A stretch of 64,000 bases of DNA from Patescibacteria group bacterium (lineage in GTDB: Bacteria; Patescibacteriota; Saccharimonadia; UBA4664; SCTI01). Below the pieces are notes generated by a model that worked only from the letters and a program-made list of their open reading frames with translations, made no database searches and was not told the DNA's origin. Each line of letters begins with the position of its first letter. Positions within the stretch are counted from its first letter, which is position 1. Shown here one piece after another: positions 1 to 64,000 of this stretch. The DNA lies in assembly GCA_004297735.1 (NCBI GenBank), contig SCTI01000001.1, forward strand, positions 190,435 through 254,434, given 5' to 3'. The position numbers were made by a program, and so were the translations under genes.

Positions 1-9852: not shown

Positions 9853-9921
9853 AATTTTGCACACACGTTATTTGAGTTTAAAGAGCGTATACTATAAGCA
9901 TCGCCAAATAAAGGACTTATT

Positions 9922-10827
9922 ATGCAAAAAATTGTTCCACATCTGTGGTTTGACACGCAGGCCAAAGAAGCGGCTGAGTTTTATGTAAAGGTGTTTCCTG
10001 ACTCAAAGATTATTAGCAGTAGTGTAATCAAAAATACTCCTAGCGGGGACTGCGATATCATGTCGTACTCACTAGGGGGCTATAGGTTTATGGCGATTAG
10101 TGCCGGGCCTGCCTTTAAAATTAATTCGTCGATTTCATTTATGGTTAACTTTGACCCCAGTCGCGACGATAAGGCCAGGGAGCATTTAGACGAGTTATGG
10201 GAGGCCTTGAGCCAAGGTGGCGAGGTAATGATGCCGCTGGACAAATACCCATACAGCGAACGTTATGGCTGGGTGCAAGATCGTTTTGGTGTGAGCTGGC
10301 AGCTGATTTTAACCGATCCGGAAGGCGAGCCGAGACCGTTTATTGTGCCAACTCTGCTGTTTAATGGCGAAGCTACCAATAAAGCGGCCGAAGCAATTAA
10401 GTTTTACTTATCGGTATTTAAGGATTCAAAAATGGGAACCGAAGCTCCCTACCCAGAGGATAACGGCCCAGCCAAGAAAGGCTCCCTTATGTTTGCCGAC
10501 TTTATGCTAGAAAATCAGTGGTTTGCAGCGATGGATGCCGGCGTTGAGATGTCATCACCTTTTAACGAGGCGGTGTCGTTGCTGGTTAATGCCGAGGATC
10601 AGGCGGAGATTGATTATTACTGGGACAAGCTTAGTGCCGTGCCGCAAGCCGAGCAGTGCGGCTGGCTGAAGGATCAGTTTGGCGTATCTTGGCAGGTGGT
10701 ACCAACCGCCATGAGCAAGATGATGTCAGAGGCTACGCCAGAACAAGCTCAGCGCGTAACTCAAGCCTTTTTGAAGATGAAGAAGTTCGATATTGCGAAG
10801 TTGGAGTCGGCTTACGAGGGGAAGTAG
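9922..10827 (+). CDS. VOC-superfamily protein, PhnB-like, two tandem domains
   Basis: 301 aa. N-terminus MQKIVPHLWFDTQAKEAAEFYVKVF is typical of the PhnB/3-demethylubiquinone-9 3-methyltransferase-like glyoxalase-fold family. A second copy begins near IVPTLLFNGEA. Confidence 0.65.
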   Translation: MQKIVPHLWFDTQAKEAAEFYVKVFPDSKIISSSVIKNTPSGDCDIMSYSLGGYRFMAISAGPAFKINSSISFMVNFDPSRDDKAREHLDELWEALSQGGEVMMPLDKYPYSERYGWVQDRFGVSWQLILTDPEGEPRPFIVPTLLFNGEATNKAAEAIKFYLSVFKDSKMGTEAPYPEDNGPAKKGSLMFADFMLENQWFAAMDAGVEMSSPFNEAVSLLVNAEDQAEIDYYWDKLSAVPQAEQCGWLKDQFGVSWQVVPTAMSKMMSEATPEQAQRVTQAFLKMKKFDIAKLESAYEGK

Positions 10828-10830
10828 CTT

Positions 10831-11190
10831 CTATTGCGTTCTTAAAATCTTATCCATCGCCTTGCCGCGGGCTAGCTCATCGATTAGCTTATCCAGATAG
10901 CGAATTTCTTGTGTTGTTGAATCTTTAATGTCTTCCACCCGTATGCCGCAAATTACTCCCGTAATTAACTTTCGGGCCGGGTTTAACTTGGGGGCGGAGT
11001 TAAAGAAAGCTTCAAAGTCGACCTGCTGTTCAAGCTGAACTTTTAGCTCAGCTTGGCTGTATCCGGTTAACCAGACAATAATCTCATCGACTTCAGCTTT
11101 AGTGCGACCTTTTTTCTCAACCTTGGCAAGATAGAGCGGGTAAACCTTGGCTACGCTCATGGTGTAAATGCGTGGCTTTTTGTCTTCCAT
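10831..11190 (-). CDS. DUF2200 family protein
   Basis: 119 aa, with [31 protein letters not shown] matching the conserved DUF2200 N-terminus (from memory). Confidence 0.55.
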
Positions 11191-11232
11191 TTAGGCACCT
11201 TTCTGTATGTGGTTATATTATCATCACTGAGT

Positions 11233-11255
11233 GCCGGTCCGGACAACGTAATTAT
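11233..11255 (+). repeat. 23-nt repeated element (copy 3, diverged)
   Basis: GCCGGTCCGGACAACGTAATTAT, in the divergent intergenic region between the DUF2200 and tail-fibre-like genes. Confidence 0.55.
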
Positions 11256-11311
11256 AGGTTGAACTATATAACGCTCATGCTTTACTATTAAAGCAATAAT
11301 GAGGTCATCGA

Positions 11312-12049
11312 ATGCCAAGGCTGCCGCAACCCGGTCAGGATAATGGAACATGGGGAGAGCTTTTAAACGAATATTTAAGTGTTGAGCTGGATTCAGCCGG
11401 CAATCTTAAGCTTCGTACCGATGGCACGCTTGACTCTAAAGCCAACGACAGCGAGGTGGTCCACCTGTCAGGCTCAGAGACCATTGCTGGGCTAAAGATA
11501 TTTTCAACCGTGCCGACCATTCCGGCTCCTTCAACCGGAACCGATGCCGCCAACAAAACCTACGTCGATAATACTGTTGCTTCAGGTACGCCGGATGCGA
11601 CCGGAAGTGTAAAGGGCAAGATTCAGCTAGCTGGCGACCTAACCGGTACAGCTGCTAGCCCAACCATTGCCAACGGTGCCGTTACCGCAGCTAAGGTTGC
11701 GGCCGATGTGGCCACGCAAGCCGAGCTGGACTCGGTTGCTCAAACTTTAACCGCCAACACCCAAACCACTAGTTATGTTTTGGTGGCAGGAGATGCCGGT
11801 AAGGTGATCGAGATGAACTCATCTTCGGCTACCACTGTAACGATCCCACTAAATTCTAGTGTGGCCTTTGCTACGGGTACCGTAATCGAGGTACTGCGTT
11901 TTGGCACTGGCACCGTTACGATTACCCCAACCGGCGGAGTTACCATTCGCTCACGGGCTAGCTTAACCGCAATTGCTAACCAGTACGGCTCGGTATCATT
12001 ACGTAAACGCGCTACCGATGAGTGGGTACTGGTTGGGGATCTTACCTAA
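11312..12049 (+). CDS. Tail-fibre-like/adhesin-like protein, N-terminal part
   Basis: 245 aa rich in Thr/Gly/Ala beta-strand repeats (TGTVTITPTGGVTI). Ends at TAA 12047-12049. The next ORF continues in the same frame. Confidence 0.5.
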   Translation: MPRLPQPGQDNGTWGELLNEYLSVELDSAGNLKLRTDGTLDSKANDSEVVHLSGSETIAGLKIFSTVPTIPAPSTGTDAANKTYVDNTVASGTPDATGSVKGKIQLAGDLTGTAASPTIANGAVTAAKVAADVATQAELDSVAQTLTANTQTTSYVLVAGDAGKVIEMNSSSATTVTIPLNSSVAFATGTVIEVLRFGTGTVTITPTGGVTIRSRASLTAIANQYGSVSLRKRATDEWVLVGDLT

Positions 12050-13297
12050 GTGGCGACCATAACGGCGAGCCGTTCGGCGACATCGCAGTACCAGTCTTGG
12101 TTCACCCCAAATGCTGGAGGGCGCTGGGGCGGTTGGCAGATAGCTTCTAACTTAGCCATGGGTCAAAATACCGCCGTGGGTGGATTGTCGTCACCATCAG
12201 CTCAATATGCTGGTTCGACTGGGGCCAGCCGCACCACGCGGAGGCGCTGTCGAGCAGCTTTTTCGTTTAGTCAGCTAAAGCTCGAGTTCACCAACAGCCC
12301 TTGCGACGTTGAGCCAACGACAGCGAGCGAACACGGCGACATCACCATAGCGGCTAGCGTCGAAACTGCTGGCGGCGCACTAACCCAAGTTACCTTTGAC
12401 GGTGGGTCGACCACCAAGGTTTTAACCAAAAATACCACCGTTTTAAGCGATGCGGCGTCTTTTACAGCGGCCGAAGGCGATATTTTTTGGGTGAGAACCT
12501 ACGTTAGCGCCGGAACCGGTCTGCGTTACCCGCTAAACATGTTAACCGATCAAACCAACGGAGAGGGGACGGTCAACAGTGTTAATCAGACCATGTCCGG
12601 AACGATTTCTAGCTCAAACGCCAAGAGCTTTACCGCTACAGCCGTGGTTGCGCCTCGGCCAGCCCCAGTAACCAACTTATTAATTGTGGGCGACAGTATT
12701 ACGGCTGGACGAACCGAAGCTACCGATCAAACTTTATCGGATCATCAACGAGGTTGGGCAGCCCGAGCCTTTGGTGGTATTTATCCATTTTATCGTCTAG
12801 CGATGGGTGGAGATCGAGCCAATTTAATTCCGACCAACTGGCCATCCCGCCAGACACTACCGGCAACGGGCGGGTTTAGCCATGCCATTGTTTTACTGGG
12901 GGTTAACGACATTCAAGATGCCGCTCAGACCGGAGCCAATGTGATATCTTCGCTTGATACTATTTACCAATGGCTACAGGATGCTGGCATCCCGCGTATT
13001 TATGCTGTGACCATACCGCCATTTAGCGTTACCGGCACTTACACTAGCGCTGGAGGGCAAACGGTTAACTCTACCTTTGATGGCTACCGCCAAACCGTTA
13101 ACACCTCGATTCGGGCGTTATCTAACAGTCGACTGTATGGCTATATCGATGCCGCGGCGGCGGTTGAGGATGGCAGCAACGCAGGTAAGTGGCGTTCGGA
13201 CGGCGGAGTAGCGTATTCCGATGATGGGACCCACCCCAATACGCTGGGTCATCAAACTATAGCAAACGCTATTACCACCAAAACCTTCGCGGTTTAA
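12050..13297 (+). CDS. SGNH/GDSL hydrolase-domain protein, in frame with the upstream ORF
   Basis: 415 aa. GDS block LLIVGDSITAG and C-terminal DGTHPNTLGH (SGNH catalytic Asp/His block). GTG start directly after the upstream TAA, same frame. Confidence 0.55.
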   Translation: MATITASRSATSQYQSWFTPNAGGRWGGWQIASNLAMGQNTAVGGLSSPSAQYAGSTGASRTTRRRCRAAFSFSQLKLEFTNSPCDVEPTTASEHGDITIAASVETAGGALTQVTFDGGSTTKVLTKNTTVLSDAASFTAAEGDIFWVRTYVSAGTGLRYPLNMLTDQTNGEGTVNSVNQTMSGTISSSNAKSFTATAVVAPRPAPVTNLLIVGDSITAGRTEATDQTLSDHQRGWAARAFGGIYPFYRLAMGGDRANLIPTNWPSRQTLPATGGFSHAIVLLGVNDIQDAAQTGANVISSLDTIYQWLQDAGIPRIYAVTIPPFSVTGTYTSAGGQTVNSTFDGYRQTVNTSIRALSNSRLYGYIDAAAAVEDGSNAGKWRSDGGVAYSDDGTHPNTLGHQTIANAITTKTFAV

Positions 13298-13346
13298 TAG
13301 TTTTATATTTTAGATTGGCGCTGTATAGTATGGCTATATAGTACTT

Positions 13347-14204
13347 ATGGTTAAATGCGGTGAGGTTTTGGGCAAAGTAGGAGCTGTTTTTGGTTTTGGC
13401 GTAGTCATGGTCGTTGGTTCGGCGGTTTTGATTTATGGGCCAGGTGGCATACTGTCGCAAAAAACTGTTGTTAAAACCGGTCCCGTTCCGGTCACAGTCA
13501 ATCAGCAGAGCGACCCTACAGACTCAACCACGGAAAGCCCGAACCCAAGCACCGAACCCAGCCCGGACCAGGCCTATGAATGGGTCAACTCACAGGTAAA
13601 TCCCTACTCAACCTATTACGCTAGTTACCGCCGAAGCAGCAATGCTACTACTGCCACCGTCGTGACGACCACCTCGACGTCAGTAACCAACACCGATACA
13701 GAATCCGAGCCAACTCCGCCGCCGGCACCGGTCTATTACGATGTTACCCGCACCGGTGCCTACAAGTACACTCCGGCCGAGGTTGAGGCTGGTGTGACAG
13801 CGACGAACCCGTCTTACTTTACCCGTACCGGCAACAATTTTTACACCACCTTAAAGAGCGGCACTTACGGTGGTGGGTTTCCGGCGGCGCCAGGAGACTA
13901 CTTCTACTTAAATGAGCTGTACTACCAAATTAATATTAATAGTTCGTTAACCTATTTAAATATTGGAACTCATCTTAAATACAAGGATCAAGACATTAAC
14001 TTTTATGTTGATGGTAGTTTAGCCATTAAACTGGTGCTGGTTGAAGATTTAAGCAATCCAGGTGTTGATTTTTATGTAACCAAACAGTACAACTTGCCTC
14101 CTGAGTATTTATGGAACACCGGAACTTACGGCCAGGTTCAAGGCGGCCCGTACATTTTTGATCCGGTTGATATTGCACTACCGGTTAGCTGTTCTGGTTG
14201 CTAA
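13347..14204 (+). CDS. Hypothetical membrane-anchored Ser/Thr-rich protein
   Basis: 285 aa. N-terminal TM helix (VGAVFGFGVVMVVGSAVLIY), low-complexity T/S/P-rich linker, C-terminal CSGC. Confidence 0.4.
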   Translation: MVKCGEVLGKVGAVFGFGVVMVVGSAVLIYGPGGILSQKTVVKTGPVPVTVNQQSDPTDSTTESPNPSTEPSPDQAYEWVNSQVNPYSTYYASYRRSSNATTATVVTTTSTSVTNTDTESEPTPPPAPVYYDVTRTGAYKYTPAEVEAGVTATNPSYFTRTGNNFYTTLKSGTYGGGFPAAPGDYFYLNELYYQININSSLTYLNIGTHLKYKDQDINFYVDGSLAIKLVLVEDLSNPGVDFYVTKQYNLPPEYLWNTGTYGQVQGGPYIFDPVDIALPVSCSGC

Positions 14205-14224
14205 CACGATGTCATTAATAAAGG

Positions 14225-15835
14225 GTGTACAATAGCAGTATGAAGAAGTGGTCGGTCATCGCCATATTAGCAGTTGCCCAGTTTGTAATGATACTGGACG
14301 GCACGGTGATGAATGTTTCGATCTCGACGGTCGCCAAGGATCTTGGCACCAGCATTACCGGGATGCAAACCGCTATTACCCTGTTTGCACTGACCATGGC
14401 CGCGTTTATGCTAACCGGCGGTAAGCTCGGGGAGATTTGGGGTCACAAGCGAGCCTTCACCATTGGCTCAATGATCTACGGCAGCGGCTCGCTAATTACC
14501 GCGGCAGCTCCATCATTGGGCGTCTTGCTGTTTGGCTGGTCACTGGTTGAAGGTCTTGGCGCGGTTTTGGTAATACCGGCAATTGCTTCGCTGGCGGCCG
14601 CCAACTACTCAGGTAAAGACCGAGTGGCAGCGTTTTCGCTGATTGGGGCGGCTACCGGCTTAGCGGCGGCGGTTGGCCCGATTATTGGCGGCTTTGTAAC
14701 AACTTATCTGTCATGGCGTTACGTTTTTGCCGCCGAAACGCTGATAATGATAGTGGTACTTTTGGTGAGTGGTCGAATTGCCGACGCCAAGGTGAGCAAG
14801 GGAGTAAAACTAGACATACCAAGCGTAGTGCTATCGGCAACCGGCATGATCCTGGTGGTGTTTGGAGCTTTGCAGAGCCGGTCCTGGGGCTGGATCCAAC
14901 CGCTAGGCGCGCCAGAAGTCAATGGTCAGGCCATCACCCCTCTGGGTATATCGGTAGTAGCTTATTTGATATTGCTGGGCGTTCTGGTGCTCAAGCTGTT
15001 TTACGATCGACAGGTTCGGCTTGAAAGCGAAAACAAGCAACCTCTACTTAAAGTCTCAATGCTCAAGATTGGCGTACTGCGTAGCGGTTTAACCGTCTTG
15101 ACCGTTCAGTACTTTACCGTTGCCTCAGTCTTCTTTATTGTTCCGGTTTATTTGCAGACCATTCTAGGCTATGACGCGCTGCAAACCGGCCTCAAACTAA
15201 TACCACTATCAATTGGCTTACTGATATTTACGCTGGTGGGTTCGCGCCGCAGCACGGTAATGCCACCACGTCGAATTGTGCGAGCCGGACAGCTAGCGAT
15301 GGCTTTTGGGGCGCTTTTAATCCTTGGCTCAATTAACACCGAGTTAAAGGGAACCATGTTCTGGCTCGGTATGTTTGGCTTGGGGGCCGGCTTTGGGCTG
15401 CTGGCCTCGCAGCTAGGCAATGTGACCATGTCGGCGGTCGACAAATCGGATACCGGCCAGGTCGGTGGCTTGCAGGGGACCTTCCAGAACCTAGGCCAGT
15501 CGTTTGGTACTGCGGTTGCCGGTTCGATCTTTATTCTCACTCTAACCTCGGGCTTCACCGCGGCGGTGCAGAACAGCCAAAGCTTAACCGAGCAAGCCAA
15601 GACCACCATTACCCAGCAAGCACAGAGTGGTGTCGGCATTGTATCGCAGCAGCAAGCCGAGCAGTACGTGCTAGACCAGGGCGGCACGCAAGCAACCGCT
15701 CAAGAGATATCCGACCTTTATGTTAGTTCTCAGCTTGAGTCACTCCGGACTACTCTAGCAATTATCTTTTTTGGCTTAATTTTGTCGCTAATCTTGTCGG
15801 CTAAATTGCCATCAAAGATGCCTAAAATAGTTTAA
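14225..15835 (+). CDS. MFS transporter, DHA2 (EmrB/QacA, 14-TM) family
   Basis: 536 aa. N-terminus AQFVMILDGTVMNVSISTVAKDLG and motif LTGGKLGEIWGHKRAF are typical of DHA2 drug:H+ antiporters. Confidence 0.8.
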   Translation: MYNSSMKKWSVIAILAVAQFVMILDGTVMNVSISTVAKDLGTSITGMQTAITLFALTMAAFMLTGGKLGEIWGHKRAFTIGSMIYGSGSLITAAAPSLGVLLFGWSLVEGLGAVLVIPAIASLAAANYSGKDRVAAFSLIGAATGLAAAVGPIIGGFVTTYLSWRYVFAAETLIMIVVLLVSGRIADAKVSKGVKLDIPSVVLSATGMILVVFGALQSRSWGWIQPLGAPEVNGQAITPLGISVVAYLILLGVLVLKLFYDRQVRLESENKQPLLKVSMLKIGVLRSGLTVLTVQYFTVASVFFIVPVYLQTILGYDALQTGLKLIPLSIGLLIFTLVGSRRSTVMPPRRIVRAGQLAMAFGALLILGSINTELKGTMFWLGMFGLGAGFGLLASQLGNVTMSAVDKSDTGQVGGLQGTFQNLGQSFGTAVAGSIFILTLTSGFTAAVQNSQSLTEQAKTTITQQAQSGVGIVSQQQAEQYVLDQGGTQATAQEISDLYVSSQLESLRTTLAIIFFGLILSLILSAKLPSKMPKIV

Positions 15836-15890
15836 AGATAGGGGATATCCGGCTTTCCAGCTATAATAACTATATAAGCGGAGGCGCAGC

Positions 15891-16304
15891 ATGAAGGGAC
15901 CAATCGACTATATTATTGTTGGTTTTGAGGGCAACAAATTTGATGGCAGTGTCTTAAAGGCACTTAGCCAGGCCATTGATGACGGCGTGATCGCCTTAAT
16001 TAACCTGCTAGTGATTACCCGCGACGATAAAGACAACGTAACCGTCGTTGATGTGGCTGATTTTGACGGAGAAACGGCCGCCTTCATTAAGCAGTACCAG
16101 CCTCAGCAAACCACCGTTGACCAAGACGACATTGATGAGGTCGCCGACTTGATTGAAAAAAATTGTTCGGCCGGCATGCTGGTTATTGAGCAGCTTTGGG
16201 CAAAACCGCTTAAAAAGGCTCTTTTGGACGCAAACGGCGTGTTACTGGCCGAGGGACGGATTCACCCCGAAGCCGCAATTGAATTAGAGGGTAAAGGAGA
16301 ATAA
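15891..16304 (+). CDS. Hypothetical protein, partner of the SHOCT protein
   Basis: 137 aa, acidic. Separated by 2 nt from the downstream SHOCT-domain ORF. Confidence 0.45.
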   Translation: MKGPIDYIIVGFEGNKFDGSVLKALSQAIDDGVIALINLLVITRDDKDNVTVVDVADFDGETAAFIKQYQPQQTTVDQDDIDEVADLIEKNCSAGMLVIEQLWAKPLKKALLDANGVLLAEGRIHPEAAIELEGKGE

Positions 16305-16306
16305 CT

Positions 16307-16558
16307 ATGCCAGGATTACTACGAGGAGTTGCCCGTACCGCGGTCATTTCGGGCACCGCCACAGCTGTATCTAACCGCGTAAGTCGGAGGCAAGCCCAAA
16401 AGTGGAGCGGCGAGCAGAGTCAGCAGCCAACCCAGGCGGTTGAGCCGGCTCAAGATGACTTAACCGCTCAGCTAGAGCAGCTAGCAGCGTTAAAAGATAA
16501 AGGCATTTTGACCCAAGAAGAGTTTGACGCTAAAAAGAAGCAAATCTTAGGACTGTAG
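16307..16558 (+). CDS. SHOCT-domain protein
   Basis: 83 aa. C-terminal LAALKDKGILTQEEFDAKKKQILG matches the SHOCT consensus. Confidence 0.6.
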   Translation: MPGLLRGVARTAVISGTATAVSNRVSRRQAQKWSGEQSQQPTQAVEPAQDDLTAQLEQLAALKDKGILTQEEFDAKKKQILGL

Positions 16559-16598
16559 CAAGCAAGCTAGCGTATAATGCTTATGCTACAATCGAAAT

Positions 16599-17360
16599 AT
16601 GAGTAACCAAAAAATAGCCTCCCTGATAAAACTAAATTGGACTGCAGCAGCACTGCATTTAGCGCAGGGCATAGCGATTGTGGCTTTAAGCCGCGACTTT
16701 ACTTTGCCAATCTCGGTTAGCTTTTTACAGTTTAACCCCGCCACGCAAAACCTTGAGCCAACCTCGACTCCATTGTTCGACTTATCGCTACCGTGGCTGG
16801 TGGCATTATTCTTGTTCCTGTCTTTCCTGGCACACTTAACCATTGTTACCGTTTATCGTCATCGATACGTGGCTGATTTGCAAAAGGGCATCAACAAAGC
16901 TCGCTGGATAGAGTACAGTCTGTCGGCTTCGGTAATGATTGTAGCTATCGGATTACTCGTCGGTATCTATGATATAGCCAGCTTAATCGCCCTGTTTGGG
17001 TTGATAGCAATCATGAATCTATGCGGCCTGATTATGGAAGTCCACAATCAGACAACCAAGAACACTAACTGGCTAAGCTACTGGGTAGGCTGCCTGGCGG
17101 GGATAATTCCCTGGGTGATGATTGCGATTTACCTCTGGGCCGGAGCCGACAACGGCAGCCAGGCGCCAACCTTTGTTTACTGGATATTTGTTTCCATTTT
17201 TGTATTCTTTAACTGTTTTGCAATTAATATGTTTCTGCAGTACAAAAAGATTGGGCCATGGGCTAACTATCTTTACGGCGAAAAAGTATACGTCATTTTA
17301 AGTCTTGTCGCCAAATCAGCTTTAGCTTGGCAGGTATTTGCCGGAACATTGCGACCCTAG
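16599..17360 (+). CDS. Heliorhodopsin
   Basis: 253 aa, 7 TM. Blocks highly similar to characterised heliorhodopsin 48C12 (from memory): RWIEYSLSASVMIV (counterion Glu in RW-EYS), GCLAGIIPW, YVILSLVAKSALAWQVFAGTL with the Schiff-base Lys in LVAKSALAWQ. Conserved His in TM1 (AALHLAQ) and TM2 (FLAHLTIV). Confidence 0.85.
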   Translation: MSNQKIASLIKLNWTAAALHLAQGIAIVALSRDFTLPISVSFLQFNPATQNLEPTSTPLFDLSLPWLVALFLFLSFLAHLTIVTVYRHRYVADLQKGINKARWIEYSLSASVMIVAIGLLVGIYDIASLIALFGLIAIMNLCGLIMEVHNQTTKNTNWLSYWVGCLAGIIPWVMIAIYLWAGADNGSQAPTFVYWIFVSIFVFFNCFAINMFLQYKKIGPWANYLYGEKVYVILSLVAKSALAWQVFAGTLRP

Positions 17361-17367
17361 CCAGCTG

Positions 17368-17670
17368 CTATTCATTAGATTTAGATCTGCGATTGCTAAA
17401 CCGTTGCTGACGACGCTTAACAGTAACCGTAATAAAGGTGGTTACAATCCCTACGCCAACCAGTATATAAAAAGTAGTGAACAGCTTACCGATATCGGTT
17501 TTTGTTACTAAGTCGCCGTAGCCAACCGTGGTCAGCGTTATCACGCTAAAGTAGTAGGCGTTCAACCAGCTAAATCTCTCTATATAGTGATAAAAAACGG
17601 TGCCAATCGCAATTGTGCTAACGGCGCCCAGTAAAATTAAGCGATAGGCATATTTGCTAATGTCATGCAT
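17368..17670 (-). CDS. Minimal two-TM K+ channel (TVGYGD selectivity filter)
   Basis: 100 aa. TM1, pore helix, TTVGYGD, TM2, and a basic C-tail (KRRQQRFSNRRSKSNE). Confidence 0.8.
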   Translation of the reverse strand: MHDISKYAYRLILLGAVSTIAIGTVFYHYIERFSWLNAYYFSVITLTTVGYGDLVTKTDIGKLFTTFYILVGVGIVTTFITVTVKRRQQRFSNRRSKSNE

Positions 17671-17737
17671 GGTTTAATTATGACATACTAGTAGGCAAAT
17701 CAAGTTTAATTTATTAATTAGATAGGGAGAAATTATT

Positions 17738-18172
17738 ATGAGCAATATTAGAACCAATCCATACCTGTTTTTTAAAGGAAACGCCCTTGAGGCAATGAAG
17801 TTTTATCAGAGCGTGTTTGGCGGTGAGCTTGATACCAAAACTTACGCCGATTTTCACGTTCCGGCCGAAGGCGACTTAAAAGATGACAGTATTATGCATG
17901 CCTCATTAAATGGTGGCGATGTGGTGTTGATGGCTAGCGACACCAACCTGGCTAGCCCCAAGGCCGCCAAGATAACGATATCGCTTAACGGTGATGCCGA
18001 CAGTGAGGCGCGATTAACCGAGGTTTTTAAACTGCTTAGCGATGGCGCCGAGGTACAAACCCCACTCAAAAAAGAGATGTGGGGCGATCTTTACGGTAGC
18101 CTAACCGATAAGTACGGCATTGACTGGATGATTAATATTGAGTCCGGAGCAAAAGAGGGCGCGGCTAGCTAA
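17738..18172 (+). CDS. VOC/glyoxalase-fold family protein (PhnB/YjdN-like)
   Basis: 144 aa. N-terminus NPYLFFKGNALEAMKFYQSVFGGEL and C-terminus KYGIDWMIN are typical of the family. Confidence 0.6.
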   Translation: MSNIRTNPYLFFKGNALEAMKFYQSVFGGELDTKTYADFHVPAEGDLKDDSIMHASLNGGDVVLMASDTNLASPKAAKITISLNGDADSEARLTEVFKLLSDGAEVQTPLKKEMWGDLYGSLTDKYGIDWMINIESGAKEGAAS

Positions 18173-18812
18173 CCGGCTTGCCCATCGATTTAATTTTTAG
18201 TTGATCGGCTTTGGGTTGGCGACGGACAATTACGTAATAGCCTAGCAGGGTTAAGGACGGAAGCGCCATCAGCAGCATCTGCGATAGCTGCGGGAGCGCT
18301 ATAAATCGCTGAAGCCAGTCTGGAACCGAAACTCCAGCCAGACGGCTGACGTGCAAAGTGTATTCACTCACCAGTTTTGGTATGGCCATAGTAACTAAAA
18401 TTGCGGCGGCCACTGCCGGTGAGGTGATTAGTGTGCTCTGGCGCGACCATCGGGTGTAGAGGGCGTAGAAAAGATAAAAGTCGAGGAACAGATTAGGAAA
18501 GAAAAACAGCACATACTCTAAGCCTGTACCAATAAAGATGATCACTCCAATTAAACGCCAGCCAATCAGGGCGTAAGCAATTTTCTTGGCGCGTGCATCG
18601 GCCCACTTACGAACGGTCAGTCCCATTATTAGCAAAAAGTAAGTGTCAAGCAGCTTATCGACCACCTGGTAGTTATGGTACCCAATAAAAGAGCTGCCGA
18701 TTATCTGGTAGTCGTAGGCGTCCAATGCCATGCTAGCTGCCACGCCGGTTAAGGGCCAGCGCAGAATCAACAGCGGTGCCAGAAGTCGGAGTATAACTAT
18801 CAGCGCAAGCAT
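18165..18812 (-). CDS. Hypothetical polytopic membrane protein
   Basis: 215 aa with 6 or more hydrophobic helices. No recognised motif. Confidence 0.45.
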   Translation of the reverse strand: MLALIVILRLLAPLLILRWPLTGVAASMALDAYDYQIIGSSFIGYHNYQVVDKLLDTYFLLIMGLTVRKWADARAKKIAYALIGWRLIGVIIFIGTGLEYVLFFFPNLFLDFYLFYALYTRWSRQSTLITSPAVAAAILVTMAIPKLVSEYTLHVSRLAGVSVPDWLQRFIALPQLSQMLLMALPSLTLLGYYVIVRRQPKADQLKIKSMGKPVS

Positions 18813-18871
18813 GTTTTTAATCCTTTATACCTGGGCTTATCATACACCTTTATGTAATATTCCAACGATTA

Positions 18872-18900
18872 TTGACAAATAAGCGTAAAAATTGTAATTT
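18872..18900 (+). promoter_or_regulatory. Near-consensus sigma70-like promoter driving a leaderless transcript for the 18907 ORF
   Basis: TTGACA (18872-18877), 17-nt spacer, TAATTT (18895-18900). The ATG at 18907 is 6-7 nt downstream and has no room for an RBS. Confidence 0.45.
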
Positions 18901-18906
18901 TTATGC

Positions 18907-19371
18907 ATGGAGCGCGCATCGCCGGGCCTCATCTCCCGCTTCGGAGTCATGCGAAGCATCGTGGCGTTCATCGCCATCGTCGCCGCCCTGGTCGGTCTGA
19001 TCGTCTTCGCGATCACGGGCGTCGAGCCGAATGCCATCGGGACCGCGTTCATGGTCCTCGGCGCCGTCGGCATCACCATCGGTCTGCTCGTCGCCTTCGG
19101 CGGCAGCGAGGCTGGGGTGGTCCTCATGAGCACCGTCATCGCCGTCCTGGTCACCATGGCCGCGAAGACGACCCTCGGGTACACCTCCGTGATCATGGAG
19201 GTCGGGCTGATGGCCCTGATCGGGGCCACTTCCGCTGCCGTCTTCTCCTGGCACCGTCGCCGGCGCCTGAACGCGGCGAGCTGGTTCGACATCGGTGGCG
19301 TCACCCAGATCACGCCGATGAACCTCAAGAAGCCGAACCTCCCGCCCGTTCCGCTTCACCAGCAGGTCTAG
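18907..19371 (+). CDS. Hypothetical 4-TM membrane protein (very high-GC islet)
   Basis: 154 aa in the only sensible frame, with four hydrophobic helices. About 66% GC. Other frames give Arg-rich nonsense. Confidence 0.5.
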   Translation: MERASPGLISRFGVMRSIVAFIAIVAALVGLIVFAITGVEPNAIGTAFMVLGAVGITIGLLVAFGGSEAGVVLMSTVIAVLVTMAAKTTLGYTSVIMEVGLMALIGATSAAVFSWHRRRRLNAASWFDIGGVTQITPMNLKKPNLPPVPLHQQV

Positions 19372-19380
19372 TCGGCCCAC

Positions 19381-19431
19381 GGCCCCGCCGGAGCACTCAC
19401 CAGGTGTTTCGGCGGGGCCTCCCGCTTTTTA
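19381..19431 (+). terminator. Rho-independent terminator
   Basis: Perfect 10-bp stem GGCCCCGCCG...CGGCGGGGCC followed by tcccgCTTTTTa. Confidence 0.6.
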
Positions 19432-19455
19432 GGACTTATTAGTTATACTAGAGAC

Positions 19456-20001
19456 ATGGTTTACGTAGCATTACTTCGCGGCATCAATGTCGGCGGCAAC
19501 AACAAAGTAGAGATGGCCAAGCTAAAGCTGACCTTTGAGCAGCTAGGCTTTACCAAAGTTAAAACCTACATTAATTCCGGAAATATTATATTTGAAGGGC
19601 CTGATCAAAATCACCTGCAGCTAGCCTCACAAATTGAGGCTGCGATTACAAAAGATTTTGGCCTCAATATACCGGTGGTTTTACGTAACCTTAAGCAGAT
19701 ACAAGCAATCTGCAAAGCCATGCCTGAGACTTGGGTTAACAACTCGGTCATGAAGTGTGATGTACTGTTTTTGTGGGAAGAGGTTGATAACAAGTCGGCA
19801 CTTGAGGCAATGTCGGTTAAACGCGATATTGTTGACTTAAAGTACGTCCCAGGAGCAGTTATCTGGAGAATTGACAAGGAAAATGTCACTCGTGGTGGTA
19901 TCGATAAATTTATTGCGGCACCAATTTACAAGAAAATCACGATCAGAAACTGCAATACCGTCCGTAAGCTAAAGACTCTTATGGAAGAAGCCGCTCACTA
20001 A
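19456..20001 (+). CDS. DUF1697 family protein
   Basis: 181 aa. N-terminus MVYVALLRGINVGGNNKVEMAKLKLTFEQLGF is the conserved DUF1697 start. Confidence 0.65.
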   Translation: MVYVALLRGINVGGNNKVEMAKLKLTFEQLGFTKVKTYINSGNIIFEGPDQNHLQLASQIEAAITKDFGLNIPVVLRNLKQIQAICKAMPETWVNNSVMKCDVLFLWEEVDNKSALEAMSVKRDIVDLKYVPGAVIWRIDKENVTRGGIDKFIAAPIYKKITIRNCNTVRKLKTLMEEAAH

Positions 20002-20515
20002 ACTTTTGGCGTAGCTTTTCTAGCTTAGGATTAATAATTACCTGACAGTAAGCAGCCTGGGGATTTCTTGCAAAATAGTTCTGATGTTCCGGCTCAGCTG
20101 GGTAAAACTGCTCAAGCGGCTCCAGTTTTGTAACCACTGGATCGCTCCACAGTTTAGCCACCTTTTTAATTGAAGCTTCGGCAATTTTTTTCTGTGCTTG
20201 ATCTAAGTAGAAAATAGCTGATCGGTACTGCGGACCAATATCGGCGCCCTGGCGATTAAGCGTCGTTGGGTTGTGTAGCGCCCAAAATATATCTAAAACG
20301 TCTTCGAGACTGATAATTGATGGGTTGAACTCAACCCTAACCGCCTCGGCATGGCCGGTCTCACCACTGACAACCTGATAGTAGGTTGGATTTAGGGTCT
20401 GGCCTCCGGTATAACCAGAGGTAACGCTGGTGATGCCGTTAATCATTCGAAAAGCCGCATCAATGCACCAAAAGCAGCCGCCCGCCAAAACAATTGATTG
20501 TGATGATGATGTCAT
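19979..20515 (-). CDS. msrA: Peptide-methionine (S)-S-oxide reductase MsrA
   Basis: 178 aa. Active-site GCFWC motif (LAGGCFWCIDAAF). Conserved HDPT/Q-GxD-GxQYRS region. Confidence 0.9.
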   Translation of the reverse strand: MTSSSQSIVLAGGCFWCIDAAFRMINGITSVTSGYTGGQTLNPTYYQVVSGETGHAEAVRVEFNPSIISLEDVLDIFWALHNPTTLNRQGADIGPQYRSAIFYLDQAQKKIAEASIKKVAKLWSDPVVTKLEPLEQFYPAEPEHQNYFARNPQAAYCQVIINPKLEKLRQKFSERLLP

Positions 20516-20578
20516 ATTTATAGTTTAGCAGCTTAAACTCATTGCGCCCCCTTGCGGGGACGCAAGAGGGCGAGGGGG

Positions 20579-20908
20579 CTAGGCCGCAATCTCGAGACGG
20601 CCGGGCAGCCCAACCGAGCTGTTGCGAGGGAATAGCTCGGTGTTGTAAGCCACCCGCTGAAGCTGCTCGAGCAGACGATGCCACTCGCCGGCTTCGTCGA
20701 TGTTCAGCTCGCGATAGCTGCCGTCTGCTGTCTGGGCCATCAGCTTGAGATCACCGGTCACGGATCCGGTTTCCACGAGCTGGCGCGCGACTGAGGTCAG
20801 TAGACCGTAGAGGGTGGGGCTAGATGCGGCAGGGAAAACCACCTTGTCGGGGTCTCCTGCCAGCAGCACATATGTCGACGAATCTGCCAAAACGCCTCCT
20901 TGGTGCAA
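20579..20908 (-). CDS. Hypothetical protein (high-GC islet)
   Basis: 109-aa ORF, about 62% GC, no recognised domain. GC-rich hairpin at 20531-20578 downstream. Confidence 0.35.
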   Translation of the reverse strand: MHQGGVLADSSTYVLLAGDPDKVVFPAASSPTLYGLLTSVARQLVETGSVTGDLKLMAQTADGSYRELNIDEAGEWHRLLEQLQRVAYNTELFPRNSSVGLPGRLEIAA

Positions 20909-20970
20909 TGGGGGGTACGAAACTGCTTTTACTTAATCACAACCAGGCTCATAACTCAACCAATAAAAGC

Positions 20971-20995
20971 GAAAGTCCCCACGAGGGGGACTTTC
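20971..20995. terminator. Strong 10-bp hairpin (possible bidirectional terminator or end of a small RNA)
   Basis: GAAAGTCCCC-acgag-GGGGACTTTC, flanked by an A-run on the 5' side and T-run character on both strands. Lies in a 240-bp intergenic region. Confidence 0.35.
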
Positions 20996-21146
20996 TGGTG
21001 CTCACCGAGCACGTACTTGAACAAAATAGCACTTGGTGAACACCCTTACGGTATCACGGTTGAGCTTTTAGGCGCAATAGAATTTTTATAAACAAACTTT
21101 GATATGGCGGTTTTTGGCTCGCCAAAGCTTATGATACGATTGAGCT

Positions 21147-21614
21147 ATGGCTGCAATTGTTCGTCCGTTAAAACTAAATGAAGTACCGTCTTTGCACCGA
21201 CGTTTTGGCGAGGCAATTGACACCAGCTTTGCCTATATAAAGCCGCAATACAGAGTCAAAATTAGACGAGACAACAATCTGATTCGGCTGGGCTACGCCT
21301 GCGTCCATCCTCAGCGTATTTTGCTAGCAGCCGTTGATGAGGGTGATTTACTTGGTTACGCAATTGGGGCCGTAGGTAAAACTCAGGCCGATCTATATTG
21401 GCTGTATGTGTCGCCAAAAAGCCGTGGTCAACAGTTAGGCTTAAAGCTGCTGCAGACCTTTGAGCAATCAAGTCGACAACAAGGAGTCAACCGAGTCGGA
21501 CTATCTACCTACGATCACCACACCTACTACGCCGCGATTGGCTACAACACCATTAAGCAAGAGACGCTGCATGGTGTACCAATGAAGATTATGGTTAAGG
21601 ATATTAGTTTATGA
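21147..21614 (+). CDS. GNAT family N-acetyltransferase
   Basis: 155 aa. Acetyl-CoA binding motif A around LYVSPKSRGQQLGLKLL. Confidence 0.55.
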   Translation: MAAIVRPLKLNEVPSLHRRFGEAIDTSFAYIKPQYRVKIRRDNNLIRLGYACVHPQRILLAAVDEGDLLGYAIGAVGKTQADLYWLYVSPKSRGQQLGLKLLQTFEQSSRQQGVNRVGLSTYDHHTYYAAIGYNTIKQETLHGVPMKIMVKDISL

Positions 21615-22924
21615 AATTTAAGGGCGGTTTAATTAATAAAAAGAATGGCCGGAGGCGGCTTTTAGGTCTGCTACTGGTGCTGTTGGTCTCGCTTGGGGTG
21701 TACCAGTACTTAACTACGCCGAAAGAGTTAATTTCGTTGCCAGCAAGCTCGCAGCAACTGCTAAAAAAGACCCCTCCTAAGGGTGGGCAGGTGGTCTCGG
21801 TTGAGGCGGTTCAAACTGTGCCCGCCGATCAAGTTTTGGCTTTATCGCGGCAAAACTATGGCGCTAGCGCCCCTCAACCCTCGACCGCAGTTACTAAAGC
21901 TTTAATTAAATACACATCGTATTTACCAAACAACACTAAGATTGAGGTTTACGCTCGAGCCTACATACCGTCTAGCGGTTCTAATCTGCCAACTTTGGCT
22001 TTTGCGCCTGGCACTACCGGTATCGGCGACCAATGTGCTGCCAGTCTTGAGCAACCGGCAGTTAGCAACTGGGCTAACTACGAGTCGCACATGATGACTT
22101 ACGCTGGCCAGGGTTACGCCTCAATCATTACCGATTACGAGGGGATGCGAGACGTCGACCGGATCCATCACTATATGATTGGCGAGGTTGAGGGTCGAGC
22201 GGTGCTGGATAGTTTGCGAGCGCTCCATAACTGGGATGTGACGGCTGGCCGGCTAAACGATAACGGCTTGTTTGTGGGTGGTTTTTCTCAAGGCGGTCAT
22301 AGCGCGATGTGGGCCGACAAGATTGCGGCGGATTATGCACCAGAATATAAACTGCGAGGAGTGGTTGGTTTTGGACCGGTTAGCGACGTTAAGCGCACAT
22401 TGGTTGATGTAACTCGCGGTGCCAATATTAACTGGTTTGGGCCCTTTATTCTTACCAGCTACCAAGACTATTACAGCCGTACCTACGATGTCGCCGCCAT
22501 GTTGCAGCCTAAATGGGTGCCGGGTCTTAAAAGCGAGGTCACCTCACACTGCATCGACACCGTAATAAACCACTGGGGTCGTGACCCGGCAGCGGTTTAC
22601 ACTCCCGCATTACGAACCGCTATGGCAACCGACAACTGGGCTGGGTTTGAGCAACTAAGCAAAGACCTAGACGCTAACGCCGTCGGGGATCAAAAGACCA
22701 CTACCGCTAAATTAATTAATCAGGGGGCGCATGATAACGTAATTTTGGTTGGCCAACAACAAGCGGTGATGCCAAAACTGTGCGCCAATAGCAAGGGGCC
22801 GGTCAATCTCCGGGTCTATCCTGGTGCCACTCACTACAATGTAATGGTGCAAAGTTTTCGCGATACAACCATTTGGATGCAATCAATAATCGGAAATCGA
22901 TTACCGATTACGAACTGTAGTTAG
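21611..22924 (+). CDS. Secreted alpha/beta-hydrolase (secretory-lipase-like)
   Basis: 437 aa. N-terminal membrane anchor. Nucleophile elbow GFSQGGHSA (G-x-S-x-G). Confidence 0.5.
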   Translation: MKFKGGLINKKNGRRRLLGLLLVLLVSLGVYQYLTTPKELISLPASSQQLLKKTPPKGGQVVSVEAVQTVPADQVLALSRQNYGASAPQPSTAVTKALIKYTSYLPNNTKIEVYARAYIPSSGSNLPTLAFAPGTTGIGDQCAASLEQPAVSNWANYESHMMTYAGQGYASIITDYEGMRDVDRIHHYMIGEVEGRAVLDSLRALHNWDVTAGRLNDNGLFVGGFSQGGHSAMWADKIAADYAPEYKLRGVVGFGPVSDVKRTLVDVTRGANINWFGPFILTSYQDYYSRTYDVAAMLQPKWVPGLKSEVTSHCIDTVINHWGRDPAAVYTPALRTAMATDNWAGFEQLSKDLDANAVGDQKTTTAKLINQGAHDNVILVGQQQAVMPKLCANSKGPVNLRVYPGATHYNVMVQSFRDTTIWMQSIIGNRLPITNCS

Positions 22925-24747
22925 CTGTTGCGGAAGCGCTTGCGCTCAACGGCGGTTAAGCCGCGCTTGCGCATTCGAATTGATTCCGGTGTGACTTCGA
23001 GCAGCTCATCGTTTTCAATAAAATCGAGAGCCTCTTCGAGCGAAAGCTTCTTATAAGGGATGAGCTGGGTGGTCATATCGGTAGAAGAAGCGCGAACGTT
23101 GGTTAGCTTCTTTTCTTTACAGGCGTTAATTTCCATGTCATCACTGCGACGATTCAAGCCGATAATCATGCCCTCATACAATTTTTCGCCTGGGCCAACA
23201 AAAGCGGTACCGCGGTCTTCGACCACCCGCAGGCTGTAGGTTACAGCTGGCCCGGTTTCGGCTGAAATTAGCACGCCATTGCGCAGTTTCTGCAACGGAG
23301 CACCCAGCGGCCGGTATTCTAACAGGCTGCTATTCATCACTACGGTGCCCTTAGTGGCGGTTAAAAGAACGTTGCGCAGACCGAGCAAGGCACGGGTTGG
23401 CAAATGGAAGATAATACTAGTTACGCCCTTGCTGGTTGGCTCCATTTCTTTAAGGTCAGCCTTGCGACGGCCAAGCTCACTGGTGACAGCGCCAACATAC
23501 TCTTCGGGCACCTCAACGATCAACTCCTCAACCGGCTCAAGCTTTTTACCATCCTCTTCCTTAAGCACTACTTGCGGGCGGCCAACCTCAAACTCAAAGC
23601 CTTCACGGCGAAGTGTTTCAATTAAGACCGATAGGTGGAGTTCGCCACGACCCGAGACCAAGAAGTTGGTGTCACGCTCTTCAACCCGCAAGCTAACGTT
23701 GGTTTCAAGCTCTTTTTGCAACCTGGCACCAATTTGGCGAGAGGTGGTAAACTTACCCTCTTTACCGGCAAATGGCGAGGTGTTTGGACCCAGCGCAATC
23801 TGTAGGGTAGGGGCTTCAATCTCCATAACCGGAAGCGCTTCTTGAGCCGAAGCGTCGGCCAAGGTTTCACCAATTTGGGCCTTATCGATACCGGTAATCT
23901 GGGCGATCTCGCCAGCTCCGGCCTGATCGACCTCGACTCGCTGGAGACCGGCCGATACAAAGATACGATCGATCTTGGTACCAACAACACCACCTGCAGC
24001 GGTCATCAGAGCGATGGCCTGGCCGCGCTTAGCCACGCCGCGCTGAATCCGCCCGATAGCGTACTTACCCTGGTAGCTATCCCAAGCCAGTGAGGTCACC
24101 AGCATCTGGAAGGGCTGATCTAGTTCAACCTGCGGCGACGGGACATGATCAATAATGGCCTTAAAGATAGGGGAGAGATCGGCAGCGTCGCCTTCGGGAT
24201 CGGGCGGAACCGACTCCCAAGCCTTACCGGCCCGGCCGATGGCATAGTAAACCGGATAATCCAGCTGATCATCGCTAATTGCCAAATCCAGGAACAGATT
24301 GCCGACCTCATCCTCAACCTCGGCAATGCGAGCATCGCGCTTATCGATTTTATTAATAACCACAATTGGCTTGAGGCCTAAGGCCAGCGACTTCTTAAGC
24401 ACAAACTTGGTTTGAGGCATCGGCCCCTCTTGGGCGTCGACAATTAAGATAATGCCGTCGGCCATACCGAGAGTACGTTCAACCTCACCGCTAAAGTCGG
24501 CGTGACCTGGGGTGTCGATGATGTTGATCTTGTAGCCGTCGTACTCTACCGCCGTGGTTTTAGCGGAAATTGTAATACCACGCTCGCGCTCCAGATCGCC
24601 AGAGTCGAGAATGGTGGTTTGCTGCATTTCGGCTTGATTATCACGGAAGGTTCGCGACTGCTTAAGCAAGCCGTCGACAAGCGTGGTCTTACCATGGTCG
24701 ACGTGAGCCACAATGGCAATGTTTCGAATTGTTTTGGGATCGCGCAT
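22921..24747 (-). CDS. typA: Translational GTPase TypA/BipA
   Basis: G1 motif AHVDHGKTTL, DTPGHADF, NKIDK. Length and domain order match BipA. The six-frame ORF extends to 24774, but the conserved start is MRDPKTIRNIAIVAHVD. Confidence 0.9.
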   Translation of the reverse strand: MRDPKTIRNIAIVAHVDHGKTTLVDGLLKQSRTFRDNQAEMQQTTILDSGDLERERGITISAKTTAVEYDGYKINIIDTPGHADFSGEVERTLGMADGIILIVDAQEGPMPQTKFVLKKSLALGLKPIVVINKIDKRDARIAEVEDEVGNLFLDLAISDDQLDYPVYYAIGRAGKAWESVPPDPEGDAADLSPIFKAIIDHVPSPQVELDQPFQMLVTSLAWDSYQGKYAIGRIQRGVAKRGQAIALMTAAGGVVGTKIDRIFVSAGLQRVEVDQAGAGEIAQITGIDKAQIGETLADASAQEALPVMEIEAPTLQIALGPNTSPFAGKEGKFTTSRQIGARLQKELETNVSLRVEERDTNFLVSGRGELHLSVLIETLRREGFEFEVGRPQVVLKEEDGKKLEPVEELIVEVPEEYVGAVTSELGRRKADLKEMEPTSKGVTSIIFHLPTRALLGLRNVLLTATKGTVVMNSSLLEYRPLGAPLQKLRNGVLISAETGPAVTYSLRVVEDRGTAFVGPGEKLYEGMIIGLNRRSDDMEINACKEKKLTNVRASSTDMTTQLIPYKKLSLEEALDFIENDELLEVTPESIRMRKRGLTAVERKRFRNS

Positions 24748-24834
24748 GTCGGCTCCAGTTAGCTTTATAATCAAAATAAAAGCGCCCGCTTCAGTTCGCT
24801 GGGCGCGCTGTATCTGAAAAACTATACCATATTT

Positions 24835-25254
24835 CTACTGTTTTAGTCTAGATCGATAATGAGTTGGGGCTACAGGGATCATAGTTAAGAGAACAGCAAG
24901 AATCAGCCCGAGGTAGCCCGATAATAGTGACAGGAAGAAAATGCCGACCGGAATAGCAAAAAACCTAAGATCTTGTAACCGGTTTTTAGCGGAAAGTATC
25001 ATAAGAGCTAAAAAGAAATCGTATAGCGCATAAAGGCCAATAGAGTCGTTGAAAGACGCATAATTCAAATTGACATATATGCCATCATCTAGGTTGGCAT
25101 AAAGAGCCATTATGAACAAAATCCAAACAATCAAGGAGCTTAAAACAAAGTGGAACAGACCAAACTTTACAAGGTCGGCTCCATCGCGTACTTTCTTAAG
25201 TTTAAAAAAATCCATGGGCCTATTTATATCACTGATTATAGTAATTACAAGCAC
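24835..25254 (-). CDS. Hypothetical small membrane protein (AT-rich)
   Basis: 139 aa, 3-4 hydrophobic helices. Confidence 0.35.
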   Translation of the reverse strand: MLVITIISDINRPMDFFKLKKVRDGADLVKFGLFHFVLSSLIVWILFIMALYANLDDGIYVNLNYASFNDSIGLYALYDFFLALMILSAKNRLQDLRFFAIPVGIFFLSLLSGYLGLILAVLLTMIPVAPTHYRSRLKQ

Positions 25255-25291
25255 CAGGCCTCTGTAACAATGCTTATGCTAATATTTAGGC

Positions 25292-25414
25292 ATGCATCCA
25301 TCGTTATTGTCAGGTGAGCAAACGCTGGCGCAGTTTGATTCGACTACCAGCGGCCTATCTAGGGCTGAAGCCGCTGAGAAGACCAGATTAGACTGCTTCA
25401 TTTCCCACCTATAA
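25292..25414 (+). pseudogene. Remnant of a P-type cation ATPase N-terminus
   Basis: 40-codon ORF MHPSLLSGEQTLAQFDSTTSGLSRAEAAEKTRLDCF... resembles the conserved N-terminal GLS/T-xEA-xxRL segment of P-type ATPases. It is followed by a stop and no downstream ATPase body. Confidence 0.3.
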
Positions 25415-25453
25415 ACTCTTGTTTTTCTTTCTTTAGCTAGCTACTCTTTTTGT

Positions 25454-25717
25454 ATGAAGCTTATTAAAAACCCTCAAAAGGCACGACAAATCATCCCAAT
25501 AATTGTGGTTGTTACTATCCTTATACAGCCAATAAATTTTCTTAGTTATTTTGTAAACTCTTCTGGTAGCCAAAGCACACTTATAAACGACCTCATAATG
25601 TATGGAGGTATGGCTGTGATACTGGCCTGTCTCATAGTTGCCATAGCAATTCGGCGCGCCGATGTCTCACCAAGCCCCAACGAAACACAGGATGTACAGA
25701 CACCTTCAGAAAAATAG
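25454..25717 (+). CDS. Hypothetical small membrane protein
   Basis: 87 aa, two hydrophobic helices. Confidence 0.3.
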   Translation: MKLIKNPQKARQIIPIIVVVTILIQPINFLSYFVNSSGSQSTLINDLIMYGGMAVILACLIVAIAIRRADVSPSPNETQDVQTPSEK

Positions 25718-25762
25718 CCACTATTTTGTTATGATAGAGGCTGAGTTAAACGAGGAGCCACT

Positions 25763-26032
25763 ATGAAATGCCCAGTTGATAGCACCGAGCTAACCATGTC
25801 TGAGCGACAGGGGATTGAGATTGATTATTGCCCGCAGTGTCGTGGTGTCTGGCTGGATCGTGGCGAACTCGACAAGATTATTGAGCGTGGTGGGGCTGTG
25901 GCTGCACCGACTCCGCAGCCACAGCAGCGCCCAGAGCAACGGTACGAGGATAATGGCCATCATGATGGGCATGGTGGCTACCACAAGCCGCACAAGCGCA
26001 AAGACAACTGGCTCGGCGAGCTGTTTGACTAG
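25763..26032 (+). CDS. TFIIB-type zinc-ribbon protein
   Basis: MKCPVDSTEL...IDYCPQCRGVWLDRGELDKI is the zf-TFIIB-type ribbon. His-rich C-terminal tail. Confidence 0.55.
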   Translation: MKCPVDSTELTMSERQGIEIDYCPQCRGVWLDRGELDKIIERGGAVAAPTPQPQQRPEQRYEDNGHHDGHGGYHKPHKRKDNWLGELFD

Positions 26033-26080
26033 CCGTTTGCACATAAGAATTCCTTAATCAGCAAACGGTATAATAAGGAA

Positions 26081-26665
26081 ATGCTAACCGAATCCTTCTA
26101 CCAGCAAGATGCCGTTACCTTAGCTCAAGCCCTAATTGGCTGTGAGCTGGTTCATACCACCGAGCAGGGAACGACCGCTGGGATTATTGTGGAGACTGAG
26201 GCCTACAGCCAAGATGACGAGGCCAGCCACAGCTTTCGCGGCCAAACTAAGCGCAACGCGGTGATGTTTGGTCCGGCCGGTCACGCCTATATTTACTTCA
26301 CCTATGGCATGCACTACTGCATGAACGTGGTAGCTGGTCCGGAGGGTAGGGCGGAGGCAGTATTGATTCGAGCCCTGCAGCCATCGCAGGGGATTGAGTT
26401 AATGAAAGCACGCCGCGGGACAGACGAGCTGCACAACCTATGCAGCGGACCAGCCAAGTTGGTCCAGGCAATGGGTATACTGCATGAGCAAAACGGAATG
26501 AGTTTAATGGAGGAGAAACTTTTTATTACGCCAGCTGTGAAATTGCTCGAGATTAAGGCCACACCACGAATTGGCATTCGCCAGGCGGCTGATAAGCCGT
26601 GGCGATTTATTGCCCGCAACAGCTTATTTATTACTAATCACAAATTTAATCGCTTAAACGCTTAG
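26081..26665 (+). CDS. DNA-3-methyladenine glycosylase (Mpg/AAG family)
   Basis: 194 aa. Conserved GIIVETEAY and GPAGHAYIYFTYGMHYCMNVV blocks. Confidence 0.8.
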   Translation: MLTESFYQQDAVTLAQALIGCELVHTTEQGTTAGIIVETEAYSQDDEASHSFRGQTKRNAVMFGPAGHAYIYFTYGMHYCMNVVAGPEGRAEAVLIRALQPSQGIELMKARRGTDELHNLCSGPAKLVQAMGILHEQNGMSLMEEKLFITPAVKLLEIKATPRIGIRQAADKPWRFIARNSLFITNHKFNRLNA

Positions 26666-27231
26666 TGCCTCGCCGGTATATTAAAAAGTTATTAATTGCC
26701 GTGGCTTTGGTGGGTCTATCCGCCCTGGGGGCAGGCGTGACTCAAACCGGTGATTTAAGATTACCGGATCCCGAACGCACCCCTCCGGGATACCACCGGG
26801 TGGTTGAGGTTAGCGATGGCGACACCTTTAAGGTTAAAATTGCCGGCGTAACCGAAACGGTTCGCCTAATCGGTATCGACACTCCAGAGACGAAGGATCC
26901 GCGCAAGCCGGTGCAGTGCTTTGGTCGGGCGGCGAGCGACGAAGCCAAGCACTTACTCAAGGGCAAGCTGGTTAGGCTAGAGGGAGATCCGGAGAGTGGT
27001 GATCGCGACAAGTACCAACGCCTACTTAGGTTCGCTTATTTAGAGGATGGCACATTCTACAACCAGCACATGGTTGAGCAGGGATTTGCTTTTGCTTATA
27101 CGATTTTTCCAAACAGCAAGCTAGAGCTATTTCGCAGCTGGGAACGCCAAGCGCGCGAGGCTAAGCGCGGGCTGTGGGCTGGCTGCCCGGTGAGCGAATC
27201 TAACGACAAGCGCCAAACCGGTAACGAGTAG
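26665..27231 (+). CDS. Thermonuclease (SNase-like) with N-terminal membrane anchor
   Basis: 188 aa. SNase motifs VRLIGIDTPE and DRDKYQRLLRFAY. Confidence 0.75.
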   Translation: MPRRYIKKLLIAVALVGLSALGAGVTQTGDLRLPDPERTPPGYHRVVEVSDGDTFKVKIAGVTETVRLIGIDTPETKDPRKPVQCFGRAASDEAKHLLKGKLVRLEGDPESGDRDKYQRLLRFAYLEDGTFYNQHMVEQGFAFAYTIFPNSKLELFRSWERQAREAKRGLWAGCPVSESNDKRQTGNE

Positions 27232-27645
27232 TTACTCGCTGGGGATGAACAGTTCTGGCTTGCCGACTTTGGCGCTCAAGATAATCGGGCGCACCTCACC
27301 ATCGGTATCTTTAATTTGAGTCTCTTGAGTTTGGTTGTAGTGCGTAACCAAGTGGTGGCTCATGATCTCTTGAAGATCCTTCAATTTAAACTTTAGCTCT
27401 TCTAGCTCCGAGTTAATTGTTTGATAATCACGGTCGGCTTCAAGCAGTTTCTTGGCTTGCTGACGCTTAACGGTTAGCTCCTTAATCTCTTCTTGTAGCT
27501 CCTGGTATTCTTGATTCTGCAACAAAACATCTTTGAGGTTGTCGCGCATTACCTTAGCCTTGCTGCGAGTTTCTTCCATCTCAAGCATTAAGCGTTGAAT
27601 TGCGTCTAAAGTACTTTCTTCGATCGGCTGCTGTGTCTCTGCCAT
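27232..27645 (-). CDS. Hypothetical coiled-coil protein
   Basis: 137 aa. Heptad-rich E/K/L/Q composition. Confidence 0.4.
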   Translation of the reverse strand: MAETQQPIEESTLDAIQRLMLEMEETRSKAKVMRDNLKDVLLQNQEYQELQEEIKELTVKRQQAKKLLEADRDYQTINSELEELKFKLKDLQEIMSHHLVTHYNQTQETQIKDTDGEVRPIILSAKVGKPELFIPSE

Positions 27646-27705
27646 GTATGTCTGCCTTCTTTATCGTAACCAGTATAGCCGAGTTGCTGACGCCGGCAAA
27701 GTCAA

Positions 27706-28884
27706 TTAGTTGCCAATAATGTATAACTGGCGCTCGGCTCGGGTAACAGCCGTATACAACCAGCGCCGCCAGTCCTCATCGCTCATGTGACGATTGCGCT
27801 CTTCGAACAGCAACACCGTATCGGCCTGTGAGCCCTGGGCCTTATGCACAGTCAAGGCGTAACCAAAATCAAACAAGTCGCCTCGATTCTTTTTGCCGGT
27901 TGGCGGATCGGGTACCGGCGAGACGGTAGCGCTAGCCCCAAACTGCTGGCGCAATAAAAAGCCATCGTAGGCCCGATCATCGATCTTAAGCTCGGCCTGC
28001 CACCACAATGAGTCCGGGTCATTTTCGGCTGGACGCAGATGCTCAATTACCCCCGTCATGCCGTTATACAGCTTGGCGGTAGAGTGGTTACGCAAACAAA
28101 TCACGTGCTCTCCCGCTACCGGCTCGTCGCCCTCAAACCCCAACTTGGCGCGCAGTGTGTGGTTGAGCTTAACGCGAGTGTGATTGTAGCCACAAAGAAC
28201 CAGCCAGTCCGGCCGCCATTGCTCTAACAGCTCCTCCATCTGATGGCCAATCATATCGCTAGCCCGGTCAAGTTTGAGTACCGCTTCGCCGTACTTCCCG
28301 GCCGGTATCTCACCGGTGGTGCGAGCCATGGTCGCGACCTCAATAATTGGGCTATCAATGGCCTGGCGGTAAACCCGCTCAAGCCTAATCATTGGTTCGG
28401 CCATTAAATTAAAGTTGCTGCCCACCGGAGGAAGCTGGCCGTGATCACCCACCGCCAAGATGGGTATCTTAAAGGCCAGTAGATCGTTCCAGATGTCTGC
28501 GGTCACCATGCTGGCCTCATCAACCACAATTAGCTCTACGTCCAAGTTAGACTTGCGTCGCCAGCCAACCACATGTCCGCTAGCATCGGTCTCAGTGTTG
28601 TAGATTAAGCTGTGAATTGTACCAATGGTGTCGCTGCGACGGACTATTTTTTGGCGACGCAAGGTCTGTTCTAGCACTCGAACCGCCTTGCCGGTAAAGG
28701 CACAAAAAGCGACTTTGGTGTCAGGATAGTTCTCCTTGAGCGCCTGGCGCACATATCCGATCAAGGTTGTTTTACCGGTGCCGGCGTAACCGCCCAGAGT
28801 TAAATATGGCGACGGCTTGGTCCTAAACCAGGCGCCAATGGTTCGCATGGCCTGGGCCTGATCTGAAGACAATGTGTAACTCAT
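27706..28884 (-). CDS. RecD/Pif1-like SF1 helicase (AAA ATPase)
   Basis: 392 aa. Walker A GYAGTGKTT, Walker B LIVVDEASM, motif VI-like TVHKAQGSQ. Confidence 0.65.
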   Translation of the reverse strand: MSYTLSSDQAQAMRTIGAWFRTKPSPYLTLGGYAGTGKTTLIGYVRQALKENYPDTKVAFCAFTGKAVRVLEQTLRRQKIVRRSDTIGTIHSLIYNTETDASGHVVGWRRKSNLDVELIVVDEASMVTADIWNDLLAFKIPILAVGDHGQLPPVGSNFNLMAEPMIRLERVYRQAIDSPIIEVATMARTTGEIPAGKYGEAVLKLDRASDMIGHQMEELLEQWRPDWLVLCGYNHTRVKLNHTLRAKLGFEGDEPVAGEHVICLRNHSTAKLYNGMTGVIEHLRPAENDPDSLWWQAELKIDDRAYDGFLLRQQFGASATVSPVPDPPTGKKNRGDLFDFGYALTVHKAQGSQADTVLLFEERNRHMSDEDWRRWLYTAVTRAERQLYIIGN

Positions 28885-28945
28885 CCACCCTAGTGTAGCA
28901 AAGTTGGCAAGATGACCAATGCTTAACTTCAGCCTCTAACTTAGG

Positions 28946-29182
28946 ATGAGCTTAAAGGTGGAGGGCAAGTTTATGGCAACGCTAAAACAACATCGCAACC
29001 GCAAGTGGGCGCATGCGGTATTGGATGCAAATCTCGATCCAATTAATAAGGTTCAAAAGTTGGTAGCCCTAGGCTACGAGCAAGAAGATGCCGAATTGAT
29101 GGTCTGGCAGCACCAAGAAGCGTCGCACCAAATGGTTTACTACGAGCAGTTACCGCAACCGGAGTACGGAAGAAAGAAGTAG
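28946..29182 (+). CDS. Hypothetical protein
   Basis: 78-aa ORF with an RBS-like ggtggag upstream. Confidence 0.3.
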   Translation: MSLKVEGKFMATLKQHRNRKWAHAVLDANLDPINKVQKLVALGYEQEDAELMVWQHQEASHQMVYYEQLPQPEYGRKK

Positions 29183-29235
29183 CCAAATTAACCAATTGTT
29201 AGGCTTTAACCTTAAATTACCGGTATACTAAGGCC

Positions 29236-30072
29236 ATGAAATATGGCGTACACATCTCAACCGCCGGCAATCTGCCGGGCACACCGGCAAGAGCCAAAGC
29301 GATGGGGGCAGAGGTGCTCCAGTTTTTTGCTGGCAGCCCTCGCACCTTTAAGCAGCCCGTCTACGATGACGAGATTGCTACAAAGTTTAAGCAAGCTGCT
29401 GCCGAAATTGATATGCCCACCTATATCCACATGATGTATCTGACCGCCTATGGCACGCCAGATGATGGCTTGCGCGCCAAATCGGTGGCCGCTGCCAAAC
29501 AGACCATGGAGAACGCTGAAAAGCTGGGAGTAAAGGGTGTTGTGACGCATATGGGATCACACAAGGGGCTGGGGGTTGAAGCGGTCATGGATAAGCTGGT
29601 TGAAAGCTTGCAGACCGTCCTTGAACCGGTTAAAGACAGCCGGCTGCTACTTGAAATTTCGGCCGGCTCAGGCGGTAATGTCGGCAACTGTATTGAGGAG
29701 CTAGCGGCCATATACGAAGCTATGGGCCGAGATGAACGGCTGGGTTTCTGCCTTGATACCTGCCACATGTTTGCCGGTGGCTACGAAGTCAACACCGTGG
29801 ATGGCTGGGAGGCGGCGCTGGCTAAATTTGATGAGCTGATTGGGCTCGACAAAATGCCGGTTTTCCACTTAAACGACTCTAAAACCGAACTAGGTAGTAA
29901 ACGCGACCGACACGAAAACATTGGCAAAGGATTTATTGGAGAGGATGGTTTTCGAGCAATTCTTAATAACCCGCGGGTCAAAGACAAGGTCGGAATCTTA
30001 GAAGTTCCAGGTTTAGATGGTAAGGGCCCAGACAAGCCTAACCTCGATAAGCTGCGAGAGCTGACCGCTTAA
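29236..30072 (+). CDS. nfo: Endonuclease IV (AP endonuclease family 2)
   Basis: 278 aa. TIM-barrel AP endonuclease family 2 motifs (MKYGVHIS..., HMGSH, CLDTCH). Confidence 0.85.
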   Translation: MKYGVHISTAGNLPGTPARAKAMGAEVLQFFAGSPRTFKQPVYDDEIATKFKQAAAEIDMPTYIHMMYLTAYGTPDDGLRAKSVAAAKQTMENAEKLGVKGVVTHMGSHKGLGVEAVMDKLVESLQTVLEPVKDSRLLLEISAGSGGNVGNCIEELAAIYEAMGRDERLGFCLDTCHMFAGGYEVNTVDGWEAALAKFDELIGLDKMPVFHLNDSKTELGSKRDRHENIGKGFIGEDGFRAILNNPRVKDKVGILEVPGLDGKGPDKPNLDKLRELTA

Positions 30073-30077
30073 CGCCA

Positions 30078-30938
30078 ATGCCGGTCAGTTTCACCAACCA
30101 AACCGATCAGCCGCTCTTTCCGGAAATTTTATGGAGCCGACCGACCTTAAAGAGTCGGGGAGGCAGACTGCTGATTGTCGGCGGACACAAACATGAGTTT
30201 AGCCAGGTGCAGGCGATTTATCAGGTTGCCGAAGCAGCCGGAGCGGGCTATGTTCAAGCTGCCTTACCGGACACGCTAAAGCCTTTAATTGGCGGGGGAG
30301 AGTTTGGTCATTTTTTGCCAGCTACCGCATCTGGCTCGCTGGGGAGGGCAGCACTTGGTGAGCTTGAGCATTTAGCCAAGGATTATGACGCGGTAATTAT
30401 TGGCGCCAACTTAACCAATAATTCAGAAACCGGCATTTTAATTGAGTCGCTAATTAAAAAAACCGAACAGCCGGTAGTTATTACCGAGGAGACCATCGGA
30501 ACGCTTAAATTTTATCCTGATTTAATTACCGGCAACCCGAAAGCACTAGTTACCGCGACCATGAACGGCTTGTTTGCACTCGCCAATAACCATCACATGC
30601 CTCTGGCCATCAAGCCCAACAGCGGCATGATTGGTAAGCTAGAGATTCTGCAACAGCTTATTGATATTAGTCGCTGCAGCTATGTCATCTTTGACCAAGA
30701 GATGATCGTAGCTAGCGAAGGAGAGATCAGTGTCACGCCGCTCAAAACCAGCCTATCTGGGCGGCAGGGTATAGTAACCGCCCTATCCTCGATCTTCTGG
30801 CTCCAGCATCGCGACAAGCCATTTACGGCCCTAACTACAGCAGCTTATGTCGCCGGTCAACTAACAGAGGCCGACCTAGCCACAGTCAGCGCTACGTCCC
30901 AGGCAATTCGCCGAGTTTTTAACAAGTTTGAGGATTAA
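30078..30938 (+). CDS. Divergent YjeF-C-like (NAD(P)H-hydrate dehydratase-fold) protein
   Basis: 286 aa. Glycine-rich RLLIVGGHKHE...AGAGYV and overall layout loosely resemble the YjeF C-terminal carbohydrate-kinase fold. Catalytic motifs are not clearly conserved. Confidence 0.35.
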   Translation: MPVSFTNQTDQPLFPEILWSRPTLKSRGGRLLIVGGHKHEFSQVQAIYQVAEAAGAGYVQAALPDTLKPLIGGGEFGHFLPATASGSLGRAALGELEHLAKDYDAVIIGANLTNNSETGILIESLIKKTEQPVVITEETIGTLKFYPDLITGNPKALVTATMNGLFALANNHHMPLAIKPNSGMIGKLEILQQLIDISRCSYVIFDQEMIVASEGEISVTPLKTSLSGRQGIVTALSSIFWLQHRDKPFTALTTAAYVAGQLTEADLATVSATSQAIRRVFNKFED

Positions 30939-31566
30939 CGTGGATTTTACCGATACTAACAAAAAAACCATCCAGGTATATGAAGAAAACATCGATAAGT
31001 TTGTCGATAAAACAGCTAGCACCTGCAACAATATGCCGCGTGAGTGGATTGATCTTGCGCTTAAGATGATGCCCGTCAATCAAAAGATATTGGAGTTAGG
31101 GAGTGCCACCGGTCGTGATGCCGTCTATATCAAGGATCTTGGTTATGATATTCGTTGCACGGACATCGTTGATGGTTTTTTGAAGATATTAAAAGAGCGA
31201 GGGCTTAGCCCCGACAAGCTTAATGCTATTACCGACGACATCGGTGGATCATATGGCATGGTCCTGGCAAACTGCGTTTTTCTGCACTTTAATAATGAGG
31301 AGCTCCACTCAGTACTCAAAAAGACCCACGAAACACTTACCTCGCGTGGTGTTTTGGCCTGCTCATTCATGCTCGGTCAGGGTGAGATGTGGAGGAATCA
31401 CAAGGTGGCTGGCCGGTATTTTCACCTATGGCAGCCAGAAGAAATTATGGCCGTCCTTCGCCAACACGGCTTTAAAACCGAGTACATGAGGGCAGGCGAC
31501 CTACCTAGCTACGCCGATAAGTTTTACATTATTGCAACTAAAATCCCCACCGAGAAGTCCGTTTAA
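30928..31566 (+). CDS. Class I SAM-dependent methyltransferase
   Basis: 212 aa. Motif I ILELGSATGRDAVYI. Confidence 0.6.
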   Translation: MRINVDFTDTNKKTIQVYEENIDKFVDKTASTCNNMPREWIDLALKMMPVNQKILELGSATGRDAVYIKDLGYDIRCTDIVDGFLKILKERGLSPDKLNAITDDIGGSYGMVLANCVFLHFNNEELHSVLKKTHETLTSRGVLACSFMLGQGEMWRNHKVAGRYFHLWQPEEIMAVLRQHGFKTEYMRAGDLPSYADKFYIIATKIPTEKSV

Positions 31567-31578
31567 TAATTATTTAAT
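31563..31578 (+). repeat. AT-rich 16-nt motif TTAATAATTATTTAAT (copy 1; also at 41912-41927, variant at 60012-60027)
   Basis: Overlaps the stop codon of the upstream gene and heads a conserved leader for the coiled-coil paralog genes. Confidence 0.5.
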
Positions 31579-31623
31579 ATTTGTGTGAGATATTAGGGCT
31601 AATATAAACAAGTGAGGTAGTTT

Positions 31624-31956
31624 ATGAACAAAGCCGCATCAAATCAATCAGCCACAATCGAAGCCGTGCTTCATGCCGTCAACCAGTTGCGCGAAAGTTT
31701 TAGCGCATTTGGAGGCAGATTGGACTCACTAGAAAATAGGTTTGATTCGCTGGAGGGTCGGTTCGATAAGCTTGAGTCAAAGGTTGAGCGCGGGTTTGCA
31801 AGGCAGGACTTACGCATGGATGGATTAGAAAATCGTGTTAAGCATATTGAAAAAACTATGGAAATGGTTCATCGGAAAATTGACGTAACTACCGACAGAC
31901 TAGACGATCACACCTTGCGAATAGTTCGACTGGAGCAAAGACCAATCGAATCTTAA
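31624..31956 (+). CDS. Coiled-coil repeat protein, paralog of 41978..42376
   Basis: 110 aa with repeats LE(N/G)RFD(S/K)LE similar to (I/V)EGR(L/M)(D/G)SIEGRM in the paralog. Confidence 0.5.
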   Translation: MNKAASNQSATIEAVLHAVNQLRESFSAFGGRLDSLENRFDSLEGRFDKLESKVERGFARQDLRMDGLENRVKHIEKTMEMVHRKIDVTTDRLDDHTLRIVRLEQRPIES

Positions 31957-31992
31957 GTTTGCAAAACTACAAATAAACAAGTCTATAAGTCC

Positions 31993-32079
31993 TGGTACCG
32001 CTGGTCGGGCTCGAACCGACATGAGGTTGCCCTCACGGGATTTTGAGTCCCGCGTGTCTACCAATTCCACCACAGCGGC
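31993..32079 (-). tRNA. tRNA-Leu (anticodon CAA), class II with long variable arm
   Basis: Reverse complement gives GCCGCTG-TG-GTGGAATTGGTAGACAC-G-CGGGA CTCAAAA TCCCG-TGAGGGCAACCTCATGT-CGGTTCGAGCCCG-ACCAGCGGT-A-CCA. Anticodon CAA. G1-U72 wobble in the acceptor stem. Confidence 0.8.
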
Positions 32080-32156
32080 GCACGTATTGCTGTAAAATTC
32101 AGCTACTCCTTGGAGAACGAACGTAAAAAGATTACCATATAAGTATAGTGAATTAA

Positions 32157-33194
32157 ATGGTTTTAATGAGTCACGCCCACATCGCCCGATTTCCAACTCA
32201 ACCGGCCCGCCGCAAAGCCAACGATCCCGACGCAGCCACCCAGGCCCGAAAACGGATTGCCGAGCTACCGGACCTCTACCAGCAGCACGCTGCTCCAGAC
32301 AAGGAGCAGCTAGTTGGGTTGGTGCAACCTACTAGCATCGCGGCTGAACAGACCGCGCCGACCGGCCTATTGCGCAAGCCACTCCAAACCGCGCCGATTC
32401 TGCCAACAGCTGATGTTGCCATACCGGTTGACCTACCGGGTGAGCACTTTGAGGAGCCAAGTCATTCAATACCCACATGGCGAAAATTATTCGACAAGGT
32501 GCGACCATTTGGCATCGGTATTGCCACCTTCGCCTTACTTTTCTTGGTTTACAAGGCGCCAATCTTTTTAAGCCAAATTAGTTATTTAACCTCGGATAAA
32601 CCGGCCACCGTTTCTACTAACACCACTCCGCAGGTCGGACCCGACCCGGTGATCAGCATACCCAAGATAAACGTCACCGCACCGATAGTGTTTGCAAAGA
32701 GCAATGTGGAGTCGGAAATTCAAAAGGACTTGCAGTCTGGTGTGGTGCACTATGCCAATACCGCCAACCCCGGAGAGCCGGGCAATAGTGTAATATTTGG
32801 TCACTCCTCGAACGACTGGTGGGAGCCAGGTAACTATAAGTTTGTTTTTGTACTGCTAGAGCGCATGGCGGTTGGCGATAGCTTTACGGTTAACTACAAC
32901 TCCCAGCAGTACGTTTACCAGGTAACCGAAACCAAGGTAGTGGAGCCTAACGACTTGAGCGTGCTCAATAGCGACGGGTCACACCAATTAACCTTAATCA
33001 CCTGTACACCACCAGGTACGAGCTGGCGACGCTTTATTGTAAAAGCTAAGCAAATCAGCCCCGAACCAACCACGACTGCGCCAGCGGCCAAATCAACCAG
33101 CGATTTTGACGGCAAGCAGCTTACCGGGACCTCAACCAACCTAACCGATCAGTTAGCAAACTGGTGGCGAAAGGTTACTGGCGGATCTGAATAG
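32157..33194 (+). CDS. Sortase (membrane-anchored transpeptidase)
   Basis: 345 aa. TM segment PFGIGIATFALLFLV. Catalytic His (VIFGHSS) and TLITC motif with the active Cys. Confidence 0.7.
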   Translation: MVLMSHAHIARFPTQPARRKANDPDAATQARKRIAELPDLYQQHAAPDKEQLVGLVQPTSIAAEQTAPTGLLRKPLQTAPILPTADVAIPVDLPGEHFEEPSHSIPTWRKLFDKVRPFGIGIATFALLFLVYKAPIFLSQISYLTSDKPATVSTNTTPQVGPDPVISIPKINVTAPIVFAKSNVESEIQKDLQSGVVHYANTANPGEPGNSVIFGHSSNDWWEPGNYKFVFVLLERMAVGDSFTVNYNSQQYVYQVTETKVVEPNDLSVLNSDGSHQLTLITCTPPGTSWRRFIVKAKQISPEPTTTAPAAKSTSDFDGKQLTGTSTNLTDQLANWWRKVTGGSE

Positions 33195-34557
33195 ATCGAA
33201 TCTGCATTGAGCCGCTAGAGGTCTGAGCAACCACAAATAGCGATTTGTCGTCAGGCGAATTAAAGGGCGGTAAACCATTTACTCGGGTAATGCCGGTGGC
33301 ATAGTTACCGTCGTATTCGGATAACACCGCCTTGCCATCCTGAACGTACTGCAAATGATAGTTATCAAACCAGCTAATGCCGCCGATTGGGCTGGAGCCG
33401 GTGGATAGATTGTACAGCTTGGATAGCTCTTGATCGTAGTTTGCTACGCCAGCGGCGGAGGTTATGAGCAAGAAGCGGCCATCTCCATTAAAGCTAAGGT
33501 TGCCCGATGGCGTTTGAACCGCAATCGGTGTTAGTGAATCGGCATCAACATTAGGGTAAAGCAGAGTTTTTTGTTGATCCGGAACTGCCACAGCTACCTG
33601 CGGCACATTAATATAGGATGAGTAAGCCACATCGTAACTGGCGCTTGGCGGCAAACTTTCAACCAGTTGTCGCTTTTGGCCACCGCGGTTTACCTGCCAT
33701 AAGGACGGCTTGGGGGTAGCGTTGCTAACGTAAAATATACGGTCCCCGGCATCAGCATATGCCAAAACGCCTCTAGCCAGTGGCTCTGATACCGAGCGAT
33801 CATTGATATCGATCCGTCGCAAACCTTCGGGTGAGGACCATAGCAACTGACTGCTATCGGCCTTACTAAAGCGCGAAGCCAAAACGTTGGTTTTAAACAT
33901 GTCATTTAAATCAATTGGACTGCCCGAACCATTGGCGGCCAATACTAGACCGGTCTCGCCAGCGGCACTCGTCTTTTTAACGAGTACTTTAGAGGCATCA
34001 TCGGCCCACGACAGAACCTCTAGCTTCTCTAGCGGCTGGCCGGCTGGGTCAAGAGGAATGGTGTAAATCCGCTCGGTTTTTTGGTTACGCGCATTAAGCA
34101 TCCAAAGCCCGGCCTCCTGGCCACCAGGGACAATATAGGCTATGCGACTGCGATCGCCGCTAGACACAAACTGCTGGATCGCTGGGTAGGTTGAAATATC
34201 GCTAACCTCAAAGCGCTGGGGCATAAGCAATACATACTGTGTTGCCGTTACTCTCGAAGGAATTATCTCAACCTCTTTGGTCCAAGTTCGGTAGCCATCT
34301 TTGGCTAAAGAGTAGGTGTAGGTGCCACCCTCAAGGCTTTTACGATAAGGCGTGGTGTCGTTAAGATCGCGTCCGTTTAAGCTAACGGCGGAATTTGACG
34401 GCTTAGATTCAAGCAGCAATAAACCACGATGAACCAACCGCCCAGCCTTCAAGTCATAGCTGTAGCCGTTCCCGTAAGCTACCAAAACTACGGTGCCGCC
34501 AATAACAATGACAGCGCCTAGTATGTAGCCGCCAATAATAATGATTCGACGTAACAT
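33175..34557 (-). CDS. PEGA-domain/beta-propeller surface protein
   Basis: 460 aa. N-terminal TM. PEGA-like block GGTYTYSLAKDGYRTWTKEVEI. Downstream WD/TolB-like repeats. Confidence 0.5.
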   Translation of the reverse strand: MLRRIIIIGGYILGAVIVIGGTVVLVAYGNGYSYDLKAGRLVHRGLLLLESKPSNSAVSLNGRDLNDTTPYRKSLEGGTYTYSLAKDGYRTWTKEVEIIPSRVTATQYVLLMPQRFEVSDISTYPAIQQFVSSGDRSRIAYIVPGGQEAGLWMLNARNQKTERIYTIPLDPAGQPLEKLEVLSWADDASKVLVKKTSAAGETGLVLAANGSGSPIDLNDMFKTNVLASRFSKADSSQLLWSSPEGLRRIDINDRSVSEPLARGVLAYADAGDRIFYVSNATPKPSLWQVNRGGQKRQLVESLPPSASYDVAYSSYINVPQVAVAVPDQQKTLLYPNVDADSLTPIAVQTPSGNLSFNGDGRFLLITSAAGVANYDQELSKLYNLSTGSSPIGGISWFDNYHLQYVQDGKAVLSEYDGNYATGITRVNGLPPFNSPDDKSLFVVAQTSSGSMQIRSIQIRQ

Positions 34558-34643
34558 AATCGACTTACACTATACGCCAGACAGCCTAAAAATTAAAGCT
34601 CAGGTGGCATGGTTGAGTAGGTGCCGGTATAATACATGGCAGT

Positions 34644-35651
34644 ATGTTCGGAAAGCGTCTGGCAATTGATTTAGGTACCACTCGCGTATTGGTTTATGAA
34701 CCAAAGCGCGGCTTGGTGATTAACGAGCCAAGTGTGGTGGCGGTCAGTACTGCCGACAAAAGTATTGTGGCGATTGGCGAGGACGCCAAAGAGATGCTTG
34801 GTCGCACCCCCGACACAATTGTCGCCTCACACCCACTTAAAGATGGTGTGATTGCCGATTACCACATCACTCAAGCCATGATTAAGCACTACATCAACAA
34901 GGTGCTAGGCGGATTTCGTTTAACCCGCCCCGATATCATGATTACGGTACCGGCGGGGGCGACCTCAACTGAACGGCGGGCGGTGGTTGATGCAACCTTA
35001 GCCGGTGGCGCTCGTGCCGCTTATATTATTCGTGAGCCAATTGCGGCCGCGCTTGGTGCCGGTATTCCAATTGCGGCGGCGGCCGGCAACATGGTAGTAG
35101 ACATTGGTGGAGGCACCACCGAAATTGCGATCCTGAGCCTGGGTGGCGTAGTGGCCCAAAACTCGGTTCGAGTTGGAGGTAACAAACTTGATGCCGCTAT
35201 TGCTGAGGGGATTCGCCGCAACCACAGCCTCGCTATTGGCGCTCAAACCGCCGAACAAATTAAACACACCATTGGTAGCGCTTTGACACCAAAAACCAAA
35301 AAAACCATGGAGGTGCGTGGGCGTGATGTAGTGGCCGGCCTGCCAAAAACCGTTACCATAACCGCCAGCGAGATTACCACCTACATGGCTGACGAGTTAG
35401 AAAAAATTGTCTTGGCAATTAAAAGCGTGCTCGAACAGACTCCACCGGAGCTTTCGAGCGACATTATCGATCGAGGCATGATTTTAACCGGAGGCGGTGC
35501 CCTACTAACCGACCTAGACAAGTTACTAACCAGCATCACCGGGGTACCCTGCGTGGTGGCCGAAGATGCTCAGCTGTGTGTAGCCAGAGGGGCTGGAATC
35601 GCCCTTGATAACCTTGGTGAGTACAAGCGAAGTCTGGCTGGGCTGTCTTAA
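34644..35651 (+). CDS. mreB: Rod-shape determining protein MreB
   Basis: 335 aa. Actin-fold motifs LAIDLGTTRVLVY, DIGGGTTEIAI. Confidence 0.9.
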   Translation: MFGKRLAIDLGTTRVLVYEPKRGLVINEPSVVAVSTADKSIVAIGEDAKEMLGRTPDTIVASHPLKDGVIADYHITQAMIKHYINKVLGGFRLTRPDIMITVPAGATSTERRAVVDATLAGGARAAYIIREPIAAALGAGIPIAAAAGNMVVDIGGGTTEIAILSLGGVVAQNSVRVGGNKLDAAIAEGIRRNHSLAIGAQTAEQIKHTIGSALTPKTKKTMEVRGRDVVAGLPKTVTITASEITTYMADELEKIVLAIKSVLEQTPPELSSDIIDRGMILTGGGALLTDLDKLLTSITGVPCVVAEDAQLCVARGAGIALDNLGEYKRSLAGLS

Positions 35652-35652
35652 G

Positions 35653-36927
35653 ATGAGCTCCTTTAAGGTAAGTTCAGACTCCTTACGCAGCACCATTCAG
35701 TGGGGCGCTGTACTAATAGTTGCAATAATGCCGTTTCATGCCTTTTTAAGCGTATGGCTGGGCTCGTTGTTTGGCCATCAAGCCGCCTGGCAATCGTGGA
35801 AGGAGCTCTTAACCTTAATATTGGTGAGTTTGACGGTATGGTACGTTTATAAAAATCCGGGCGTGTTACAACGCTGGCGGCAGCCGCTATGGTATGCCGT
35901 AGCTGGTTTTGTAGCGATTGCCACGCTGGTGACCTTAGCGGCTTGGCCGGGCGCGACCGCGGCTGTGTTTGGCGCTAAAACCGATTTAGAGCCTTTAGTA
36001 GTGGCTGCAATTGCCGCCGTTGTAGCCGATCCCAAGCTGGTGCAGCGCCTGGTAAAAGTTCTGCTCGCTACCAGCGCAATTGTAGTAACTTTAGCGCTAT
36101 TACAGGTTTATATTCTGCCCAAAGAGTTTTTGAGCGGTTTTGGCTATAGCAGCTCAACCATTACACCTTACATGCTGGTCGATCCGGCTCTGCCTGCTAT
36201 CCGCGCTTTTGCCACGCTCGGCGGCGCCTTGCAGCTCGGCAGTTTTTTGTTGCTACCTCTGGCACTGGTGGCAGCACTAATGATTAGACAATTTCGCTGG
36301 TGGCAGCCAATTATGTTGCTGGCCACCGGCATGGCGCTGTGGCACACCCACTCTCGCGCCGCCTGGATTGGCGCAATTGTAGCGATTGGCGTAATAGTAA
36401 TCTTGCGACTACCAAGTAGGTGGAGGCTGCCATCGGCTTTAATCGGTATTGTGACGGCAGCAATTGGTTTGAACATCTTAATTAGCCTGTCATCCAGCTC
36501 ATCAACCCTGCAGTACTACCTGTTCCACGGAAGCATAAAAGCCACCGGCTACCAAACCTCAACCGAGCTACATGGGCTAGCGATTCAAACCGGCCAACAG
36601 GAGCTGCTGCGCCAGCCTTTGGGCCAGGGCCTTGGGACCGCTGGCCCAGCCTCTTACCACACCGATAGGCCACTAATACCGGAAAGTCAGTATCTTCAAA
36701 TTGGTATTGAAACCGGCTTTGTCGGGTTGGCGCTGTTTCTTATTATTCAAATCATTTTAGCGCTTCAACTGCTCAAGCGGCATGAACATTCTCCGCTGGC
36801 CACCGCCTTAGTGTCTAGTCTGGCTGGCATAGCGGTCTTAAACCTGGCTCTACATGGCTGGGCCGATAGCTCGACCGCCCTGGTGTACTGGGCGATGGCG
36901 GGTGCCTACATTGGAGCTGAATCATGA
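35653..36927 (+). CDS. O-antigen ligase/polymerase-like polytopic membrane protein
   Basis: About 425 aa, 10-12 TM, with a periplasmic loop containing WHTHSRAAWIG (Wzy_C-like). The six-frame ORF starts at 35605; the internal ATG at 35653 directly follows the mreB stop. Confidence 0.5.
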   Translation: MSSFKVSSDSLRSTIQWGAVLIVAIMPFHAFLSVWLGSLFGHQAAWQSWKELLTLILVSLTVWYVYKNPGVLQRWRQPLWYAVAGFVAIATLVTLAAWPGATAAVFGAKTDLEPLVVAAIAAVVADPKLVQRLVKVLLATSAIVVTLALLQVYILPKEFLSGFGYSSSTITPYMLVDPALPAIRAFATLGGALQLGSFLLLPLALVAALMIRQFRWWQPIMLLATGMALWHTHSRAAWIGAIVAIGVIVILRLPSRWRLPSALIGIVTAAIGLNILISLSSSSSTLQYYLFHGSIKATGYQTSTELHGLAIQTGQQELLRQPLGQGLGTAGPASYHTDRPLIPESQYLQIGIETGFVGLALFLIIQIILALQLLKRHEHSPLATALVSSLAGIAVLNLALHGWADSSTALVYWAMAGAYIGAES

Positions 36928-38033
36928 AGGTAGCCTTGGTCCATGACTGGCTCAACACCAAATATGGTGGTGCCGAACGGGTGCTTGAGCAGTTGGCTAA
37001 AATTTATCCGGAAGCTCCAATTCACACCTTAATCTACAACCAAGAGGCCGGAGGCAGTATCGACCCCTCACGGATTCGTACTAGCTGGCTACAGCGCTTG
37101 CCTCGCTGGCTGCAGCGACGATCCCGATACCTATTACCGTTAATTCCAACCGCTATTGAGCAGTTTGATTTAAGCCAATACGATGTGGTGATATCATCTT
37201 CGGCAGCATTTTCTAAGGGCGTCATCACCAAACCCGAAACGCTCCACGTCTGCTACTGCCATACCCCAACTCGTTTTGTGTGGGACTACTGGCCACGCTA
37301 CCTAAATGAGCAAAAGGTCGGGCCTTTGCGCCGAGCCGTAATTCACCGCTTAACCTCCAAGTTGCGTCTATGGGACTACTATAGTGCCGAACGCGTCGAT
37401 AGCTGGGTAGCCAACTCACAAACCACCGCTGCTCGCATCAATAAGTACTACCGCCAAAAGGTGGATGCCGTCATCTATCCGGGGGTTGAGGTTGAGCAGT
37501 TCAAGCCGGTCAAACCCGACCAAAAACAAGACTACTTTGTGACCCTGGGTATGTTAACACCGTACAAAAAGATCGACCTTGCCATAGCGGCTTGCAACCA
37601 ATTAAAACGACGATTGATTGTAATTGGTGACGGTCCCGATCGGGCGAGGTTAGAAAAACTGGCTGGGCCTACAATCGAGTTTGCTGGATACGTTGATAGC
37701 GCCACCAGATCTAAGTTGGTTGCTGAAGCTCAAGCCTTAATTTTTGCCAACGAAGAGGACTTTGGCATTGCGCCGGTTGAGGCGATGGCCGGAGGAACCG
37801 CGGTCATTGCCTACAACAAGGGCGGCCTAACTGAAACGGTGGTTGATGGTGTTACTGGATGTTTCTTTAACCAGCCTACAGCTGATTCTTTGGTAGAGTC
37901 ACTTAAAACATTCAAGGCTTCGGATTTTAAAACCAAAGCCCTGACCGATCAGGCTCAGAAATTTAGCCAGCAACGCTTTGCCGATAAAATACAGAGCTAT
38001 GTCAGCCAAAGGTACCAAGACTATGTCGGCTAA
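36924..38033 (+). CDS. Glycosyltransferase family 4 (GT-B)
   Basis: 369 aa. C-terminal EDFGIAPVEAMAGGTAVIAYNKGGLTETV motif. Confidence 0.8.
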   Translation: MKVALVHDWLNTKYGGAERVLEQLAKIYPEAPIHTLIYNQEAGGSIDPSRIRTSWLQRLPRWLQRRSRYLLPLIPTAIEQFDLSQYDVVISSSAAFSKGVITKPETLHVCYCHTPTRFVWDYWPRYLNEQKVGPLRRAVIHRLTSKLRLWDYYSAERVDSWVANSQTTAARINKYYRQKVDAVIYPGVEVEQFKPVKPDQKQDYFVTLGMLTPYKKIDLAIAACNQLKRRLIVIGDGPDRARLEKLAGPTIEFAGYVDSATRSKLVAEAQALIFANEEDFGIAPVEAMAGGTAVIAYNKGGLTETVVDGVTGCFFNQPTADSLVESLKTFKASDFKTKALTDQAQKFSQQRFADKIQSYVSQRYQDYVG

Positions 38034-38901
38034 GCAGTACGACATTTTGGGCGTTACAACCGATAGTCTCACCATGCGACAAGCGGTTGAGTTAATATCC
38101 GCTCGCGCCAAACAGAATGGTGCTTGTTATGTAACCAAACCATATGTTGAGTTTTACGACGCCGCTTCCGGTGACCCAAAAATACGCGCTGTACTCAACC
38201 AGAGCTACCTTTGCCTACCGGATGGCGTGTCGACCCAATGGGCCGCCCAGTATCTATACGGGGGTAAGCGCTGGTGGGGCAGGGCGCTGTGGCTGGCCGC
38301 GAGCATCATGTTGCGCCCTGCTGCTATCCGCAAATTGATCCCAGAAAGGTTTAGCGGCGCAACCTTTACCTGGAAGCTGCTGCAAAACTGCGATCAGCAA
38401 AAGTTAAGCGTGTACCTGATAGGCAGTCCCAAGAACGGCTCAATTGCCACTACCACGGCAGCTATTTTGCAGCAGCTACCAGGCTTAAAAATTGTTGGTA
38501 CTCGCCCAGGGGAGTTAGGCGGCTTACGCGGTCATGCGCTCTTGCAGGCGCTTGAAAGCGATCAGGCGGTTCTTAATGAGCTAACCACCGAGCTTAAGCA
38601 AAAGCAGCCTGACGTTATTCTGGTTGGACTAGGGTTTCCCCTACAAGAGCTGGTCATATCTAGGCTAGCTAATGAGCTACAGCGCGGTGTCTTGATCGGC
38701 GAGGGTGGCACCTTTGATTACGACAGTTTTGGTGGCATCCGCAAGCGAGCCCCTAAATGGTGGCGAAAGATTGGCCTAGAGTGGCTTTGGAGACTGCTGC
38801 TGGAACCCAGTCGGCTGGAGCGGCAGCGAGCGATTCCACGGTTTATGTGGCGAGTCTACCAACAGGGACGTCGCCTTAACCAAGCCAAGCGTAACGCTTA
38901 A
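38023..38901 (+). CDS. WecB/TagA/CpsF family glycosyltransferase
   Basis: N-terminus MSAKQYDILGVTTDSLTMRQAVELI is the typical family start. The six-frame ORF begins at 37978. Confidence 0.7.
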   Translation: MSAKQYDILGVTTDSLTMRQAVELISARAKQNGACYVTKPYVEFYDAASGDPKIRAVLNQSYLCLPDGVSTQWAAQYLYGGKRWWGRALWLAASIMLRPAAIRKLIPERFSGATFTWKLLQNCDQQKLSVYLIGSPKNGSIATTTAAILQQLPGLKIVGTRPGELGGLRGHALLQALESDQAVLNELTTELKQKQPDVILVGLGFPLQELVISRLANELQRGVLIGEGGTFDYDSFGGIRKRAPKWWRKIGLEWLWRLLLEPSRLERQRAIPRFMWRVYQQGRRLNQAKRNA

Positions 38902-38946
38902 GCCTAGTCAGGCAACCATTAATGTTGTACCATAAGCATAATAAAG

Positions 38947-40125
38947 GTGACCTTGCACTCGATGGAATGTTCAAACTGTCATAAGAATGGGTTTGTGATT
39001 ATTGGCAACAAGCGATACTGCAGCAACTGCGGTACGAGACTTGACGCTCAGTCGGCTGCCCCTCGGGCTATGTCCGACATCAAACCGTCCGGCCCCCGAC
39101 CAGCCCCGGTAGCCGCCACTCAGCTTCACGGCCAGCAAGTTGGGGCGGCCAAGCCTGGGGTGCTTGACCTACGCTCAGGCTCACCAGCGGCTCCAAGCAA
39201 CAGTGAGGCAAAAGCGGCCACACCGATCGTCGCCTCAAAAACCCCCGTGGCGCCCAAGCCAGTTCAACCACCCAAGCCGCCGCAGGGCCCAGCGGTACCG
39301 CCACCACCAGCAGTGGTAGCCCCTACCGGTGTAAACGCCGTTACCGCCGCAACCGCTTTGGCTCCGACAGCCATTACCGCCCCAGCTCCAGAAGCACCGG
39401 CCCAACCAGCCTTAGCAGCAGTGCCAATGACACCTCAACCAAGTGCGGCCAGCCAAACCCACCCATTGGTTAAGCGCTTCCCATCGCACCCAGCGGTACA
39501 AGCCAAATCAGCCAGTGCCAGCGAGCCTCTAGTACCAAACTCGGTGGTAGCCCCGGCAGCGGCTAATCCAGCCGCCGAAGCAGCCCCTGTGCCAACCTCG
39601 CCGGCCCTTGAGCAAGCACTACACAATGCCGCCGACACAACCCTTGCTAGTCCAAGCCCCTCTAACAAGCCGCTACCCGGGCTTGCCAGCGCTGCCGCCG
39701 CGGTTGCTGCTATCGCCATTATCGGCGGTTTAATCTGGATGCAAAACTCGCCTAAGCTAGCTTTTCGCTCAGCGGCGACTCAAGCCGGCGTACAAGCCAG
39801 TCTGCCAACCTATGTGCCATCAAGCTACCGCCAGGTTGGACCGGCTGCCGTAGCGCCCGGCCAGCTCACGCTCACATTCCAGTCCACCAACAAGGATAGT
39901 GAGATGCAAATCATCCAGCGGCGCACCGCCTGGGATTCTAACTCGCTACGCGAAAACTTTGTTGGGCGCCAAAGCGACCAGTATTTAGCGGTTCAAGGCC
40001 AAGGTCTAACCATCTACTTGTTTGGCGATCGAGCCAGCTGGGTTAACCATGGCGTATGGTATACCGTAGAGGGCACCTCGCGATTGAGCCAAGAACAAGT
40101 CCTTAAAATTGCCTACGGACTATGA
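38947..40125 (+). CDS. Zinc-ribbon, Pro/Ala-rich, single-TM membrane protein (hypothetical)
   Basis: 392 aa. N-terminal CSNCHK...CSNCG ribbon, long PA-rich low-complexity region, TM AAVAAIAIIGGLIW, C-terminal globular domain. Confidence 0.45.
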   Translation: MTLHSMECSNCHKNGFVIIGNKRYCSNCGTRLDAQSAAPRAMSDIKPSGPRPAPVAATQLHGQQVGAAKPGVLDLRSGSPAAPSNSEAKAATPIVASKTPVAPKPVQPPKPPQGPAVPPPPAVVAPTGVNAVTAATALAPTAITAPAPEAPAQPALAAVPMTPQPSAASQTHPLVKRFPSHPAVQAKSASASEPLVPNSVVAPAAANPAAEAAPVPTSPALEQALHNAADTTLASPSPSNKPLPGLASAAAAVAAIAIIGGLIWMQNSPKLAFRSAATQAGVQASLPTYVPSSYRQVGPAAVAPGQLTLTFQSTNKDSEMQIIQRRTAWDSNSLRENFVGRQSDQYLAVQGQGLTIYLFGDRASWVNHGVWYTVEGTSRLSQEQVLKIAYGL

Positions 40126-40457
40126 CCGACTCGGCTTGGGAACGCCTTACCGAAGCCATCGATATCAAACTGGGGTTTGACCGCCACGGCCGCGAAGCTC
40201 GACCGCTAGAGGACCGGCCAGATCTAACCGCACAGGTCGAGTTCTTTGAGTTTGTTAAAGATGGCCAAACTCTCCGCCTTGAACGTCACACCGGCCCAGC
40301 CATTATCGATCGTAAGTCGCACTACAGCCATCGCGGCGGCACCGCCAACCGCATTGAGACCATTTACAATGAGCGCGAAATCGCCCACACCGTGCATCTT
40401 TTACGCAAAGAGGGTAATGACTGGGTCGCCGTAGATCTGAATGAGCTTGGACTGTAG
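40122..40457 (+). CDS. Hypothetical protein
   Basis: 111-aa ORF translationally coupled to the upstream gene (ATGA overlap). Confidence 0.4.
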   Translation: MTDSAWERLTEAIDIKLGFDRHGREARPLEDRPDLTAQVEFFEFVKDGQTLRLERHTGPAIIDRKSHYSHRGGTANRIETIYNEREIAHTVHLLRKEGNDWVAVDLNELGL

Positions 40458-40493
40458 TTGCCGACACCGGCAAATATCAGGTAAGCTAAGGGT

Positions 40494-41915
40494 ATGAAGC
40501 AACCCATCCGCGTCCGTTTTGCCCCTAGCCCAACCGGATACCTACACATTGGCAACCTGCGCAGCGCTCTATTTAGTTATTTGTATGCCCGCCATACTAA
40601 TGGCAAATTTATTTTGCGGATTGAAGATACCGACCGCGAGCGTTTGGTCCCCGAGGCGCTTGACTACATATATGAAACGTTTGAGTGGATGGGCCTTGAA
40701 ACCGATGAAAGTCCCAAAAATCCCAACTCAAAATATGCGCCCTATATTCAGTCGGAGCGCCTGCAGCAGTTCCAGGATTTTGCCAATCAGCTGGTTGAGG
40801 AGGGTAAGGCTTACCGTGACTACACCTCGGCCGAACAACTAGAAAAGCTACGCCAAGAGGCTCAGGCCGCCAAGCAGCCGTTCCGCTTTACTAAGGCGAT
40901 GGCCAAGCTCAACCCCGATAATCCCGATGACCCGTACGTGATTCGCTTTTTGGTCCAAGATGGCCCCAAAGTGACTTGGTCCGATGCGGTCTGGGGCGAT
41001 CAGAGTTGGGACCGTTCGGTTCTGGATGATTTTGTGGCCATTAAGTCCGATGGCTTCCCAACCTACAACTTTGCCGTGGTGGTTGATGATAACGCCATGG
41101 ATATTACCCACGTTTTTAGAGGTTCGGAGTTTATTTCGACCACACCTAAAAACCTACTGATATATGATGCCTTTGGGTGGAAGCCGCCGGTCTACGCTCA
41201 TCTGCCCCAAGTTTTAGGCCAGGACAAGGCAAAACTAAGTAAGCGTCATGGCGCTAAGTCGGCCCTGGAATATCGTGATGCCGGCTATCTGCCCGAAGCC
41301 ATATTTAACTACTTAGCCAGCCTCGGCTTTAACGACGGCACAACCAAGGAGTTTTACACCAAAGCAGAACTAATCAAGGTGTTTGCCACCAATCGAATCC
41401 AGTCCAGCCCGGCCGTTTTTGACCCAGAACGACTCGACTGGATGAATGGTCACTATGCCCGCCAGCTGTCGCTAGAAGAGCTTTACCGGCGCAGCGAGAA
41501 CTTTTGGCCCGAATCAGCCCAAGCAGCAGATGCAGCCTATAAAAAACAGGTGCTGGGGCTGGTCCAAGAGCGACTTAAGTTTTTGGCTGAATTGCCCGGA
41601 CTCACCGAATTCTTTTTTACGGAACCGGCCGTCGATAAGCGTTTAATTACCAAACAATTAGCGGACGATCAGGTTAAGGACTTGTTGCCAAAGATTATTA
41701 ACTTACTTGAAGCCAGCGATTTTAGCGAAGCAGATCTCGAAAAGAAGTTGCGCGGTTTGGTTGGAGGAGAGGGTCTTAAAACCGGTCATTTGTTTGGCTT
41801 GATTCGAGCCGCGGTAACCGGCCAATCGGCTTCACCCGGGCTGTTTGAAACTTTGCATGTTATCGGAAAAGAGCGCTCTCTTAAGCGATTAAACTATTTT
41901 CTTTCGCATTGTTAA
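40494..41915 (+). CDS. gltX: Glutamate--tRNA ligase
   Basis: 473 aa. PSPTGYLHIGN (HIGH) and KLSKRHG (KMSKS) motifs. Confidence 0.9.
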   Translation: MKQPIRVRFAPSPTGYLHIGNLRSALFSYLYARHTNGKFILRIEDTDRERLVPEALDYIYETFEWMGLETDESPKNPNSKYAPYIQSERLQQFQDFANQLVEEGKAYRDYTSAEQLEKLRQEAQAAKQPFRFTKAMAKLNPDNPDDPYVIRFLVQDGPKVTWSDAVWGDQSWDRSVLDDFVAIKSDGFPTYNFAVVVDDNAMDITHVFRGSEFISTTPKNLLIYDAFGWKPPVYAHLPQVLGQDKAKLSKRHGAKSALEYRDAGYLPEAIFNYLASLGFNDGTTKEFYTKAELIKVFATNRIQSSPAVFDPERLDWMNGHYARQLSLEELYRRSENFWPESAQAADAAYKKQVLGLVQERLKFLAELPGLTEFFFTEPAVDKRLITKQLADDQVKDLLPKIINLLEASDFSEADLEKKLRGLVGGEGLKTGHLFGLIRAAVTGQSASPGLFETLHVIGKERSLKRLNYFLSHC

Positions 41916-41977
41916 TAATTATTTAATCTTGGTTTGCTAGGCTAAAATCAACCATAAAACATAAAGAGGGGAGAGGC

Positions 41978-42376
41978 GTGGCACAGACCGAAATTAGCAC
42001 ACAACATAAAATTTTAGAGGTAGTTGAAGCCATACAGCTCAGGCTCGGCTCGGTGGAAGGTAGACTTGATTCTATCGAAGGGCGCATGGGCTCAATCGAA
42101 GGTCGCATGGAGACCTTCGCCACCAAAGATGATCTGAGGGATGAAATTAAGCAGGTTGAGGCTTACGTCGACCATGTGGCTGACAAAATTTTTCAACGAC
42201 TGGATATTACCGAGCTCAACATCCGTACAGATATGAGCGCCATGATAACGAAAGCTGTCGGCGAGGTACGCATCAATACCAATTATGAACTTGGGCGCCT
42301 CGAGTCGTTGATCATGAGTGTGCGAGACGAGCTCAAGGCCGACATTGCTGCGACCCGGCCGCTTACCCAAGCGTAA
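41978..42376 (+). CDS. Coiled-coil repeat protein, paralog of 31624..31956
   Basis: 132 aa. GTG start preceded by aggggagagg. Repeats VEGRLDSIEGRMGSIEGRM. Confidence 0.5.
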   Translation: MAQTEISTQHKILEVVEAIQLRLGSVEGRLDSIEGRMGSIEGRMETFATKDDLRDEIKQVEAYVDHVADKIFQRLDITELNIRTDMSAMITKAVGEVRINTNYELGRLESLIMSVRDELKADIAATRPLTQA

Positions 42377-42397
42377 GCTTTTTGCTACAATGAGGGT

Positions 42398-43597
42398 ATG
42401 AGTAAAGCTCCTCAACCAGCTAAAAAAACTCCTCCTGAATCCGATATCGACTCAGTTATTGATGAGTCATCGATTCAAGTTGACGATGGCACCCCGGTGG
42501 TTGATGACCTAAAGATGCCGGAAGAGGCCCACCCAAGCCGCTGGACCCGTTTTAAGCGCTTTATATCGACCCACCGAACCCGAACAATCTTAATTGTGGG
42601 CCTACTTTTAATACTGCCAACCGCGGCTTGGGCTTACTACGTAGTAACTCACCCCACGCCAATAAAAGAGGCCCAGCTACTGCCACGGCCAGAGAAACCA
42701 AAAACTAAGGCCTCGCCGCTTACCGGTGTACAGATTGCCCCCGAGCTGGCCGACCGACCGATTCTGGGTGTAGTGATAGAGAATCACCCAGATGCCAGAC
42801 CGCAGTCAGGCTTGAGCCAGGCTGGCGTGGTTTACGAAGCCTTAGCCGAAGGTGGCATCACTCGATTCTTAGCTTTCTTTTTAGACGAGCGCCCTGCCAA
42901 TATTGGCCCAGTGCGGTCGCTTCGAACCTACTTTGTTGACTGGGGGCTGGAGTTTAACTCACCGGTAGCCCATGTTGGCGGCAATGCCGCAGCGCTTGAC
43001 CTAGTTGGCCCAACCGGCCTTAAAGACATAAACCAGTTTTACAACGGTAACAGCTTCTTCCGTACTAGCGACCGTATCGCGCCACACAACGCTTACACCA
43101 ACAGCAACTTGATGGATGCACTGCTAAAAAAGAATGGCTGGGACAAGCCGGCCGAGTTTAAGGTATCGCCACGCCAAAACGATGCTCCTGCCAAGAGCCC
43201 TTTACACCCAATCATCGGCATCAATTACTCCTATGCCGACTTCCAGGTTGAATATCGCTACGATGCCGCCTGTAACTGCTACAATCGCTTTTTAGCGGGT
43301 AAGCCTCACGTTGACCGTAATACCGGCCAGCAGATAAAGGTTAAAAATGTGGTGGTTGAATATATGCCTACCAGCTACGGCAAGTCAAGGATTGGCGAGC
43401 AGATGACGATCATGGCCACCCCAGGTAGTGGACGGGCAGTTGTGTTCCGTGATGGAGAGGCGATAGAAGGTAACTGGAGCAAGTCTCAGCACCAGGATCG
43501 AACCAAACTTACCGATGCGGCTGGCAAGGAGATCCCTCTCAACCGCGGGAATACCTGGTATCCAATCGTACCGACCGACAAGACGGTAAGTTACTAA
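42398..43597 (+). CDS. DUF3048 (YerB-like) domain protein, membrane-anchored
   Basis: 399 aa. N-terminal TM. Block VVIENHPDARPQSGLSQAGVVYEALAEGGITRFLAFF resembles the DUF3048 core (from memory). Confidence 0.55.
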   Translation: MSKAPQPAKKTPPESDIDSVIDESSIQVDDGTPVVDDLKMPEEAHPSRWTRFKRFISTHRTRTILIVGLLLILPTAAWAYYVVTHPTPIKEAQLLPRPEKPKTKASPLTGVQIAPELADRPILGVVIENHPDARPQSGLSQAGVVYEALAEGGITRFLAFFLDERPANIGPVRSLRTYFVDWGLEFNSPVAHVGGNAAALDLVGPTGLKDINQFYNGNSFFRTSDRIAPHNAYTNSNLMDALLKKNGWDKPAEFKVSPRQNDAPAKSPLHPIIGINYSYADFQVEYRYDAACNCYNRFLAGKPHVDRNTGQQIKVKNVVVEYMPTSYGKSRIGEQMTIMATPGSGRAVVFRDGEAIEGNWSKSQHQDRTKLTDAAGKEIPLNRGNTWYPIVPTDKTVSY

Positions 43598-43663
43598 GAT
43601 AATGCCGAGGTCACCGGTACCTGGTGACCTCACGTTGCTAAAAACCTAAAGCGTTAGCTAAAA

Positions 43664-44284
43664 CTAGCGACAGGTGTTTGGCCACGGGCTACAACCACGA
43701 CGGGCGTACAGCATCTGTGCGCGCATGTCCTGTTCGGCCGGCGAGGCGTTTGAAGGCAGGCCGCTGCCGCCAACGCTCTGCCAGGTGCCCTGGCTAAACT
43801 GATAGGCGCCATAGTAACCGTTGCCGGTGTTGGTGGCGTAGTTACCACCTGACTCTCTTGCCCGTATCCGAGCAAACAGATCACCGCTGGCGGCTGAACT
43901 GACGGCTGGAGCGGCTGGAGCAACCTTGCGGGTCTGAACCGGCTTAGCCGCCGCTACCGGCTGCTGTGCTACCTGAGGAGCCGGAGCCGCTACTGGGGCG
44001 CCATAGCCCGCGGGCAGCGCTCGCTCAGGAACCGGAGTGGTTGGCACGGTTATTTCTTGCCCAACATTGAGTTGGTCGGGGTTTTGGAGCTGCAAGTTTG
44101 CATCCCAGAGTACCTTCCACGAAGGCAATGTGTTTGCGGTCGCGATGGACGAAAGTGATTCGCCCGCCACGACTACGTGTTTCTTAGGTTGGTCTTCGGC
44201 TTTACCCTCGGCGGCATGTGCACTCCCGCTGGCAATAACCGTTCCCGCCGCTATTGCTAGCAGCATGATCGCTATTTTACGCAT
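43664..44284 (-). CDS. LysM plus transglycosylase-like (Rpf/IsaA-type) secreted protein
   Basis: 206 aa. Signal peptide, LysM (HVVVAGESLSSIA...VGQEITVP), C-terminal GGNYATNTGNGYYGAYQFSQGTWQ block. Confidence 0.65.
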   Translation of the reverse strand: MRKIAIMLLAIAAGTVIASGSAHAAEGKAEDQPKKHVVVAGESLSSIATANTLPSWKVLWDANLQLQNPDQLNVGQEITVPTTPVPERALPAGYGAPVAAPAPQVAQQPVAAAKPVQTRKVAPAAPAVSSAASGDLFARIRARESGGNYATNTGNGYYGAYQFSQGTWQSVGGSGLPSNASPAEQDMRAQMLYARRGCSPWPNTCR

Positions 44285-44487
44285 GTTTCTCCTTTGCTTT
44301 GCTTAACAACGCATCGCTATGCCGGCCGTTTGGTACCAGTAAACCCACCTCACAGTGACGCGAGACTGTAAATTACCAAAGCTGTAAAAATCGGTCAATA
44401 GTTCAAAGTTACAAAAATATGACACAATTGACAGCCTTAGCTACCCACCAACAGGAGCCGAATCAAACTTGCTATAATGGATTCTAT

Positions 44488-45414
44488 ATGTGGAAAACTT
44501 TTCGGCGTAAGCGCATTAACTTGGTGCTTGAGAGTGGCGGGGTGAAGGTCATTGGGGAGCTTGGTGCTATTCAGGTTTTACAAGACAGCGGTTACCGTTT
44601 TAAAAGGATTTCCGGTACCTCGGGTGGCGCCATTATCGGCGCCCTACTAGCAGCCGGCATGACACCGGAGCGAGCGATACAAAGACTTAAAGAGCTCGAC
44701 ATTACCGAGTTTGCGCAAACCATTGCGGCTGAAAATGCTCGTTCTTGGATTAATGCTGGCTTAGTCGTGATTCGTCAGCGCTGGGTTGACGACGGCAGTC
44801 GGCTGGAGGCATGGCTACAAGAGGAACTTGGCCAGCTTGGCGTACACAGCTTTGCCGATCTTAAGATTCCACGATGGAGAAGCCGACACATTGCGCCGCA
44901 CAAGCGCTACCAGCTAGTGGTTAACACCACCGATCTAAAAAGCGGCGAGACCATTCGCTTACCGTGGGATTACCACAAGCTGGGCCTCAACCCCGACACC
45001 CAATCGGTTGCCCGGGCCGTCCGAGCCTCGGCTTCTATTCCGTTTTTATATCAGCCGGTTCAACTTGGCGATCGACAACTTATTGACGGGGCGATTACCT
45101 CCCCATACCCGATTGAGCTGTTTGATGACGACACCAGCCGCAACACTTTGGGTGTGGTGGTGACCGGCATCAAAAAGGCCGACAAGGTCAGGGGCAGCAG
45201 TGAACACCCCATCAACTTGGCTCGAGCTTTACTGCGAATTCAGCGAGAGCGGATTGAGCGGGTAAGTGAAAATGATCAGGCGAACCTGAGTCGAACCATT
45301 CAGATTGATACGCGCTCAATATCCGACCTACACTTTGCAATTAACCGCGATGAGCAGGTTGAGCTGATATATCAAGGGCGCAAAGCCGCCGAACAGTACG
45401 TGAGGTCGCATTAG
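44488..45414 (+). CDS. Patatin-like phospholipase
   Basis: Oxyanion LVLESGGVKVIG and nucleophile GTSGGAI (G-x-S-x-G), catalytic DGA/DGG. TATAAT at 44473-44478 upstream. The six-frame ORF starts at 44419. Confidence 0.75.
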   Translation: MWKTFRRKRINLVLESGGVKVIGELGAIQVLQDSGYRFKRISGTSGGAIIGALLAAGMTPERAIQRLKELDITEFAQTIAAENARSWINAGLVVIRQRWVDDGSRLEAWLQEELGQLGVHSFADLKIPRWRSRHIAPHKRYQLVVNTTDLKSGETIRLPWDYHKLGLNPDTQSVARAVRASASIPFLYQPVQLGDRQLIDGAITSPYPIELFDDDTSRNTLGVVVTGIKKADKVRGSSEHPINLARALLRIQRERIERVSENDQANLSRTIQIDTRSISDLHFAINRDEQVELIYQGRKAAEQYVRSH

Positions 45415-45416
45415 CC

Positions 45417-46490
45417 ATGGCTCAACTTGATCCCGCCATCATTCCTAGCGGACATGAAGCCTACACTCGAATGCTTAGCGACATCACCGCGGCTAAGCGC
45501 GAGGTTGTCTACGCCAACTTTTGCTTCTTGCCCGGCAAATCATTTAACCGGCTAGCTGATGCTTTAACCACGGCGGCTAAGCGAGGAGTCGAGGTGTACA
45601 TTGTTGCTGACTGGTATGGCTCATCGGCACTAGGAGAGAAGCGGGTGGCCAAGTTGAGAGCCGCCGGAGTTCAGTGGACCTGGTTTAGGCCAAAGCGCTG
45701 GCGCACCATTGCTAGCTACAACCGACGAATGCATAAAAAGCTGCTTATTGTTGACCGGCGGGTGGCCTACACCGGCGGGGTGGGGTGGGCCGATTTTTGG
45801 GAAAGACCAACCGTCGAATACCCAGCCGCCTGGCGCGACACCCACTTTCGCATCACCGATAGCGGCACAATTACCGCCATGTACAACAGCGCCATAGACA
45901 GCTGGAACAAGTTTAGCGGCCACAAACTGACTCCACTTAAAACCGCCCTAACCGGCGCCAAGATACTAAACAGCGTGCCCCCACGGCTTCACCGTTTGTC
46001 GCCGGCAGGTCGCCAGTTTGCAGACTCGCTCGACCTGGCTCGCACCGCAGTTAAAATTACTACCGCTTACTTTGGGCCAAGCCGCTCACTGCGCCAAGCC
46101 CTCATTCGCACCGCCAAGCGTGGCGTTAAGGTTGAGCTACTTTTAAACGGTCCTCATGCCTCGCACGAGATAGCCGCTCAGGCTGGGCGGGCCTACTACG
46201 ACCAGCTTCTAAAAGCCGGCGTTCAAATTTACGAATATCAGCCCACCAAACTGCACGCCAAGCTTATGACGATTGACGGTCGCCAAGCAATCATTGGTTC
46301 GGCTAACTGGAACTTTCGATCGCTGCACCACGATCAAGAGTGCAATTTAACGGTAGCCAGCGCCGACTTTTGCCGCCAACTTGATCGCCAGTTCGAAGCC
46401 GACAAGCGCCAATCAGCCCGAATCACCGAGGTTGATCCAAGCCAAATATGGAAACAGCGATTAAGCTCACTGGGGCGCTACTTCTTCTAG
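45417..46490 (+). CDS. Phospholipase D-family protein (cardiolipin-synthase-like, two HKD motifs)
   Basis: 357 aa. HKD motifs RRMHKKLLIVDRRVAYTGG and LHAKLMTIDGRQAIIGSANWN. Confidence 0.75.
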   Translation: MAQLDPAIIPSGHEAYTRMLSDITAAKREVVYANFCFLPGKSFNRLADALTTAAKRGVEVYIVADWYGSSALGEKRVAKLRAAGVQWTWFRPKRWRTIASYNRRMHKKLLIVDRRVAYTGGVGWADFWERPTVEYPAAWRDTHFRITDSGTITAMYNSAIDSWNKFSGHKLTPLKTALTGAKILNSVPPRLHRLSPAGRQFADSLDLARTAVKITTAYFGPSRSLRQALIRTAKRGVKVELLLNGPHASHEIAAQAGRAYYDQLLKAGVQIYEYQPTKLHAKLMTIDGRQAIIGSANWNFRSLHHDQECNLTVASADFCRQLDRQFEADKRQSARITEVDPSQIWKQRLSSLGRYFF

Positions 46491-46555
46491 ACAAAGCATT
46501 AGCATTTTAAAACAAACTATGTTACAGTAATTCACGTATTAACTCTGCATGGCAG

Positions 46556-47128
46556 ATGCATATAAAAATCCCCAAACATCACCGAACCAAAAAAGCCAAA
46601 ATCGCCTTTTTAAAGCGCTCGGCGGCGGCTAAAAGCCACCATCACCGCAAGCGCCACAAAAAGCTCGCTTTGCAGCACGCCTTTGTGCTGGGTCTGCTTG
46701 GCCTGGTGACCCTAGCCACCACCGGCGTGGTAGCGGCCATGGCCGACAACTTGATCCCGCCCCCCAGCAAGCCAATCGACATGACTCCATATATCGAGGC
46801 CGCCAAAGCCGAACGCGAGGCTCAAAAGGCTCGCAATGCCGCAGTTATTGAGTCGGCACCCGACCAATCCGGTATCGCGTCTTGGTACGCGCTTGGCTTG
46901 CGCGCTCCCGATGCCCTAACCTGCGCTAGCACCAAGTTCCCACGTGGGACTTACCTTAAGGTCAAAAATCTCCGCAATGGAGCCCAGGTAACCTGCTTGG
47001 TCAACGACTACGGCCCACAGCCCGGTACCAAGCGAGTGATCGACCTGTCGCGAGGCAGCTTTACCAAGATTGGCAGCCTTGGTAGCGGTACGCTCCCGGT
47101 AGAGATTCGAGTTGTCCCAGGGCCGTAA
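46556..47128 (+). CDS. RlpA-like double-psi beta-barrel protein
   Basis: 190 aa. Basic N-terminus plus TM. DPBB block IASWYALGLRAPDALTCASTKFPRGTYLKVKNLRNGAQVTCLVNDYGP. Confidence 0.7.
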   Translation: MHIKIPKHHRTKKAKIAFLKRSAAAKSHHHRKRHKKLALQHAFVLGLLGLVTLATTGVVAAMADNLIPPPSKPIDMTPYIEAAKAEREAQKARNAAVIESAPDQSGIASWYALGLRAPDALTCASTKFPRGTYLKVKNLRNGAQVTCLVNDYGPQPGTKRVIDLSRGSFTKIGSLGSGTLPVEIRVVPGP

Positions 47129-48581
47129 ACCCTCCTTTAAATGGTGCCCTAGTCGCAAACTGGCAGTCGCCGGTTTAGCCGCTATAATTATTTTCTTTAT
47201 ATTTAACGTTTATTTAATGTTCACCAATCCTTACGGATGGGGGAGCATAGTACAGCAGCCCTACACCACCAAGGTTGAAAATGGGCAGATAACCTTTCAT
47301 CAAAACTTTACTATAAAAGTTTACGGCGGTCCCGTTGCCGATCTGCTTGGTTACTACAAATCTGGCTTACTTATCGTTCAAAACAGCCTGTTTGGCAGCC
47401 AGCCGGTTCCGGGTAGCTCGGCGGAGGAGATTACCAGCAGCATCCACTGGCTCCGCTTTGACCCAAGCAAGCCCTATCTGATCTCCGGTGACCAGTTCAG
47501 CGTCCTGTATGTCCGTAACCTCGGCGTGTTTTACAATCAACTACTTAACCCCAACATTGCGCTTAGTCAAGACGACTGGCAAAACAAGCAGCGCGTCTAC
47601 CTCCAGTCGGTCCTGTATGGTATTGATGGCTTGAGCGCGGCGCGCACGCCCAAAACCACCGTGGTACCGATTGGGCCCAGATCGGCGGCCCTAACCCAAG
47701 TGCACCCTGGCAGTTACGGCTCCGATAGCGTCTACGGCCTGCTTTACGGCCTAGACCAGCTCCAAAATGAAAAAACTAGCGCAGACGGGAAATATCACCA
47801 ACAGACTCGAGGCGCCGCCGAGCAAATCATACGAGAACGCCAGCCGCAGCTTCAACAAATAGTTAACGACTACTTAAATACGGTGCAAGATCCGCAAACC
47901 GGACTGGTAAAAAACAATCTGAAGCTGGCTAGCGCTCGCGACGGAGTAACCCGTAGCAGCAGCTTTTATGACAATGTGGTGATGTGGAAGACACTTGAAC
48001 TAGCCAATAAACTTGATATTCGTACCACTAATACTCAAGAGCTCACCAGCCTGCATCAACGCATTCTGAACACGTATTGGAGCCAGCAAACCGGCTGTTT
48101 TATTGATTCAATCGACAACCGCTTGAGCTACAGCTCCGACTGGCTGATAGCGCTTCCAATCGAGTTTCTGCTGCCAACCCAGGATAAAGACAGGCTCCAA
48201 AGCTGCGTCAGCTACATTCGCAAACATAAACTGGCTGAACCCTTCCCAATAAAATACAACAACGAGAGCAAACCCGAAGGGCCTTGGGCGGTGCGTACCT
48301 TTGTGCCGAACTACGGCGGAAATGCTATCTGGAGCTATTGGGGCGCCGAGTACATCACCCTGCTGGCTAACCTCAATAAAACCACTAACGATCCAAGCTA
48401 TCGCCAGGAAGCTGAACGCCACATTAACACCTATCACCAAAAAATGGTTGAATACCACGGCTTCCCAGAAACTTTTGATGCAAACGGTAACTTTTTACAA
48501 AACGCGGTTTATAAAAGCATCCGTTCCACCGGCTGGGTGGTGCAGCTAGAGTACGCTGAGTGGCTGTTGAGCCAACCCTAA
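47112..48581 (+). CDS. Hypothetical membrane-anchored protein (possibly six-hairpin glycosidase-like)
   Basis: 489 aa. N-terminal TM. No firm motif. C-terminal region with NAIWSYWG is weakly reminiscent of (alpha/alpha)6 glycosidases. Confidence 0.4.
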   Translation: MSQGRKPSFKWCPSRKLAVAGLAAIIIFFIFNVYLMFTNPYGWGSIVQQPYTTKVENGQITFHQNFTIKVYGGPVADLLGYYKSGLLIVQNSLFGSQPVPGSSAEEITSSIHWLRFDPSKPYLISGDQFSVLYVRNLGVFYNQLLNPNIALSQDDWQNKQRVYLQSVLYGIDGLSAARTPKTTVVPIGPRSAALTQVHPGSYGSDSVYGLLYGLDQLQNEKTSADGKYHQQTRGAAEQIIRERQPQLQQIVNDYLNTVQDPQTGLVKNNLKLASARDGVTRSSSFYDNVVMWKTLELANKLDIRTTNTQELTSLHQRILNTYWSQQTGCFIDSIDNRLSYSSDWLIALPIEFLLPTQDKDRLQSCVSYIRKHKLAEPFPIKYNNESKPEGPWAVRTFVPNYGGNAIWSYWGAEYITLLANLNKTTNDPSYRQEAERHINTYHQKMVEYHGFPETFDANGNFLQNAVYKSIRSTGWVVQLEYAEWLLSQP

Positions 48582-48589
48582 ACGTGCAG

Positions 48590-48628
48590 ACGCCCCGCTA
48601 GCTACATGCCGGCGGGGCGCTTTTATTC
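48590..48628. terminator. Bidirectional hairpin terminator, copy 1 of an identical 39-nt repeat
   Basis: ACGCCCCGCTAGCTACATGCCGGCGGGGCGCTTTTATTC: 8-bp GC stem CGCCCCGC/GCGGGGCG, then TTTTATT. An identical copy lies at 50766-50804. Confidence 0.65.
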
Positions 48629-48636
48629 GATCGTAT

Positions 48637-49206
48637 TCAGCTACTGATGACGTCTCCGTCCCCATCGAGGCCCATCTCGACGAGGATTTTGTCCAGGTCG
48701 CCCTCGATCAGCACCGACTCGCGATAGTACGCAAGGAGCTCGGCGCCGCACCGCTCGACCTCTTCCTTGAGAATGACGCCAATCGCCTGCGGGAGGTAGT
48801 CGTTCTTGGGATCCTTGAACAGCCGGAGCAGCTGATCTCGCTCGAGGGCGCCGATTTCGTGCTGCGGCTCGTCCTCCGTTCCGTGATCGAGCCAGGCCAG
48901 CCAGCGGGCCGGGTACTTTGAGGAATCGAGAACCAACAGGATCGAGCCTCTGGCGCTTTCCCCTGGCTGAAGCAACGGTACCCAGGATTGGGCACCACAG
49001 AGCGGAACCACCATCAAGTCTTGAAACCTCGGCTCCTTGATGAACGGCTCGCTGCACGAACCATCGGATTCATCGGTGTATGCCTTCAGCGGTTGCCCGC
49101 CGTGCTCCTTCAAAAATGGGAGCGCTCTCTCTACGACTCGCTCGAGAGCGATCAGATGGAGCTCGGCCTGCTGGTGGGTGTAAGGATCGGTCATGGTAAG
49201 CCTCAC
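48637..49206 (-). CDS. Hypothetical protein co-oriented immediately downstream of the RT gene (candidate retron accessory/effector)
   Basis: 189 aa, about 62% GC, acidic C-terminus (DGDGDVISS). No recognised domain. 100-nt gap to the RT stop. Lies between the RT and the repeat-1 terminator. Confidence 0.45.
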   Translation of the reverse strand: MRLTMTDPYTHQQAELHLIALERVVERALPFLKEHGGQPLKAYTDESDGSCSEPFIKEPRFQDLMVVPLCGAQSWVPLLQPGESARGSILLVLDSSKYPARWLAWLDHGTEDEPQHEIGALERDQLLRLFKDPKNDYLPQAIGVILKEEVERCGAELLAYYRESVLIEGDLDKILVEMGLDGDGDVISS

Positions 49207-49277
49207 TCAGTTGTACTGTCAAAAAGACTGTGTGATTTATACCATATATAAAAGCATATTCAAATAATGGCTGCTTC

Positions 49278-49310
49278 CCGGTTTTGGTCAGATCCGGAAA
49301 CTGATACTAC
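49278..49310. repeat. 33-nt element CCGGTTTTGGTCAGATCCGG(A/T)AACTGATA(C/G)T, copy 1 of 3
   Basis: Also at 52104-52136 and 53467-53499. Each copy sits 0-6 nt 3' of the stop codon of a minus-strand island gene. Confidence 0.7.
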
Positions 49311-50296
49311 CCTCGGAAGAGGCGCTGTAGCCACTCCTCCATGGGGCTGAGCGGAACTTTGGGCCGAGTAATCGGCTTGACGTAGGTGTACTTCCGCCAA
49401 ACCAGCGCCGCCTGACGATCAAACGGAAAGCCGCCAAGGGCTAGGTGCTCACGCAGAGCGCCCATACGGCCCTCTACCACGCCGGGTTCAATTGCCTTGC
49501 CCACGCGATTACTCTTGCCGTTAACCAAGCAATACATGCTGCCCTCTAGGCCCTGCAGCCACTTGCGCGGCAGGTAGATGGCAAAGGCACGATTGATGTC
49601 ATCGCTAGCTTCACCGGCGCTTGGACCGGCACCCAACCTTAGACCGGTGATCATGACCGGGCGACGAGCCACGTCGTAGTAGCCAGTCTTCTTGTAGTTG
49701 AGTCGGAAGCCACTGCGCTTAATGACAGCTCGAATTGCCTCGCGCTTACGACGACCAATCGGCTCCCAGCTCGAAAACACCAGATCGTCGATATAGCGCG
49801 TATAGGTCAGGCTCCAGCGCTCGGCTAGCTCAATCAACGCCTCGTCAAGCTTACGAGCCGCAACCTGGTTGAACAGATCGGTGGCTGCCGGCGTACCGGT
49901 CATTAGCCCTCGGCCACGAGGAGTGGCCAGGTAGCGACGAACGAAATCCTCCATGCCTACCTGATCTACCCAAAGCTCTGACTTTACTTCAGCCAGAACC
50001 GGATACAGCCACTCGGGGCGAACCGACGGGTAGGCGTTGTACAGATCCAACTTGTAAACGTAGTGGTTACCCCAATGCTGCATAGCGCAACGAACGGCTG
50101 AGCCACCACGTACACCACCAAAGTTATGTGATGGGATGCCAAGCTGTAAGCGTGTTTCGCGGATAACCTGGGCATGCACCTCGCGCATGGCTGCATTGGG
50201 CACAAACACCTCGCGCCGTTTACCGCCATTGCGACCGTTGATGAATCGGCGCTCCGTTGCAGGAGGCGCCGTAATGCTACGGGTCTCCTTAGACAT
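49307..50296 (-). CDS. Reverse transcriptase, retron-type (small stand-alone RT)
   Basis: 329 aa. RT motifs: SHNFGGVRGGSAVRCAMQH (retron-like HxF..GRS...NA..H block), motif A YKLDLYNAYPSV, motif C YIDDLVF (encoded 49784-49795), and PVMITGLRLG corresponding to the retron VTG motif. No maturase/En domains. RBS GGAGG 7 nt upstream. Confidence 0.75.
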   Translation of the reverse strand: MSKETRSITAPPATERRFINGRNGGKRREVFVPNAAMREVHAQVIRETRLQLGIPSHNFGGVRGGSAVRCAMQHWGNHYVYKLDLYNAYPSVRPEWLYPVLAEVKSELWVDQVGMEDFVRRYLATPRGRGLMTGTPAATDLFNQVAARKLDEALIELAERWSLTYTRYIDDLVFSSWEPIGRRKREAIRAVIKRSGFRLNYKKTGYYDVARRPVMITGLRLGAGPSAGEASDDINRAFAIYLPRKWLQGLEGSMYCLVNGKSNRVGKAIEPGVVEGRMGALREHLALGGFPFDRQAALVWRKYTYVKPITRPKVPLSPMEEWLQRLFRG

Positions 50297-50765
50297 TGCG
50301 CCTCCAATTGTAAAAGTATTATCGTGACGACCCGGCGGGGTCTGGAGAAAGACGACAACATGGGTTTACCGGGCCGTGCGCCCTCGCTGCGGCGCGCCCG
50401 AGTGGCGGTCACCGGCCTGCGGAGCAGACCAGCTGCTCTTCTGCCACGAGCGCTCACGCGCCGCGGATGAAGAACCGGCCACCTCATCGTGCCGCAGCCT
50501 GCGCTGGAGCTCCCGCGTACGAGAGCCTATAGACCACCTACACGCTACGGAATGGCTACCGCGTTGGCGGAGTGGCTACCGCTCGTTTGCGTCAGTTGGC
50601 CCAACCTCGTCGTTTGAACGACCAGGCACTGGTGTTAGGACGGTTGTCGACCTTACATCTCCAGACCCCACCTATAGGGTGTCACTACTTACCGAACACC
50701 TATCGGTAGCGTCATGATAGCAGGCCTGTGCATATGGAGGCAATATTAGTTACCTTAAAACTTCA
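50297..50765 (-). ncRNA. Candidate retron msr/msd non-coding RNA region (GC-rich 5' leader of the RT gene)
   Basis: 469 nt with no plausible ORF (all frames Arg-rich nonsense). About 64% GC. Multiple local palindromes (GGAGCTCC, GAGCAGctggtCTGCTC, CACCCTATAGGTGG). Confidence 0.3.
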
Positions 50766-50804
50766 ACGCCCCGCTAGCTACATGCCGGCGGGGCGCTTTT
50801 ATTC
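50766..50804. terminator. Bidirectional hairpin terminator, copy 2 of the identical 39-nt repeat
   Basis: Identical to 48590-48628. Separates gene 50799..51476 from the RT unit. Confidence 0.65.
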
Positions 50805-51476
50805 AACTGAGCCCCACATGTGGAGCTTGACCGAATTCTGAGGACGCTTCAAGATCTGCTCACGCCAAACGAAGTCAGGGTGGAGCTGGCCTTTCTGCCT
50901 AAGAACCAGACAGACCGTATCTACCAGCTCGTTCCAGCGGATGTTGTAGTTCTCGAGGTAGGGGAGAAGCCGCGCGATCGTCACCCGCGGCGGCGCCTCT
51001 AGCGTGCGCTTGTAAAAGCGGCAAATTTCGTACTCGTCGCTGCCGGCTTTAAGCGCGTGCTCCAGTGTGATCTGAAGTCGCTGGTTACGGCGGCACACAT
51101 CAAGGAGCTGCTCCAGACTGAGCGGGAAGTATGCCATTTCGGCCAAGGCATACTCGCACCAATCGCGCACAAACTGGCGACGGGCCACCCCAAAAGCAGT
51201 GACCTGCGTTTTGGCCTCATCTAGGTGCTCGCTAATCTGCGCTAGATTGAGCTGCACCAGGCCGGGCTTAGAGCCCAGCTTGCGGTAGAAGAGATGGCTG
51301 TCGGGCCGGCTACTAAAGTAGCGGGCGGCGGCGTTAAACGCACCTTTAGCCAGCTTAGTCCGGCCGTTTGCGACGTTAAACCTTACCGCGTCATCCATGG
51401 TGGCCCAAAGCTCCACGCTACTACTAGTGCCGCCAAGCGTCGAGAAGCTGGTAAAGCCAGAAGGAGTGCTGTGCAT
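50799..51476 (-). CDS. Hypothetical protein (island gene)
   Basis: 225-aa ORF, about 60% GC, no recognised domain. Confidence 0.4.
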   Translation of the reverse strand: MHSTPSGFTSFSTLGGTSSSVELWATMDDAVRFNVANGRTKLAKGAFNAAARYFSSRPDSHLFYRKLGSKPGLVQLNLAQISEHLDEAKTQVTAFGVARRQFVRDWCEYALAEMAYFPLSLEQLLDVCRRNQRLQITLEHALKAGSDEYEICRFYKRTLEAPPRVTIARLLPYLENYNIRWNELVDTVCLVLRQKGQLHPDFVWREQILKRPQNSVKLHMWGSVE

Positions 51477-52103
51477 AGATTATTCCTCAATCTCGCTGTC
51501 AAAGAAGAAGGACGGCCGAAGCCGTCCCGTGTACACCTCCATACGGAGATGGCGCCGGCCTAAGGGTGCTCTCGGACACCCAGAGGCCTACTCAGTGTTT
51601 CTTTATCCCCCTGAGTTACCGGGGTTTATTTTCGGCTTACCGAGAGTTACCGTCCAGCAACACTACAATTAGATGCAGGAGGTGGATACCCCTAACAAAC
51701 TGACGCTTCCACACTACCCCTAGGAGGTAGCGCGTCAGGCTGACTGGTACTACCATCCACCTGTGAGGTCAGCTCTCCAACTTGCCGCTGATTTACGTCG
51801 CAGCGACTATCAGGTGCAGAGGTGGCTCGAGGCGTGGTCTCGTTAACCTTTCGAGCTTGGCTTATGCCTTGCCCTTGGCACGAGCAACATCGCTGTTGCC
51901 ACTGTTTGAGATACTATCATTTTATGTGTTTTTGTCAACATGCCAAAGAGTCTCGAGTGAGTCGATTTATTACCGATTATTCAAAGCACAAAATTGCCGA
52001 GCTATTTTCGCAGGCGGTGGATTTGCATAAAACTTAAACCAGTTTTAGTTGTGCAGTTTCGTCCTTTTGGACTCGTCAGAACACATACACATGTATTGAC
52101 TGC

Positions 52104-52136
52104 TCCGGTTTTGGTCAGATCCGGTAACTGATAGTG
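52104..52136. repeat. 33-nt element, copy 2
   Basis: CCGGTTTTGGTCAGATCCGGTAACTGATAGT. Lies 3 nt 3' of the stop of 52139..53386. Confidence 0.7.
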
Positions 52137-52138
52137 GT

Positions 52139-53386
52139 TTAGGCCCTAAGTGCCCCCGTGGCGCGATAGGCCTCGAGCCACCTCTCGTTATAGAACCAGT
52201 CAGGCACATATGCACTCTCGATTTCGCCCTCGCTAGAGAGCACCTGGTGGGCCCAGACGCACCGACCCTCGCTGCCGCGAACGCGACTTCCAAAGCCGCT
52301 GTTTACCCGTAGACCTGCCTTTTCGGCAACCACTTCGGGATACCGATAGGGACCGTCAAAGCCGCCGCTGACACTCAGGTAGAGGTCGTCCAGTTCGCAC
52401 ACAGCCAGGACCAATCGCTGGATCTCAGCAATCCCCTCAAGACTCAAGCAACGAGTCCGCGAGGCATGAACCGTGATCGAGGAGCCAGCGGCGTAAAACG
52501 GATGGTTGACGTTTGTCCAGCCCCTCAGAGACTGGTCGTCTTCATCGTCCCGCAACGACCCTTCTGGCGGCAGAACCGCCTGAACAGCCATACCGCGAAT
52601 CAGAGCGGAGGTGTGCCCATTGATCAGCCCAACTGAGATCTTATCTCGGCTCATGACCGGGTGATACCCGGGCACGATACTGAGATCAAGGCCACCACCT
52701 GGCTTAAACAGGCCGTGCCACAGCCTGAATGACCGCTCTGAGTCACCGATCTCAAAGGTGACCAGCTGCAACCAGTCGTAACTCCATCGCCCACTAAGCG
52801 AGTGGGTGATGCCGATCTCTTGGATCTTGGGATGGTCAAGTGCTACAAGTAGTGCCGCTTCAAGGCTATTGACCGCAGCGAACACCACTTCGATTTGAAG
52901 CTGTTCCAGGGCCTCAGCCAGCATTCCAACCGACATGCAGTTGAAGACCGGATTCGGAACGTATGTATTGAGTGTTCGCAGCGACAGCCAGTGCGAAGAG
53001 CGACCAATCCGAGACCGGTGTAGCGGGCCACATGTGTGGTAACGGCTCACCCAGTAGCGCTGGGTATGACTAGCGATCCGGCGCAACGCCCACAGGTGCT
53101 GCTGTCCGGTTGTGCCCGGAAGCATTATCACTGCGCTTACCTGGTAGAGGTGGTCGAGGAGCACCCGTGCAACAGGTGCGCCATCGCGATAAAGCTTGAC
53201 CTCAAGCGAGCGACAAAAGTAGCGCCACTCCAGATCATCCTCGGCGTACTCGAAAGCAAGCTGAGGGTTCTTCACTCCCATATAGGGCAGCGATGGGTTA
53301 CGACCGCGGCTGCGTTGCCACATGCCGTGCAGCAGGACGTACTCGGCGGAACCTGGTTCGTGTCCTTTCAAGATACTCTTTTTCAC
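52139..53386 (-). CDS. Hypothetical protein (island gene), C-terminal half weakly resembles the PNP/MTA-nucleosidase phosphorylase fold
   Basis: 415 aa. Segment VFAAVNSLEAALLVALDHPKIQEIGITHSLSG loosely resembles the glycine-rich nucleoside-phosphorylase family-1 core. The assignment is tentative. Confidence 0.4.
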   Translation of the reverse strand: MKKSILKGHEPGSAEYVLLHGMWQRSRGRNPSLPYMGVKNPQLAFEYAEDDLEWRYFCRSLEVKLYRDGAPVARVLLDHLYQVSAVIMLPGTTGQQHLWALRRIASHTQRYWVSRYHTCGPLHRSRIGRSSHWLSLRTLNTYVPNPVFNCMSVGMLAEALEQLQIEVVFAAVNSLEAALLVALDHPKIQEIGITHSLSGRWSYDWLQLVTFEIGDSERSFRLWHGLFKPGGGLDLSIVPGYHPVMSRDKISVGLINGHTSALIRGMAVQAVLPPEGSLRDDEDDQSLRGWTNVNHPFYAAGSSITVHASRTRCLSLEGIAEIQRLVLAVCELDDLYLSVSGGFDGPYRYPEVVAEKAGLRVNSGFGSRVRGSEGRCVWAHQVLSSEGEIESAYVPDWFYNERWLEAYRATGALRA

Positions 53387-53466
53387 TTCTAATCCTTATG
53401 ACGAGATGGACAAAGAATGACTTATTATACAATTTATTATAATTAAATTCAAATAATTCAGCTTCA

Positions 53467-53499
53467 CCGGTTTTGGTCAGATCCGGTAACTGATAGTGC
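53467..53499. repeat. 33-nt element, copy 3
   Basis: CCGGTTTTGGTCAGATCCGGTAACTGATAGT. Lies 5 nt 3' of the stop of 53504..53917. Confidence 0.7.
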
Positions 53500-53503
53500 G
53501 GGC

Positions 53504-53917
53504 TCAGCCCTGTGGACAAGAGAGAAACACGTACTCTCCGTCGCGCCGCTGAAAGCGACTGATCGTGCTCCAGTCCTCAAACGAAGGGGCGAAGCCGAGA
53601 TGGCGGCGCGCCATGATCTTGTTGAGAACCTGGCGCGTAGCGCTGAACGCGTTGACATAGCCGTAGTAGGTCGCGGTCACGTCGGGGGTCCAGGTGCCGG
53701 TCTGGCTCATGGAGTAGTTGCAGGCCGCGGCGACCTGGTAGAACTGCTTGACGTACCAGCTGTACATCCCCTTGGGCGCGATGATGGTCGACGGACCGGG
53801 GGAGGCGTACGTCGCGCCACCTGAGCTACCGTCCGAACCTCCCGCCAAAGCGGAGGGGGCGGCGATCAGCGAACCGATCACGGCGATCAGGATGAGGATG
53901 TGACGGGAACGGGGCAT
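53504..53917 (-). CDS. Small secreted hypothetical protein (island gene)
   Basis: 137 aa. Signal peptide MPRSRHILILIAVIGSLIAAPSALA. About 63% GC. Confidence 0.45.
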   Translation of the reverse strand: MPRSRHILILIAVIGSLIAAPSALAGGSDGSSGGATYASPGPSTIIAPKGMYSWYVKQFYQVAAACNYSMSQTGTWTPDVTATYYGYVNAFSATRQVLNKIMARRHLGFAPSFEDWSTISRFQRRDGEYVFLSCPQG

Positions 53918-54025
53918 TGCCCCTCCTTTGGTACAGGAAGGATTCTTTTACCTTCGTGCGAAATATATTACCATAAGTTCTTTATTTTGTCAACATATCT
54001 GCCAGATATAAAGAGTGATAATTCC

Positions 54026-54100
54026 TGGTAGTCCCACGGGGACTCGAACCCCGGTTACTGGAATGAGAATCCAGCGTCCTAACCACTAGACGATGGGACC
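54026..54100 (-). tRNA. tRNA-Glu (anticodon CUC)
   Basis: Reverse complement GGTCCCA-TC-GTC TAGTGGTTAG GAC-G-CTGGA TTCTCAT TCCAG-TAAC-CGGGG TTCGAGT CCCCG-TGGGACT-A-CCA. Anticodon CUC. Confidence 0.8.
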
Positions 54101-54231
54101 ATAAGCAGGCTGGGCCTGCGTACTTGAACCTGGATACTATAGCAAAAAAAAGGACTTTTGTCTATAAGGACCCGACCTCTTGGCAATCTGGGCTAAACCA
54201 GTCATAATAGAGTAAAACGTAAGAGGTTTGG

Positions 54232-56040
54232 TTGGATTTATTAACGCGGCGTTATAGCATTCTGGCTTCGCTCCTGGCCTATCTGGGCGGAGTGGTGGCT
54301 AGTGTCACGCTGCTTATATTCGTGCTGGCGCCCGATAAGACGCCCCAAAACATAACCCTGGCGGTGATGCTAGGAGGTAGCGGGGCGATCCTGCTGGCTT
54401 ACTACTTGAGCCTACACCAACTACTCAAAAAGAATCACCTACAGCTATCAACCGGCATCATGGCGGTGCTGGCGGCGATTAGCGAGTTTATTTTAATTAA
54501 TGCAACCGGCGGCCCGGATTCTCCTTATTACTCGCTGTGGATTTTAGCGATCGTGATTGCTGGGCTGTTTGGTCAGGTTGCCACCATCACCGTGGTGTTC
54601 ATGACGCTACTGTACTTTGTGTACGTTTTTTGGACGCACGATTTTAACCAGACCTACATCGCTACGCACTTAGGGATCGTGCTGATGACCATCGGCACCG
54701 GCGCGATCGCTGAGTGGATTCATTTGTTTTTGGGGCGGGGAATGGTACGAGCCAGCCAGGTTGAAAAACTAGCCGGCCAGCTGGGCGAAGAGGAGCTCAA
54801 GTCGGAAGCGATTATGCGTAGCGTGGGTGATGGTATTTTGGTGATTGATACCAAGCGCCGGATTCAGCTGTTCAACCCAGCCGCCACCCGCTTAACCGGC
54901 TGGGATGCCGGTAGCGCTCATGGCATTGATTACCGACTGGTGCTCAACCTGCGGGATGCCGAAGGTAAAAAACTCAGCGACGACACCGACCCATTTACGC
55001 AGGTATGGCGGGAGGGCAAGAGTAAGGTGCGCGATGACTTAACGCTTGAGACCAAGAATGGGCGCAAACTGTCGGCATCGCTGTCGCTGTCACCACTCAC
55101 CGACAACAAAAAACAGATCCGTGGTGGTATTTTGCTGTTTCGCGACATTAGTGCCGAAAAAGAGGTTGAGCGCCAACGCAATGAGTTTATTAGCACCGCT
55201 TCGCACGAAATGCGCACTCCAGTAGCGGCGATTGAAGGCTACTTGGCGCTGGCGATGAATGCCAACGTGGCCACGATTGACGATCGAGCAAAGCAGTATC
55301 TAGATAAGGCCCACCATGCCACTCAGCATTTGGGTGCTTTGTTTAAGGACTTACTGTCGATTACCACCATCGATGACGAGCAACACACCCCGAGCGAGGT
55401 GTTTGATCTTGGCGCGACCATTAAAGAGGTGGTTGACGATATGAAGATCCAGGCCGAAAAGAAAGGCCTTGAAGTTCAGCTGGAGACCAGCGACGTACGC
55501 GTTCGCGGCGAACACGCGGTGGTGCCGGTGTATGCGGTTAAGGCGGCCCCAAGTCGTATTCTCGAAGTTGTATCCAACCTGGTAGAAAACGCGATCAAGT
55601 ACACTCAGACCGGCACCATCCGGGTGACCATTGGCGGCACCAGCGAAGCCGTCACCGTTAGCGTTATTGATACCGGTATGGGTATTGCGGCTGAGGACAT
55701 TCCGCACCTGTTCCAAAAGTTTTACCGAGTCGACAACAGTGCCACCCGCACCATTGGCGGTACCGGGCTGGGGCTCTACCTGTGCCGCAGTATTATTGAA
55801 CATTCCGGCGGTCGAATTTGGGTAGAGAGCAAGCCGGGCGAGGGGAGCGCCTTTAAGTTCACCCTGCCACGATTGGCTAGTGATAAGATTACTAAGGCGG
55901 CCGCTAGTGTAGCGGTTTCACCTGGTACGACCACGGCGACGGCCATGCCAGCAGCTCCACCCTATTCTGTAGCGACCAAACCAAGCTCTAAGAGCGGTAA
56001 GGTGATGACCGACATCCACAAACCGGCGGTGGCAACATGA
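54232..56040 (+). CDS. Sensor histidine kinase (polytopic N-terminus, PAS, HisKA, HATPase_c)
   Basis: H-box STASHEMRTPVAAIEGY. N, G1 (VIDTGMGI) and G2 (GGTGLGL) boxes. PAS-like region ILVIDTKRRIQLFNPAA. The annotated start codon is TTG; a downstream ATG is possible. Confidence 0.8.
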   Translation: MDLLTRRYSILASLLAYLGGVVASVTLLIFVLAPDKTPQNITLAVMLGGSGAILLAYYLSLHQLLKKNHLQLSTGIMAVLAAISEFILINATGGPDSPYYSLWILAIVIAGLFGQVATITVVFMTLLYFVYVFWTHDFNQTYIATHLGIVLMTIGTGAIAEWIHLFLGRGMVRASQVEKLAGQLGEEELKSEAIMRSVGDGILVIDTKRRIQLFNPAATRLTGWDAGSAHGIDYRLVLNLRDAEGKKLSDDTDPFTQVWREGKSKVRDDLTLETKNGRKLSASLSLSPLTDNKKQIRGGILLFRDISAEKEVERQRNEFISTASHEMRTPVAAIEGYLALAMNANVATIDDRAKQYLDKAHHATQHLGALFKDLLSITTIDDEQHTPSEVFDLGATIKEVVDDMKIQAEKKGLEVQLETSDVRVRGEHAVVPVYAVKAAPSRILEVVSNLVENAIKYTQTGTIRVTIGGTSEAVTVSVIDTGMGIAAEDIPHLFQKFYRVDNSATRTIGGTGLGLYLCRSIIEHSGGRIWVESKPGEGSAFKFTLPRLASDKITKAAASVAVSPGTTTATAMPAAPPYSVATKPSSKSGKVMTDIHKPAVAT

Positions 56041-56098
56041 TTACAGTTGATCAGGTTAGAGATTATTGTTATGCTTTGATTAAAAGGACTATTCAATA

Positions 56099-56542
56099 GT
56101 GGCCAAGGTACTCTTAGTAGAAGATGATTTGAGCTTGCGTGAAATTTACGGTGCCCGCTTGCAGGCGGAAGGCCATCAGGTTGTAACCGCCTCTGACGGC
56201 GAGGAGGCGCTAGCGGTAGCTATGCGCGATCACCCTGAGCTGATTGTACTGGATGTAATGATGCCAAAAATCAGTGGTTTTGACGTGCTAGACATCCTAC
56301 GATCAACACCAGAAACCAAGAATATTAAGGTTATTATGATGACCGCGCTCAGCCAGGAGGCCGACCGGGCGCGTGGCGAAAGCCTTGGAGTCAACAAGTA
56401 TCTAGTAAAGTCTCAGGTGACACTAGAGGACGTAATGTCGGCGGTCCGTCAGGTGTTGGTTGGCGACGGAGGAGCGGCCGCTGAGCCAGGTGCTGCCCCC
56501 GCCAATGGGACTCCGCCACCCGCCGCACCCCCTGCCGCGTGA
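56099..56542 (+). CDS. Response regulator, receiver domain only, with Pro/Ala-rich C-tail
   Basis: 147 aa. LLVEDD, phospho-acceptor in LIVLDVMMP, conserved K in KYLVK. Confidence 0.75.
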   Translation: MAKVLLVEDDLSLREIYGARLQAEGHQVVTASDGEEALAVAMRDHPELIVLDVMMPKISGFDVLDILRSTPETKNIKVIMMTALSQEADRARGESLGVNKYLVKSQVTLEDVMSAVRQVLVGDGGAAAEPGAAPANGTPPPAAPPAA

Positions 56543-56546
56543 GCTA

Positions 56547-57221
56547 ATGCGGATCAACCGCTTTGTGGCGACCGCCACCGGCATATCAAGGCGCCAGGCC
56601 GATACCGCCATTCAAGATGGGCGAGTGCTTATAGAGGGTAGGGTAGCCCAACTGGGAGATACGGTTGAGCCCGGCCAAGACGTTAAGCTAGACGGCCAAG
56701 ACCTGAAGCTACCGGCCTTAACCACCATTATGCTCAATAAGCCCCCAGGGTATATATGCAGCCGCGTCCAGCAAGGGGGTACACCCACCGTTTATGAGCT
56801 TTTACCGCCATCCCTGCACGTTCTTAAGCCGGTCGGTCGGCTCGATAAAGATTCATCTGGCCTGCTGCTGCTGACCAACGATGGCCAGCTGGCTCATCGA
56901 TTGGCTCACCCACGACACCATAAATGGAAGATATATGAGGTAACCACCCAACAGCCTCTGCAGCCGCCGCAGCTAGAAGCATTGCGAAAGGGAGTACAAT
57001 TAGAGGACGGGTTAAGTCAGATGGATATTGATCAACATAACAACCTTTACATAGTTAGGCTACAGGAGGGCCGGAACCGCCAGATCCGCCGCAGCTTTGC
57101 CGCGGTTAATGCCGCAGTAGCTACACTACATCGCACCGATTTTGGGCAGCTCAAACTTGGCTCTCTACCCAGCGGGCAGTGGCGCGAGGTTGAGGTTGAT
57201 CCAGAAGGAGCTCCAGCGTGA
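56547..57221 (+). CDS. Pseudouridine synthase, RsuA/RluB family (S4 domain plus catalytic domain)
   Basis: MRINRFVATATGISRRQADTAIQDGRVLIEG (S4 domain) and catalytic GRLDKDSSGLLLLTNDG. The six-frame ORF starts at 56460 and overlaps the upstream response-regulator gene. Confidence 0.8.
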   Translation: MRINRFVATATGISRRQADTAIQDGRVLIEGRVAQLGDTVEPGQDVKLDGQDLKLPALTTIMLNKPPGYICSRVQQGGTPTVYELLPPSLHVLKPVGRLDKDSSGLLLLTNDGQLAHRLAHPRHHKWKIYEVTTQQPLQPPQLEALRKGVQLEDGLSQMDIDQHNNLYIVRLQEGRNRQIRRSFAAVNAAVATLHRTDFGQLKLGSLPSGQWREVEVDPEGAPA

Positions 57222-58135
57222 TTTTTGGGTTAAATGTATCTTTGGTCTGGCTGGTAGCCGGCTTGGCTTTGCTGCCCGGTAACAGTCTAGCTACAATATC
57301 AAAGTTTGCCGCCAGCGTAACCAAACCAACCGCTCAAACTCAAGTTCAAACTCTATCCGATCAAGCCATGCCGGTGGCCCGCAACGGCTTAAAGCCACCG
57401 GCCTTAACCGCCACGGCAGTATACGCCGTTGATGTCGAAACCGGCACCGTACTATTAAGCAAGAACGCCGACCAACCGCGACCAATTGCCTCAATCACCA
57501 AGCTGGCAACCGTAATCACTTATCTGAGTCGCCACAACCTAAATGACACCATTACGGTGCCGCCGTTGCCGGCCTACCAAGCCGGGGCCGAGCTGATTGG
57601 GCTTAAACCGGGCGAACGTTATAAAACCCAAGACATTGTTGCCGCTGCCCTGATCCCATCAGCCAATGATGCCGCCGACACCCTTGCCCTTAGCGACGCC
57701 GGTAGCCTGGAAGAGTTTAGTAAAAGCATGCAGGAGCAGCTGGCCAACTGGGGGATTGAAGGCGCTCAGTTTAGCAACCCCACCGGTTTGACCACCGGCA
57801 CCAGCCTTAACCAAGTATCGGCGGCTGGGGTGGCTAATATGGGCCAGCTGTTGGTGCGCAATCCACAACTCCGGCAGCTGGTTCAAACTCAAACCCAAAC
57901 GATTTCCAGCCTGGAGGGCCGGCCGCTTAGCCTTGCCACCACCAATCAACTTTTGAAAAATTCCCAATTTAATGGTATAAAGACTGGATACACACCCGAA
58001 GCCGGTCAGTGTTTTGTAAGCCTTGCAACGGTCAACGGACATCAAATCGTCACCGTGGTGCTGGGCTCACAAGATCGCTTTGGCGAAACCGAGCAATTAG
58101 TAAATTGGATTAAACGGAGCTATGAATGGCTGTAA
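57218..58135 (+). CDS. D-alanyl-D-alanine carboxypeptidase (S11, PBP5-like)
   Basis: 305 aa. SxxK (ASITKLAT), SxN (IPSANDA) and KTG (GIKTGYT) motifs. Confidence 0.75.
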   Translation: MIFGLNVSLVWLVAGLALLPGNSLATISKFAASVTKPTAQTQVQTLSDQAMPVARNGLKPPALTATAVYAVDVETGTVLLSKNADQPRPIASITKLATVITYLSRHNLNDTITVPPLPAYQAGAELIGLKPGERYKTQDIVAAALIPSANDAADTLALSDAGSLEEFSKSMQEQLANWGIEGAQFSNPTGLTTGTSLNQVSAAGVANMGQLLVRNPQLRQLVQTQTQTISSLEGRPLSLATTNQLLKNSQFNGIKTGYTPEAGQCFVSLATVNGHQIVTVVLGSQDRFGETEQLVNWIKRSYEWL

Positions 58136-59430
58136 CCCCCCTTGTGGCAATTGTTGGTCGACCAAACGTCGGCAAGTCCAGCCTGTTTAATCGCCTGATT
58201 GGGCGCCGGCAGGCAATTACGCATGATGTGGCCGGTACCACTCGCGATGCCAACTATGGCGTGGTCACCTGGAACGGCAAGCACCTCATGCTGGCCGACA
58301 CGGCCGGGCTTCACCCCACCAAAGACGAGCTAGAGCTACGGGCGCAGGACCAGATTACAGAAGTAGCCGAGGTAGCTCAGTTAATCTTGGTGGTAATCGA
58401 CGCCACCACTATGATCACCAACGAAGACCGCCAGGCTGCTCGCCAAGCGCTTAAGACCGGTAAGCCGGTGGTGCTGGCCCTAAATAAGCTGGATGGTGGC
58501 AACCAAAAACCGGTCGACGAGTTTGTACGACTTGGCATTAAGCATCAGGTTGAGGTCTCGGCTATACATGGTCGTGGTACCGGCGACCTGCTAGATGTAC
58601 TGGTTGAGGCGATTGGCGGCACCAATGAGCCGGCCGACGACAATCAGATCCGATTAGCCCTGCTGGGTCGACCAAACGTCGGCAAGTCCAGCCTGCTCAA
58701 CAGCATGGTTGGTAAGCAGCAAGCGATCGTGTCGGCCACCGCCGGTACCACTCGTGATGTCGGTCGAGCCAGTGTACGCTACCACAATCAAGATATTCAA
58801 ATACTCGATACCGCTGGATTGCGCCGACGCGGCAAGATCGAAGGTGGGGTAGAAAAGTACAGCGCCCTGCGCACTCTGGCCGCAATCACTCAAGCCGATG
58901 TCTGCGTTTTGGTTATGGATGCTACCGAGCTAAGCGTAGCCGGCGACCAAAACATTGCCGGCCAGGTACTAGAGGCCGGAAAGGGGCTAATAATTGTGGT
59001 AAATAAGTGGGACGCGGTCGACAAAGAAACCGGCACCCAAGAGGCGCTTACCCGTAAGCTTATGCACGACTTTAGCTTTGCGCACTGGGCGCCGCTGGTT
59101 TATACCTCGGCCACCGAAGGACTAAACGTGGCTAAGCTGTTTGAGCTAACCCGTCAAATCGTTGAGCGAAGAACCACCACCATCCCCACCACTAAGCTTA
59201 ACAAGGTGCTTGGTCAGCTAACCAGCAAGCAGCCGCCAGCAGGGCTTAAAAACCGTCAGCCAAAAATTAAATACGCCGCCCAAACCGACACCAATCCGCC
59301 AACCTTCACTATATTTAGCAGCTACGCCGATTTAATCCACTTTTCGTATAAGCGCTATCTAGAAAATGGCTTACGCGAGGCCTATGACTTTACCGGGACT
59401 CCAATTAAACTAGAGTTTAGGAGTAAGTAA
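58126..59430 (+). CDS. der: Ribosome-biogenesis GTPase Der (EngA), tandem GTPase domains
   Basis: 434 aa. Two G-domains, each with GRPNVGKSSL, DTAG, NKxD. C-terminal KH-like domain. Confidence 0.9.
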   Translation: MAVTPLVAIVGRPNVGKSSLFNRLIGRRQAITHDVAGTTRDANYGVVTWNGKHLMLADTAGLHPTKDELELRAQDQITEVAEVAQLILVVIDATTMITNEDRQAARQALKTGKPVVLALNKLDGGNQKPVDEFVRLGIKHQVEVSAIHGRGTGDLLDVLVEAIGGTNEPADDNQIRLALLGRPNVGKSSLLNSMVGKQQAIVSATAGTTRDVGRASVRYHNQDIQILDTAGLRRRGKIEGGVEKYSALRTLAAITQADVCVLVMDATELSVAGDQNIAGQVLEAGKGLIIVVNKWDAVDKETGTQEALTRKLMHDFSFAHWAPLVYTSATEGLNVAKLFELTRQIVERRTTTIPTTKLNKVLGQLTSKQPPAGLKNRQPKIKYAAQTDTNPPTFTIFSSYADLIHFSYKRYLENGLREAYDFTGTPIKLEFRSK

Positions 59431-60003
59431 ATGAAGTTGATCGTCGGTCTTGGTAATGTTGGTCGCCAGTACCATGCCACCCGCCATAATCTAGGCTTTG
59501 ATGTGGTTGAGATGCTGGGGATTACCTTTGGCCATCAGCCAAGTGAGTTTAAAAAGCACAGCAAGGCCACCGCGGAAGTGCTAGACCTTAAACAGTCTCA
59601 TGATTGTATTTTGGTTAAACCTACAACCATGATGAACCTGAGCGGACAAGCGGTAGGTGATTTAGTGCGTTTTTATAAGATTAACCCGGCCGATGTTTGG
59701 CTGATTTATGATGATGTTGATTTGCAGTTTGGGCAAATGCGCATTCGAGTTGGTGGTGGTAGCGCCGGTCACAACGGCGTAAAGTCGGTGATTGAGCATA
59801 TTGGCGATGGTTTTTGGCGCGTTCGACTTGGTGTTGCTAACCAGTTTTTACCTACAACGCCAACCGACGCCTTTGTGCTTAGCCCCTTTATGGCAGACGA
59901 AGCAGCCAAGATACCAACCATTCTTAGACAGACCTCCGATTATCTTGAAGATGCCTTGCTCGATGGGCAGATCGTGGATCACACTCAAAATTTGATTGCC
60001 TGA
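59431..60003 (+). CDS. pth: Peptidyl-tRNA hydrolase
   Basis: 190 aa. MKLIVGLGNVG...YHATRHNLGF, GHNG motif. TGA stop. Confidence 0.9.
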   Translation: MKLIVGLGNVGRQYHATRHNLGFDVVEMLGITFGHQPSEFKKHSKATAEVLDLKQSHDCILVKPTTMMNLSGQAVGDLVRFYKINPADVWLIYDDVDLQFGQMRIRVGGGSAGHNGVKSVIEHIGDGFWRVRLGVANQFLPTTPTDAFVLSPFMADEAAKIPTILRQTSDYLEDALLDGQIVDHTQNLIA

Positions 60004-60344
60004 ACTTAGTTTTAATAATTCCTTAATCTCGGTCTGAGATACTAAAAACCTACCCTTAAACGCGACAAAACCCCATGTCAGGGTAGCGGGAGCTTCCACG
60101 AACACAGGGTTATGTCGCCCTCGAATGCCGCGCTAGATATATGCGATTTGGCGATCTGGCATCAATGGCGAGACCGGGTATTCGAGGGACTGAACTACCT
60201 GCTGAACAACTAAAGGAGGGTGCTTTTGGTTGCCATGCAGGCAGGTCAGTAGGGTTTACTGGTGGAAAGAACAACCCGTTTTAGGGTATGATTACGAAAA
60301 TATCACACCTTGTTATAAATGTCAATACTTTTTATGCAAACTTT

Positions 60345-61217
60345 ATGAAATATACCATACTCAATTGTGCAGATTCACAGTATCCAGCATTGCTGAAGGA
60401 GACTTCAGATATGCCAAATAAGCTGTATGTTCGGGGCGATCTAAATAGTGGTCGACCCCTGGTTGCGGTTGTGGGCTCTCGTAAACCAACGCCTTATGGA
60501 CTCCAAATGACCGCACGGATTGTGCAAGAATTGGTCGCTGCAGGAATTGGGATTGTGTCTGGGTTAGCATATGGCGTCGACAAACAGGCGCATCGATCGG
60601 CCTTAGACGCTGGTGGCTACACGGTGGCGGTTTTAGGTAACGCAATTGACTCAATTCACCCTAAACCTCATAAAGGTATTGCCGACGAAATATTAGAACA
60701 AGGTGGGGCGGTTATTAGCGAGTACGCCCCAGGCACTTCGACTCAGCCGTTTATGTTTATAGAAAGAAACCGGATTATTGCCGGCCTGTGCATTGGGACG
60801 GTAGTTATTGAGGCCGGTCCACGCAGCGGCAGTTTGACAACGGCTAAACGAACCCTTGATGCCAATCGGAGCGTCATGGCGTTACCGGGACCGACCACCA
60901 GTGAGCTATCAAGTGGCACAAACGCATTGATACGCTCGGGAGCGGTTTTGGTGCGACATGGATTCGACGTGATGGATGAGCTAGGTATTGGCTACTCAAA
61001 AGTGAGTACCTCGCCAAAGCCAGCTGTCGGCGCGCTGGGCGGAGATACGCCGGAAGAAAAGCTTATTATCAAGCTCATCGCTCAAGGAATTTTTGACAGT
61101 CAGCAGTTGATTGAGCGAAGTAAACTGCCAGCAGCCGAGTTTGCTCGAATTATCACCTTAATGGAGATCAGCGGTAAGATCCGTGATAGCGGAAACGGAA
61201 CCTGGACGCTTAGGTAA
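60345..61217 (+). CDS. dprA: DNA-processing protein DprA (Smf)
   Basis: Rossmann-like core VAVVGSRKPTPYG...GIVSGLAYGVDKQAHRSAL and C-terminal DML1-like region. The six-frame ORF starts at 60288; the conserved start is MKYTILNCAD. Confidence 0.85.
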   Translation: MKYTILNCADSQYPALLKETSDMPNKLYVRGDLNSGRPLVAVVGSRKPTPYGLQMTARIVQELVAAGIGIVSGLAYGVDKQAHRSALDAGGYTVAVLGNAIDSIHPKPHKGIADEILEQGGAVISEYAPGTSTQPFMFIERNRIIAGLCIGTVVIEAGPRSGSLTTAKRTLDANRSVMALPGPTTSELSSGTNALIRSGAVLVRHGFDVMDELGIGYSKVSTSPKPAVGALGGDTPEEKLIIKLIAQGIFDSQQLIERSKLPAAEFARIITLMEISGKIRDSGNGTWTLR

Positions 61218-62259
61218 TTTTGCGCTGATTAGCATCAATCGGTCTCGCCCTTCGCTCTTCGGACGCCAAAAAACGAACCGTTGTATAGATCAATAGGTTC
61301 ATGACCAGCAGCGGTAGGGCTTCGAGCGATTCGCGGTAAAAGGCAAAAAACTGAGTTATAAAGATGTCGATCAGGACGGCGCGCTGGAGCAAGTCGTAGG
61401 CGCGAGCCCGGTTGTCGCTAAAAATCAAAACGGCACGGGCGGTAATTGCAGCAACCGTTAAGGCACTAATTAGTTCTAGCACGATAACCAGGGGAGGGGC
61501 CTCCAAGACTCCGCCCTGCAACCAAGGCAATAGCGCCAACGCAACCGTTACCACCTCCCAGGTGGTTTTGGCGACAACTCCAGCCACAAACAGCCTCAAC
61601 CCCCAAGCCGCTACAATAAACTTTTGATACCACTTTGTTAGATGGGTGTGCGCTGTGGTCCACCAACTCGGTCGTGGTACCGGTTGAGCGGCGGTAGCCT
61701 CCAGGGCCTGAATTAACGGGTTAACCAGCGGGTGGCTAGGATCGGACTTGCGTAGGTAGCTAAGCGCGTGGCGTTTTTCGGCCTCATCCAGGTCGTGGAT
61801 AACAGCCTCCTCGAGCAAAAACAGGGCGTTGAGCAGGCTCTCTGGCTGATTCAGCCCCCGACGTCGCGACAGCTGCCGAATGGCCATTAGCAGGCCCACA
61901 AACAGTAAATAAATTAAAGCGATGGTGGGCTGAAAGAAGTAGTTGTTGTCTTGGGTGATAAACTTGCCCAACTCATCAATAAAAAGCCCAAAGCCAATTC
62001 CACCCAATATGGCGCCAAAACGTTGCGCTCGATAGCCAAGTACCGAAAACATTAAAATCATGGCGGCCAGCATTAAAAAACCACCCGGTAGCATGTGGGC
62101 AACATGCAGCGTGCGCCCACCAACCTCGGGATAGTTGGTTAAATGAAGATATAGCCTGGTAACTAAAACGGTGGCCACCGACACCACAAAAAACAGCTCG
62201 AGGGTGTCCGCTGCCCGAACGTTTCGATAAAGATGGTTGCGTCGCAATAACGGTCTCAT
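61210..62259 (-). CDS. Hypothetical polytopic membrane protein
   Basis: 349 aa, 8 or more TM helices, no recognised motif. Confidence 0.45.
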   Translation of the reverse strand: MRPLLRRNHLYRNVRAADTLELFFVVSVATVLVTRLYLHLTNYPEVGGRTLHVAHMLPGGFLMLAAMILMFSVLGYRAQRFGAILGGIGFGLFIDELGKFITQDNNYFFQPTIALIYLLFVGLLMAIRQLSRRRGLNQPESLLNALFLLEEAVIHDLDEAEKRHALSYLRKSDPSHPLVNPLIQALEATAAQPVPRPSWWTTAHTHLTKWYQKFIVAAWGLRLFVAGVVAKTTWEVVTVALALLPWLQGGVLEAPPLVIVLELISALTVAAITARAVLIFSDNRARAYDLLQRAVLIDIFITQFFAFYRESLEALPLLVMNLLIYTTVRFLASEERRARPIDANQRKIT

Positions 62260-62321
62260 TAACCTGATTGTACCAAATATTGGCGTTGTCGATTAATCAA
62301 AAAACTAGTAATATAACCTTT

Positions 62322-63287
62322 ATGAGTTTTTGGCAACAGTTACCCCGACCATTTTTTATACTAGCCCCCATGGACGATGTTACCGACACCGTGTTTCGCG
62401 AGGTGGTAGCCCGTACCGGCGCGCCCGACCTTGCCATGACCGAATTTGCCAGCACCGATGGCTTTGTTCACCCCAAGGGTCGAGACAGCGTTGAGCGACG
62501 GCTACAGGTAAACCCTAGCGAAAAACAAGCTGGCGTGCCTTTGGTGGCACAAATCTGGGGCGGTACGCCCGACCACTACTACCAGACCGCCAAGGAGCTG
62601 GCGAGTCGCGGCGATTTTGTGGGCATCGATATTAATATGGGCTGCCCCGAAAAGGGGATTGTACGGCGGGGCTGTTGCGGTGGGCTGATTGAGCGCCCCG
62701 AAGTAGCGGCCGAGATTATTGCTGCTACCAAAGCTGGAGCTGGCAATTTGCCGGTTAGCGTTAAAACCCGAATTGGCTTGCGCACCATCATTACCGAGGA
62801 GTGGATTAGCCATTTGCTGCGGCAAAACCTAGCCGCCCTCACCGTTCACGGACGCACCGTTAAAGAAATGAGCAAGGTTCCAGCCCACTGGGACGAGATC
62901 GGCAAGGTGGTGGAGCCGCGCGATCAAATCGCTCCTGATACCCTGATTATTGGCAACGGCGATGTGCGCGATCGTGAGCACGGACTGGAATTAATTGATA
63001 AGTACAAGCTCGACGGCATCATGCTTGGCCGTGGCATTTTTCATGACATCCAAGCCTTTGGCCAGCAGCCGGTCGAACTAACGCCCAAGCAGCGGATCGA
63101 CCTACTTAATCGCCATTTTGATCTGTACGATAAAACCTGGGGCCACACCAAGCGGTTTGACCCAATGAAGAAGTTCGCCAAGGTTTACATCAGCGAGTTC
63201 CCGGGTGCGGCCGAGCTGCGAGCCAGAGTCATGGAAACCAAATCAATTAGTGAAGCCAAGCAGGTTTTGGCTGATTCGGACATTTAG
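62322..63287 (+). CDS. tRNA-dihydrouridine synthase (Dus family)
   Basis: FILAPMDDVTDTVFREVV, the catalytic Cys region DINMGCPE, and a TIM-barrel FMN site. The six-frame ORF starts at 62268. Confidence 0.85.
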   Translation: MSFWQQLPRPFFILAPMDDVTDTVFREVVARTGAPDLAMTEFASTDGFVHPKGRDSVERRLQVNPSEKQAGVPLVAQIWGGTPDHYYQTAKELASRGDFVGIDINMGCPEKGIVRRGCCGGLIERPEVAAEIIAATKAGAGNLPVSVKTRIGLRTIITEEWISHLLRQNLAALTVHGRTVKEMSKVPAHWDEIGKVVEPRDQIAPDTLIIGNGDVRDREHGLELIDKYKLDGIMLGRGIFHDIQAFGQQPVELTPKQRIDLLNRHFDLYDKTWGHTKRFDPMKKFAKVYISEFPGAAELRARVMETKSISEAKQVLADSDI

Positions 63288-63364
63288 GTAAATCCTTTGA
63301 ATTGACGAAACTCGAGTAGTCATATAACATTTCATCATCCTTTCAAGCTACCCCGTGAGGGGAG

Positions 63365-63775
63365 GTGGACGTACCAATGCGACTGATTGGCCATACGGCT
63401 CCTTGGACCGAGATCCGTGGATACGACGGACCGCTTGTCGAATTCCAAAGCGGACCAAACCGACGCGCGAAGAGTCGGCAAGAAGACCCTGGTCTCAAGA
63501 CCTGGCTAGAGGTCATTCAAGTAGAGGTCATAATCCTCCCTAGACAGCCTTACTACTTCGGCTTTCGACTGTCCTATGGTCCTGATCAAAAGACCATCTA
63601 TCGATTCGAGAGGCAGCTGAAAGAGCAGTTCATTGCCCCGAGGCTTGGCCCTGAAAGATTGATTGGCGTGATAATGCCGGTCAGCCCGATAGTGTTGCCT
63701 TCAAAACTTGAGGCTCATCCGCGCATGGTGCTTCACATTGACGACCACCGCTACCCGAACCTTCTCGTGCCCTAA
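63365..63775 (+). CDS. Hypothetical protein (high-GC islet)
   Basis: 136-aa ORF, about 57% GC. Followed by a terminator. Confidence 0.35.
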   Translation: MDVPMRLIGHTAPWTEIRGYDGPLVEFQSGPNRRAKSRQEDPGLKTWLEVIQVEVIILPRQPYYFGFRLSYGPDQKTIYRFERQLKEQFIAPRLGPERLIGVIMPVSPIVLPSKLEAHPRMVLHIDDHRYPNLLVP

Positions 63776-63778
63776 GAA

Positions 63779-63810
63779 AGCCCCGCCTTCGAGCGGGGCT
63801 GAAGTTATTT
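63779..63810 (+). terminator. Rho-independent terminator
   Basis: AGCCCCGC-cttcga-GCGGGGCT 8-bp stem followed by gaagTTATTTT. Confidence 0.55.

Positions 63811-64000: not shown

What the first reader, a model, noticed from the sequence alone, without database searches (positions are those of the whole stretch)
11312..13297. Tail-fibre-like protein and SGNH esterase are one reading frame split by a single TAA
ORFs 11312-12049 and 12050-13297 are in the same frame. They are separated only by TAA at 12047-12049, with GTG immediately after. Beta-rich fibre-like repeats fused to a C-terminal SGNH/GDSL esterase is the architecture of phage tailspikes or receptor-binding proteins that deacetylate surface polysaccharides, and of some bacterial adhesins. 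Possible explanations are a recent nonsense mutation (pseudogene), a sequencing error, programmed read-through, or two coupled genes.
Basis: seen in the sequence. Interest (0 to 1): 0.5.

Follow-up and report, generated by a model that had tools for sequence, protein, structure and literature searches.

The report
Two coupled phage-type genes, not one
The "split" reading frame is really two separate, intact genes, a phage-type fibre protein and a sugar-deacetylating esterase, that sit back to back so that one is probably translated straight after the other, which is an ordinary bacterial arrangement.

Summary
ORF1 (11312-12049) ends in TAA at 12047-12049. ORF2 (12050-13297) starts at the next base with GTG, so it is in the same frame.

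Seven orthologous contigs (58-85% identical esterase) all read ...EWVLVGDL(T/A), then a stop (TAA, once TAG), then ATG-GCN.

ORF1's C-terminal domain ends at this residue in all but a few of about 230 homologous proteins and loci examined, including Gordonia phage minor tail proteins. There the next gene usually overlaps by 4 or 1 bases in another frame.

ORF2 is complete on its own: a conserved N-terminal peptide, a CBM-like beta-sandwich and an SGNH domain with all catalytic blocks. Most relatives are stand-alone proteins of about 335-470 aa.

No ORF1::ORF2 fusion was found among 120 listed ORF1 homologues or 164 ORF2 relatives. Both ORFs are under purifying selection. TAA is this genome's commonest stop, and no RNA structure or suppressor tRNA was found.

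Best reading: a bicistronic, probably translationally coupled, phage-derived fibre plus carbohydrate-esterase module. It lies in a Patescibacteria (Saccharibacteria-like) chromosome outside any visible prophage. It is ordinary as a recoding candidate. The wider family of fibre-plus-partner modules in Saccharibacteria is mildly interesting.

The parts
11192..11221 (+). Promoter-like site upstream of ORF1 (weak, consensus match only)
   Evidence: TAGGCA-16/18 nt-TATATT/TATTAT, 9 of 12 matches. No promoter-like or terminator-like site separates ORF1 from ORF2.
11301..11304 (+). Shine-Dalgarno-like GAGG, 7 nt upstream of the ORF1 ATG
   Evidence: Read directly from the sequence.
11312..12049 (+). 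ORF1: phage-type fibre/spike protein, 245 aa, complete (stop included)
   Evidence: It is 100% identical to NCBI EPO04_01250. The family has 675 homologues, and none of the 120 listed carries an SGNH domain.
11312..11416 (+). ORF1 N-terminal module (aa 1-35, MPRLPQPGQDNGTWGELLNEYL...; helix 12-25)
   Evidence: The motif is present in 71 of 120 homologues. It is found in 17 of 80 genome loci, all from the Saccharibacteria-type set, and in only 2 of 88 viral loci. Model pLDDT is 71-82.
11591..11761 (+). ORF1 variable stalk with DUF5907 repeat (aa 94-150)
   Evidence: PF19264, E 6.7e-13. The middle region is hypervariable across the family and collagen-like in some members. The monomer model has low confidence here.
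11747..12046 (+). ORF1 C-terminal beta-sandwich domain (aa 146-245), XD1/T4-gp9-like fold. It is the native C-terminus of the family.
12035..12039 (+). SD-like GGGGA inside the Gly242-Asp243 codons, 10 nt upstream of the ORF2 start (GGAGA in 7 of 7 orthologues)
   Evidence: The assignment as a ribosome-binding site is inferred, not shown.
12047..12049 (+). ORF1 stop codon TAA, conserved as a stop in all orthologues (TAA in 6, TAG in 1)
   Evidence: TAA is the commonest stop codon in the window (31 of 61 long ORFs).
12050..12052 (+). ORF2 start codon GTG (ATG in 7 of 7 orthologues)
   Evidence: Residues 1-36 downstream are conserved at the protein level, so this is the true start rather than NCBI's Met37.
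12050..13297 (+). ORF2: two-domain carbohydrate-esterase-like protein, 415 aa, complete (stop included)
12050..12190 (+). ORF2 conserved N-terminal peptide (aa 1-47; ...WFTPN..RWGGWQ...), conserved in sequence but modelled with low confidence
   Evidence: invariant W17, F18, R25, W26, G28, W29, Q30. One search gives pLDDT below 50. A similar N-terminal motif of hydrophobic residues followed by Arg occurs in the partner genes of other loci and phages.
12227..12664 (+). ORF2 CBM-like beta-sandwich (aa 60-205)
   Evidence: strands, pLDDT 74-95. One search gives full-length alignments to the two-domain esterases 9kr0, 7toh, 2wao and 4k3u.
12677..13294 (+). ORF2 SGNH/GDSL hydrolase domain (aa 210-415). 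Catalytic Ser216 is at 12695-12697, Asp392 at 13223-13225 and His395 at 13232-13234. Oxyanion residues are Gly254 and Asn286.
   Evidence: PF13472. One search shows G214, D215, S216, N286 and D287 invariant, and G254, D392 and H395 at least 90% conserved. Codons were checked.

Best explanation
ORF1 and ORF2 are two separate, intact genes of one bicistronic unit.

ORF1 is a short phage-type fibre or spike protein with three parts. It has a conserved N-terminal module of about 35 aa, a variable stalk, and a C-terminal beta-sandwich of about 100 aa with the XD1/T4-gp9 fold. That fold serves as a glycan-binding domain in StcE and CpaA.

ORF2 is a self-contained carbohydrate-esterase-like enzyme. 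It has a conserved N-terminal peptide of about 47 aa, a CBM-like beta-sandwich, and an SGNH domain with Ser216, Asp392 and His395 intact.

The ORF2 start codon follows the ORF1 stop codon with zero spacing. A ribosome that terminates at TAA can therefore most likely re-initiate at the adjacent GTG (translational coupling), possibly helped by the SD-like GGGGA/GGAGA in the Gly-Asp codons. This would give the two proteins in a fixed ratio.

The pair is of phage origin and probably works as phage adsorption modules do: the fibre binds a cell-surface glycan and the esterase removes O-acyl groups from it.

What is shown: there are two genes; the stop and the start are both conserved; the domain architectures; purifying selection; phage relatives.

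What is inferred: the coupling mechanism; the substrate; any physical complex; the biological role in a chromosome with no visible prophage.
For: - **Conserved junction.** In L001, L002, L003, L006, L007, L008 and L009 the fibre gene ends ...EWVLVGDL(T/A), then a stop, then ATG-GCN. The stop is TAA in six and TAG in L006, a stop-to-stop change.
- **ORF1 ends natively here.** About 64 of 120 homologues end within 3-4 residues of the WVLxG motif, 20 of 20 aligned members end at the same column, and nearly all of 80 genome loci end 0-4 residues after the alignment. All 80 viral loci align to within a few residues of ORF1's end. PHROG matches run to the profile ends. In Gordonia phage BiteSize the domain is the C-terminus of gp27.
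- **Other frames elsewhere.** In 24 Saccharibacteria-type loci the next gene usually overlaps by 4 bases (16 loci) or 1 base (3 loci) in another frame. Two further loci abut with TAA-ATG.
- **ORF2 is complete alone.** All 8 close homologues with full query coverage are 415-424 aa. Most of the top 150 family representatives are 335-470 aa with the match starting near their N-terminus. phrog_8480 aligns positions 59-448 to residues 53-412. The model aligns over its full length to the two-domain esterases 9kr0 and 7toh. RayTheFireFly gp32 stands alone, with the neighbouring upstream gene on the opposite strand.
- **No fusion found.** None of the 120 listed ORF1 homologues carries PF13472. None of 149 ORF2-family representatives has an ORF1-type domain by profile search. 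BLASTP of ORF1 against the two longest first-search ORF2 hits, P0011 and P0015, found nothing.
- **Selection.** dN is 0.1-0.38 with dS saturated, and omega is 0.05-0.19 where it can be computed, for both ORFs.
- **Genetic code and signals.** TAA, TAG and TGA are all used as stops. There is no suppressor tRNA in the window. There is no junction RNA structure: z = +1.21, alifold -8 kcal/mol, negligible covariation.
- **Spacing.** Tight spacing supports coupling in general (review PMC12548453). A second zero-spacing pair exists in the window.
Against: - Coupling itself is not demonstrated. The SD-like element lies 10-11 nt from the start, which is long. According to PMC12548453, 0-nt spacing is less enriched than -4 or -1.
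- Neither protein has a signal peptide or a hydrophobic segment, and no phage structural genes lie nearby. How the proteins would reach a cell surface in this organism is unexplained.
- The substrate is unknown.
- A low level of read-through cannot be excluded from sequence alone.
Confidence: 0.9

Rival explanations
1. A recent nonsense mutation split a single fibre-esterase gene, making it a pseudogene.
For: Only the raw observation supports this: same frame, a single TAA between the ORFs. Single-chain fibre-esterase proteins do exist in distant relatives.
Against: The stop is present in all 7 orthologous contigs, down to 58% protein identity, and once as TAG. Synonymous sites are saturated between these orthologues, so the stop is ancient. 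Both ORFs are under purifying selection. ORF1's domain ends here throughout its family, phages included. No ORF1::ORF2 fusion was found.
Confidence: 0.01
2. A sequencing or assembly error created a false stop at 12047-12049.
For: None beyond the fact that this is a metagenome-assembled genome.
Against: The same stop sits at the same codon in 7 independently assembled contigs from different samples. The NCBI proteins EPO04_01250 and EPO04_01255 are annotated as separate genes.
Confidence: 0.01
3. Programmed stop-codon read-through yields, besides ORF1, a minor ORF1-ORF2 fusion of about 71 kDa that tethers the esterase to the fibre.
For: The in-frame arrangement is conserved in the 7 orthologues and in 2 other Saccharibacteria loci, L024 and L031. 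Tethering an esterase to a fibre is functionally plausible, and single-chain versions exist in other lineages.
Against: - In-frame is the arithmetic consequence of zero spacing.
- A start codon is conserved directly after the stop.
- Most related modules use -4 or -1 overlaps, where read-through is impossible.
- The phage orthologue in L004 (51% identity) has a -4 overlap with an unrelated upstream gene.
- The stop is TAA followed by G or A, with no conserved downstream structure and no suppressor tRNA found.
Confidence: 0.04
4. There are two genes, but ORF2 is initiated independently from its own ribosome-binding site (GGGGA/GGAGA in the Gly-Asp codons) rather than by termination-reinitiation.
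For: GGAGA is kept in 7 of 7 orthologues and in many related loci, although Gly has four codons. About a third of long ORFs in the window have an SD-like motif upstream.
Against: The spacing of 10-11 nt is longer than the 3-10 nt seen for GGAG upstream of other ORFs in the window. The Gly-Asp residues are themselves conserved, which partly explains the nucleotides. Zero or negative spacing is conserved across the whole family, which suggests selection for coupling.
Confidence: 0.25
5. The module is a leftover of a degraded prophage (a moron or remnant) with no current role for the cell.
For: Both proteins are of phage type. A minimal ORF1-like gene sits next to a head-protein gene in the real phage contigs L102 and L103. 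The esterase orthologue P0008 lies in a phage contig with terminase and portal genes. Neither protein has an export signal.
Against: Both ORFs are under purifying selection across deep divergence. The same two-gene unit recurs in different non-phage chromosomal contexts. Related fibre-plus-partner modules are frequent in Saccharibacteria genomes among cellular genes.
Confidence: 0.3

Closest known systems
Gordonia phage minor tail proteins (for example BiteSize gp27 and RayTheFireFly gp32; phrog_8780 and phrog_8480)
   Same: ORF1's C-terminal domain is 52-57% identical to the C-terminal approximately 100 aa of minor tail proteins in 222 Gordonia phages, and it is C-terminal there too. ORF2 is 28-32% identical over about 72% of its length to stand-alone 'minor tail protein / lysophospholipase L1-like esterase' genes in 27 Gordonia phages.
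   Different: In the phage regions examined the two are not adjacent and not in the same phage (RayTheFireFly and BiteSize). The phage fibre proteins are longer (584 aa for BiteSize gp27) and, at the sensitivity used, lack the ORF1 N-terminal module. Here the genes are not in a phage genome. The predominance of Gordonia partly reflects how heavily phages of that host have been sequenced, which is my own knowledge.
Two-domain SGNH carbohydrate esterases (polyvinyl-alcohol esterase 9kr0/9kr1, acetyl-xylan esterase PbeAcXE 7tog/7toh, CE2 2wao, peptidoglycan O-acetylesterase Ape1 4k3u)
   Same: The architecture is the same: an N-terminal CBM-like beta-sandwich followed by an SGNH catalytic domain. 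Foldseek gives E 4e-23 to 6e-20 over more than 420 columns. The profile hits 9kr0 at 1.8e-14 and 7tog at 2.7e-6.
   Different: Sequence identity is only 20-22%. ORF2 has an extra conserved N-terminal peptide of about 47 aa and no signal peptide. The substrate is unknown.
Translationally coupled gene pairs with overlapping or abutting stop and start codons (review PMC12548453)
   Same: The genes are co-oriented, the spacing is 0 nt, the tight spacing is conserved in orthologues, and there is an SD-like element within the upstream coding sequence.
   Different: The commonest natural spacings are -4 and -1. This lineage uses 0, which happens to keep the frame. Coupling has not been measured here.
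Branched phage receptor-binding complexes (CBA120 TSP1-4; G7C gp66 plus the esterase tailspike gp63.1)
   Same: There is a fibre or anchor protein plus a separately encoded enzymatic partner, and in G7C that partner is an SGNH esterase (my own knowledge; G7C gp66 is discussed in PMC8825819). ORF1's C-terminal domain shares a fold with a domain of CBA120 TSP4-N and with T4 baseplate proteins.
   Different: The shared fold corresponds to XD1/gp9, which PMC8825819 describes as a spacer. It is not XD2 or XD3, which are the docking domains. No complex between ORF1 and ORF2 has been shown or modelled. There is no tail or baseplate here.
Single-chain tail fibres with an embedded esterase of the same family (L014 1201-aa protein; P0139, P0147, P0255)
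   Same: They carry the same esterase module, phrog_8480 (E 1e-44 to 1e-85), joined to tail-fibre segments.
   Different: They are distant (about 27% identity for L014), have different fibre domains, and contain no ORF1-type N-terminal or C-terminal domain.

Membership tests
SGNH/GDSL hydrolase superfamily (ORF2) | Block I GDS motif with the nucleophilic Ser | tested here: met
   G214-D215-S216 are invariant in a 12-sequence alignment. The codons are at 12689-12697.
SGNH/GDSL hydrolase superfamily (ORF2) | Block II Gly and block III GxND (oxyanion hole) | tested here: met
   G254 is at least 90% conserved. G284, N286 and D287 are conserved or invariant.
SGNH/GDSL hydrolase superfamily (ORF2) | Block V DxxH (catalytic Asp and His) | tested here: met
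   D392-G-T-H395 are at least 90% conserved, and invariant among orthologues.
SGNH/GDSL hydrolase superfamily (ORF2) | Pfam model above the gathering threshold, and the alpha/beta/alpha fold | tested here: met
   PF13472 scores 55.3 bits against 32.9. The model and the Foldseek hits agree.
SGNH/GDSL hydrolase superfamily (ORF2) | Esterase activity and substrate | not testable with these tools
   Needs an enzyme assay, for example pNP-acetate or acetylated polysaccharides, with an S216A control.
Phage minor-tail/fibre C-terminal domain family (phrog_8780 and relatives; ORF1) | Significant profile match covering the C-terminal domain, located at the protein's C-terminus | tested here: met
   phrog_8780 gives E 3.5e-32, with residues 119-244 aligned to profile positions 625-755 of 755. 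Identity to Gordonia phage proteins is 52-57%.
Phage minor-tail/fibre C-terminal domain family (phrog_8780 and relatives; ORF1) | Encoded within a phage or prophage structural gene block | tested here: not met
   The neighbours are an AI-2E transporter, DUF3800, a methyltransferase, a pilin-like gene, a PhnB-like gene, DUF2200, an MFS transporter, DUF6325 and a heliorhodopsin. There is no att-like repeat of the nearby tRNA-Gln.
Phage minor-tail/fibre C-terminal domain family (phrog_8780 and relatives; ORF1) | Part of a virion | not testable with these tools
   Needs virion or cell-surface proteomics.
Programmed stop-codon read-through | The downstream ORF lacks its own conserved initiation codon | tested here: not met
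   ATG (7 of 7 orthologues) or GTG (the window) directly follows the stop.
Programmed stop-codon read-through | Conserved stimulatory context or RNA structure 3' of the stop | tested here: not met
   The fold z-score is +1.21. The alifold energy is -8 kcal/mol with a covariation term of -0.46.
Programmed stop-codon read-through | Relatives with a sense codon or a fused ORF at the same position | tested here: not met
   None was found among 120 listed ORF1 homologues or 164 ORF2 relatives.
Programmed stop-codon read-through | Detection of the extended product | not testable with these tools
   Needs proteomics or tagged expression.
Pseudogene by nonsense mutation | Intact single-ORF orthologues, and relaxed selection downstream of the stop | tested here: not met
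   All orthologues have the stop. Omega is 0.05-0.19 and dS is saturated for both ORFs.
Translationally coupled gene pair (termination-reinitiation) | Co-oriented genes with very short or negative spacing that is conserved in orthologues | tested here: met
   Spacing is 0 nt in 8 of 8 loci of this lineage. Spacing is -4, -1 or 0 in 21 of 24 related Saccharibacteria-type modules.
Translationally coupled gene pair (termination-reinitiation) | Translation of the downstream gene depends on translation of the upstream gene | not testable with these tools
   Needs reporter or mutational experiments.
Branched receptor-binding-protein complex (CBA120 TSP / G7C gp66-gp63.1 type) | T4 gp10-like XD2/XD3 docking domain in the anchor protein | tested here: inconclusive
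   ORF1's C-terminal domain matches TSP4-N, the T4 baseplate, CpaA and StcE. That is the set PMC8825819 lists for XD1, not for XD2 or XD3. Which sub-domain is aligned was not resolved.
Branched receptor-binding-protein complex (CBA120 TSP / G7C gp66-gp63.1 type) | Physical attachment of the enzymatic partner to the anchor | not tested

The most novel reading that the evidence does not exclude
Saccharibacteria may carry many stand-alone chromosomal 'fibre plus interchangeable partner' modules of phage origin. Each has an ORF1-type fibre gene tightly coupled to a variable downstream gene: an SGNH esterase here, and LamG lectin-like, beta-helix-like, glycosidase-like or small proteins elsewhere. 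The partner begins with a similar N-terminal peptide of hydrophobic residues followed by Arg.

The most novel reading not excluded is that these epibiotic bacteria have domesticated phage receptor-binding modules to recognise or modify the envelope of their actinobacterial hosts. In that reading the partner's N-terminal peptide docks onto the fibre's C-terminal domain, so that the heads can be swapped.
Probability: 0.12. Interest if true: 0.7.

Novelty: new member of a known kind. Interest (0 to 1): 0.22.

Why it matters
For the question that was asked, it removes a false recoding or pseudogene candidate. An in-frame stop followed at once by a start codon is simply a zero-spacing coupled gene pair, and the annotation should keep two genes. 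The annotated start of ORF2 should move from Met37 to the GTG at 12050.

More broadly, the locus belongs to a recurrent set of phage-type fibre-plus-enzyme modules in Saccharibacteria chromosomes. How these epibionts recognise their hosts is still largely unknown; type IV pili are the main candidates (PMC11623550, PMC11880426). If the modules are expressed by the cell, they would be candidates for that role.

Tried and rejected
- **Possible paralogue.** The other 415-aa ORF at 52139-53386(-) is unrelated to ORF2.
- **Paralogues in the window.** tblastn found none for ORF1, ORF2 or ORF3.
- **ORF3 as part of the cassette.** ORF3 (13347-14204) has no homologue in any orthologous locus. Only 11693-13281 is shared with L001, at 72% nucleotide identity.
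- **Esterase in species-representative genomes.** The first attempt failed because the alignment was too divergent. The second found 88 pattern matches but no true relative. The esterase is therefore rare in GTDB representatives.
- **Genomic island at tRNA-Gln (7311-7385).** No repeat of the tRNA of 13 nt or more occurs elsewhere in the window. The cassette's GC content (0.51-0.55) does not stand out from its surroundings.
- **DGR-like or other repeats.** None touches the cassette.
- **RNA structure at the junction.** None.
- **NCBIfam.** No meaningful hit for ORF1, ORF2, ORF3 or the L001 fusion protein.
- **Pfam on eight downstream partner proteins.** Only one hit, Laminin_G_3 in L040. The beta-helix, LamG and glycosidase labels for the other partners are my reading of the sequences and were not tested.
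- **dN/dS.** dS is saturated for most pairs, so omega could be computed for only a minority.
- **Docking-platform idea for ORF1's C-terminal domain.** This is weakened, because the fold corresponds to XD1 (a spacer or glycan-binding fold) rather than XD2 or XD3.
- **Literature.** The searches found no paper describing phage-fibre-like modules in Saccharibacteria.
Full report
**1. The observation**

The sequence is as described. ORF1 runs from ATG 11312 to TAA 12047-12049 (245 aa). ORF2 starts with GTG at 12050 and ends at 13297 (415 aa). Both are in the same frame.

ORF1 carries a DUF5907 repeat and matches phage minor-tail and tail-fibre PHROGs. ORF2 matches the GDSL/SGNH Pfam models above their thresholds.

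'Same frame' is an arithmetic consequence of a start codon directly following a stop. In this window 2 of 43 co-oriented neighbouring ORF pairs have exactly zero spacing and 5 overlap by 4 bases. The geometry is therefore not unusual for this genome.

**2. Source**

ORF1 and ORF2 are identical to NCBI proteins EPO04_01250 and EPO04_01255 of a 'Patescibacteria group bacterium' on a 273-kb contig. The closest full-length relatives of ORF1 are in Saccharibacteria/Saccharimonadales genomes. The window uses TAA (31), TAG (19) and TGA (11) as stops in its long ORFs, so TAA is not reassigned.

**3. Orthologues decide the question**

ORF2's close homologues (51-85% identity, full coverage) are all 415-424 aa. 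I fetched the contigs that encode seven of them.

In L001, L002, L003, L006, L007, L008 and L009 the upstream gene is an ORF1 homologue. The junction reads ...EWVLVGDL(T/A), then a stop, then ATG-GCN with zero spacing. The stop is TAA in six loci and TAG in L006. The start is ATG in all seven and GTG in the window.

Synonymous sites between these loci are saturated, while dN is 0.1-0.38. Omega is 0.05-0.19 where it can be computed, for both ORFs. The stop is therefore ancient and maintained, and both genes are under purifying selection.

In a 69%-GC phage contig with terminase and P22-type portal genes (L004), a 51%-identical esterase overlaps an unrelated 100-aa upstream gene by 4 bases, in a different frame.

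**4. ORF1 is complete**

Its PHROG matches run to the last positions of the profiles, for example phrog_8780 positions 625-755 of 755.

- Among the 120 best of 675 homologues, about 64 end 3-4 residues after the WVLxG motif. None has an SGNH domain and none exceeds 429 aa.
- All 20 aligned members end at the same column.
- In nearly all of 80 genome loci the ORF ends within 0-4 residues of the end of the alignment. All 80 viral loci align to within a few residues of ORF1's end.
- In Gordonia phage BiteSize the domain is the C-terminus of minor tail protein gp27, at 57% identity.

The AlphaFold model gives a confident beta-sandwich for residues 146-245 (pLDDT above 90). The helix at residues 12-25 has moderate confidence and the stalk has low confidence.

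**5. ORF2 is complete**

Residues 1-36, upstream of the Met37 start chosen by NCBI, are conserved in all orthologues (W17, F18, R25, W26, G28, W29, Q30). The true start is therefore the GTG at 12050.

The model has three parts: a low-confidence but conserved N-terminal peptide (1-47), a beta-sandwich (60-205) and an SGNH domain (210-415). It aligns over its full length with two-domain carbohydrate esterases: the PVA esterase 9kr0, the acetyl-xylan esterase 7toh, CE2 2wao and the peptidoglycan O-acetylesterase 4k3u. All SGNH blocks are present: GDS216, G254, GxN286D and D392xxH395.

An exhaustive profile search found 2,835 family clusters. Most of the best 150 are stand-alone proteins of 335-470 aa.

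A minority carry N-terminal extensions. Those examined contain other tail-fibre segments, endolysin-type repeats or a second esterase copy. L014 encodes a 1201-aa tail fibre with the esterase embedded in it. A profile of the ORF1 family hits none of the 149 representatives.

It is not the ancestral state of this locus, and it never involves ORF1.

**6. Read-through**

Nothing supports it.

- A start codon is conserved directly after the stop.
- The stop is TAA followed by G or A.
- There is no conserved RNA structure (z = +1.21, negligible covariation).
- No suppressor tRNA is in the window.
- In 24 related Saccharibacteria-type modules the partner gene usually overlaps by 4 bases (16 loci) or 1 base (3 loci) in another frame.

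A trace of read-through cannot be excluded without protein data.

**7. Mechanism**

The most likely mechanism is translational coupling. There is zero spacing, no promoter-like or terminator-like signal between the genes, and an SD-like GGGGA in the Gly242-Asp243 codons, which is GGAGA in all orthologues. That element lies 10-11 nt from the start, which is rather long.

The review PMC12548453 reports that coupling is efficient at short spacings, and that -4 and -1 are the commonest. Coupling is inferred here, not shown.

**8. What the pair is**

Both proteins are of phage type. Their closest cultured relatives are Gordonia phage minor tail proteins. A minimal 134-135 aa ORF1-like gene, consisting of the N-terminal module joined directly to the C-terminal domain, follows the head-protein gene in two real phage contigs.

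The window shows no prophage, however. The neighbours are transporters, a methyltransferase, a pilin-like gene, DUF2200 and a heliorhodopsin. Only 11693-13281 is shared with the closest relative, whose flanks differ. The other orthologous loci also sit next to cellular genes such as tRNA synthetases, TsaD and Band_7.

In other Saccharibacteria genomes, ORF1-type genes are tightly coupled to varied partners. One is a Pfam LamG domain protein. The others look beta-helix-like, glycosidase-like or small by eye. The partner N-termini share a motif of hydrophobic residues followed by Arg, which is also seen in phage L102 and in BiteSize gp28.

Neither ORF1 nor ORF2 has an export signal. A cell-surface role in the bacterium is therefore unexplained. 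A prophage remnant or a phage-related role remains a serious alternative.

**9. Verdict**

These are two intact, conserved, probably translationally coupled genes of phage origin. They are not a split gene, a sequencing error or a recoding site. As a recoding candidate the finding is ordinary. The recurrent fibre-plus-partner modules in Saccharibacteria are a modest lead worth noting.

Noticed in passing
window 12050-12160: NCBI annotates ORF2 (EPO04_01255) from Met37, giving 379 aa. Residues 1-36 are conserved in every orthologue, so the start should be the GTG at 12050.
   Followed up: yes
L001 1081-2829: In the closest relative, about 1.6 kb upstream of its own fibre-esterase pair, a 582-aa protein fuses the ORF1-type N-terminal module (MPRLPQPGGDVGNWGDILNEFL, 61% identity over 33 aa) to a different SGNH domain with a CE2_N-like insert. 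This is a natural single-chain fibre-head::esterase.
   Followed up: partly
L014 4342-7947: A viral contig encodes a 1201-aa tail fibre with a tail-protein N-terminal anchor (1-126), the same esterase family embedded at 523-885 (phrog_8480, E 1.6e-57) and a tail-fibre C-terminal region.
   Followed up: partly
L017-L076 (Saccharibacteria-type loci), L102 3447-, L011 6294-: Genes directly downstream of ORF1-type fibre genes start with a similar N-terminal peptide, for example MAIRTRRRS, MAAVHHIARRG, VIGVKTVRR, MSRINVRRRG and VIGAAFRRRKK. Their remaining domains differ. This may be a docking or assembly peptide.
   Followed up: partly
L041 3276-4481 and 4538-5719: Two tandem paralogous partner genes (401 and 393 aa, highly similar) follow one ORF1-type fibre gene in a Saccharibacteria genome.
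   Followed up: no
L017, L018, L021, L023, L048: These loci carry two copies of the ORF1 N-terminal module within about 6 kb, so fibre-type genes cluster in some Saccharibacteria-type genomes.
   Followed up: no
window 16599-17360: A heliorhodopsin gene (PF18761, E 1.8e-98) lies about 3.3 kb downstream of the cassette.
   Followed up: no
window 48575-48628 / 50752-50804; 49237-49306 / 53425-53495; 52094-52136 / 53467-53498: Short repeats of 32-72 nt at 83-100% identity are scattered over about 5 kb. They are unrelated to the finding.
   Followed up: no
window 58126-59430 / 59431-60003: This is a second gene pair with exactly zero spacing (TAA then ATG, same frame). It shows that the arrangement recurs in this genome.
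   Followed up: partly
window 9358-9726: A small pilin-like protein with a prokaryotic N-terminal methylation motif (PF07963) lies about 1.6 kb upstream. Type IV pili are the proposed host-attachment organelles of Saccharibacteria.
   Followed up: no
P0048, P0078 (ORF1 homologues): Some family members replace the DUF5907 stalk with collagen-like Gly-X-Y repeats (PF01391) between the same N-terminal and C-terminal modules.
   Followed up: no
window 13347-14204: ORF3 has an N-terminal transmembrane segment, a Ser/Thr/Pro-rich linker and a C-terminal domain ending in CSGC. It has no family hit and no homologue in the orthologous loci.
   Followed up: partly

What the first reader, a model, noticed from the sequence alone, without database searches (positions are those of the whole stretch)
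16599..17360. Heliorhodopsin gene in a streamlined genome with no visible retinal-synthesis genes
The 253-aa protein matches the heliorhodopsin signature almost block for block: RWIEYSLSASVMIV, GCLAGIIPW, and SLVAKSALAWQVFAGTL with the Schiff-base lysine. No carotenoid or blh-like retinal-synthesis gene is present anywhere in the 64 kb. If the organism is an episymbiont or CPR-type cell, the chromophore would have to come from a host or the environment. Heliorhodopsin function is still poorly understood.
Basis: partly seen in the sequence, partly recalled or inferred. Interest (0 to 1): 0.75.

Follow-up and report, generated by a model that had tools for sequence, protein, structure and literature searches.

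The report
Heliorhodopsin gene in a Saccharibacteria genome
The gene is a genuine, intact heliorhodopsin (a light-sensing membrane protein) in a tiny-genome Saccharibacteria/CPR bacterium that probably borrows its retinal pigment from outside, but both the gene family in this lineage and the borrowed-pigment idea are already published, so it is an ordinary member of a known kind.

Summary
ORF 16599-17360 (+) encodes a 253-aa protein that matches the heliorhodopsin (HeR) profiles over their full length (Pfam PF18761 E=1.8e-98; NCBIfam NF038020 332 bits, cut-off 100). It is 57% identical to the crystallised archaeal TaHeR. Every functional residue is kept: Schiff-base K239 in an SLVAK motif, counterion E105, H20/H79, and the lateral-fenestration residues. 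An AlphaFold model superposes on TaHeR at TM-score 0.87-0.90.

The exact protein is already in GenBank as a "hypothetical protein" of a Patescibacteria MAG. Its closest relatives in GTDB genomes are overwhelmingly Saccharibacteria.

The whole genome could not be checked.

The finding is not new. Chiriac et al. 2022 catalogued 80 HeRs in Saccharimonadia. An exogenous retinal supply was proposed for TaHeR and for Saccharibacteria type-1 rhodopsins (Jaffe et al. 2022).

The most likely function is a non-transporting, slow-cycling light sensor or regulator loaded with scavenged retinal. The partner is unknown, because the gene neighbourhood is not conserved across 80 related loci. Interest is low.

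The parts
16599..17360 (+). Heliorhodopsin coding sequence (253 aa plus TAG stop); identical to GenBank TAK89720.1 / EPO04_01280
   Evidence: ORF list; Pfam PF18761 E=1.8e-98; NCBIfam NF038020 332.5 bits; 100% match to P0001
17313..17315 (+). Codon of K239, the retinal Schiff-base lysine (TM7, motif S235-L-V-A-K239)
   Evidence: Aligns to TaHeR K238 and 48C12 K241; invariant in 80 of 80 Saccharibacteria-type HeRs
16911..16913 (+). Codon of E105, the single Schiff-base counterion (TM3)
   Evidence: Aligns to TaHeR E108 and 48C12 E107; invariant 80 of 80
16656..16658 (+). Codon of H20 (TaHeR H23 / 48C12 H23), part of the cytoplasmic-side His pair
   Evidence: His in 79 of 80 sequences, the remaining one a gap
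16833..16835 (+). Codon of H79 (TaHeR H82 / 48C12 H80), second His of the pair
   Evidence: invariant 80 of 80
17079..17222 (+). Stretch holding the lateral-fenestration / putative carotenoid-site residues Y161, C165, G168 (TM5) and F204, N205, A208 (TM6)
   Evidence: Mapped to 48C12 F162, C166, G169, F206, N207, A210 and TaHeR Y164, N204, A207. The residue list comes from bioRxiv 10.1101/2025.11.27.691015. G168, F204 and A208 are invariant; position 161 is always Y or F
16701..16787 (+). A-B loop beta-hairpin (residues 35-63), a heliorhodopsin-specific extracellular element
   Evidence: AlphaFold2 model has strands 35-46 and 51-63, pLDDT above 90; the A-B loop is described as unique to HeRs in PMC9385722
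16573..16578 (+). Perfect TATAAT hexamer 21 nt upstream of the ATG, in the 40-nt gap after the SHOCT gene; a possible own promoter -10 box (inference only)
   Evidence: Read from the sequence. The consensus promoter scan found no more sites than the shuffles and did not report this one, because it has no good -35 box
17368..17670 (-). Context only: convergent 100-aa two-TM K+ channel (TVGYGD filter); its stop codon lies 7 nt from the HeR stop codon
   Evidence: Pfam Ion_trans_2 5.8e-19. A homologue is near the HeR in only 1 of 80 related loci, so no functional link is supported
15891..16558 (+). Context only: DUF6325 (15891-16304) and SHOCT-domain (16307-16558) genes directly upstream on the same strand
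   Evidence: Pfam hits; not conserved next to HeR in relatives

Best explanation
The ORF encodes a functional heliorhodopsin of a Saccharibacteria (CPR/Patescibacteria) bacterium. Shown here: it is a full-length member of the HeR family. It has seven helices, the HeR-specific A-B beta-hairpin and the B-C loop helix. Its charge distribution predicts the inverted N-in/C-out topology. It carries the retinal-binding lysine K239 (SLVAK), the single counterion E105, the H20/H79 pair and a complete set of lateral-fenestration residues. No carotenoid or retinal biosynthesis gene lies in the 64 kb. Inferred from characterised relatives (TaHeR at 57% identity, 48C12 at 49%): all-trans-retinal, made by another organism, enters the apoprotein through the fenestration between TM5 and TM6. 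For Saccharibacteria the source is most plausibly an actinobacterial host or the surrounding community. The retinal forms a protonated Schiff base with K239. Green light isomerises it and starts a slow, seconds-long photocycle without net ion transport. The long-lived intermediate signals through the cytoplasmic face to one or more partner proteins, as shown for glutamine synthetase, photolyase and an ABC exporter in other HeRs. In this lineage the output is probably a general light or photo-oxidative-stress response. The partner is not identifiable from gene order.
For: Family membership. Residue mapping: H20, H79, E105, S235, K239, plus Y161, C165, G168, F204, N205, A208. Conservation: K239, E105, H79, G168, F204 and A208 are invariant in the window protein plus 79 HeRs from GTDB genomes, mostly Saccharibacteria, which argues for selection on chromophore binding. 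Fold: AlphaFold2 pLDDT 87.3, pTM 0.85, with 7 TM helices, a beta-hairpin and a B-C helix; Foldseek TM-score 0.87-0.90 to TaHeR against 0.66 or less for type-1 rhodopsins. Topology: 11 K/R in the predicted cytoplasmic segments against 2 in the extracellular ones. Non-transporting type: the hallmark Glu/Trp of the proton-transporting viral HeRs (V2HeR3 E191/W195) are I200/F204 here, and I/L and F in all 80 relatives (PMC9448325). No retinal pathway in the window. Literature: the TaHeR host lacks retinal synthesis and the fenestration was proposed to capture exogenous retinal (PMC9385722). Saccharibacteria with rhodopsins lack blh, and co-occurring Actinobacteria supply the blh potential (PMC9296517). 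80 HeRs were catalogued in Saccharimonadia with SLVAK as a common motif (PMC9166423). HeRs are proposed as sensory switches linked to oxidative-stress defence in monoderms (PMC8612252). The local context fits loosely: a VOC/glyoxalase-fold gene at 17738-18172 and msrA at 19979-20515.
Against: No experiment exists on this protein or on any Saccharibacteria HeR that I found. Retinal binding, spectrum, photocycle and absence of transport are all extrapolated. Only 64 kb of a contig of at least 273 kb was visible, so retinal genes elsewhere in the genome are not excluded. The gene neighbourhood is not conserved: no window neighbour recurs next to HeR in the 80 loci. The commonest neighbour cluster, ABC ATPases, accounts for 19 of 1493 ORFs, which I judge (from general knowledge, not tested here) to be about the share any stretch of genome would give. 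So neither the partner nor the oxidative-stress link is supported statistically here. The close relatives include MAGs whose isolate names suggest activated sludge, soil and a sulfidic cave (titles; habitats inferred from the names only), so some carriers may see little light.
Confidence: 0.7

Rival explanations
1. The genome makes its own retinal with genes that lie outside the 64-kb window, so the HeR is an ordinary self-sufficient photoreceptor.
For: Only 64 kb of a 273-kb contig, itself part of a genome that is probably about 0.8 Mb, was inspected. The remaining contig could not be fetched.
Against: No such gene is in the window. Published surveys found no blh in rhodopsin-bearing Saccharibacteria genomes that were 79-98% complete (PMC9296517). 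CPR genomes generally lack isoprenoid and carotenoid pathways (general knowledge). The fenestration residues proposed to admit exogenous retinal are conserved.
Confidence: 0.07
2. The protein is a light-driven or light-gated proton transporter like the viral heliorhodopsin V2HeR3, giving the cell an energy or ion-flux function.
For: Some HeRs do transport protons (PMC9448325). Saccharibacteria are known to use type-1 rhodopsin proton pumps (PMC9296517).
Against: The hallmark residues of the transporting HeRs are absent. V2HeR3 E191 corresponds to I200 and W195 to F204, and the positions are I/L and F in all 80 relatives. The protein is 57% identical to TaHeR. No ion transport was detected for TaHeR, and its extracellular half is hydrophobic (stated in PMC9448325).
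Confidence: 0.05
3. The HeR mainly serves as a two-antenna light harvester. It binds an exogenous xanthophyll at the fenestration in addition to retinal, as recently proposed for HeRs in monoderms.
For: All residues of the proposed carotenoid-binding site are present (Y161, C165, G168, F204, A208, plus N205). The opposing aromatic pair and G168 are conserved in 80 of 80 relatives. The proposal is in bioRxiv 10.1101/2025.11.27.691015.
Against: That proposal rests on structure comparison and docking, not on measured carotenoid binding or energy transfer in a HeR. It does not by itself give an output function and is compatible with the sensor model rather than an alternative to it.
Confidence: 0.12
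4. The gene is a chromophore-less relic or has a light-independent role, because the cell cannot obtain retinal or lives in the dark.
For: No retinal genes are in the window. Some relatives come from MAGs whose isolate names suggest sludge, soil and a cave (habitats inferred from the names only).
Against: The ORF is intact. The Lys, the counterion and the retinal-pocket residues are invariant across 80 diverged sequences (59-75% identity), which indicates purifying selection on retinal binding.
Confidence: 0.05

Closest known systems
TaHeR, heliorhodopsin of Thermoplasmatales archaeon SG8-52-1 (PDB 6is6, 7u55, 7clj)
   Same: Closest characterised protein: 57% identity over 237 residues, E=3e-83, model TM-score 0.87-0.90. 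It shares H23, H82, E108, S234, K238 and the fenestration residues Y164, N204, A207. Its host also lacks retinal synthesis, and the fenestration was proposed to capture exogenous retinal (PMC9385722).
   Different: TaHeR is archaeal and this protein is bacterial (CPR). This protein has four extra residues in the TM5-TM6 loop (alignment). No biochemical data exist for this protein.
Heliorhodopsins of Saccharimonadia / CPR catalogued by Chiriac et al. 2022 (PMC9166423)
   Same: Same lineage and same family. That study reports 80 HeRs in Saccharimonadia and lists SLVAK as one of the most common TM7 motifs, exactly the motif found here. My scan of GTDB genomes found 305 relatives, and 57 of the best 80 are labelled Saccharibacteria.
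   Different: I could not confirm that this particular genome is in their table, because the supplement search found none of the search terms. The nearest sequence in public data other than itself is 81% identical, so at the sequence level this is a distinct member.
SacR, type-1 proton-pumping rhodopsins of freshwater Saccharibacteria (Jaffe et al. 2022, PMC9296517)
   Same: Same host phylum. The same logic applies of a retinal protein without blh, with rapid uptake of external retinal and a proposed supply from actinobacterial hosts.
   Different: SacR belongs to a different family with the opposite topology and is an outward H+ pump with a DTS motif. The window protein has no Bac_rhodopsin match and only 10-16% identity and TM-score of 0.66 or less to type-1 structures. 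No SacR-type gene is in the window.
HeR 48C12 (actinobacterial fosmid; PDB 6su3, 6uh3), founding member of the family
   Same: 49% identity. Same key residues H23, H80, E107, S237, K241 and fenestration residues F162, C166, G169, F206, N207, A210.
   Different: 48C12 N138 and Q213 are I136 and M211 here. The window protein is clearly nearer to TaHeR.
Regulatory HeRs with identified partners: AbHeR-glutamine synthetase (PMC9529153), TfHeR-photolyase (PMC9769723), OcHeR-OmrDE ABC exporter (PMC11109279)
   Same: Same family. They provide the working model of a non-transporting HeR that modulates a partner protein in the light.
   Different: In those cases the partner gene sits in the HeR operon. 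Here no glutamine synthetase, photolyase or ABC transporter gene is adjacent, and no neighbour is conserved among 80 related loci.

Membership tests
Heliorhodopsin (Pfam PF18761 / NCBIfam NF038020) | Full-length match to the family profile above the curated cut-off | tested here: met
   PF18761: 329.2 bits against cut-off 26.7, profile positions 2-242 of 242. NF038020 equivalog: 332.5 bits against cut-off 100.
Heliorhodopsin (Pfam PF18761 / NCBIfam NF038020) | Retinal Schiff-base lysine in TM7 within an SxxxK motif | tested here: met
   S235-L-V-A-K239 aligns to TaHeR S234/K238 and 48C12 S237/K241. K is invariant in 80 of 80 sequences.
Heliorhodopsin (Pfam PF18761 / NCBIfam NF038020) | Single Glu counterion in TM3 and the conserved His pair | tested here: met
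   E105, H20 and H79 align to TaHeR E108, H23, H82 and are conserved in 79-80 of 80 sequences.
Heliorhodopsin (Pfam PF18761 / NCBIfam NF038020) | Seven TM helices with a long A-B beta-hairpin and a helical B-C loop; fold superposable on solved HeRs | tested here: met
   AlphaFold2 model: helices 3-30, 64-83, 100-120, 126-153, 158-184, 191-214, 224-251; strands 35-46 and 51-63; helix 87-95. TM-score 0.87-0.90 to 6is6/7u55 and 0.84-0.85 to 48C12.
Heliorhodopsin (Pfam PF18761 / NCBIfam NF038020) | Inverted topology (N-terminus cytoplasmic, C-terminus outside) | tested here: met
   This is a prediction only. Positive-inside count: 11 K/R in the N-terminus plus the B-C, D-E and F-G loops, against 2 in the A-B, C-D, E-F loops and the C-terminus.
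Heliorhodopsin (Pfam PF18761 / NCBIfam NF038020) | Binds all-trans-retinal, absorbs visible light, slow photocycle | not testable with these tools
   Needs expression and spectroscopy.
Heliorhodopsin (Pfam PF18761 / NCBIfam NF038020) | Host is a monoderm, the reported distribution of HeRs | tested here: inconclusive
   The window has a sortase (32157-33194), a WecG/TagA-type transferase and no outer-membrane marker, but 64 kb cannot establish envelope type. HeRs restricted to monoderms: PMC8612252.
Proton-transporting heliorhodopsins (V2HeR3 group) | Glu at the V2HeR3 E191 position and Trp at the W195 position in TM6 | tested here: not met
   I200 and F204 here; I/L and F in all 80 relatives. 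Feature definition from PMC9448325.
Type-1 microbial rhodopsin (Bac_rhodopsin PF01036; SacR) | Profile match and DxxxK in TM7, N-out topology | tested here: not met
   Heliorhodopsin is the only Pfam family matched at E<=0.1. TM7 motif is SxxxK. Type-1 structures score TM 0.66 or less with 10-16% identity.
Retinal-auxotrophic rhodopsin system (as TaHeR host, SacR-bearing Saccharibacteria) | No blh/brp, carotenoid oxygenase or crtEBIY genes near the opsin gene | tested here: met
   None among 76 ORFs in the 64 kb at E<=0.001. None at E<=1 in ten ORFs without a Pfam hit.
Retinal-auxotrophic rhodopsin system (as TaHeR host, SacR-bearing Saccharibacteria) | No such genes anywhere in the genome | not testable with these tools
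Literature reports absence in other Saccharibacteria (PMC9296517).
Retinal-auxotrophic rhodopsin system (as TaHeR host, SacR-bearing Saccharibacteria) | Lateral fenestration that admits external retinal | tested here: met
   Tested at sequence level only. Y161, C165, G168, F204, N205 and A208 equal the TaHeR and 48C12 fenestration residues (list). Uptake kinetics are not testable.

The most novel reading that the evidence does not exclude
In an episymbiont that cannot make retinal, the heliorhodopsin would become photoactive only when the cell touches a retinal- or carotenoid-producing host. The protein would then report host contact and light together: the chromophore, acquired through the outward-facing fenestration, acts as a host-derived licensing signal. 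It could thereby gate attachment-stage physiology. My evidence does not exclude this. The retinal pocket and fenestration are under strong conservation in 80 Saccharibacteria-type HeRs, no retinal genes are nearby, and no fixed operon partner exists. Nothing here specifically supports it either.
Probability: 0.08. Interest if true: 0.6.

Novelty: already known. Interest (0 to 1): 0.2.

Why it matters
Heliorhodopsin function and chromophore supply in ultra-small episymbiotic bacteria are still open at the experimental level. This sequence is one more clean, intact candidate for expression and retinal-uptake assays, and its 57% identity to the crystallised TaHeR makes it easy to model. It adds no new kind of system. 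The family, its abundance in Saccharibacteria, the lack of retinal synthesis and the host- or environment-supply hypothesis are all in print. The practical value is a corrected annotation: GenBank calls it 'hypothetical protein', whereas current NCBIfam would name it 'heliorhodopsin HeR'. A second result is negative: gene order around Saccharibacteria HeRs is too variable to reveal a partner.

Tried and rejected
1. Fetching the rest of the contig to scan for blh and crt genes failed. The look-up of encoding contigs had no record of the exact HeR protein, of P0001, or of the Dus-family gene at 62268-63287.

2. I looked for a conserved operon partner.
- A BLAST of all window proteins against ORFs of 80 related loci found no recurrent neighbour.
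- De novo clustering of 1493 flanking ORFs gave ABC ATPase (17 loci), cupin (10), thioredoxin-reductase-like (8), RmuC (7), an unknown membrane protein (7), a large cluster not scanned against Pfam (6) and SDR (6).
- ABC ATPases make up only 19 of 1493 ORFs, which I take to be roughly genome background; I did not compute that background. The others look like sub-clade synteny. I therefore rejected a specific partner.

3. A link between the HeR and the convergent K+ channel was rejected. A channel homologue occurs in only 1 of 80 loci, and there it lies 6 kb from the HeR.

4. Recent horizontal acquisition of the HeR was rejected. Its GC (0.455, z=-1.1) and GC3 (z=-0.4) lie within the window's spread. 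BipA, a helicase and a lipase are syntenic with the HeR on Saccharibacteria contigs L034 and L047.

5. The promoter and terminator scan of 14000-18300 found no more sites than the shuffles. Only a lone TATAAT at 16573-16578 was seen by eye.

6. A search of the Chiriac et al. supplements for this genome or the SLVAK motif found no occurrences in the held files.

7. A homology search on the GC3-rich ORF 18907-19371 found only the protein itself.

Full report
**Observation.** The three quoted sequence blocks lie at residues 102-115, 164-172 and 235-251 (sequence printed). Pfam gives one family, Heliorhodopsin PF18761, at E=1.8e-98 over the whole profile. NCBIfam's equivalog model NF038020 'heliorhodopsin HeR' scores 332.5 bits against a cut-off of 100. 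All six PDB sequence matches are heliorhodopsins, led by TaHeR (6is6, E=3e-83) and 48C12 (6su3, E=1e-60).

**Anatomy.** Pairwise alignment gives 57% identity to TaHeR and 49% to 48C12.
- The functional residues map as follows: H20 = TaHeR H23, H79 = H82, E105 = E108 (counterion), S235 = S234 and K239 = K238 (Schiff base).
- The residues that line the lateral fenestration in solved HeRs are all matched. In 48C12 these are F162, C166, G169, F206, N207 and A210; in TaHeR they are Y164, N204 and A207 (bioRxiv 10.1101/2025.11.27.691015). Here they are Y161, C165, G168, F204, N205 and A208.
- I aligned the window protein with 79 HeRs from GTDB species-representative genomes. K239, E105, H79, G168, F204 and A208 are invariant. 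Position 161 is always Tyr or Phe.
- An AlphaFold2 model (pLDDT 87.3, pTM 0.85) shows seven helices, the long A-B beta-hairpin (strands 35-46 and 51-63) and the short B-C helix (87-95). These are HeR hallmarks (PMC9385722).
- Foldseek places the model on TaHeR at TM-score 0.87-0.90 and on 48C12 at 0.84-0.85. Type-1 rhodopsins reach 0.66 at most, with 10-16% identity.
- Lys and Arg counts are 11 in the segments predicted to be cytoplasmic and 2 in the extracellular ones. This fits the inverted N-in topology.

**Organism.**
- The identical protein is GenBank TAK89720.1, 'hypothetical protein EPO04_01280 [Patescibacteria group bacterium]', on a 273,427-bp contig. A neighbouring ORFan carries the same organism label.
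- A scan of one genome per GTDB species found 305 relatives. Of the best 80 (59-75% identity), 57 are labelled Saccharibacteria, Saccharimonas, Saccharimonadales or Saccharimonadia. Most of the rest are other CPR or unnamed bacteria.
- On the Saccharibacteria-labelled contigs L034 and L047, BipA (66%), a helicase (53%) and a lipase (44%) lie near the HeR. BipA is 73% identical on L068, an unnamed bacterium MAG. These genes lie 4-11 kb from the HeR in the window. The assignment therefore does not rest on the HeR alone.
- Window content is typical of the group: 93% of bases fall in ORFs. There is a sortase, MreB, a type-IV pilin signal, aminoacyl-tRNA synthetases and many ORFs without a family.
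- Closed chromosomes of relatives are about 0.78 Mb.

**Retinal supply.** I scanned all 76 ORFs of at least 70 aa against Pfam.
- No Blh/Brp (PF15461), RPE65-type oxygenase, phytoene synthase, phytoene desaturase, lycopene cyclase or polyprenyl synthase was found.
- The 'Serglycin' hits are artefacts of my Gly-Ser linker.
- A permissive rescan of ten ORFs that had no Pfam hit, including the unannotated membrane proteins, also found nothing relevant.
- The rest of the genome could not be retrieved. Genome-wide absence therefore rests on the literature. Jaffe et al. found no blh in rhodopsin-bearing Saccharibacteria and attributed the community's blh potential mainly to Actinobacteria (PMC9296517). 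For TaHeR, the fenestration was proposed to capture exogenous retinal because its host also lacks the pathway (PMC9385722).

**Mechanism.** The nearest characterised relatives, TaHeR and 48C12, showed no ion transport and have slow photocycles. This led to a sensory interpretation (summarised in PMC9448325).
- The proton-transporting viral HeRs need a Glu at V2HeR3 position 191 and have Trp at 195. Here these positions are I200 and F204, and they are I/L and F in all 80 relatives.
- I therefore favour a non-transporting light sensor or regulator that is loaded with scavenged retinal.
- Known partners in other HeRs (glutamine synthetase, photolyase, ABC exporter) are not adjacent here.
- The local genes are an MFS efflux-type transporter, DUF6325, a SHOCT-domain gene, then the HeR. 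Next come a convergent 100-aa K+ channel, a VOC/glyoxalase-fold protein, two unannotated membrane proteins, DUF1697 and MsrA.
- The VOC protein and MsrA fit loosely with the photo-oxidative-stress idea of Bulzu et al. (PMC8612252). However, none of these neighbours recurs next to HeR in the 80 related loci.
- De novo clustering of 1493 flanking ORFs shows only sub-clade synteny, plus ABC ATPases at a frequency I take to be near genome background.
- The partner is therefore unknown. The HeR probably acts in trans on non-adjacent targets.

**Novelty.** Chiriac et al. 2022 screened 1326 CPR genomes and found 98 HeRs, 80 of them in Saccharimonadia. SLVAK was among the commonest TM7 motifs, and they discussed an oxidative-stress role (PMC9166423). 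Host- or environment-derived retinal is published for Saccharibacteria type-1 rhodopsins and for TaHeR. An exogenous second chromophore for HeRs has also been proposed. The finding is thus a correct identification of a known family in a lineage where it is known to be common. The only local addition is a corrected annotation and the negative result on neighbourhood conservation.

**Verdict.** Novelty is 'already known' and interest is low (0.2).

Noticed in passing
window 48637-54100, centred on 49307-50296 (-): A 329-aa reverse transcriptase (Pfam RVT_1 1e-10) best matches PADLOC retron-type RT models (RT_III-A 1.7e-24, RT_VI 5e-24). It sits among four ORFs with no Pfam or PADLOC hit, in a GC-richer block (0.575-0.63 against a window mean of 0.52), next to tRNA-Glu at 54026-54100. 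This may be an integrated retron or defence island in a CPR genome. No msr/msd RNA was sought.
   Followed up: partly
window 18907-19371 (+): A 154-aa predicted membrane ORF has GC 0.665 and GC3 0.916 (z=+3.8 against the window's genes). Frame-shifted ORFs overlap it on both strands. The only match among the 5.8 billion non-redundant database proteins is itself (EPO04_01300). It is a compositionally foreign ORFan 1.5 kb from the HeR; its origin is unexplained.
   Followed up: partly
window 17368-17670 (-): A minimal 100-aa two-TM K+ channel (TVGYGD selectivity filter, Ion_trans_2 5.8e-19) lies convergent with the HeR, with 7 nt between the two stop codons. The arrangement is not conserved next to HeR in relatives.
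   Followed up: yes
L021 and L063 (both on contig DASTXH010000031.1): One Saccharimonadales MAG carries two heliorhodopsin genes about 54 kb apart on the same contig (67% and 65% identical to the window protein). HeR paralogy therefore occurs in these small genomes.
   Followed up: no
window 9922-10827 (+) and 17738-18172 (+): There are two VOC/glyoxalase-fold, PhnB/YjdN-like genes. One is a tandem double-domain protein (3-dmu-9_3-mt family, 4e-69). The other is a single-domain protein just downstream of the HeR/K+ channel pair. msrA lies at 19979-20515. Together these form a loose cluster of stress or detoxification genes around the HeR.
   Followed up: partly
window 7405-7947 (+): A DUF3800 protein (Pfam 5e-12) has a weak PADLOC DUF3800_VII hit (2e-5) and low GC (0.40). 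It lies right after tRNA-Gln (7311-7385) and may be another small mobile or defence insertion.
   Followed up: no
whole window: Gene-level GC ranges from 0.38 to 0.67 around a mean of 0.52 (sd 0.056). This is an unusually mosaic composition for a small genome and suggests frequent gene gain.
   Followed up: no
window 54232-56542 (+): A PAS-HisKA-HATPase histidine kinase and a stand-alone response regulator lie 37 kb from the HeR. Distant homologues of both (27-33% identity) lie within 10 kb of the HeR in 7 and 9 of the 80 related loci. This echoes the HeR/two-component association reported by Bulzu et al., but the link is not close here.
   Followed up: partly

What the first reader, a model, noticed from the sequence alone, without database searches (positions are those of the whole stretch)
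48590..50804. Retron-like RT unit (GC-rich leader, RT, unknown 189-aa ORF) bracketed by two identical 39-nt hairpin terminators
The 329-aa ORF at 49307-50296 (minus strand) carries reverse-transcriptase motifs A (YKLDLYNAYPSV) and C (YIDDLVF). It also has two blocks that, from my memory of retron RTs, are diagnostic: an HxF-G-RS...NA..H block (SHNFGGVRGGSAVRCAMQH) before motif A, and a VTG-like thumb motif (PVMITGLRLG). It is too small for a group II intron RT and has no maturase or endonuclease domain. It is preceded by a 469-nt, 64% GC, ORF-free leader that could encode msr/msd. It is followed after 100 nt by a co-oriented 189-aa ORF with no recognisable domain, which is the expected position of a retron effector. 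The whole unit is delimited by two 100% identical copies of a 39-nt terminator hairpin (48590-48628 and 50766-50804). This looks like a discrete transcription unit acquired as a block. I cannot match the putative effector to any described retron effector class, so it may be a new retron type.
Basis: partly seen in the sequence, partly recalled or inferred. Interest (0 to 1): 0.88.

Follow-up and report, generated by a model that had tools for sequence, protein, structure and literature searches.

The report
Effector-less retron cassette in a CPR bacterium
This is a genuine retron-type reverse transcriptase with its own structured template RNA in a tiny-genome (Patescibacteria) bacterium, from an unclassified clade that always travels without a partner toxin gene, so the neighbouring 189-aa gene is probably an unrelated orphan and not a new effector.

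Summary
The sequence features are real: a 329-aa RT (49307-50296, minus strand), a structured upstream leader, a 185/189-aa ORF 100 nt downstream, and two identical 39-nt hairpins.

The RT is retron-type by HMMs, PDB sequence search and predicted fold. It fits none of the 13 described retron types.

The leader holds a ~340-nt RNA (50672-50334) closed by an a1/a2 helix. That helix is strongly supported by compensatory changes in four homologous loci. Many more distant relatives have the same layout with unrelated sequences.

The "new effector" idea fails. The 185-aa ORF is a complete orphan with its own promoter and a different GC3. Relatives of the RT are flanked by unrelated housekeeping genes, with no conserved partner.

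The RT and leader sit at a syntenic site (tRNA-Glu … RT … PLD) in related Saccharimonadia genomes. The 39-nt repeats occur only here, each at the 3' end of a lineage-specific orphan ORF. They do not delimit a mobile RT unit.

All named clade members are CPR bacteria.

[quoted passage not shown] This kind was noted but never characterised (Mestre 2020). Here it forms a new CPR-restricted clade. Moderately interesting.

The parts
50714..50743 (-). Promoter of the retron transcript: TTGCCT, 18-nt spacer, TATCAT with an extended -10 TG
   Evidence: The promoter scan finds it. The extended -10 box TGCTAnnATGA is invariant in the window, L001, L003 and L005.
50334..50672 (-). Retron-like ncRNA core (msr/msd candidate), 339 nt, 65% GC. 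The 5' and 3' parts are conserved and the middle is variable and GC-rich.
   Evidence: Fold z-score -6.0. The conservation pattern is seen in alignments A1 and A3. RNAalifold and the pair counts support the helices.
50658..50672 (-). a1 arm (GGTGGGGTCTGGAGA). The helix continues through AAGG (50651-50654) and CGACAAC (50643-50649).
   Evidence: Inverted repeat I5. Helices 1 and 2 are 97-100% paired, and 11 pairs show changes on both sides.
50334..50359 (-). a2 arm (TCTCCAGACCCCGCC, 50334-50348) plus the 3' strand of the inner helix (GTTGTCG, 50353-50359). It ends 37 nt before the RT start codon.
50605..50626 (-). Conserved msr-like hairpin (CCUGGUCGU-UCAA-ACGACGAGG). It is a candidate RT recognition element.
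   Evidence: Helix 3: the loop is UCAA or UCAU, with one compensatory C-G to U-A change.
50641..50641 (-). Invariant G two nt 3' of the closing helix. It is a candidate priming (branching) G. This is inference only.
   Evidence: It is invariant column G100 in A3 and its coordinate comes. No experimental or computational test of priming was possible.
49307..50296 (-). Retron-type reverse transcriptase, 329 aa: YIDD catalytic motif, region X CAMQH, region Y ITG.
   Evidence: Pfam. PADLOC best hits are all retron RT models, 1e-24. NCBIfam retron_St85_RT 1e-24. PDB Ec86 RT 2e-20. The top 16 Foldseek hits are retron RTs.
49273..49309 (-). Copy A of a 37-nt element (TATCAGTTtCCGGATCTGACCAAAACCGG) that overlaps the RT stop codon. 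It is followed by a promoter-like TTGAAT-16-TATAAA for the 185-aa ORF. It separates the RT from the orphan ORF and is not part of the retron.
   Evidence: Three copies in the window. Copy C precedes the TTGAAT-17-TATAAT promoter of the 415-aa orphan ORF.
48637..49194 (-). Orphan 185-aa ORF (189 aa from the GTG at 49206). It is probably a real gene but not a conserved retron component.
   Evidence: Only a self hit among 5.8e9 proteins. No Pfam, PADLOC or NCBIfam match. Codon score 0.36 in frame against -0.3 and -0.7 out of frame; GC3 0.76 against 0.64 for the RT and 0.56 for the genome. AF2 pLDDT 47.
48590..48628 (+). 39-nt hairpin, copy 1. It is placed and oriented as the terminator of the convergent 489-aa gene and lies 8 nt after the 185-aa ORF.
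50766..50804 (+). 39-nt hairpin, copy 2. It contains the stop codon of the lineage-specific 225-aa ORF and lies immediately upstream of the retron promoter.

Best explanation
The locus is a stand-alone retron cassette made of a promoter, a ~340-nt msr/msd-type ncRNA and an RT. It belongs to an unclassified retron RT clade that, as far as named members show, is restricted to CPR/Patescibacteria.

Proposed mechanism:
1. Transcription starts at the conserved extended -10 promoter (50743-50714) and gives one RNA carrying the ncRNA and the RT mRNA. The promoter and its conservation are shown; the single transcript is inferred.
2. The ncRNA folds so that its ends pair in a 26-bp interrupted a1/a2 helix. 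This is shown by covariation.
3. The RT binds the conserved 5' (msr-like) part, primes from the 2'-OH of a G next to that helix (candidate G50641), and copies the variable GC-rich central part into msDNA. This step is inferred from retron biology.
4. No effector is encoded in cis. The cassette is vertically maintained at a syntenic site among housekeeping genes. Its RT-msDNA complex therefore acts either with an unlinked partner or in a domesticated, possibly non-defence role.

The 185-aa ORF and the two 39-nt hairpins belong to lineage-specific orphan-gene modules that flank the cassette in this genome only.
For: RT class:
- All of the best PADLOC hits are retron RT models, 1.7e-24 and weaker.
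- NCBIfam gives retron_St85_RT 1e-24, against Drt3a 1.6e-4, Drt2 5e-3 and group II 1e-2.
- The PDB profile search gives Ec86 2e-20 and Ec83 8e-18, against Drt2 6e-3.
- The AF2 model (pLDDT 78.5) has retron RTs as its top 16 Foldseek hits over the full length.
- The retron hallmarks of Mestre 2020 (PMC7736814) are present: region X xAxxH (CAMQH, H74 invariant) and region Y ITG (G218 invariant).

ncRNA:
- Fold z-scores are -5.7 and -6.0.
- The three helices are 96.7% paired, with 12 pairs changed on both sides. 0 of 500 shuffles reach this, and slid controls give 0-3 such pairs.
- 16 of 49 clade loci have their best long-range inverted repeat ending 23-45 nt before the RT start, with unrelated sequences. 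None of the type VI loci does.

No effector:
- Neighbour clustering finds no conserved partner in L001-L057.
- The flanking genes are SmpB, DnaB, MiaA, RF, RecG, a sigma factor, glycosyltransferases and similar. The Pfam-negative neighbours have no PADLOC hits.
- In L002 a convergent ABC ATPase gene follows the RT after 95 nt.

Residency:
- The order tRNA-Glu … RT … PLD is shared with L006. L001 shares the HK/tRNA-Glu flank at 88% aa identity.
- The clade is absent from the viral contigs scanned.

Host range:
- All six named members are CPR bacteria.
Against: - msDNA synthesis, the priming G and the 2'-5' branch are untested.
- The ncRNA (~340 nt, branched centre) is longer and more complex than classical msr/msd.
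- Rfam's msr family gives no match.
- The RT matches retron models only at superfamily level (E about 1e-24, against 1e-70 for true type members). It could therefore be a sister lineage with different chemistry.
- Region X has C instead of N in this protein.
- An effector encoded elsewhere in the genome cannot be excluded.
- Only about a third of clade loci gave a clear a1/a2 signal with my simple ungapped search.
Confidence: 0.72

Rival explanations
1. One reading: a tripartite retron in which the co-oriented 185/189-aa ORF is a novel effector. The whole RT-ncRNA-effector unit was acquired as a block bounded by the two 39-nt hairpins.
For: - The ORF is co-oriented, 100-112 nt downstream, and looks coding.
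- It matches no known family, as a novel effector might.
- The exact 39-nt direct repeats bracket RT plus ORF and are non-random.
Against: - The ORF has no homolog at all, and none lies next to any of about 57 related RTs.
- It is separated from the RT by a 37-nt element and a promoter module. The same module precedes the unrelated 415-aa orphan ORF.
- Its GC3 is 0.76 against 0.64 for the RT.
- Clade relatives carry no effector.
- The RT and leader are syntenic in relatives that lack the repeats.
- Homology to L001 resumes exactly at the inner edge of hairpin copy 2.
Confidence: 0.08
2. A DRT-like system. The RT and ncRNA alone form the functional unit, as in DRT2 or DRT9. The cDNA product itself (a concatemer, a homopolymer or a templated gene) is the effector, made without a branched msDNA.
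For: - The two-component architecture (RT plus upstream structured ncRNA, no protein partner) matches DRT2 and DRT9.
- DRT2 and DRT9 appear among the structural hits, though lower down.
Against: - RT sequence and fold are much closer to retron RTs: Drt2 6e-3 against Ec86 2e-20, and NCBIfam Drt2 5e-3.
- The termini-pairing a1/a2 helix is the retron layout.
- The central template region varies in sequence and length.
- Long antisense ORFs across the RNA in the window, L003 and L005 are in different frames and are absent in L001/L002, so there is no conserved neo-like ORF.
Confidence: 0.12
3. A decaying or non-functional RT relic whose GC-rich leader is merely a structured 5' UTR.
For: There is no partner gene. 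CPR genomes are reduced. The locus is flanked by orphan genes.
Against: - The ORF is intact with all catalytic motifs, and 22 invariant columns hold across 11 sequences down to 23% identity.
- The family has 323 clusters at E<=1e-30.
- RNA helices are maintained by compensatory substitutions.
- The promoter is conserved.
Confidence: 0.05

Closest known systems
Stand-alone (msr-msd)-RT cassettes in a branch of retron RT clade 2 and in clade 11 (Actinobacteria), noted by Mestre et al. 2020 (PMC7736814)
   Same: A retron-type RT with an adjacent ncRNA and no associated effector gene. It appears vertically inherited, and a domesticated non-defence role has been suggested.
   Different: - The host phylum is CPR, not Gammaproteobacteria or Actinobacteria.
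- The RT does not match PADLOC's RT_outgroup or RT_other models better than any other retron model.
- The ncRNA is long, about 340 nt.
- I could not compare directly with clade 2 or clade 11 sequences.
Classified tripartite retrons. The nearest by HMM are types III-A, VI and II-A; the nearest solved structures are Ec86 (Eco1), Ec83 and Eco7.
   Same: The RT fold and motifs (YxDD, xAxxH, [VI]TG). The ncRNA lies upstream of the RT and is closed by a1/a2 inverted repeats. The msr-like part is conserved and the msd-like part is variable.
   Different: - There is no effector protein.
- The HMM match is only at superfamily level: 1e-24 against about 1e-70 for true type VI members found in the same scan.
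- The ncRNA is larger and branched.
- The cassette lies among housekeeping genes, not in a defence island.
DRT2 (UG2) and DRT9 (UG28) reverse-transcriptase defence systems
   Same: Two components only: an RT and an upstream structured ncRNA that serves as template.
   Different: A different RT lineage (UG/Abi class) with only marginal similarity. No rolling-circle template with a conserved ORF is evident.

Membership tests
Retron (RT + msr/msd ncRNA) | The RT belongs to the retron/retron-like lineage and not to group II, DGR or UG/Abi. | tested here: met
   Retron models and structures are the best hits in PADLOC, NCBIfam, the PDB sequence search and Foldseek. Other RT classes are 10 or more orders of magnitude weaker by sequence. 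No full phylogeny was made.
Retron (RT + msr/msd ncRNA) | [quoted passage not shown] | tested here: met
   The window RT has CAMQH at residues 70-74. H74 is invariant in A2 and A5. N is replaced by C here, but relatives have NAAAH, NVLRH and NVQAH.
Retron (RT + msr/msd ncRNA) | [quoted passage not shown] | tested here: met
   ITG lies at residues 216-218. T217 and G218 are invariant among the close homologs, and G218 is invariant in all 11 sequences.
Retron (RT + msr/msd ncRNA) | A contiguous ncRNA whose ends pair through a1/a2 inverted repeats, with a conserved msr part and a variable msd part. | tested here: met
   The a1/a2 and inner helices are 97-100% paired with 11 compensatory pairs. 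0 of 500 shuffles reach this. The layout recurs in 16 of 49 clade loci.
Retron (RT + msr/msd ncRNA) | Production of msDNA primed from the 2'-OH of a branching G (2'-5' linkage). | not testable with these tools
   Only a candidate invariant G (50641) next to the closing helix can be named.
Retron (RT + msr/msd ncRNA) | A cognate effector gene or fused effector domain (tripartite system, types I-XIII). | tested here: not met
   No conserved neighbour. The flanking genes are housekeeping genes. No PADLOC effector hits. The RT has no extra domain: 329 aa, with the fold covered by retron RTs.
One of the 13 described retron types | A type-level match of the RT to a type-specific model. | tested here: not met
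   The best hit is 1.7e-24, and about 10 types lie within three orders of magnitude of it. Genuine type VI RTs from the same scan score 1e-70 to 6e-74.
Group II intron RT/maturase | An RT with maturase (X) and D/En domains inside a group II intron RNA. | tested here: not met
   TIGR04416 scores 1e-2 against a cutoff of 300 bits. There is no Rfam intron match in the window. The protein has only 329 aa.
Diversity-generating retroelement | A template/variable repeat pair (TR/VR) near a DGR-type RT. | tested here: not met
   No long imperfect direct repeats lie around the RT. No DGR family appears among the HMM hits.
DRT2-like (UG2) RT + ncRNA | A UG/Abi-lineage RT, and a template whose concatenated cDNA carries a conserved open reading frame. 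| tested here: not met
   Drt2 scores 5e-3 and 6e-3. Antisense ORFs across the ncRNA are not conserved in frame or in presence.
Intrinsic terminator (the 39-nt hairpin) | A GC-rich stem-loop followed directly by a U-run on the transcribed strand. | tested here: inconclusive
   The stem is stable at -24 kcal/mol on both strands. The T-run (CTTTTATTC) is on the + strand only. The consensus scan did not call it on either strand.

The most novel reading that the evidence does not exclude
A large retron clade specific to the Candidate Phyla Radiation has dispensed with effector proteins altogether. It is inherited vertically at a fixed chromosomal site next to housekeeping genes. If so, it is a domesticated retron whose RT-msDNA complex performs a cellular, non-abortive-infection function, or defends by a mechanism intrinsic to the msDNA, in ultra-small symbiotic bacteria.
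Probability: 0.3. Interest if true: 0.75.

Novelty: new variant of a known kind. Interest (0 to 1): 0.55.

Why it matters
Retrons are currently understood as three-part toxin/antitoxin-like phage defence systems. What a retron does without an effector is an open question, raised but not answered by Mestre et al. 2020.

This locus and its roughly 300 sequence clusters define an unclassified, effector-less clade. As far as named members go, it is confined to CPR bacteria. The reviews I could search describe the RT content of those bacteria as about 80% DGRs, and I found no description of CPR retrons.

The compact RT (about 300-330 aa) and its well-defined ncRNA make a concrete test case for effector-independent retron function. 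They are also a possible new source of RT-DNA-producing parts.

For the finding as written, the analysis removes the claim of a novel effector class.

Tried and rejected
- Rfam at relaxed threshold on 48500-51000 gave no msr or other credible family.
- The 185-aa ORF had no hit in Pfam, PADLOC, NCBIfam or the 5.8e9-protein homology search. Its AF2 single-sequence model had pLDDT 47, so no fold search was made.
- The 185-aa and 225-aa ORFs, each followed by the same hairpin, are not paralogs (BLASTP E 3.5).
- A DRT2-like conserved ORF in the cDNA was rejected. Antisense ORFs of 93-115 aa exist in the window, L003 and L005, but in different frames, and none exists in L001/L002.
- Direct repeats bracketing the RT unit in relatives were sought and none found.
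- Viral-contig scans for the RT clade, the 39-mer, the 37-nt element and the ncRNA-X motif gave no hits.
- An 18-nt complementarity between the ncRNA (50565-50582) and the RT 3' end (49324-49341) was judged chance level, because several similar pairs occur in 4.5 kb and the segment is deleted in L001.
- Host taxonomy from cluster names was sparse: only 6 members are named, and all are CPR.
- I did not build a covariance model. The conserved parts are split by a variable centre of about 200 nt, and the distant relatives are not alignable.
Full report
OBSERVATION

The ORF list, repeat finder and sequence read-out confirm the anatomy at the stated coordinates.
- A 329-aa ORF lies at 49307-50296 on the minus strand.
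- A co-oriented ORF lies at 48637-49206. It is 189 aa from a GTG. The ATG at 49194 with a GAGG Shine-Dalgarno gives the 185 aa that NCBI annotates.
- A 469-nt gap lies upstream of the RT.
- Two perfectly identical 39-nt copies lie at 48590-48628 and 50766-50804. They are the only two in the window, and none is expected by chance.
- All four quoted peptide motifs are present.

Some details need correcting.
- The leader is 59% GC overall and 65% only in its core.
- It is not literally ORF-free.
- The hairpin (-24 kcal/mol) has its T-run on the plus strand only. It is oriented as the terminator of the convergent 489-aa gene, and the scan did not call it a terminator on either strand.

WHAT THE RT IS

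- Pfam sees RVT_1.
- All 25 listed PADLOC hits are retron RT models, led by RT_III-A at 1.7e-24 and RT_VI at 5e-24.
- NCBIfam gives retron_St85_RT at 1e-24, against Drt3a 1.6e-4, Drt2 5e-3 and group II 1e-2.
- A profile search of PDB sequences gives retron Ec86 RT at 2e-20 and Ec83 at 8e-18, against Drt2 at 6e-3.
- An AlphaFold model (pLDDT 78.5) has retron RTs as its 16 best Foldseek hits, aligned over the whole length. Group II, DRT2, AbiK and DRT9 RTs follow.
- The two hallmarks that Mestre et al. 2020 (PMC7736814) give for retron RTs are present. Region X reads CAMQH (H74 invariant, N replaced by C; relatives have NAAAH, NVLRH and so on). Region Y reads ITG (G218 invariant).

The RT belongs to no described type. 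About ten type models score within three orders of magnitude of each other. Genuine type VI RTs recovered in the same metagenome scan hit RT_VI at about 1e-70.

An exhaustive HMMER search finds 323 clusters (50% identity) at E<=1e-30, mostly 295-340 aa and aligned end to end. This is therefore a sizeable, unclassified retron-like clade.

Every member that carries an organism name is from the Candidate Phyla Radiation: Patescibacteria (two, including this window), Saccharimonadales, Parcubacteria (two) and Berkelbacteria.

THE LEADER RNA

The minus strand of the leader folds far better than shuffles (z = -5.7; core z = -6.0). A 15-nt inverted repeat (50672-50658 with 50348-50334) extends through a small internal loop into a helix of about 26 bp that closes a 339-nt RNA. 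This helix ends 37 nt before the RT start codon.

The three closest RT homologs (51-52% and 43% identity; loci L001/L002, L003, L005/L006) all have a noncoding leader of 370-460 nt. Alignment shows the following:
- an invariant extended -10 box (TGCTAnnATGA), which the promoter scan also finds in the window (TTGCCT-18-TATCAT);
- a conserved 5' part with a hairpin bearing a UCAA or UCAU loop;
- a central GC-rich part that varies in sequence and length;
- a conserved 3' part.

RNAalifold recovers the closing helix, an inner 7-bp helix and the hairpin. Counting pairs for just these three helices gives the following:
- 96.7% of cells are paired;
- 12 of 31 pairs changed on both sides;
- no shuffle out of 500 does as well;
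- controls with the 3' partner slid by 1-3 columns give 35-50% pairing and 0-3 compensatory pairs.

In more distant relatives (29-38% RT identity) the sequences cannot be aligned. Even so, 16 of 49 loci have their best long-range inverted repeat with the 3' arm ending 23-45 nt before the RT start and the 5' arm 245-376 nt upstream. None of the type VI loci does.

Folding these RNAs gives a1/a2-closed branched structures of 220-345 nt. Several carry a shared CCUCAGCG motif before a2.

This is the retron layout: a conserved msr-like part, a variable msd-like part, and termini paired by a1/a2. An invariant G two nucleotides after the closing helix (50641) is a candidate priming G. That is inference only.

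THE SUPPOSED EFFECTOR

The 185-aa ORF looks coding by this genome's codon usage: 0.36 per codon in frame, against -0.67 and -0.31 out of frame. Against an effector role:
- It has no homolog other than itself among 5.8 billion proteins.
- It has no family match and no confident fold.
- Its GC3 is 0.76, against 0.64 for the RT and 0.56 for the genome.
- A 37-nt element separates it from the RT. The element occurs three times in the window, each time just after a stop codon. At copies A and C it is followed by a TTGAAT-type promoter and an orphan ORF (and the sequence).
- Nothing like it accompanies the RT elsewhere. Clustering of all neighbouring ORFs across 57 related loci finds no conserved partner.
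- In relatives, the genes just downstream or upstream are unrelated housekeeping genes: sugar transferase, DnaB, FemAB, MiaA, SmpB, a sigma factor, a release factor, RecG, a nucleotidyl transferase and others. Several others are convergent genes, such as the ABC ATPase 95 nt after the RT in L002.
- The Pfam-negative neighbours match no PADLOC defence model.

THE HAIRPINS AND THE 'BLOCK'

The cassette is not a recent block insertion.
- L001 shares the histidine-kinase/tRNA-Glu flank with the window (80% nt, 88% aa).
- L006, from Saccharimonadales, shares both tRNA-Glu upstream and the PLD-family gene downstream.
- The order tRNA-Glu … RT … PLD is therefore ancestral.
- None of the relatives has direct repeats around the RT.
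- The RT clade was not found in viral contigs.

In L001/L002 the RT leader directly follows the terminator of a conserved noncoding RNA of about 400 nt. In the window the same RNA (promoter 51938-51911, terminator 51528-51509) is separated from the leader by the orphan 225-aa ORF plus hairpin copy 2. Similarity to L001 resumes exactly at the inner edge of that hairpin.

Each hairpin copy therefore marks the 3' end of a lineage-specific orphan ORF. The 225-aa ORF's TAA lies inside copy 2, and the 185-aa ORF ends 8 nt before copy 1. My reading is that two orphan-gene modules carrying the same terminator-like hairpin came to flank a resident retron cassette. This is inferred and not proven, and the origin of the exact duplication remains open.

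MECHANISM AND RIVALS

Most likely (0.72): a stand-alone (msr-msd)-RT retron cassette that makes msDNA and works without a cis-encoded effector.

Mestre et al. 2020 already noted stand-alone cassettes in part of clade 2 and in the Actinobacteria-restricted clade 11. They suggested that vertically inherited retrons may be domesticated. The kind therefore has precedent, but this clade, its CPR restriction and its long ncRNA are not described in the literature I could search.

Rivals:
- DRT-like chemistry without branching (0.12). The two-component architecture fits, but the RT lineage, the a1/a2 layout and the lack of a conserved cDNA ORF argue against it.
- A decaying relic (0.05). Conserved catalytic residues, compensatory RNA evolution and a conserved promoter contradict it.

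VERDICT

- The retron call is supported.
- The new-effector and mobile-block interpretations are not supported.
- Novelty: a new variant (an unclassified, CPR-restricted, effector-less clade) of a known kind.
- Interest is moderate at 0.55. It gives a concrete handle on the open question of what effector-less retrons do, but function and msDNA synthesis remain untested.

Noticed in passing
window 52051-52105 (-): A candidate type III hammerhead ribozyme (RF00008, 43.2 bits against a gathering score of 48.5, E 1e-8). It has a canonical GUC cleavage site and CUGAnGA and GAAA cores. It lies directly after copy B of the 37-nt element and downstream of the 415-aa orphan ORF.
   Followed up: partly
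window 49273-49309, 52100-52136, 53462-53498 (-): A 37-nt element (TATCAGTTACCGGATCTGACCAAAACCGG, CCGG-N12-CCGG) occurs in three copies, each 0-12 nt after a minus-strand stop codon. Copies A and C are followed by 'ATTATTTGAAT' promoters and orphan ORFs of 185 and 415 aa. Copy B is followed by the hammerhead. It is absent from all 85 related loci and from viral contigs. It may be an operator or a gene-junction module.
   Followed up: partly
window ~51500-51905 (-); L001 ~5120-5560: A noncoding RNA of about 400 nt with its own strong promoter (TTGACA-16-TAGTAT, conserved in L001) and a terminator (51528-51509). Fold z-scores are -3.4 and -4.7. Its 3' hairpin is conserved (GGGUGUCCGAGAGCACCC..GGCCGGCGC, 39 nt at 90-92% identity to L001/L002). 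It matches no Rfam family. In L001 it lies directly upstream of the RT leader.
   Followed up: partly
window 48600-53500: The stretch between tRNA-Glu (54026-54100) and the convergent 489-aa gene carries three orphan ORFs of 415, 225 and 185 aa. None has a family hit, and their GC3 is elevated (0.65-0.76 against 0.56 for the genome). All seven promoter-like sites in the stretch are on the minus strand. The content differs completely from the syntenic interval in L001 and L006, so this is a variable region next to a tRNA gene.
   Followed up: partly
L058-L085 (metagenome loci): These more distant RT hits are genuine type VI retron RTs (PADLOC RT_VI about 1e-70). They have two conserved small co-oriented upstream genes of about 73 and 97 aa, and the second overlaps the RT start by about 19 nt.
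   Followed up: partly
L007, L008, L010, L020, L028, L055 (25-45 nt 5' of the a2 arm): A shared CCUCAGCG motif near the 3' end of the candidate ncRNAs in mid-distance clade members. The window's subgroup has GCCCGGUA or CCCGGCA at the equivalent place. It may be an RT recognition or initiation element.
   Followed up: no
window 50548-50582 and 49324-49341: Inside the ncRNA there are two 15-nt direct repeats 20 nt apart (GCGGTAGCCAyTCCG). There is also an 18-nt stretch 89% complementary to the 3' end of the RT coding sequence. The segment is absent in L001, so this is probably chance.
   Followed up: partly
window 50376-50717 (+), L003 5662-6009 (-), L005 1636-1917 (-): Long ORFs of 93-115 aa run antisense across the ncRNA in three of the four close loci. 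They are not in a conserved frame and are absent in L001/L002, so they are most likely a by-product of high GC.
   Followed up: yes

What the first reader, a model, noticed from the sequence alone, without database searches (positions are those of the whole stretch)
49278..53499. 33-nt element repeated immediately after the stop codon of three island genes
CCGGTTTTGGTCAGATCCGG(A/T)AACTGATA(C/G)T occurs at 49278-49310, 52104-52136 and 53467-53499. Each copy lies 0-6 nt downstream of the stop of a minus-strand gene: the RT, the 415-aa ORF and the 137-aa secreted ORF. The copies are nearly identical although the genes are unrelated, and the element has only weak self-complementarity. This strict placement at the 3' end of each gene resembles a cassette-boundary or recombination site. 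It could also be a conserved RNA-processing or 3'-end protein-binding site, or a miniature mobile repeat.
Basis: seen in the sequence. Interest (0 to 1): 0.6.

Follow-up and report, generated by a model that had tools for sequence, protein, structure and literature searches.

The report
RNA pseudoknot ending island gene cassettes
The repeated 33-base element is real and encodes a tiny RNA pseudoknot with no match in Rfam 15; it ends each gene unit in a variable tRNA-linked island of a Patescibacteria genome and also occurs in many phage contigs just upstream of tRNA genes and gene starts, which points to marking or protecting RNA ends more than to DNA recombination.

Summary
Three copies (31/31, 31/31 and 29/31 identical) lie 2-10 nt after the stops of three unrelated minus-strand genes, and there are no others in the 64-kb window.

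Five more copies occur in four related Patescibacteria contigs. Each also sits right after a gene, at junctions of modules whose order and presence differ between genomes downstream of a conserved tRNA-Glu. The cassette-boundary picture is therefore descriptively correct.

The element itself is a compact H-type RNA pseudoknot:
- stem 1: N-CAG/CUG-N'
- loop: UU(N)
- stem 2: loop CYRG pairing with tail CYRG
- an A-rich third loop ending in CAAAA

A degenerate pattern found it in 19 viral contigs, against 1 for a non-pairing control. Both stems covary there: 12 compensatory, 3 wobble and 0 mismatched variants in stem 2. In phage contigs it lies 5-9 nt upstream of tRNA 5' ends or 16-29 nt upstream of start codons. 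In two Patescibacteria genomes a type III hammerhead ribozyme abuts it and would cut 7 nt downstream.

Rfam 15 has no matching family. The closest fold is the preQ1-I aptamer, but the element is not a member.

Best reading, moderate confidence: an RNA punctuation element that caps a 3' end, with a cut made just downstream. No integrase, attC features or terminator features were found.

The parts
53467..53493 (-). Pseudoknot copy 3, after the 137-aa gene. Stem 1 UCAG 53493-53490 pairs with CUGA 53480-53477. L1 is UUA. Stem 2 CCGG 53486-53483 pairs with CCGG 53470-53467. L2 is AU and L3 is CCAAAA.
   Evidence: R2 41.2 bits
52105..52131 (-). Pseudoknot copy 2, after the 415-aa gene. Same anatomy as copy 3 and identical to it over 32 nt.
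   Evidence: R2 40.9 bits
49278..49304 (-). Pseudoknot copy 1. It starts 2 nt after the RT stop codon, and L1 is UUU.
   Evidence: R2 43.5 bits
52051..52105 (-). Type III hammerhead ribozyme abutting copy 2. The predicted cut follows GUC, 7 nt 3' of the pseudoknot.
   Evidence: RF00008, 43.2 bits, E=3.9e-7, below the gathering score of 48.5. The orthologue in L008 scores 44.6 bits and has compensatory changes in stem I.
53453..53459 (-). GAATTAT, 8 nt after copy 3. The same heptamer follows tRNA-Glu at 54018-54024. It is the right-hand junction of the 137-aa cassette insertion relative to L008, and also a possible AU-rich RNA cleavage site.
   Evidence: read. An AWTTATT motif lies 5-7 nt after 6 of the 8 Patescibacteria copies.
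53424..53452 (-). Sigma-70-like promoter (TTGAAT-17-TATAAT) of the 415-aa gene, downstream of copy 3. In L008 the same promoter sits directly after tRNA-Glu.
49236..49263 (-). Promoter-like TTGAAT-16-TATAAA downstream of copy 1, ahead of the 189-aa gene.
   Evidence: read from the sequence; not listed by the scan
54026..54100 (-). tRNA-Glu(CUC). The conserved edge of the variable array lies just after it, at ...ACCAGGAATTAT.
53504..53917 (-). 137-aa gene with a predicted signal peptide. Cassette 1, absent in L008.
52139..53386 (-). 415-aa gene of unknown function. Homologues occur in L008 (74%) and L014 (41%).
49307..50296 (-). Retron-type reverse transcriptase, 329 aa.
50334..50672 (-). Retron non-coding RNA region bounded by a 15-nt inverted repeat (a1/a2-like). 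It is 90% identical to L013 1-300.
   Evidence: (I19)
48590..48628 (.). 39-nt terminator hairpin repeat (T39), copy after the 189-aa gene. The identical second copy lies at 50766-50804, after the 225-aa gene.
   Evidence: (D2)
50766..50804 (.). Second T39 copy, overlapping the stop of the 225-aa gene.
   Evidence: D2

Best explanation
The 33-nt element is the DNA copy of a compact H-type RNA pseudoknot, transcribed as the tail of the gene in front of it. Stem 1 is N-CAG/CUG-N' (4-7 bp). The hairpin loop is UU(N)-CYRG-(A)U, and its CYRG pairs with a CYRG tail that follows an A-rich stretch ending in CAAAA (stem 2, 4-5 bp). This structure is shown by covariation.

The function is inferred. The pseudoknot acts as RNA punctuation: it becomes the 3'-terminal structure of the upstream RNA once a cut is made 5-10 nt downstream, and it shields that end from 3' exonucleases or separates neighbouring RNA units. 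The cut would come from different sources:
- RNase P, at the 5' end of a tRNA, in phage tRNA arrays.
- A type III hammerhead ribozyme, at the two copies behind the 415-aa gene.
- A host endoribonuclease acting on the AU-rich AAUUAUU stretch, at the other island copies. This last step is the most speculative.

Because every small promoter-gene-pseudoknot unit of the tRNA-Glu-linked island carries one, the near-identical copies also mark, and probably help by homology, the points where units are gained, lost or swapped.
For: Structure:
- In 33 distinct copies, 93.6% of cells pair, and 0 of 500 shuffles reach the observed pairing or covariation score. Sliding the partners drops pairing to 50% or less.
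- The base before CAG pairs with the base after CTG in 27 of 33 copies, using 4 pair types. This position was not fixed by the search pattern.
- Stem 2 was tested with patterns that left one pair free. The results were CTGG/CCAG in 8 loci, CCAG/CTGG in 4, wobble in 3 and mismatch in 0.
- The third loop base pairs with the base after the tail: G-C, G-C and C-G in the variants, A-U in copy 3.
- G-U pairs occur on the sense strand only, so the structured strand is the sense strand.
- The pattern gave 19 viral hits, against 1 for a control with a non-complementary tail.

RNA-level role:
- Copies are co-oriented with the flanking genes and tRNAs in most viral loci and in all 8 Patescibacteria copies.
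- They lie 5-9 nt upstream of tRNA 5' ends in at least 6 phage families.
- A hammerhead cut site lies 7 nt downstream in the window and in L008. A conserved ribozyme there means transcription reads through the element.
- The 12 nt after the pseudoknot are 67% A+U, against 51% locus background.
- The two copies that lack AAUUAU are exactly the two that have the ribozyme.

Boundary role.
Against: - There are no expression or 3'-end data, so the function is inferred from position only.
- The pseudoknot is small, and its resistance to exonucleases is untested.
- In phage contigs the spacing is tighter to the downstream feature (tRNA at 5-9 nt, start codon at 16-29 nt) than to the upstream stop (12-108 nt). 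This would suit a leader element acting on the downstream RNA equally well.
- In the window, predicted promoters lie between copies 1 and 3 and the next gene. No defined cut site is known there.
- The viral members were collected with a pattern that fixed about 19 bases, so the apparent conservation of the loops among them is partly by construction.
- If the motif were a general RNA 3'-end device, one might expect it elsewhere in this genome. It is confined to the island.
Confidence: 0.45

Rival explanations
1. Leader element for the downstream RNA. The pseudoknot acts on what follows it. It could be an insulator that lets the tRNA, ribozyme or ribosome-binding site fold or be used independently, a 5' stabiliser, or a binding site for a regulatory protein or small ligand, given its preQ1-I-like fold.
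For: Spacing to the downstream feature is tight in phage contigs: tRNA at 5-9 nt, start codon at 16-29 nt. It directly abuts the hammerhead stem III. The topology matches the preQ1-I aptamer, with L1 = UU, a short stem 2 that is self-complementary in most copies, and an A-rich L3 (the comparison is from my own knowledge of that riboswitch).
Against: In the window, copies 1 and 3 lie upstream of the predicted -35 of the next gene, so they would not be in its transcript. Start codons there are 80-100 nt away. L2 is only 1-2 nt and lacks the ligand-pairing C. The Rfam preQ1 model gives no hit. No common downstream protein family was found.
Confidence: 0.2
2. DNA recombination site of an integron-like cassette system. 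Each promoter-gene-element-AATTAT unit is a mobile cassette. The element would fold in single-stranded DNA and be recognised by a recombinase that crosses over at the AATTAT core, with the tRNA-Glu flank GGAATTAT as the primary site.
For: The 137-aa cassette is present in the window and absent in L008, bounded by a duplicated GAATTAT. The 133-aa cassette has (C/G)AATTAT 16-23 nt upstream in L008, L010 and L013. Module order differs among genomes. All copies share one orientation at gene 3' ends. The copies within one genome are homogenised. L013 shows a true 20-nt duplication of the tRNA 3' end ending at the same GGAATTAT, which indicates integrase action at that point.
Against: No recombinase was found in the island or among 20 other window ORFs. 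The attC core motifs GTTRRRY and RYYYAAC are absent. The same motif occurs singly in phage tRNA arrays and upstream of ORFs, where no cassettes are evident. Two copies lack AATTAT. The spacing from element to AATTAT varies. Similarity of the element to the tRNA is not significant. The boundaries could equally arise from homologous recombination between repeats.
Confidence: 0.15
3. Unconventional transcription terminator that ends each island transcription unit.
For: The element occupies the place that ordinary terminators occupy after other genes of the same array (T39 after the 225-aa and 189-aa genes) and after the 415-aa homologue in L014. A promoter for the next gene follows it at copies 1 and 3. 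Several phage copies are followed by a U-rich stretch, for example L029 CACUUUUUUAU.
Against: There is no G+C-rich hairpin followed directly by a U tract, and the terminator scan did not call it. A conserved, covarying hammerhead immediately downstream of two copies, and tRNAs 5-9 nt downstream in phage contigs, require read-through.
Confidence: 0.1
4. Functionless repeat spread by duplication and gene conversion inside a recombining locus.
For: Copies 2 and 3 are identical over 32 nt although their orthologue in L008 differs, which indicates gene conversion. The locus holds another perfect repeat, T39.
Against: The motif is conserved with compensatory changes across unrelated phage contigs of 37-61% G+C and across Patescibacteria genomes whose flanking intergenic DNA has diverged.
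Confidence: 0.05

Closest known systems
preQ1-I riboswitch aptamer (Rfam RF00522)
   Same: Both are a very small H-type pseudoknot. Both have a 4-6 bp stem 1, a first loop of UU, a short stem 2 made by a 4-nt loop segment (self-complementary in most copies) and the 3' tail, and an A-rich third loop just before the tail.
   Different: The second loop here is only 1-2 nt and lacks the cytosine that pairs with preQ1. The Rfam model gives no hit. The element is not placed over a ribosome-binding site or a terminator. Its neighbours are tRNAs, a ribozyme and unrelated genes, not queuosine genes.
Integron attC sites (for example the Vibrio cholerae repeats)
   Same: Both are a repeated element directly after the stop of each of several unrelated genes, all in one orientation. 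Copies are very similar within one genome. Both have conserved paired parts around a variable middle. Neighbouring gene content varies between relatives.
   Different: There are no RYYYAAC or GTTRRRY cores and no long imperfect hairpin with extrahelical bases. No IntI or attI was found. The cassettes here carry their own promoters. The motif also occurs outside cassette arrays, in phage contigs.
Intercistronic 3' stabiliser structures such as REP/BIME hairpins
   Same: Both are a structured element just after a stop codon. It could block 3' exonucleases after a downstream cut and so set the stability of the upstream message.
   Different: This element is a pseudoknot, not a long G+C-rich palindrome. 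It is not dispersed over the genome. It is shared with phage contigs.
MALAT1/MEN-beta 3'-end module (a protective RNA structure followed by a tRNA-like RNA cut by RNase P)
   Same: In phage tRNA arrays the arrangement is a structured element with U-rich and A-rich loops, a few nucleotides, then a tRNA. RNase P cleavage would leave the structure at the new 3' end.
   Different: There is no evidence for a triple helix. The element is bacterial or viral and much smaller. The analogy comes from my own knowledge and is untested.
Phage morons (self-contained promoter-gene-terminator units inserted between genes)
   Same: The island units are small, individually promoted genes with their own 3' element, and they are gained and lost between close relatives.
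   Different: The units lie in a chromosomal tRNA-linked array, not in a prophage, and the 3' element is not a standard terminator.

Membership tests
Integron attC site | 5' core RYYYAAC and 3' core GTTRRRY forming the R''/R' boxes | tested here: not met
   In the gene direction the element reads CAGTTWCCGG...AAAACCGG. No GTTRRRY or RYYYAAC is present at either end.
Integron attC site | Integron integrase (tyrosine recombinase) and attI next to the array | tested here: not met
   The island ORFs and 20 other window ORFs of 250-470 aa give no recombinase domain. The rest of the 273-kb contig was not available.
Integron attC site | One site at the 3' end of each cassette, all in one orientation, with variable cassette content between strains | tested here: met
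   All 8 Patescibacteria copies follow a gene in the sense orientation, and module content differs among the window, L008, L010, L011 and L013.
Intrinsic (Rho-independent) terminator | G+C-rich hairpin immediately followed by a U tract | tested here: not met
   The element was not called by the scan. Stem 1 is 4-7 bp and is followed by an A-rich loop. A ribozyme or tRNA lies directly downstream.
REP/MITE-type dispersed repeat | Many copies scattered over the genome, in both orientations or with terminal inverted repeats | tested here: not met
   There are only 3 copies in 64 kb, all in the island. No copy lies outside the variable array in about 180 kb from relatives. The whole genome was not available.
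tRNA-derived att repeat (displaced tRNA 3' end) | Significant sequence identity to the 3' part of the adjacent tRNA | tested here: not met
   Local alignment to tRNA-Glu scores no better than shuffles (p about 0.05 to 0.4). A genuine 20-nt tRNA-end duplicate in L013 looks quite different.
preQ1-I riboswitch | Match to the family model, and a conserved cytosine in loop 2 that pairs with the ligand | tested here: not met
   No RF00522 hit even at E<=10 on an 81-nt stretch. Loop 2 is U or AU.
preQ1-I riboswitch | H-type pseudoknot with UU first loop and A-rich third loop | tested here: met
Hammerhead ribozyme type III (the neighbour of copy 2) | CUGANGA and GAAA cores, three stems with stem III open, and a cleavage triplet NUH | tested here: met
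   The sequence is GCAGUC / AAUACAU-GUGU-AUGUGUU / CUGACGA / GUCC-AAAA-GGAC / GAAA / CUGC. RF00008 scores 43.2 and 44.6 bits, E of 4e-7 and 1e-6, both below the gathering score of 48.5. Stem I shows compensatory changes between the window and L008. Cleavage activity was not tested.
Retron (context of copy 1) | Retron-clade RT with an adjacent non-coding RNA bounded by inverted repeats | tested here: inconclusive
   The RT matches PADLOC retron RT models (up to 84 bits) and NCBIfam retron St85 (87 bits, cut-off 235). A 15-nt inverted repeat bounds a 339-nt upstream region that is conserved in L013. Production of msDNA is not testable here.

The most novel reading that the evidence does not exclude
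The element is the founding example of an undescribed, widespread class of RNA 'punctuation' pseudoknot. It would be shared by phages and mobile islands of ultra-small bacteria and would define RNA ends together with a cut a few nucleotides downstream. The cut would be made by RNase P, by a hammerhead ribozyme, or possibly by the motif itself as a new small self-cleaving ribozyme. This would be a bacterial and viral counterpart of the MALAT1 ENE-mascRNA way of making a stable 3' end.
Probability: 0.25. Interest if true: 0.8.

Novelty: new variant of a known kind. Interest (0 to 1): 0.6.

Why it matters
- If the structure and role hold, this is a new, very small RNA motif with strong covariation. 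It links three ways of cutting RNA (RNase P, a hammerhead ribozyme and host endonucleases) to one conserved neighbouring fold.
- It would give a handle on how phages and mobile gene cassettes separate and stabilise individual RNAs within long transcripts.
- It provides a sequence marker for a tRNA-Glu-linked hypervariable locus in Saccharimonadia-like bacteria, where small secreted-protein genes and a retron are gained, lost and reordered.
- Because its fold resembles the smallest known riboswitch, it is an attractive target for structural and ligand-binding tests.

Tried and rejected
- **Transcription-factor operator upstream of promoters.** This was my first reading, because copies 1 and 3 lie about 15 nt upstream of a -35 box. 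I rejected it because the distance between the two conserved halves varies from 12 to 19 nt and more, two copies precede a ribozyme rather than a promoter, and the paired positions covary.
- **Simple hairpin TTWCCGG/CCGGWRA.** Only one compensatory pair was found, and 150 of 500 shuffles did as well. The 3' flanks vary in the viral copies. It was replaced by the pseudoknot. The innermost of those pairs survives as an optional fifth pair of stem 2.
- **tRNA-derived att site.** Not significant.
- **Exact 20-mer scans.** They gave 1 hit in the representative genomes (L001, part of a 16-bp palindrome in an Actinomycetota MAG, probably chance), 0 in viral contigs and 3 chance hits in metagenomes.
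- **BLAST of the element against plasmid and phage records.** Only A+T-rich chance matches.
- **Homologues of the 189-aa protein.** None but itself.
- **Integrase hunt in the window.** Negative.
- **Neighbour proteins of the viral copies.** No shared family.
- **Cultured-phage relatives of two viral loci.** The motif region was not matched or annotated.
- **Literature.** Searches for a hammerhead-retron link, for Patescibacteria hammerheads and for a phage tRNA-array pseudoknot found nothing relevant.


Full report
**1. The observation**

All three are in the same orientation with 0 mismatches to the degenerate pattern. No match occurred in 100 shuffles. Copies 2 and 3 are identical over 32 nt, and copy 1 differs at two positions. 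Allowing up to 11 mismatches finds nothing else in the 64 kb.

The ORF table places the copies directly behind the stops of three minus-strand ORFs: 329 aa, 415 aa and 137 aa. The 329-aa protein is a retron-type reverse transcriptase. The other two have no match in Pfam, PADLOC or NCBIfam.

**2. The surroundings**

The genes lie downstream of tRNA-Glu(CUC) at 54026-54100. Read on the minus strand, the order is:
- tRNA-Glu
- promoter and 137-aa gene
- element copy 3
- promoter and 415-aa gene
- element copy 2
- about 570 nt of non-coding DNA
- 225-aa gene
- a 39-nt terminator hairpin (T39)
- retron non-coding RNA and RT
- element copy 1
- 189-aa gene
- a second, identical T39

The source is a Patescibacteria MAG; the 415-aa protein is NCBI EPO04_01490 on a 273-kb contig. 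Close homologues of the neighbouring histidine kinase are labelled Saccharimonadales or Saccharimonadia.

**3. Related genomes**

The island proteins have few or no homologues. I therefore used the conserved histidine kinase next to the tRNA to fetch syntenic loci.

In every relative the tRNA and its 3' flank ...ACCAGGAATTAT are conserved, and the sequence diverges completely right after it. The element recurs in four relatives, always just after a gene and in the sense orientation:
- L008: after the 415-aa homologue and after a 133-aa gene.
- L011: after the 140-aa homologue of that gene, whose stop lies inside the element.
- L013: after the 133-aa gene and directly before the retron.
- L010: after the 133-aa gene and before the 189-aa homologue. 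This array lies 5 kb from the tRNA.

It is absent from L009 and from the more distant L014, where ordinary terminators occupy the same places.

Module content and order differ between genomes. The 137-aa gene plus copy 3 is missing in L008, where the 415-gene promoter abuts the tRNA; GAATTAT is found at both ends of the extra segment. The stretch between copies 2 and 1 holds the 225-aa gene and the retron in the window, but only a 133-aa gene in L008. L013 also carries a real 20-nt duplicate of the tRNA 3' end, ending in the same GGAATTAT, on the far side of an inserted trypsin-like gene.

So the element does sit at the seams of a hypervariable, tRNA-linked array.

**4. What the element is**

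My first structural guess was a hairpin, TTWCCGG/CCGGWRA. It had only one compensatory pair and no statistical support.

A degenerate pattern built from the eight Patescibacteria copies then hit 19 viral contigs. A control pattern with a non-complementary tail hit 1. In these hits the positions that the pattern did not fix covary. The base before CAG pairs with the base after CTG, and the helix often extends further.

I tested a second helix, the loop tetranucleotide against the tail tetranucleotide, with two scans that each left one pair free:
- Loop CTGG with tail CCAG: 8 loci.
- Loop CCAG with tail CTGG: 4 loci.
- Wobble combinations: 3 loci.
- Mismatched combinations: none.

On an alignment of 33 distinct copies, 93.6% of cells pair. 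There are 29 double changes against 9.6 expected, and 0 of 500 shuffles reach the observed values. Sliding the partners collapses the pairing. Relaxing the first loop showed UUU, UUG and UUC, with the third base pairing to the base after the tail. Stem 2 is therefore often 5 bp and the first loop is UU.

The element is thus an H-type pseudoknot:
- stem 1: N-CAG/CUG-N'
- L1: UU(N)
- stem 2: CYRG with CYRG
- L2: (A)U
- L3: a variable part followed by (C)AAAA

G-U pairs occur on the sense strand, and the motif is co-oriented with neighbouring genes and tRNAs. This points to RNA.

Rfam 15 has no family for it, even at E<=10 on an 81-nt stretch.

A caveat applies. The viral members were collected with patterns that fix about 19 bases. 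Their loop conservation is therefore partly by construction, and the true family may be broader.

**5. Context clues to function**

- In phage tRNA arrays the pseudoknot lies 5-9 nt upstream of a tRNA 5' end. This holds in at least six sequence families: L017, L027, L033, L036-40, L041-43 and L047.
- In other viral contigs it lies 16-29 nt upstream of a start codon.
- In the window, copy 2 directly abuts a type III hammerhead ribozyme at 52105-52051 (RF00008, 43.2 bits, E=3.9e-7, below the gathering score of 48.5). The ribozyme would cut after GUC, 7 nt beyond the pseudoknot. The orthologous position in L008 has the same ribozyme (44.6 bits) with compensatory changes in stem I.
- The other six Patescibacteria copies carry AWTTATT 5-7 nt after the pseudoknot.
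- Across all 33 copies, the 12 nt after the pseudoknot are 67% A+U, against 51% background.

In three settings, therefore, an RNA cut is known or expected a few nucleotides 3' of the pseudoknot.

My best explanation is that the pseudoknot is an RNA punctuation element that ends up at, and protects or defines, the 3' end of the upstream RNA. The structure is shown. The function is inferred from position.

**6. Rivals**

- **Leader or insulator role for the downstream RNA.** The phage spacing fits this equally well. It fits the window less well, where predicted promoters lie between the element and the next gene.
- **Integron-like recombination site.** This explains the boundary pattern and the AATTAT junctions. 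Against it, no recombinase was found, the attC cores are absent, and the motif occurs singly in phage contexts without cassettes.
- **Terminator.** This is contradicted by the conserved ribozyme and the tRNAs immediately downstream.
- **tRNA-derived att site.** Not supported.
- **Functionless repeat.** Contradicted by the covariation.

The near-identity of the three window copies contrasts with the divergent orthologue in L008. This indicates gene conversion or recent recombination between copies. The copies probably also serve as homology patches for shuffling, as a by-product.

**7. Comparison with known systems**

The fold is closest to the preQ1-I aptamer: a small H-type pseudoknot with a UU first loop, a short stem 2 (self-complementary in most copies) and an A-rich third loop. 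The element fails membership, because it gives no model hit and lacks the ligand-pairing cytosine.

The genomic picture resembles integron attC arrays and phage morons. The proposed mechanism resembles intercistronic stabiliser hairpins and, for the tRNA-linked copies, the MALAT1 ENE-mascRNA arrangement. These comparisons rest on my own knowledge of those systems. I found no paper describing this motif.

**8. Verdict**

A dedicated recombination site is not shown.
- The element is a new small RNA motif family within a known structural class, shared with phages.
- Interest is moderate to high, mainly because of the clean covariation, the link to a hammerhead ribozyme and to tRNAs, and the testable 3'-end model.

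Noticed in passing
window 52051-52105 (-); L008 2618-2672 (+): A type III hammerhead ribozyme lies directly after element copy 2 and after its orthologue in L008. It scores just below Rfam's gathering score. Stem I shows compensatory changes between the two genomes.
   Followed up: yes
window 49307-50720 (-); L013 1-300: A retron-like unit: a 329-aa RT preceded by a roughly 340-nt non-coding region bounded by a 15-nt inverted repeat (50334-50348 / 50658-50672). The non-coding region is 90% identical in L013, where it follows an element copy.
   Followed up: partly
window 48590-48628 and 50766-50804; L010 3802-3834: A perfect 39-nt direct repeat of a terminator hairpin flanks the retron plus the 189-aa gene. 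A 91% identical copy follows the homologous gene pair in L010.
   Followed up: partly
window 51818-51833 and 52170-52185: A perfect 16-nt inverted repeat. One arm is inside the 3' end of the 415-aa gene and the other is 336 nt downstream. Together they bracket element copy 2, the hammerhead and a promoter-like site. Unexplained.
   Followed up: no
window 51480-52050 (-): About 570 nt of non-coding DNA with promoter-like sites (51946/51938..51911) and a terminator-like hairpin (51528-51509) just before the 225-aa gene. No homologue was found in the related loci. It may encode a non-coding RNA.
   Followed up: no
L013 876-897 and 1865-1885: A 20-nt duplicate of the tRNA-Glu 3' end (GTGGAACTACCAGGAATTAT) lies on the far side of a roughly 1-kb insert carrying a trypsin-like protease gene. 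This is the signature of site-specific integration at the tRNA, yet the insert has no integrase.
   Followed up: partly
L010 3849-4726 (-); window 48637-49206 and 50799-51476: Homologues of the 189-aa protein and of the C-terminal half of the 225-aa protein are adjacent and overlapping in L010. In the window the retron separates these two genes. They may be a two-gene system or retron partners.
   Followed up: partly
L029 223-260 (+): A second, weaker pseudoknot copy lies in tandem just upstream of the main one. It has a different stem 2 (loop GCUG, tail CAGC), which is a further covarying variant.
   Followed up: partly
L036 4039-4133, L038 1358-1452, L040 10664-10758 and others: In several phage tRNA arrays, the tRNA right after the pseudoknot is a 95-nt tRNA-Ile(UAU). 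That is unusually long and may indicate an intron or an extra arm.
   Followed up: no
L001 2920-2980 (-): The only representative-genome hit to the 20-mer core lies in an Actinomycetota MAG. There it is one arm of a perfect 16-bp palindrome (CGGTTTTGGTCAGATC...GATCTGACCAAAACCG) between two ORFs. It is probably a chance match to the core, and the palindrome itself is unexplained.
   Followed up: no
L002, L006, L007 (Logan contigs of SRR8426595): The short-read assembly of the source sample breaks exactly at the repeats. L006 runs from copy 2 to copy 3, and L002 from one T39 copy to the other. Such islands will therefore be fragmented in k=31 assemblies.
   Followed up: yes
window 16599-17360 (+): A heliorhodopsin gene (Pfam PF18761, E=1.8e-98) in this Patescibacteria genome.
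   Followed up: no
L009 9733-9793 (-): The promoter region that drives the 137-aa gene in the window is conserved (84%) right after tRNA-Glu in L009. There it is followed by about 300 nt without an ORF.
   Followed up: no
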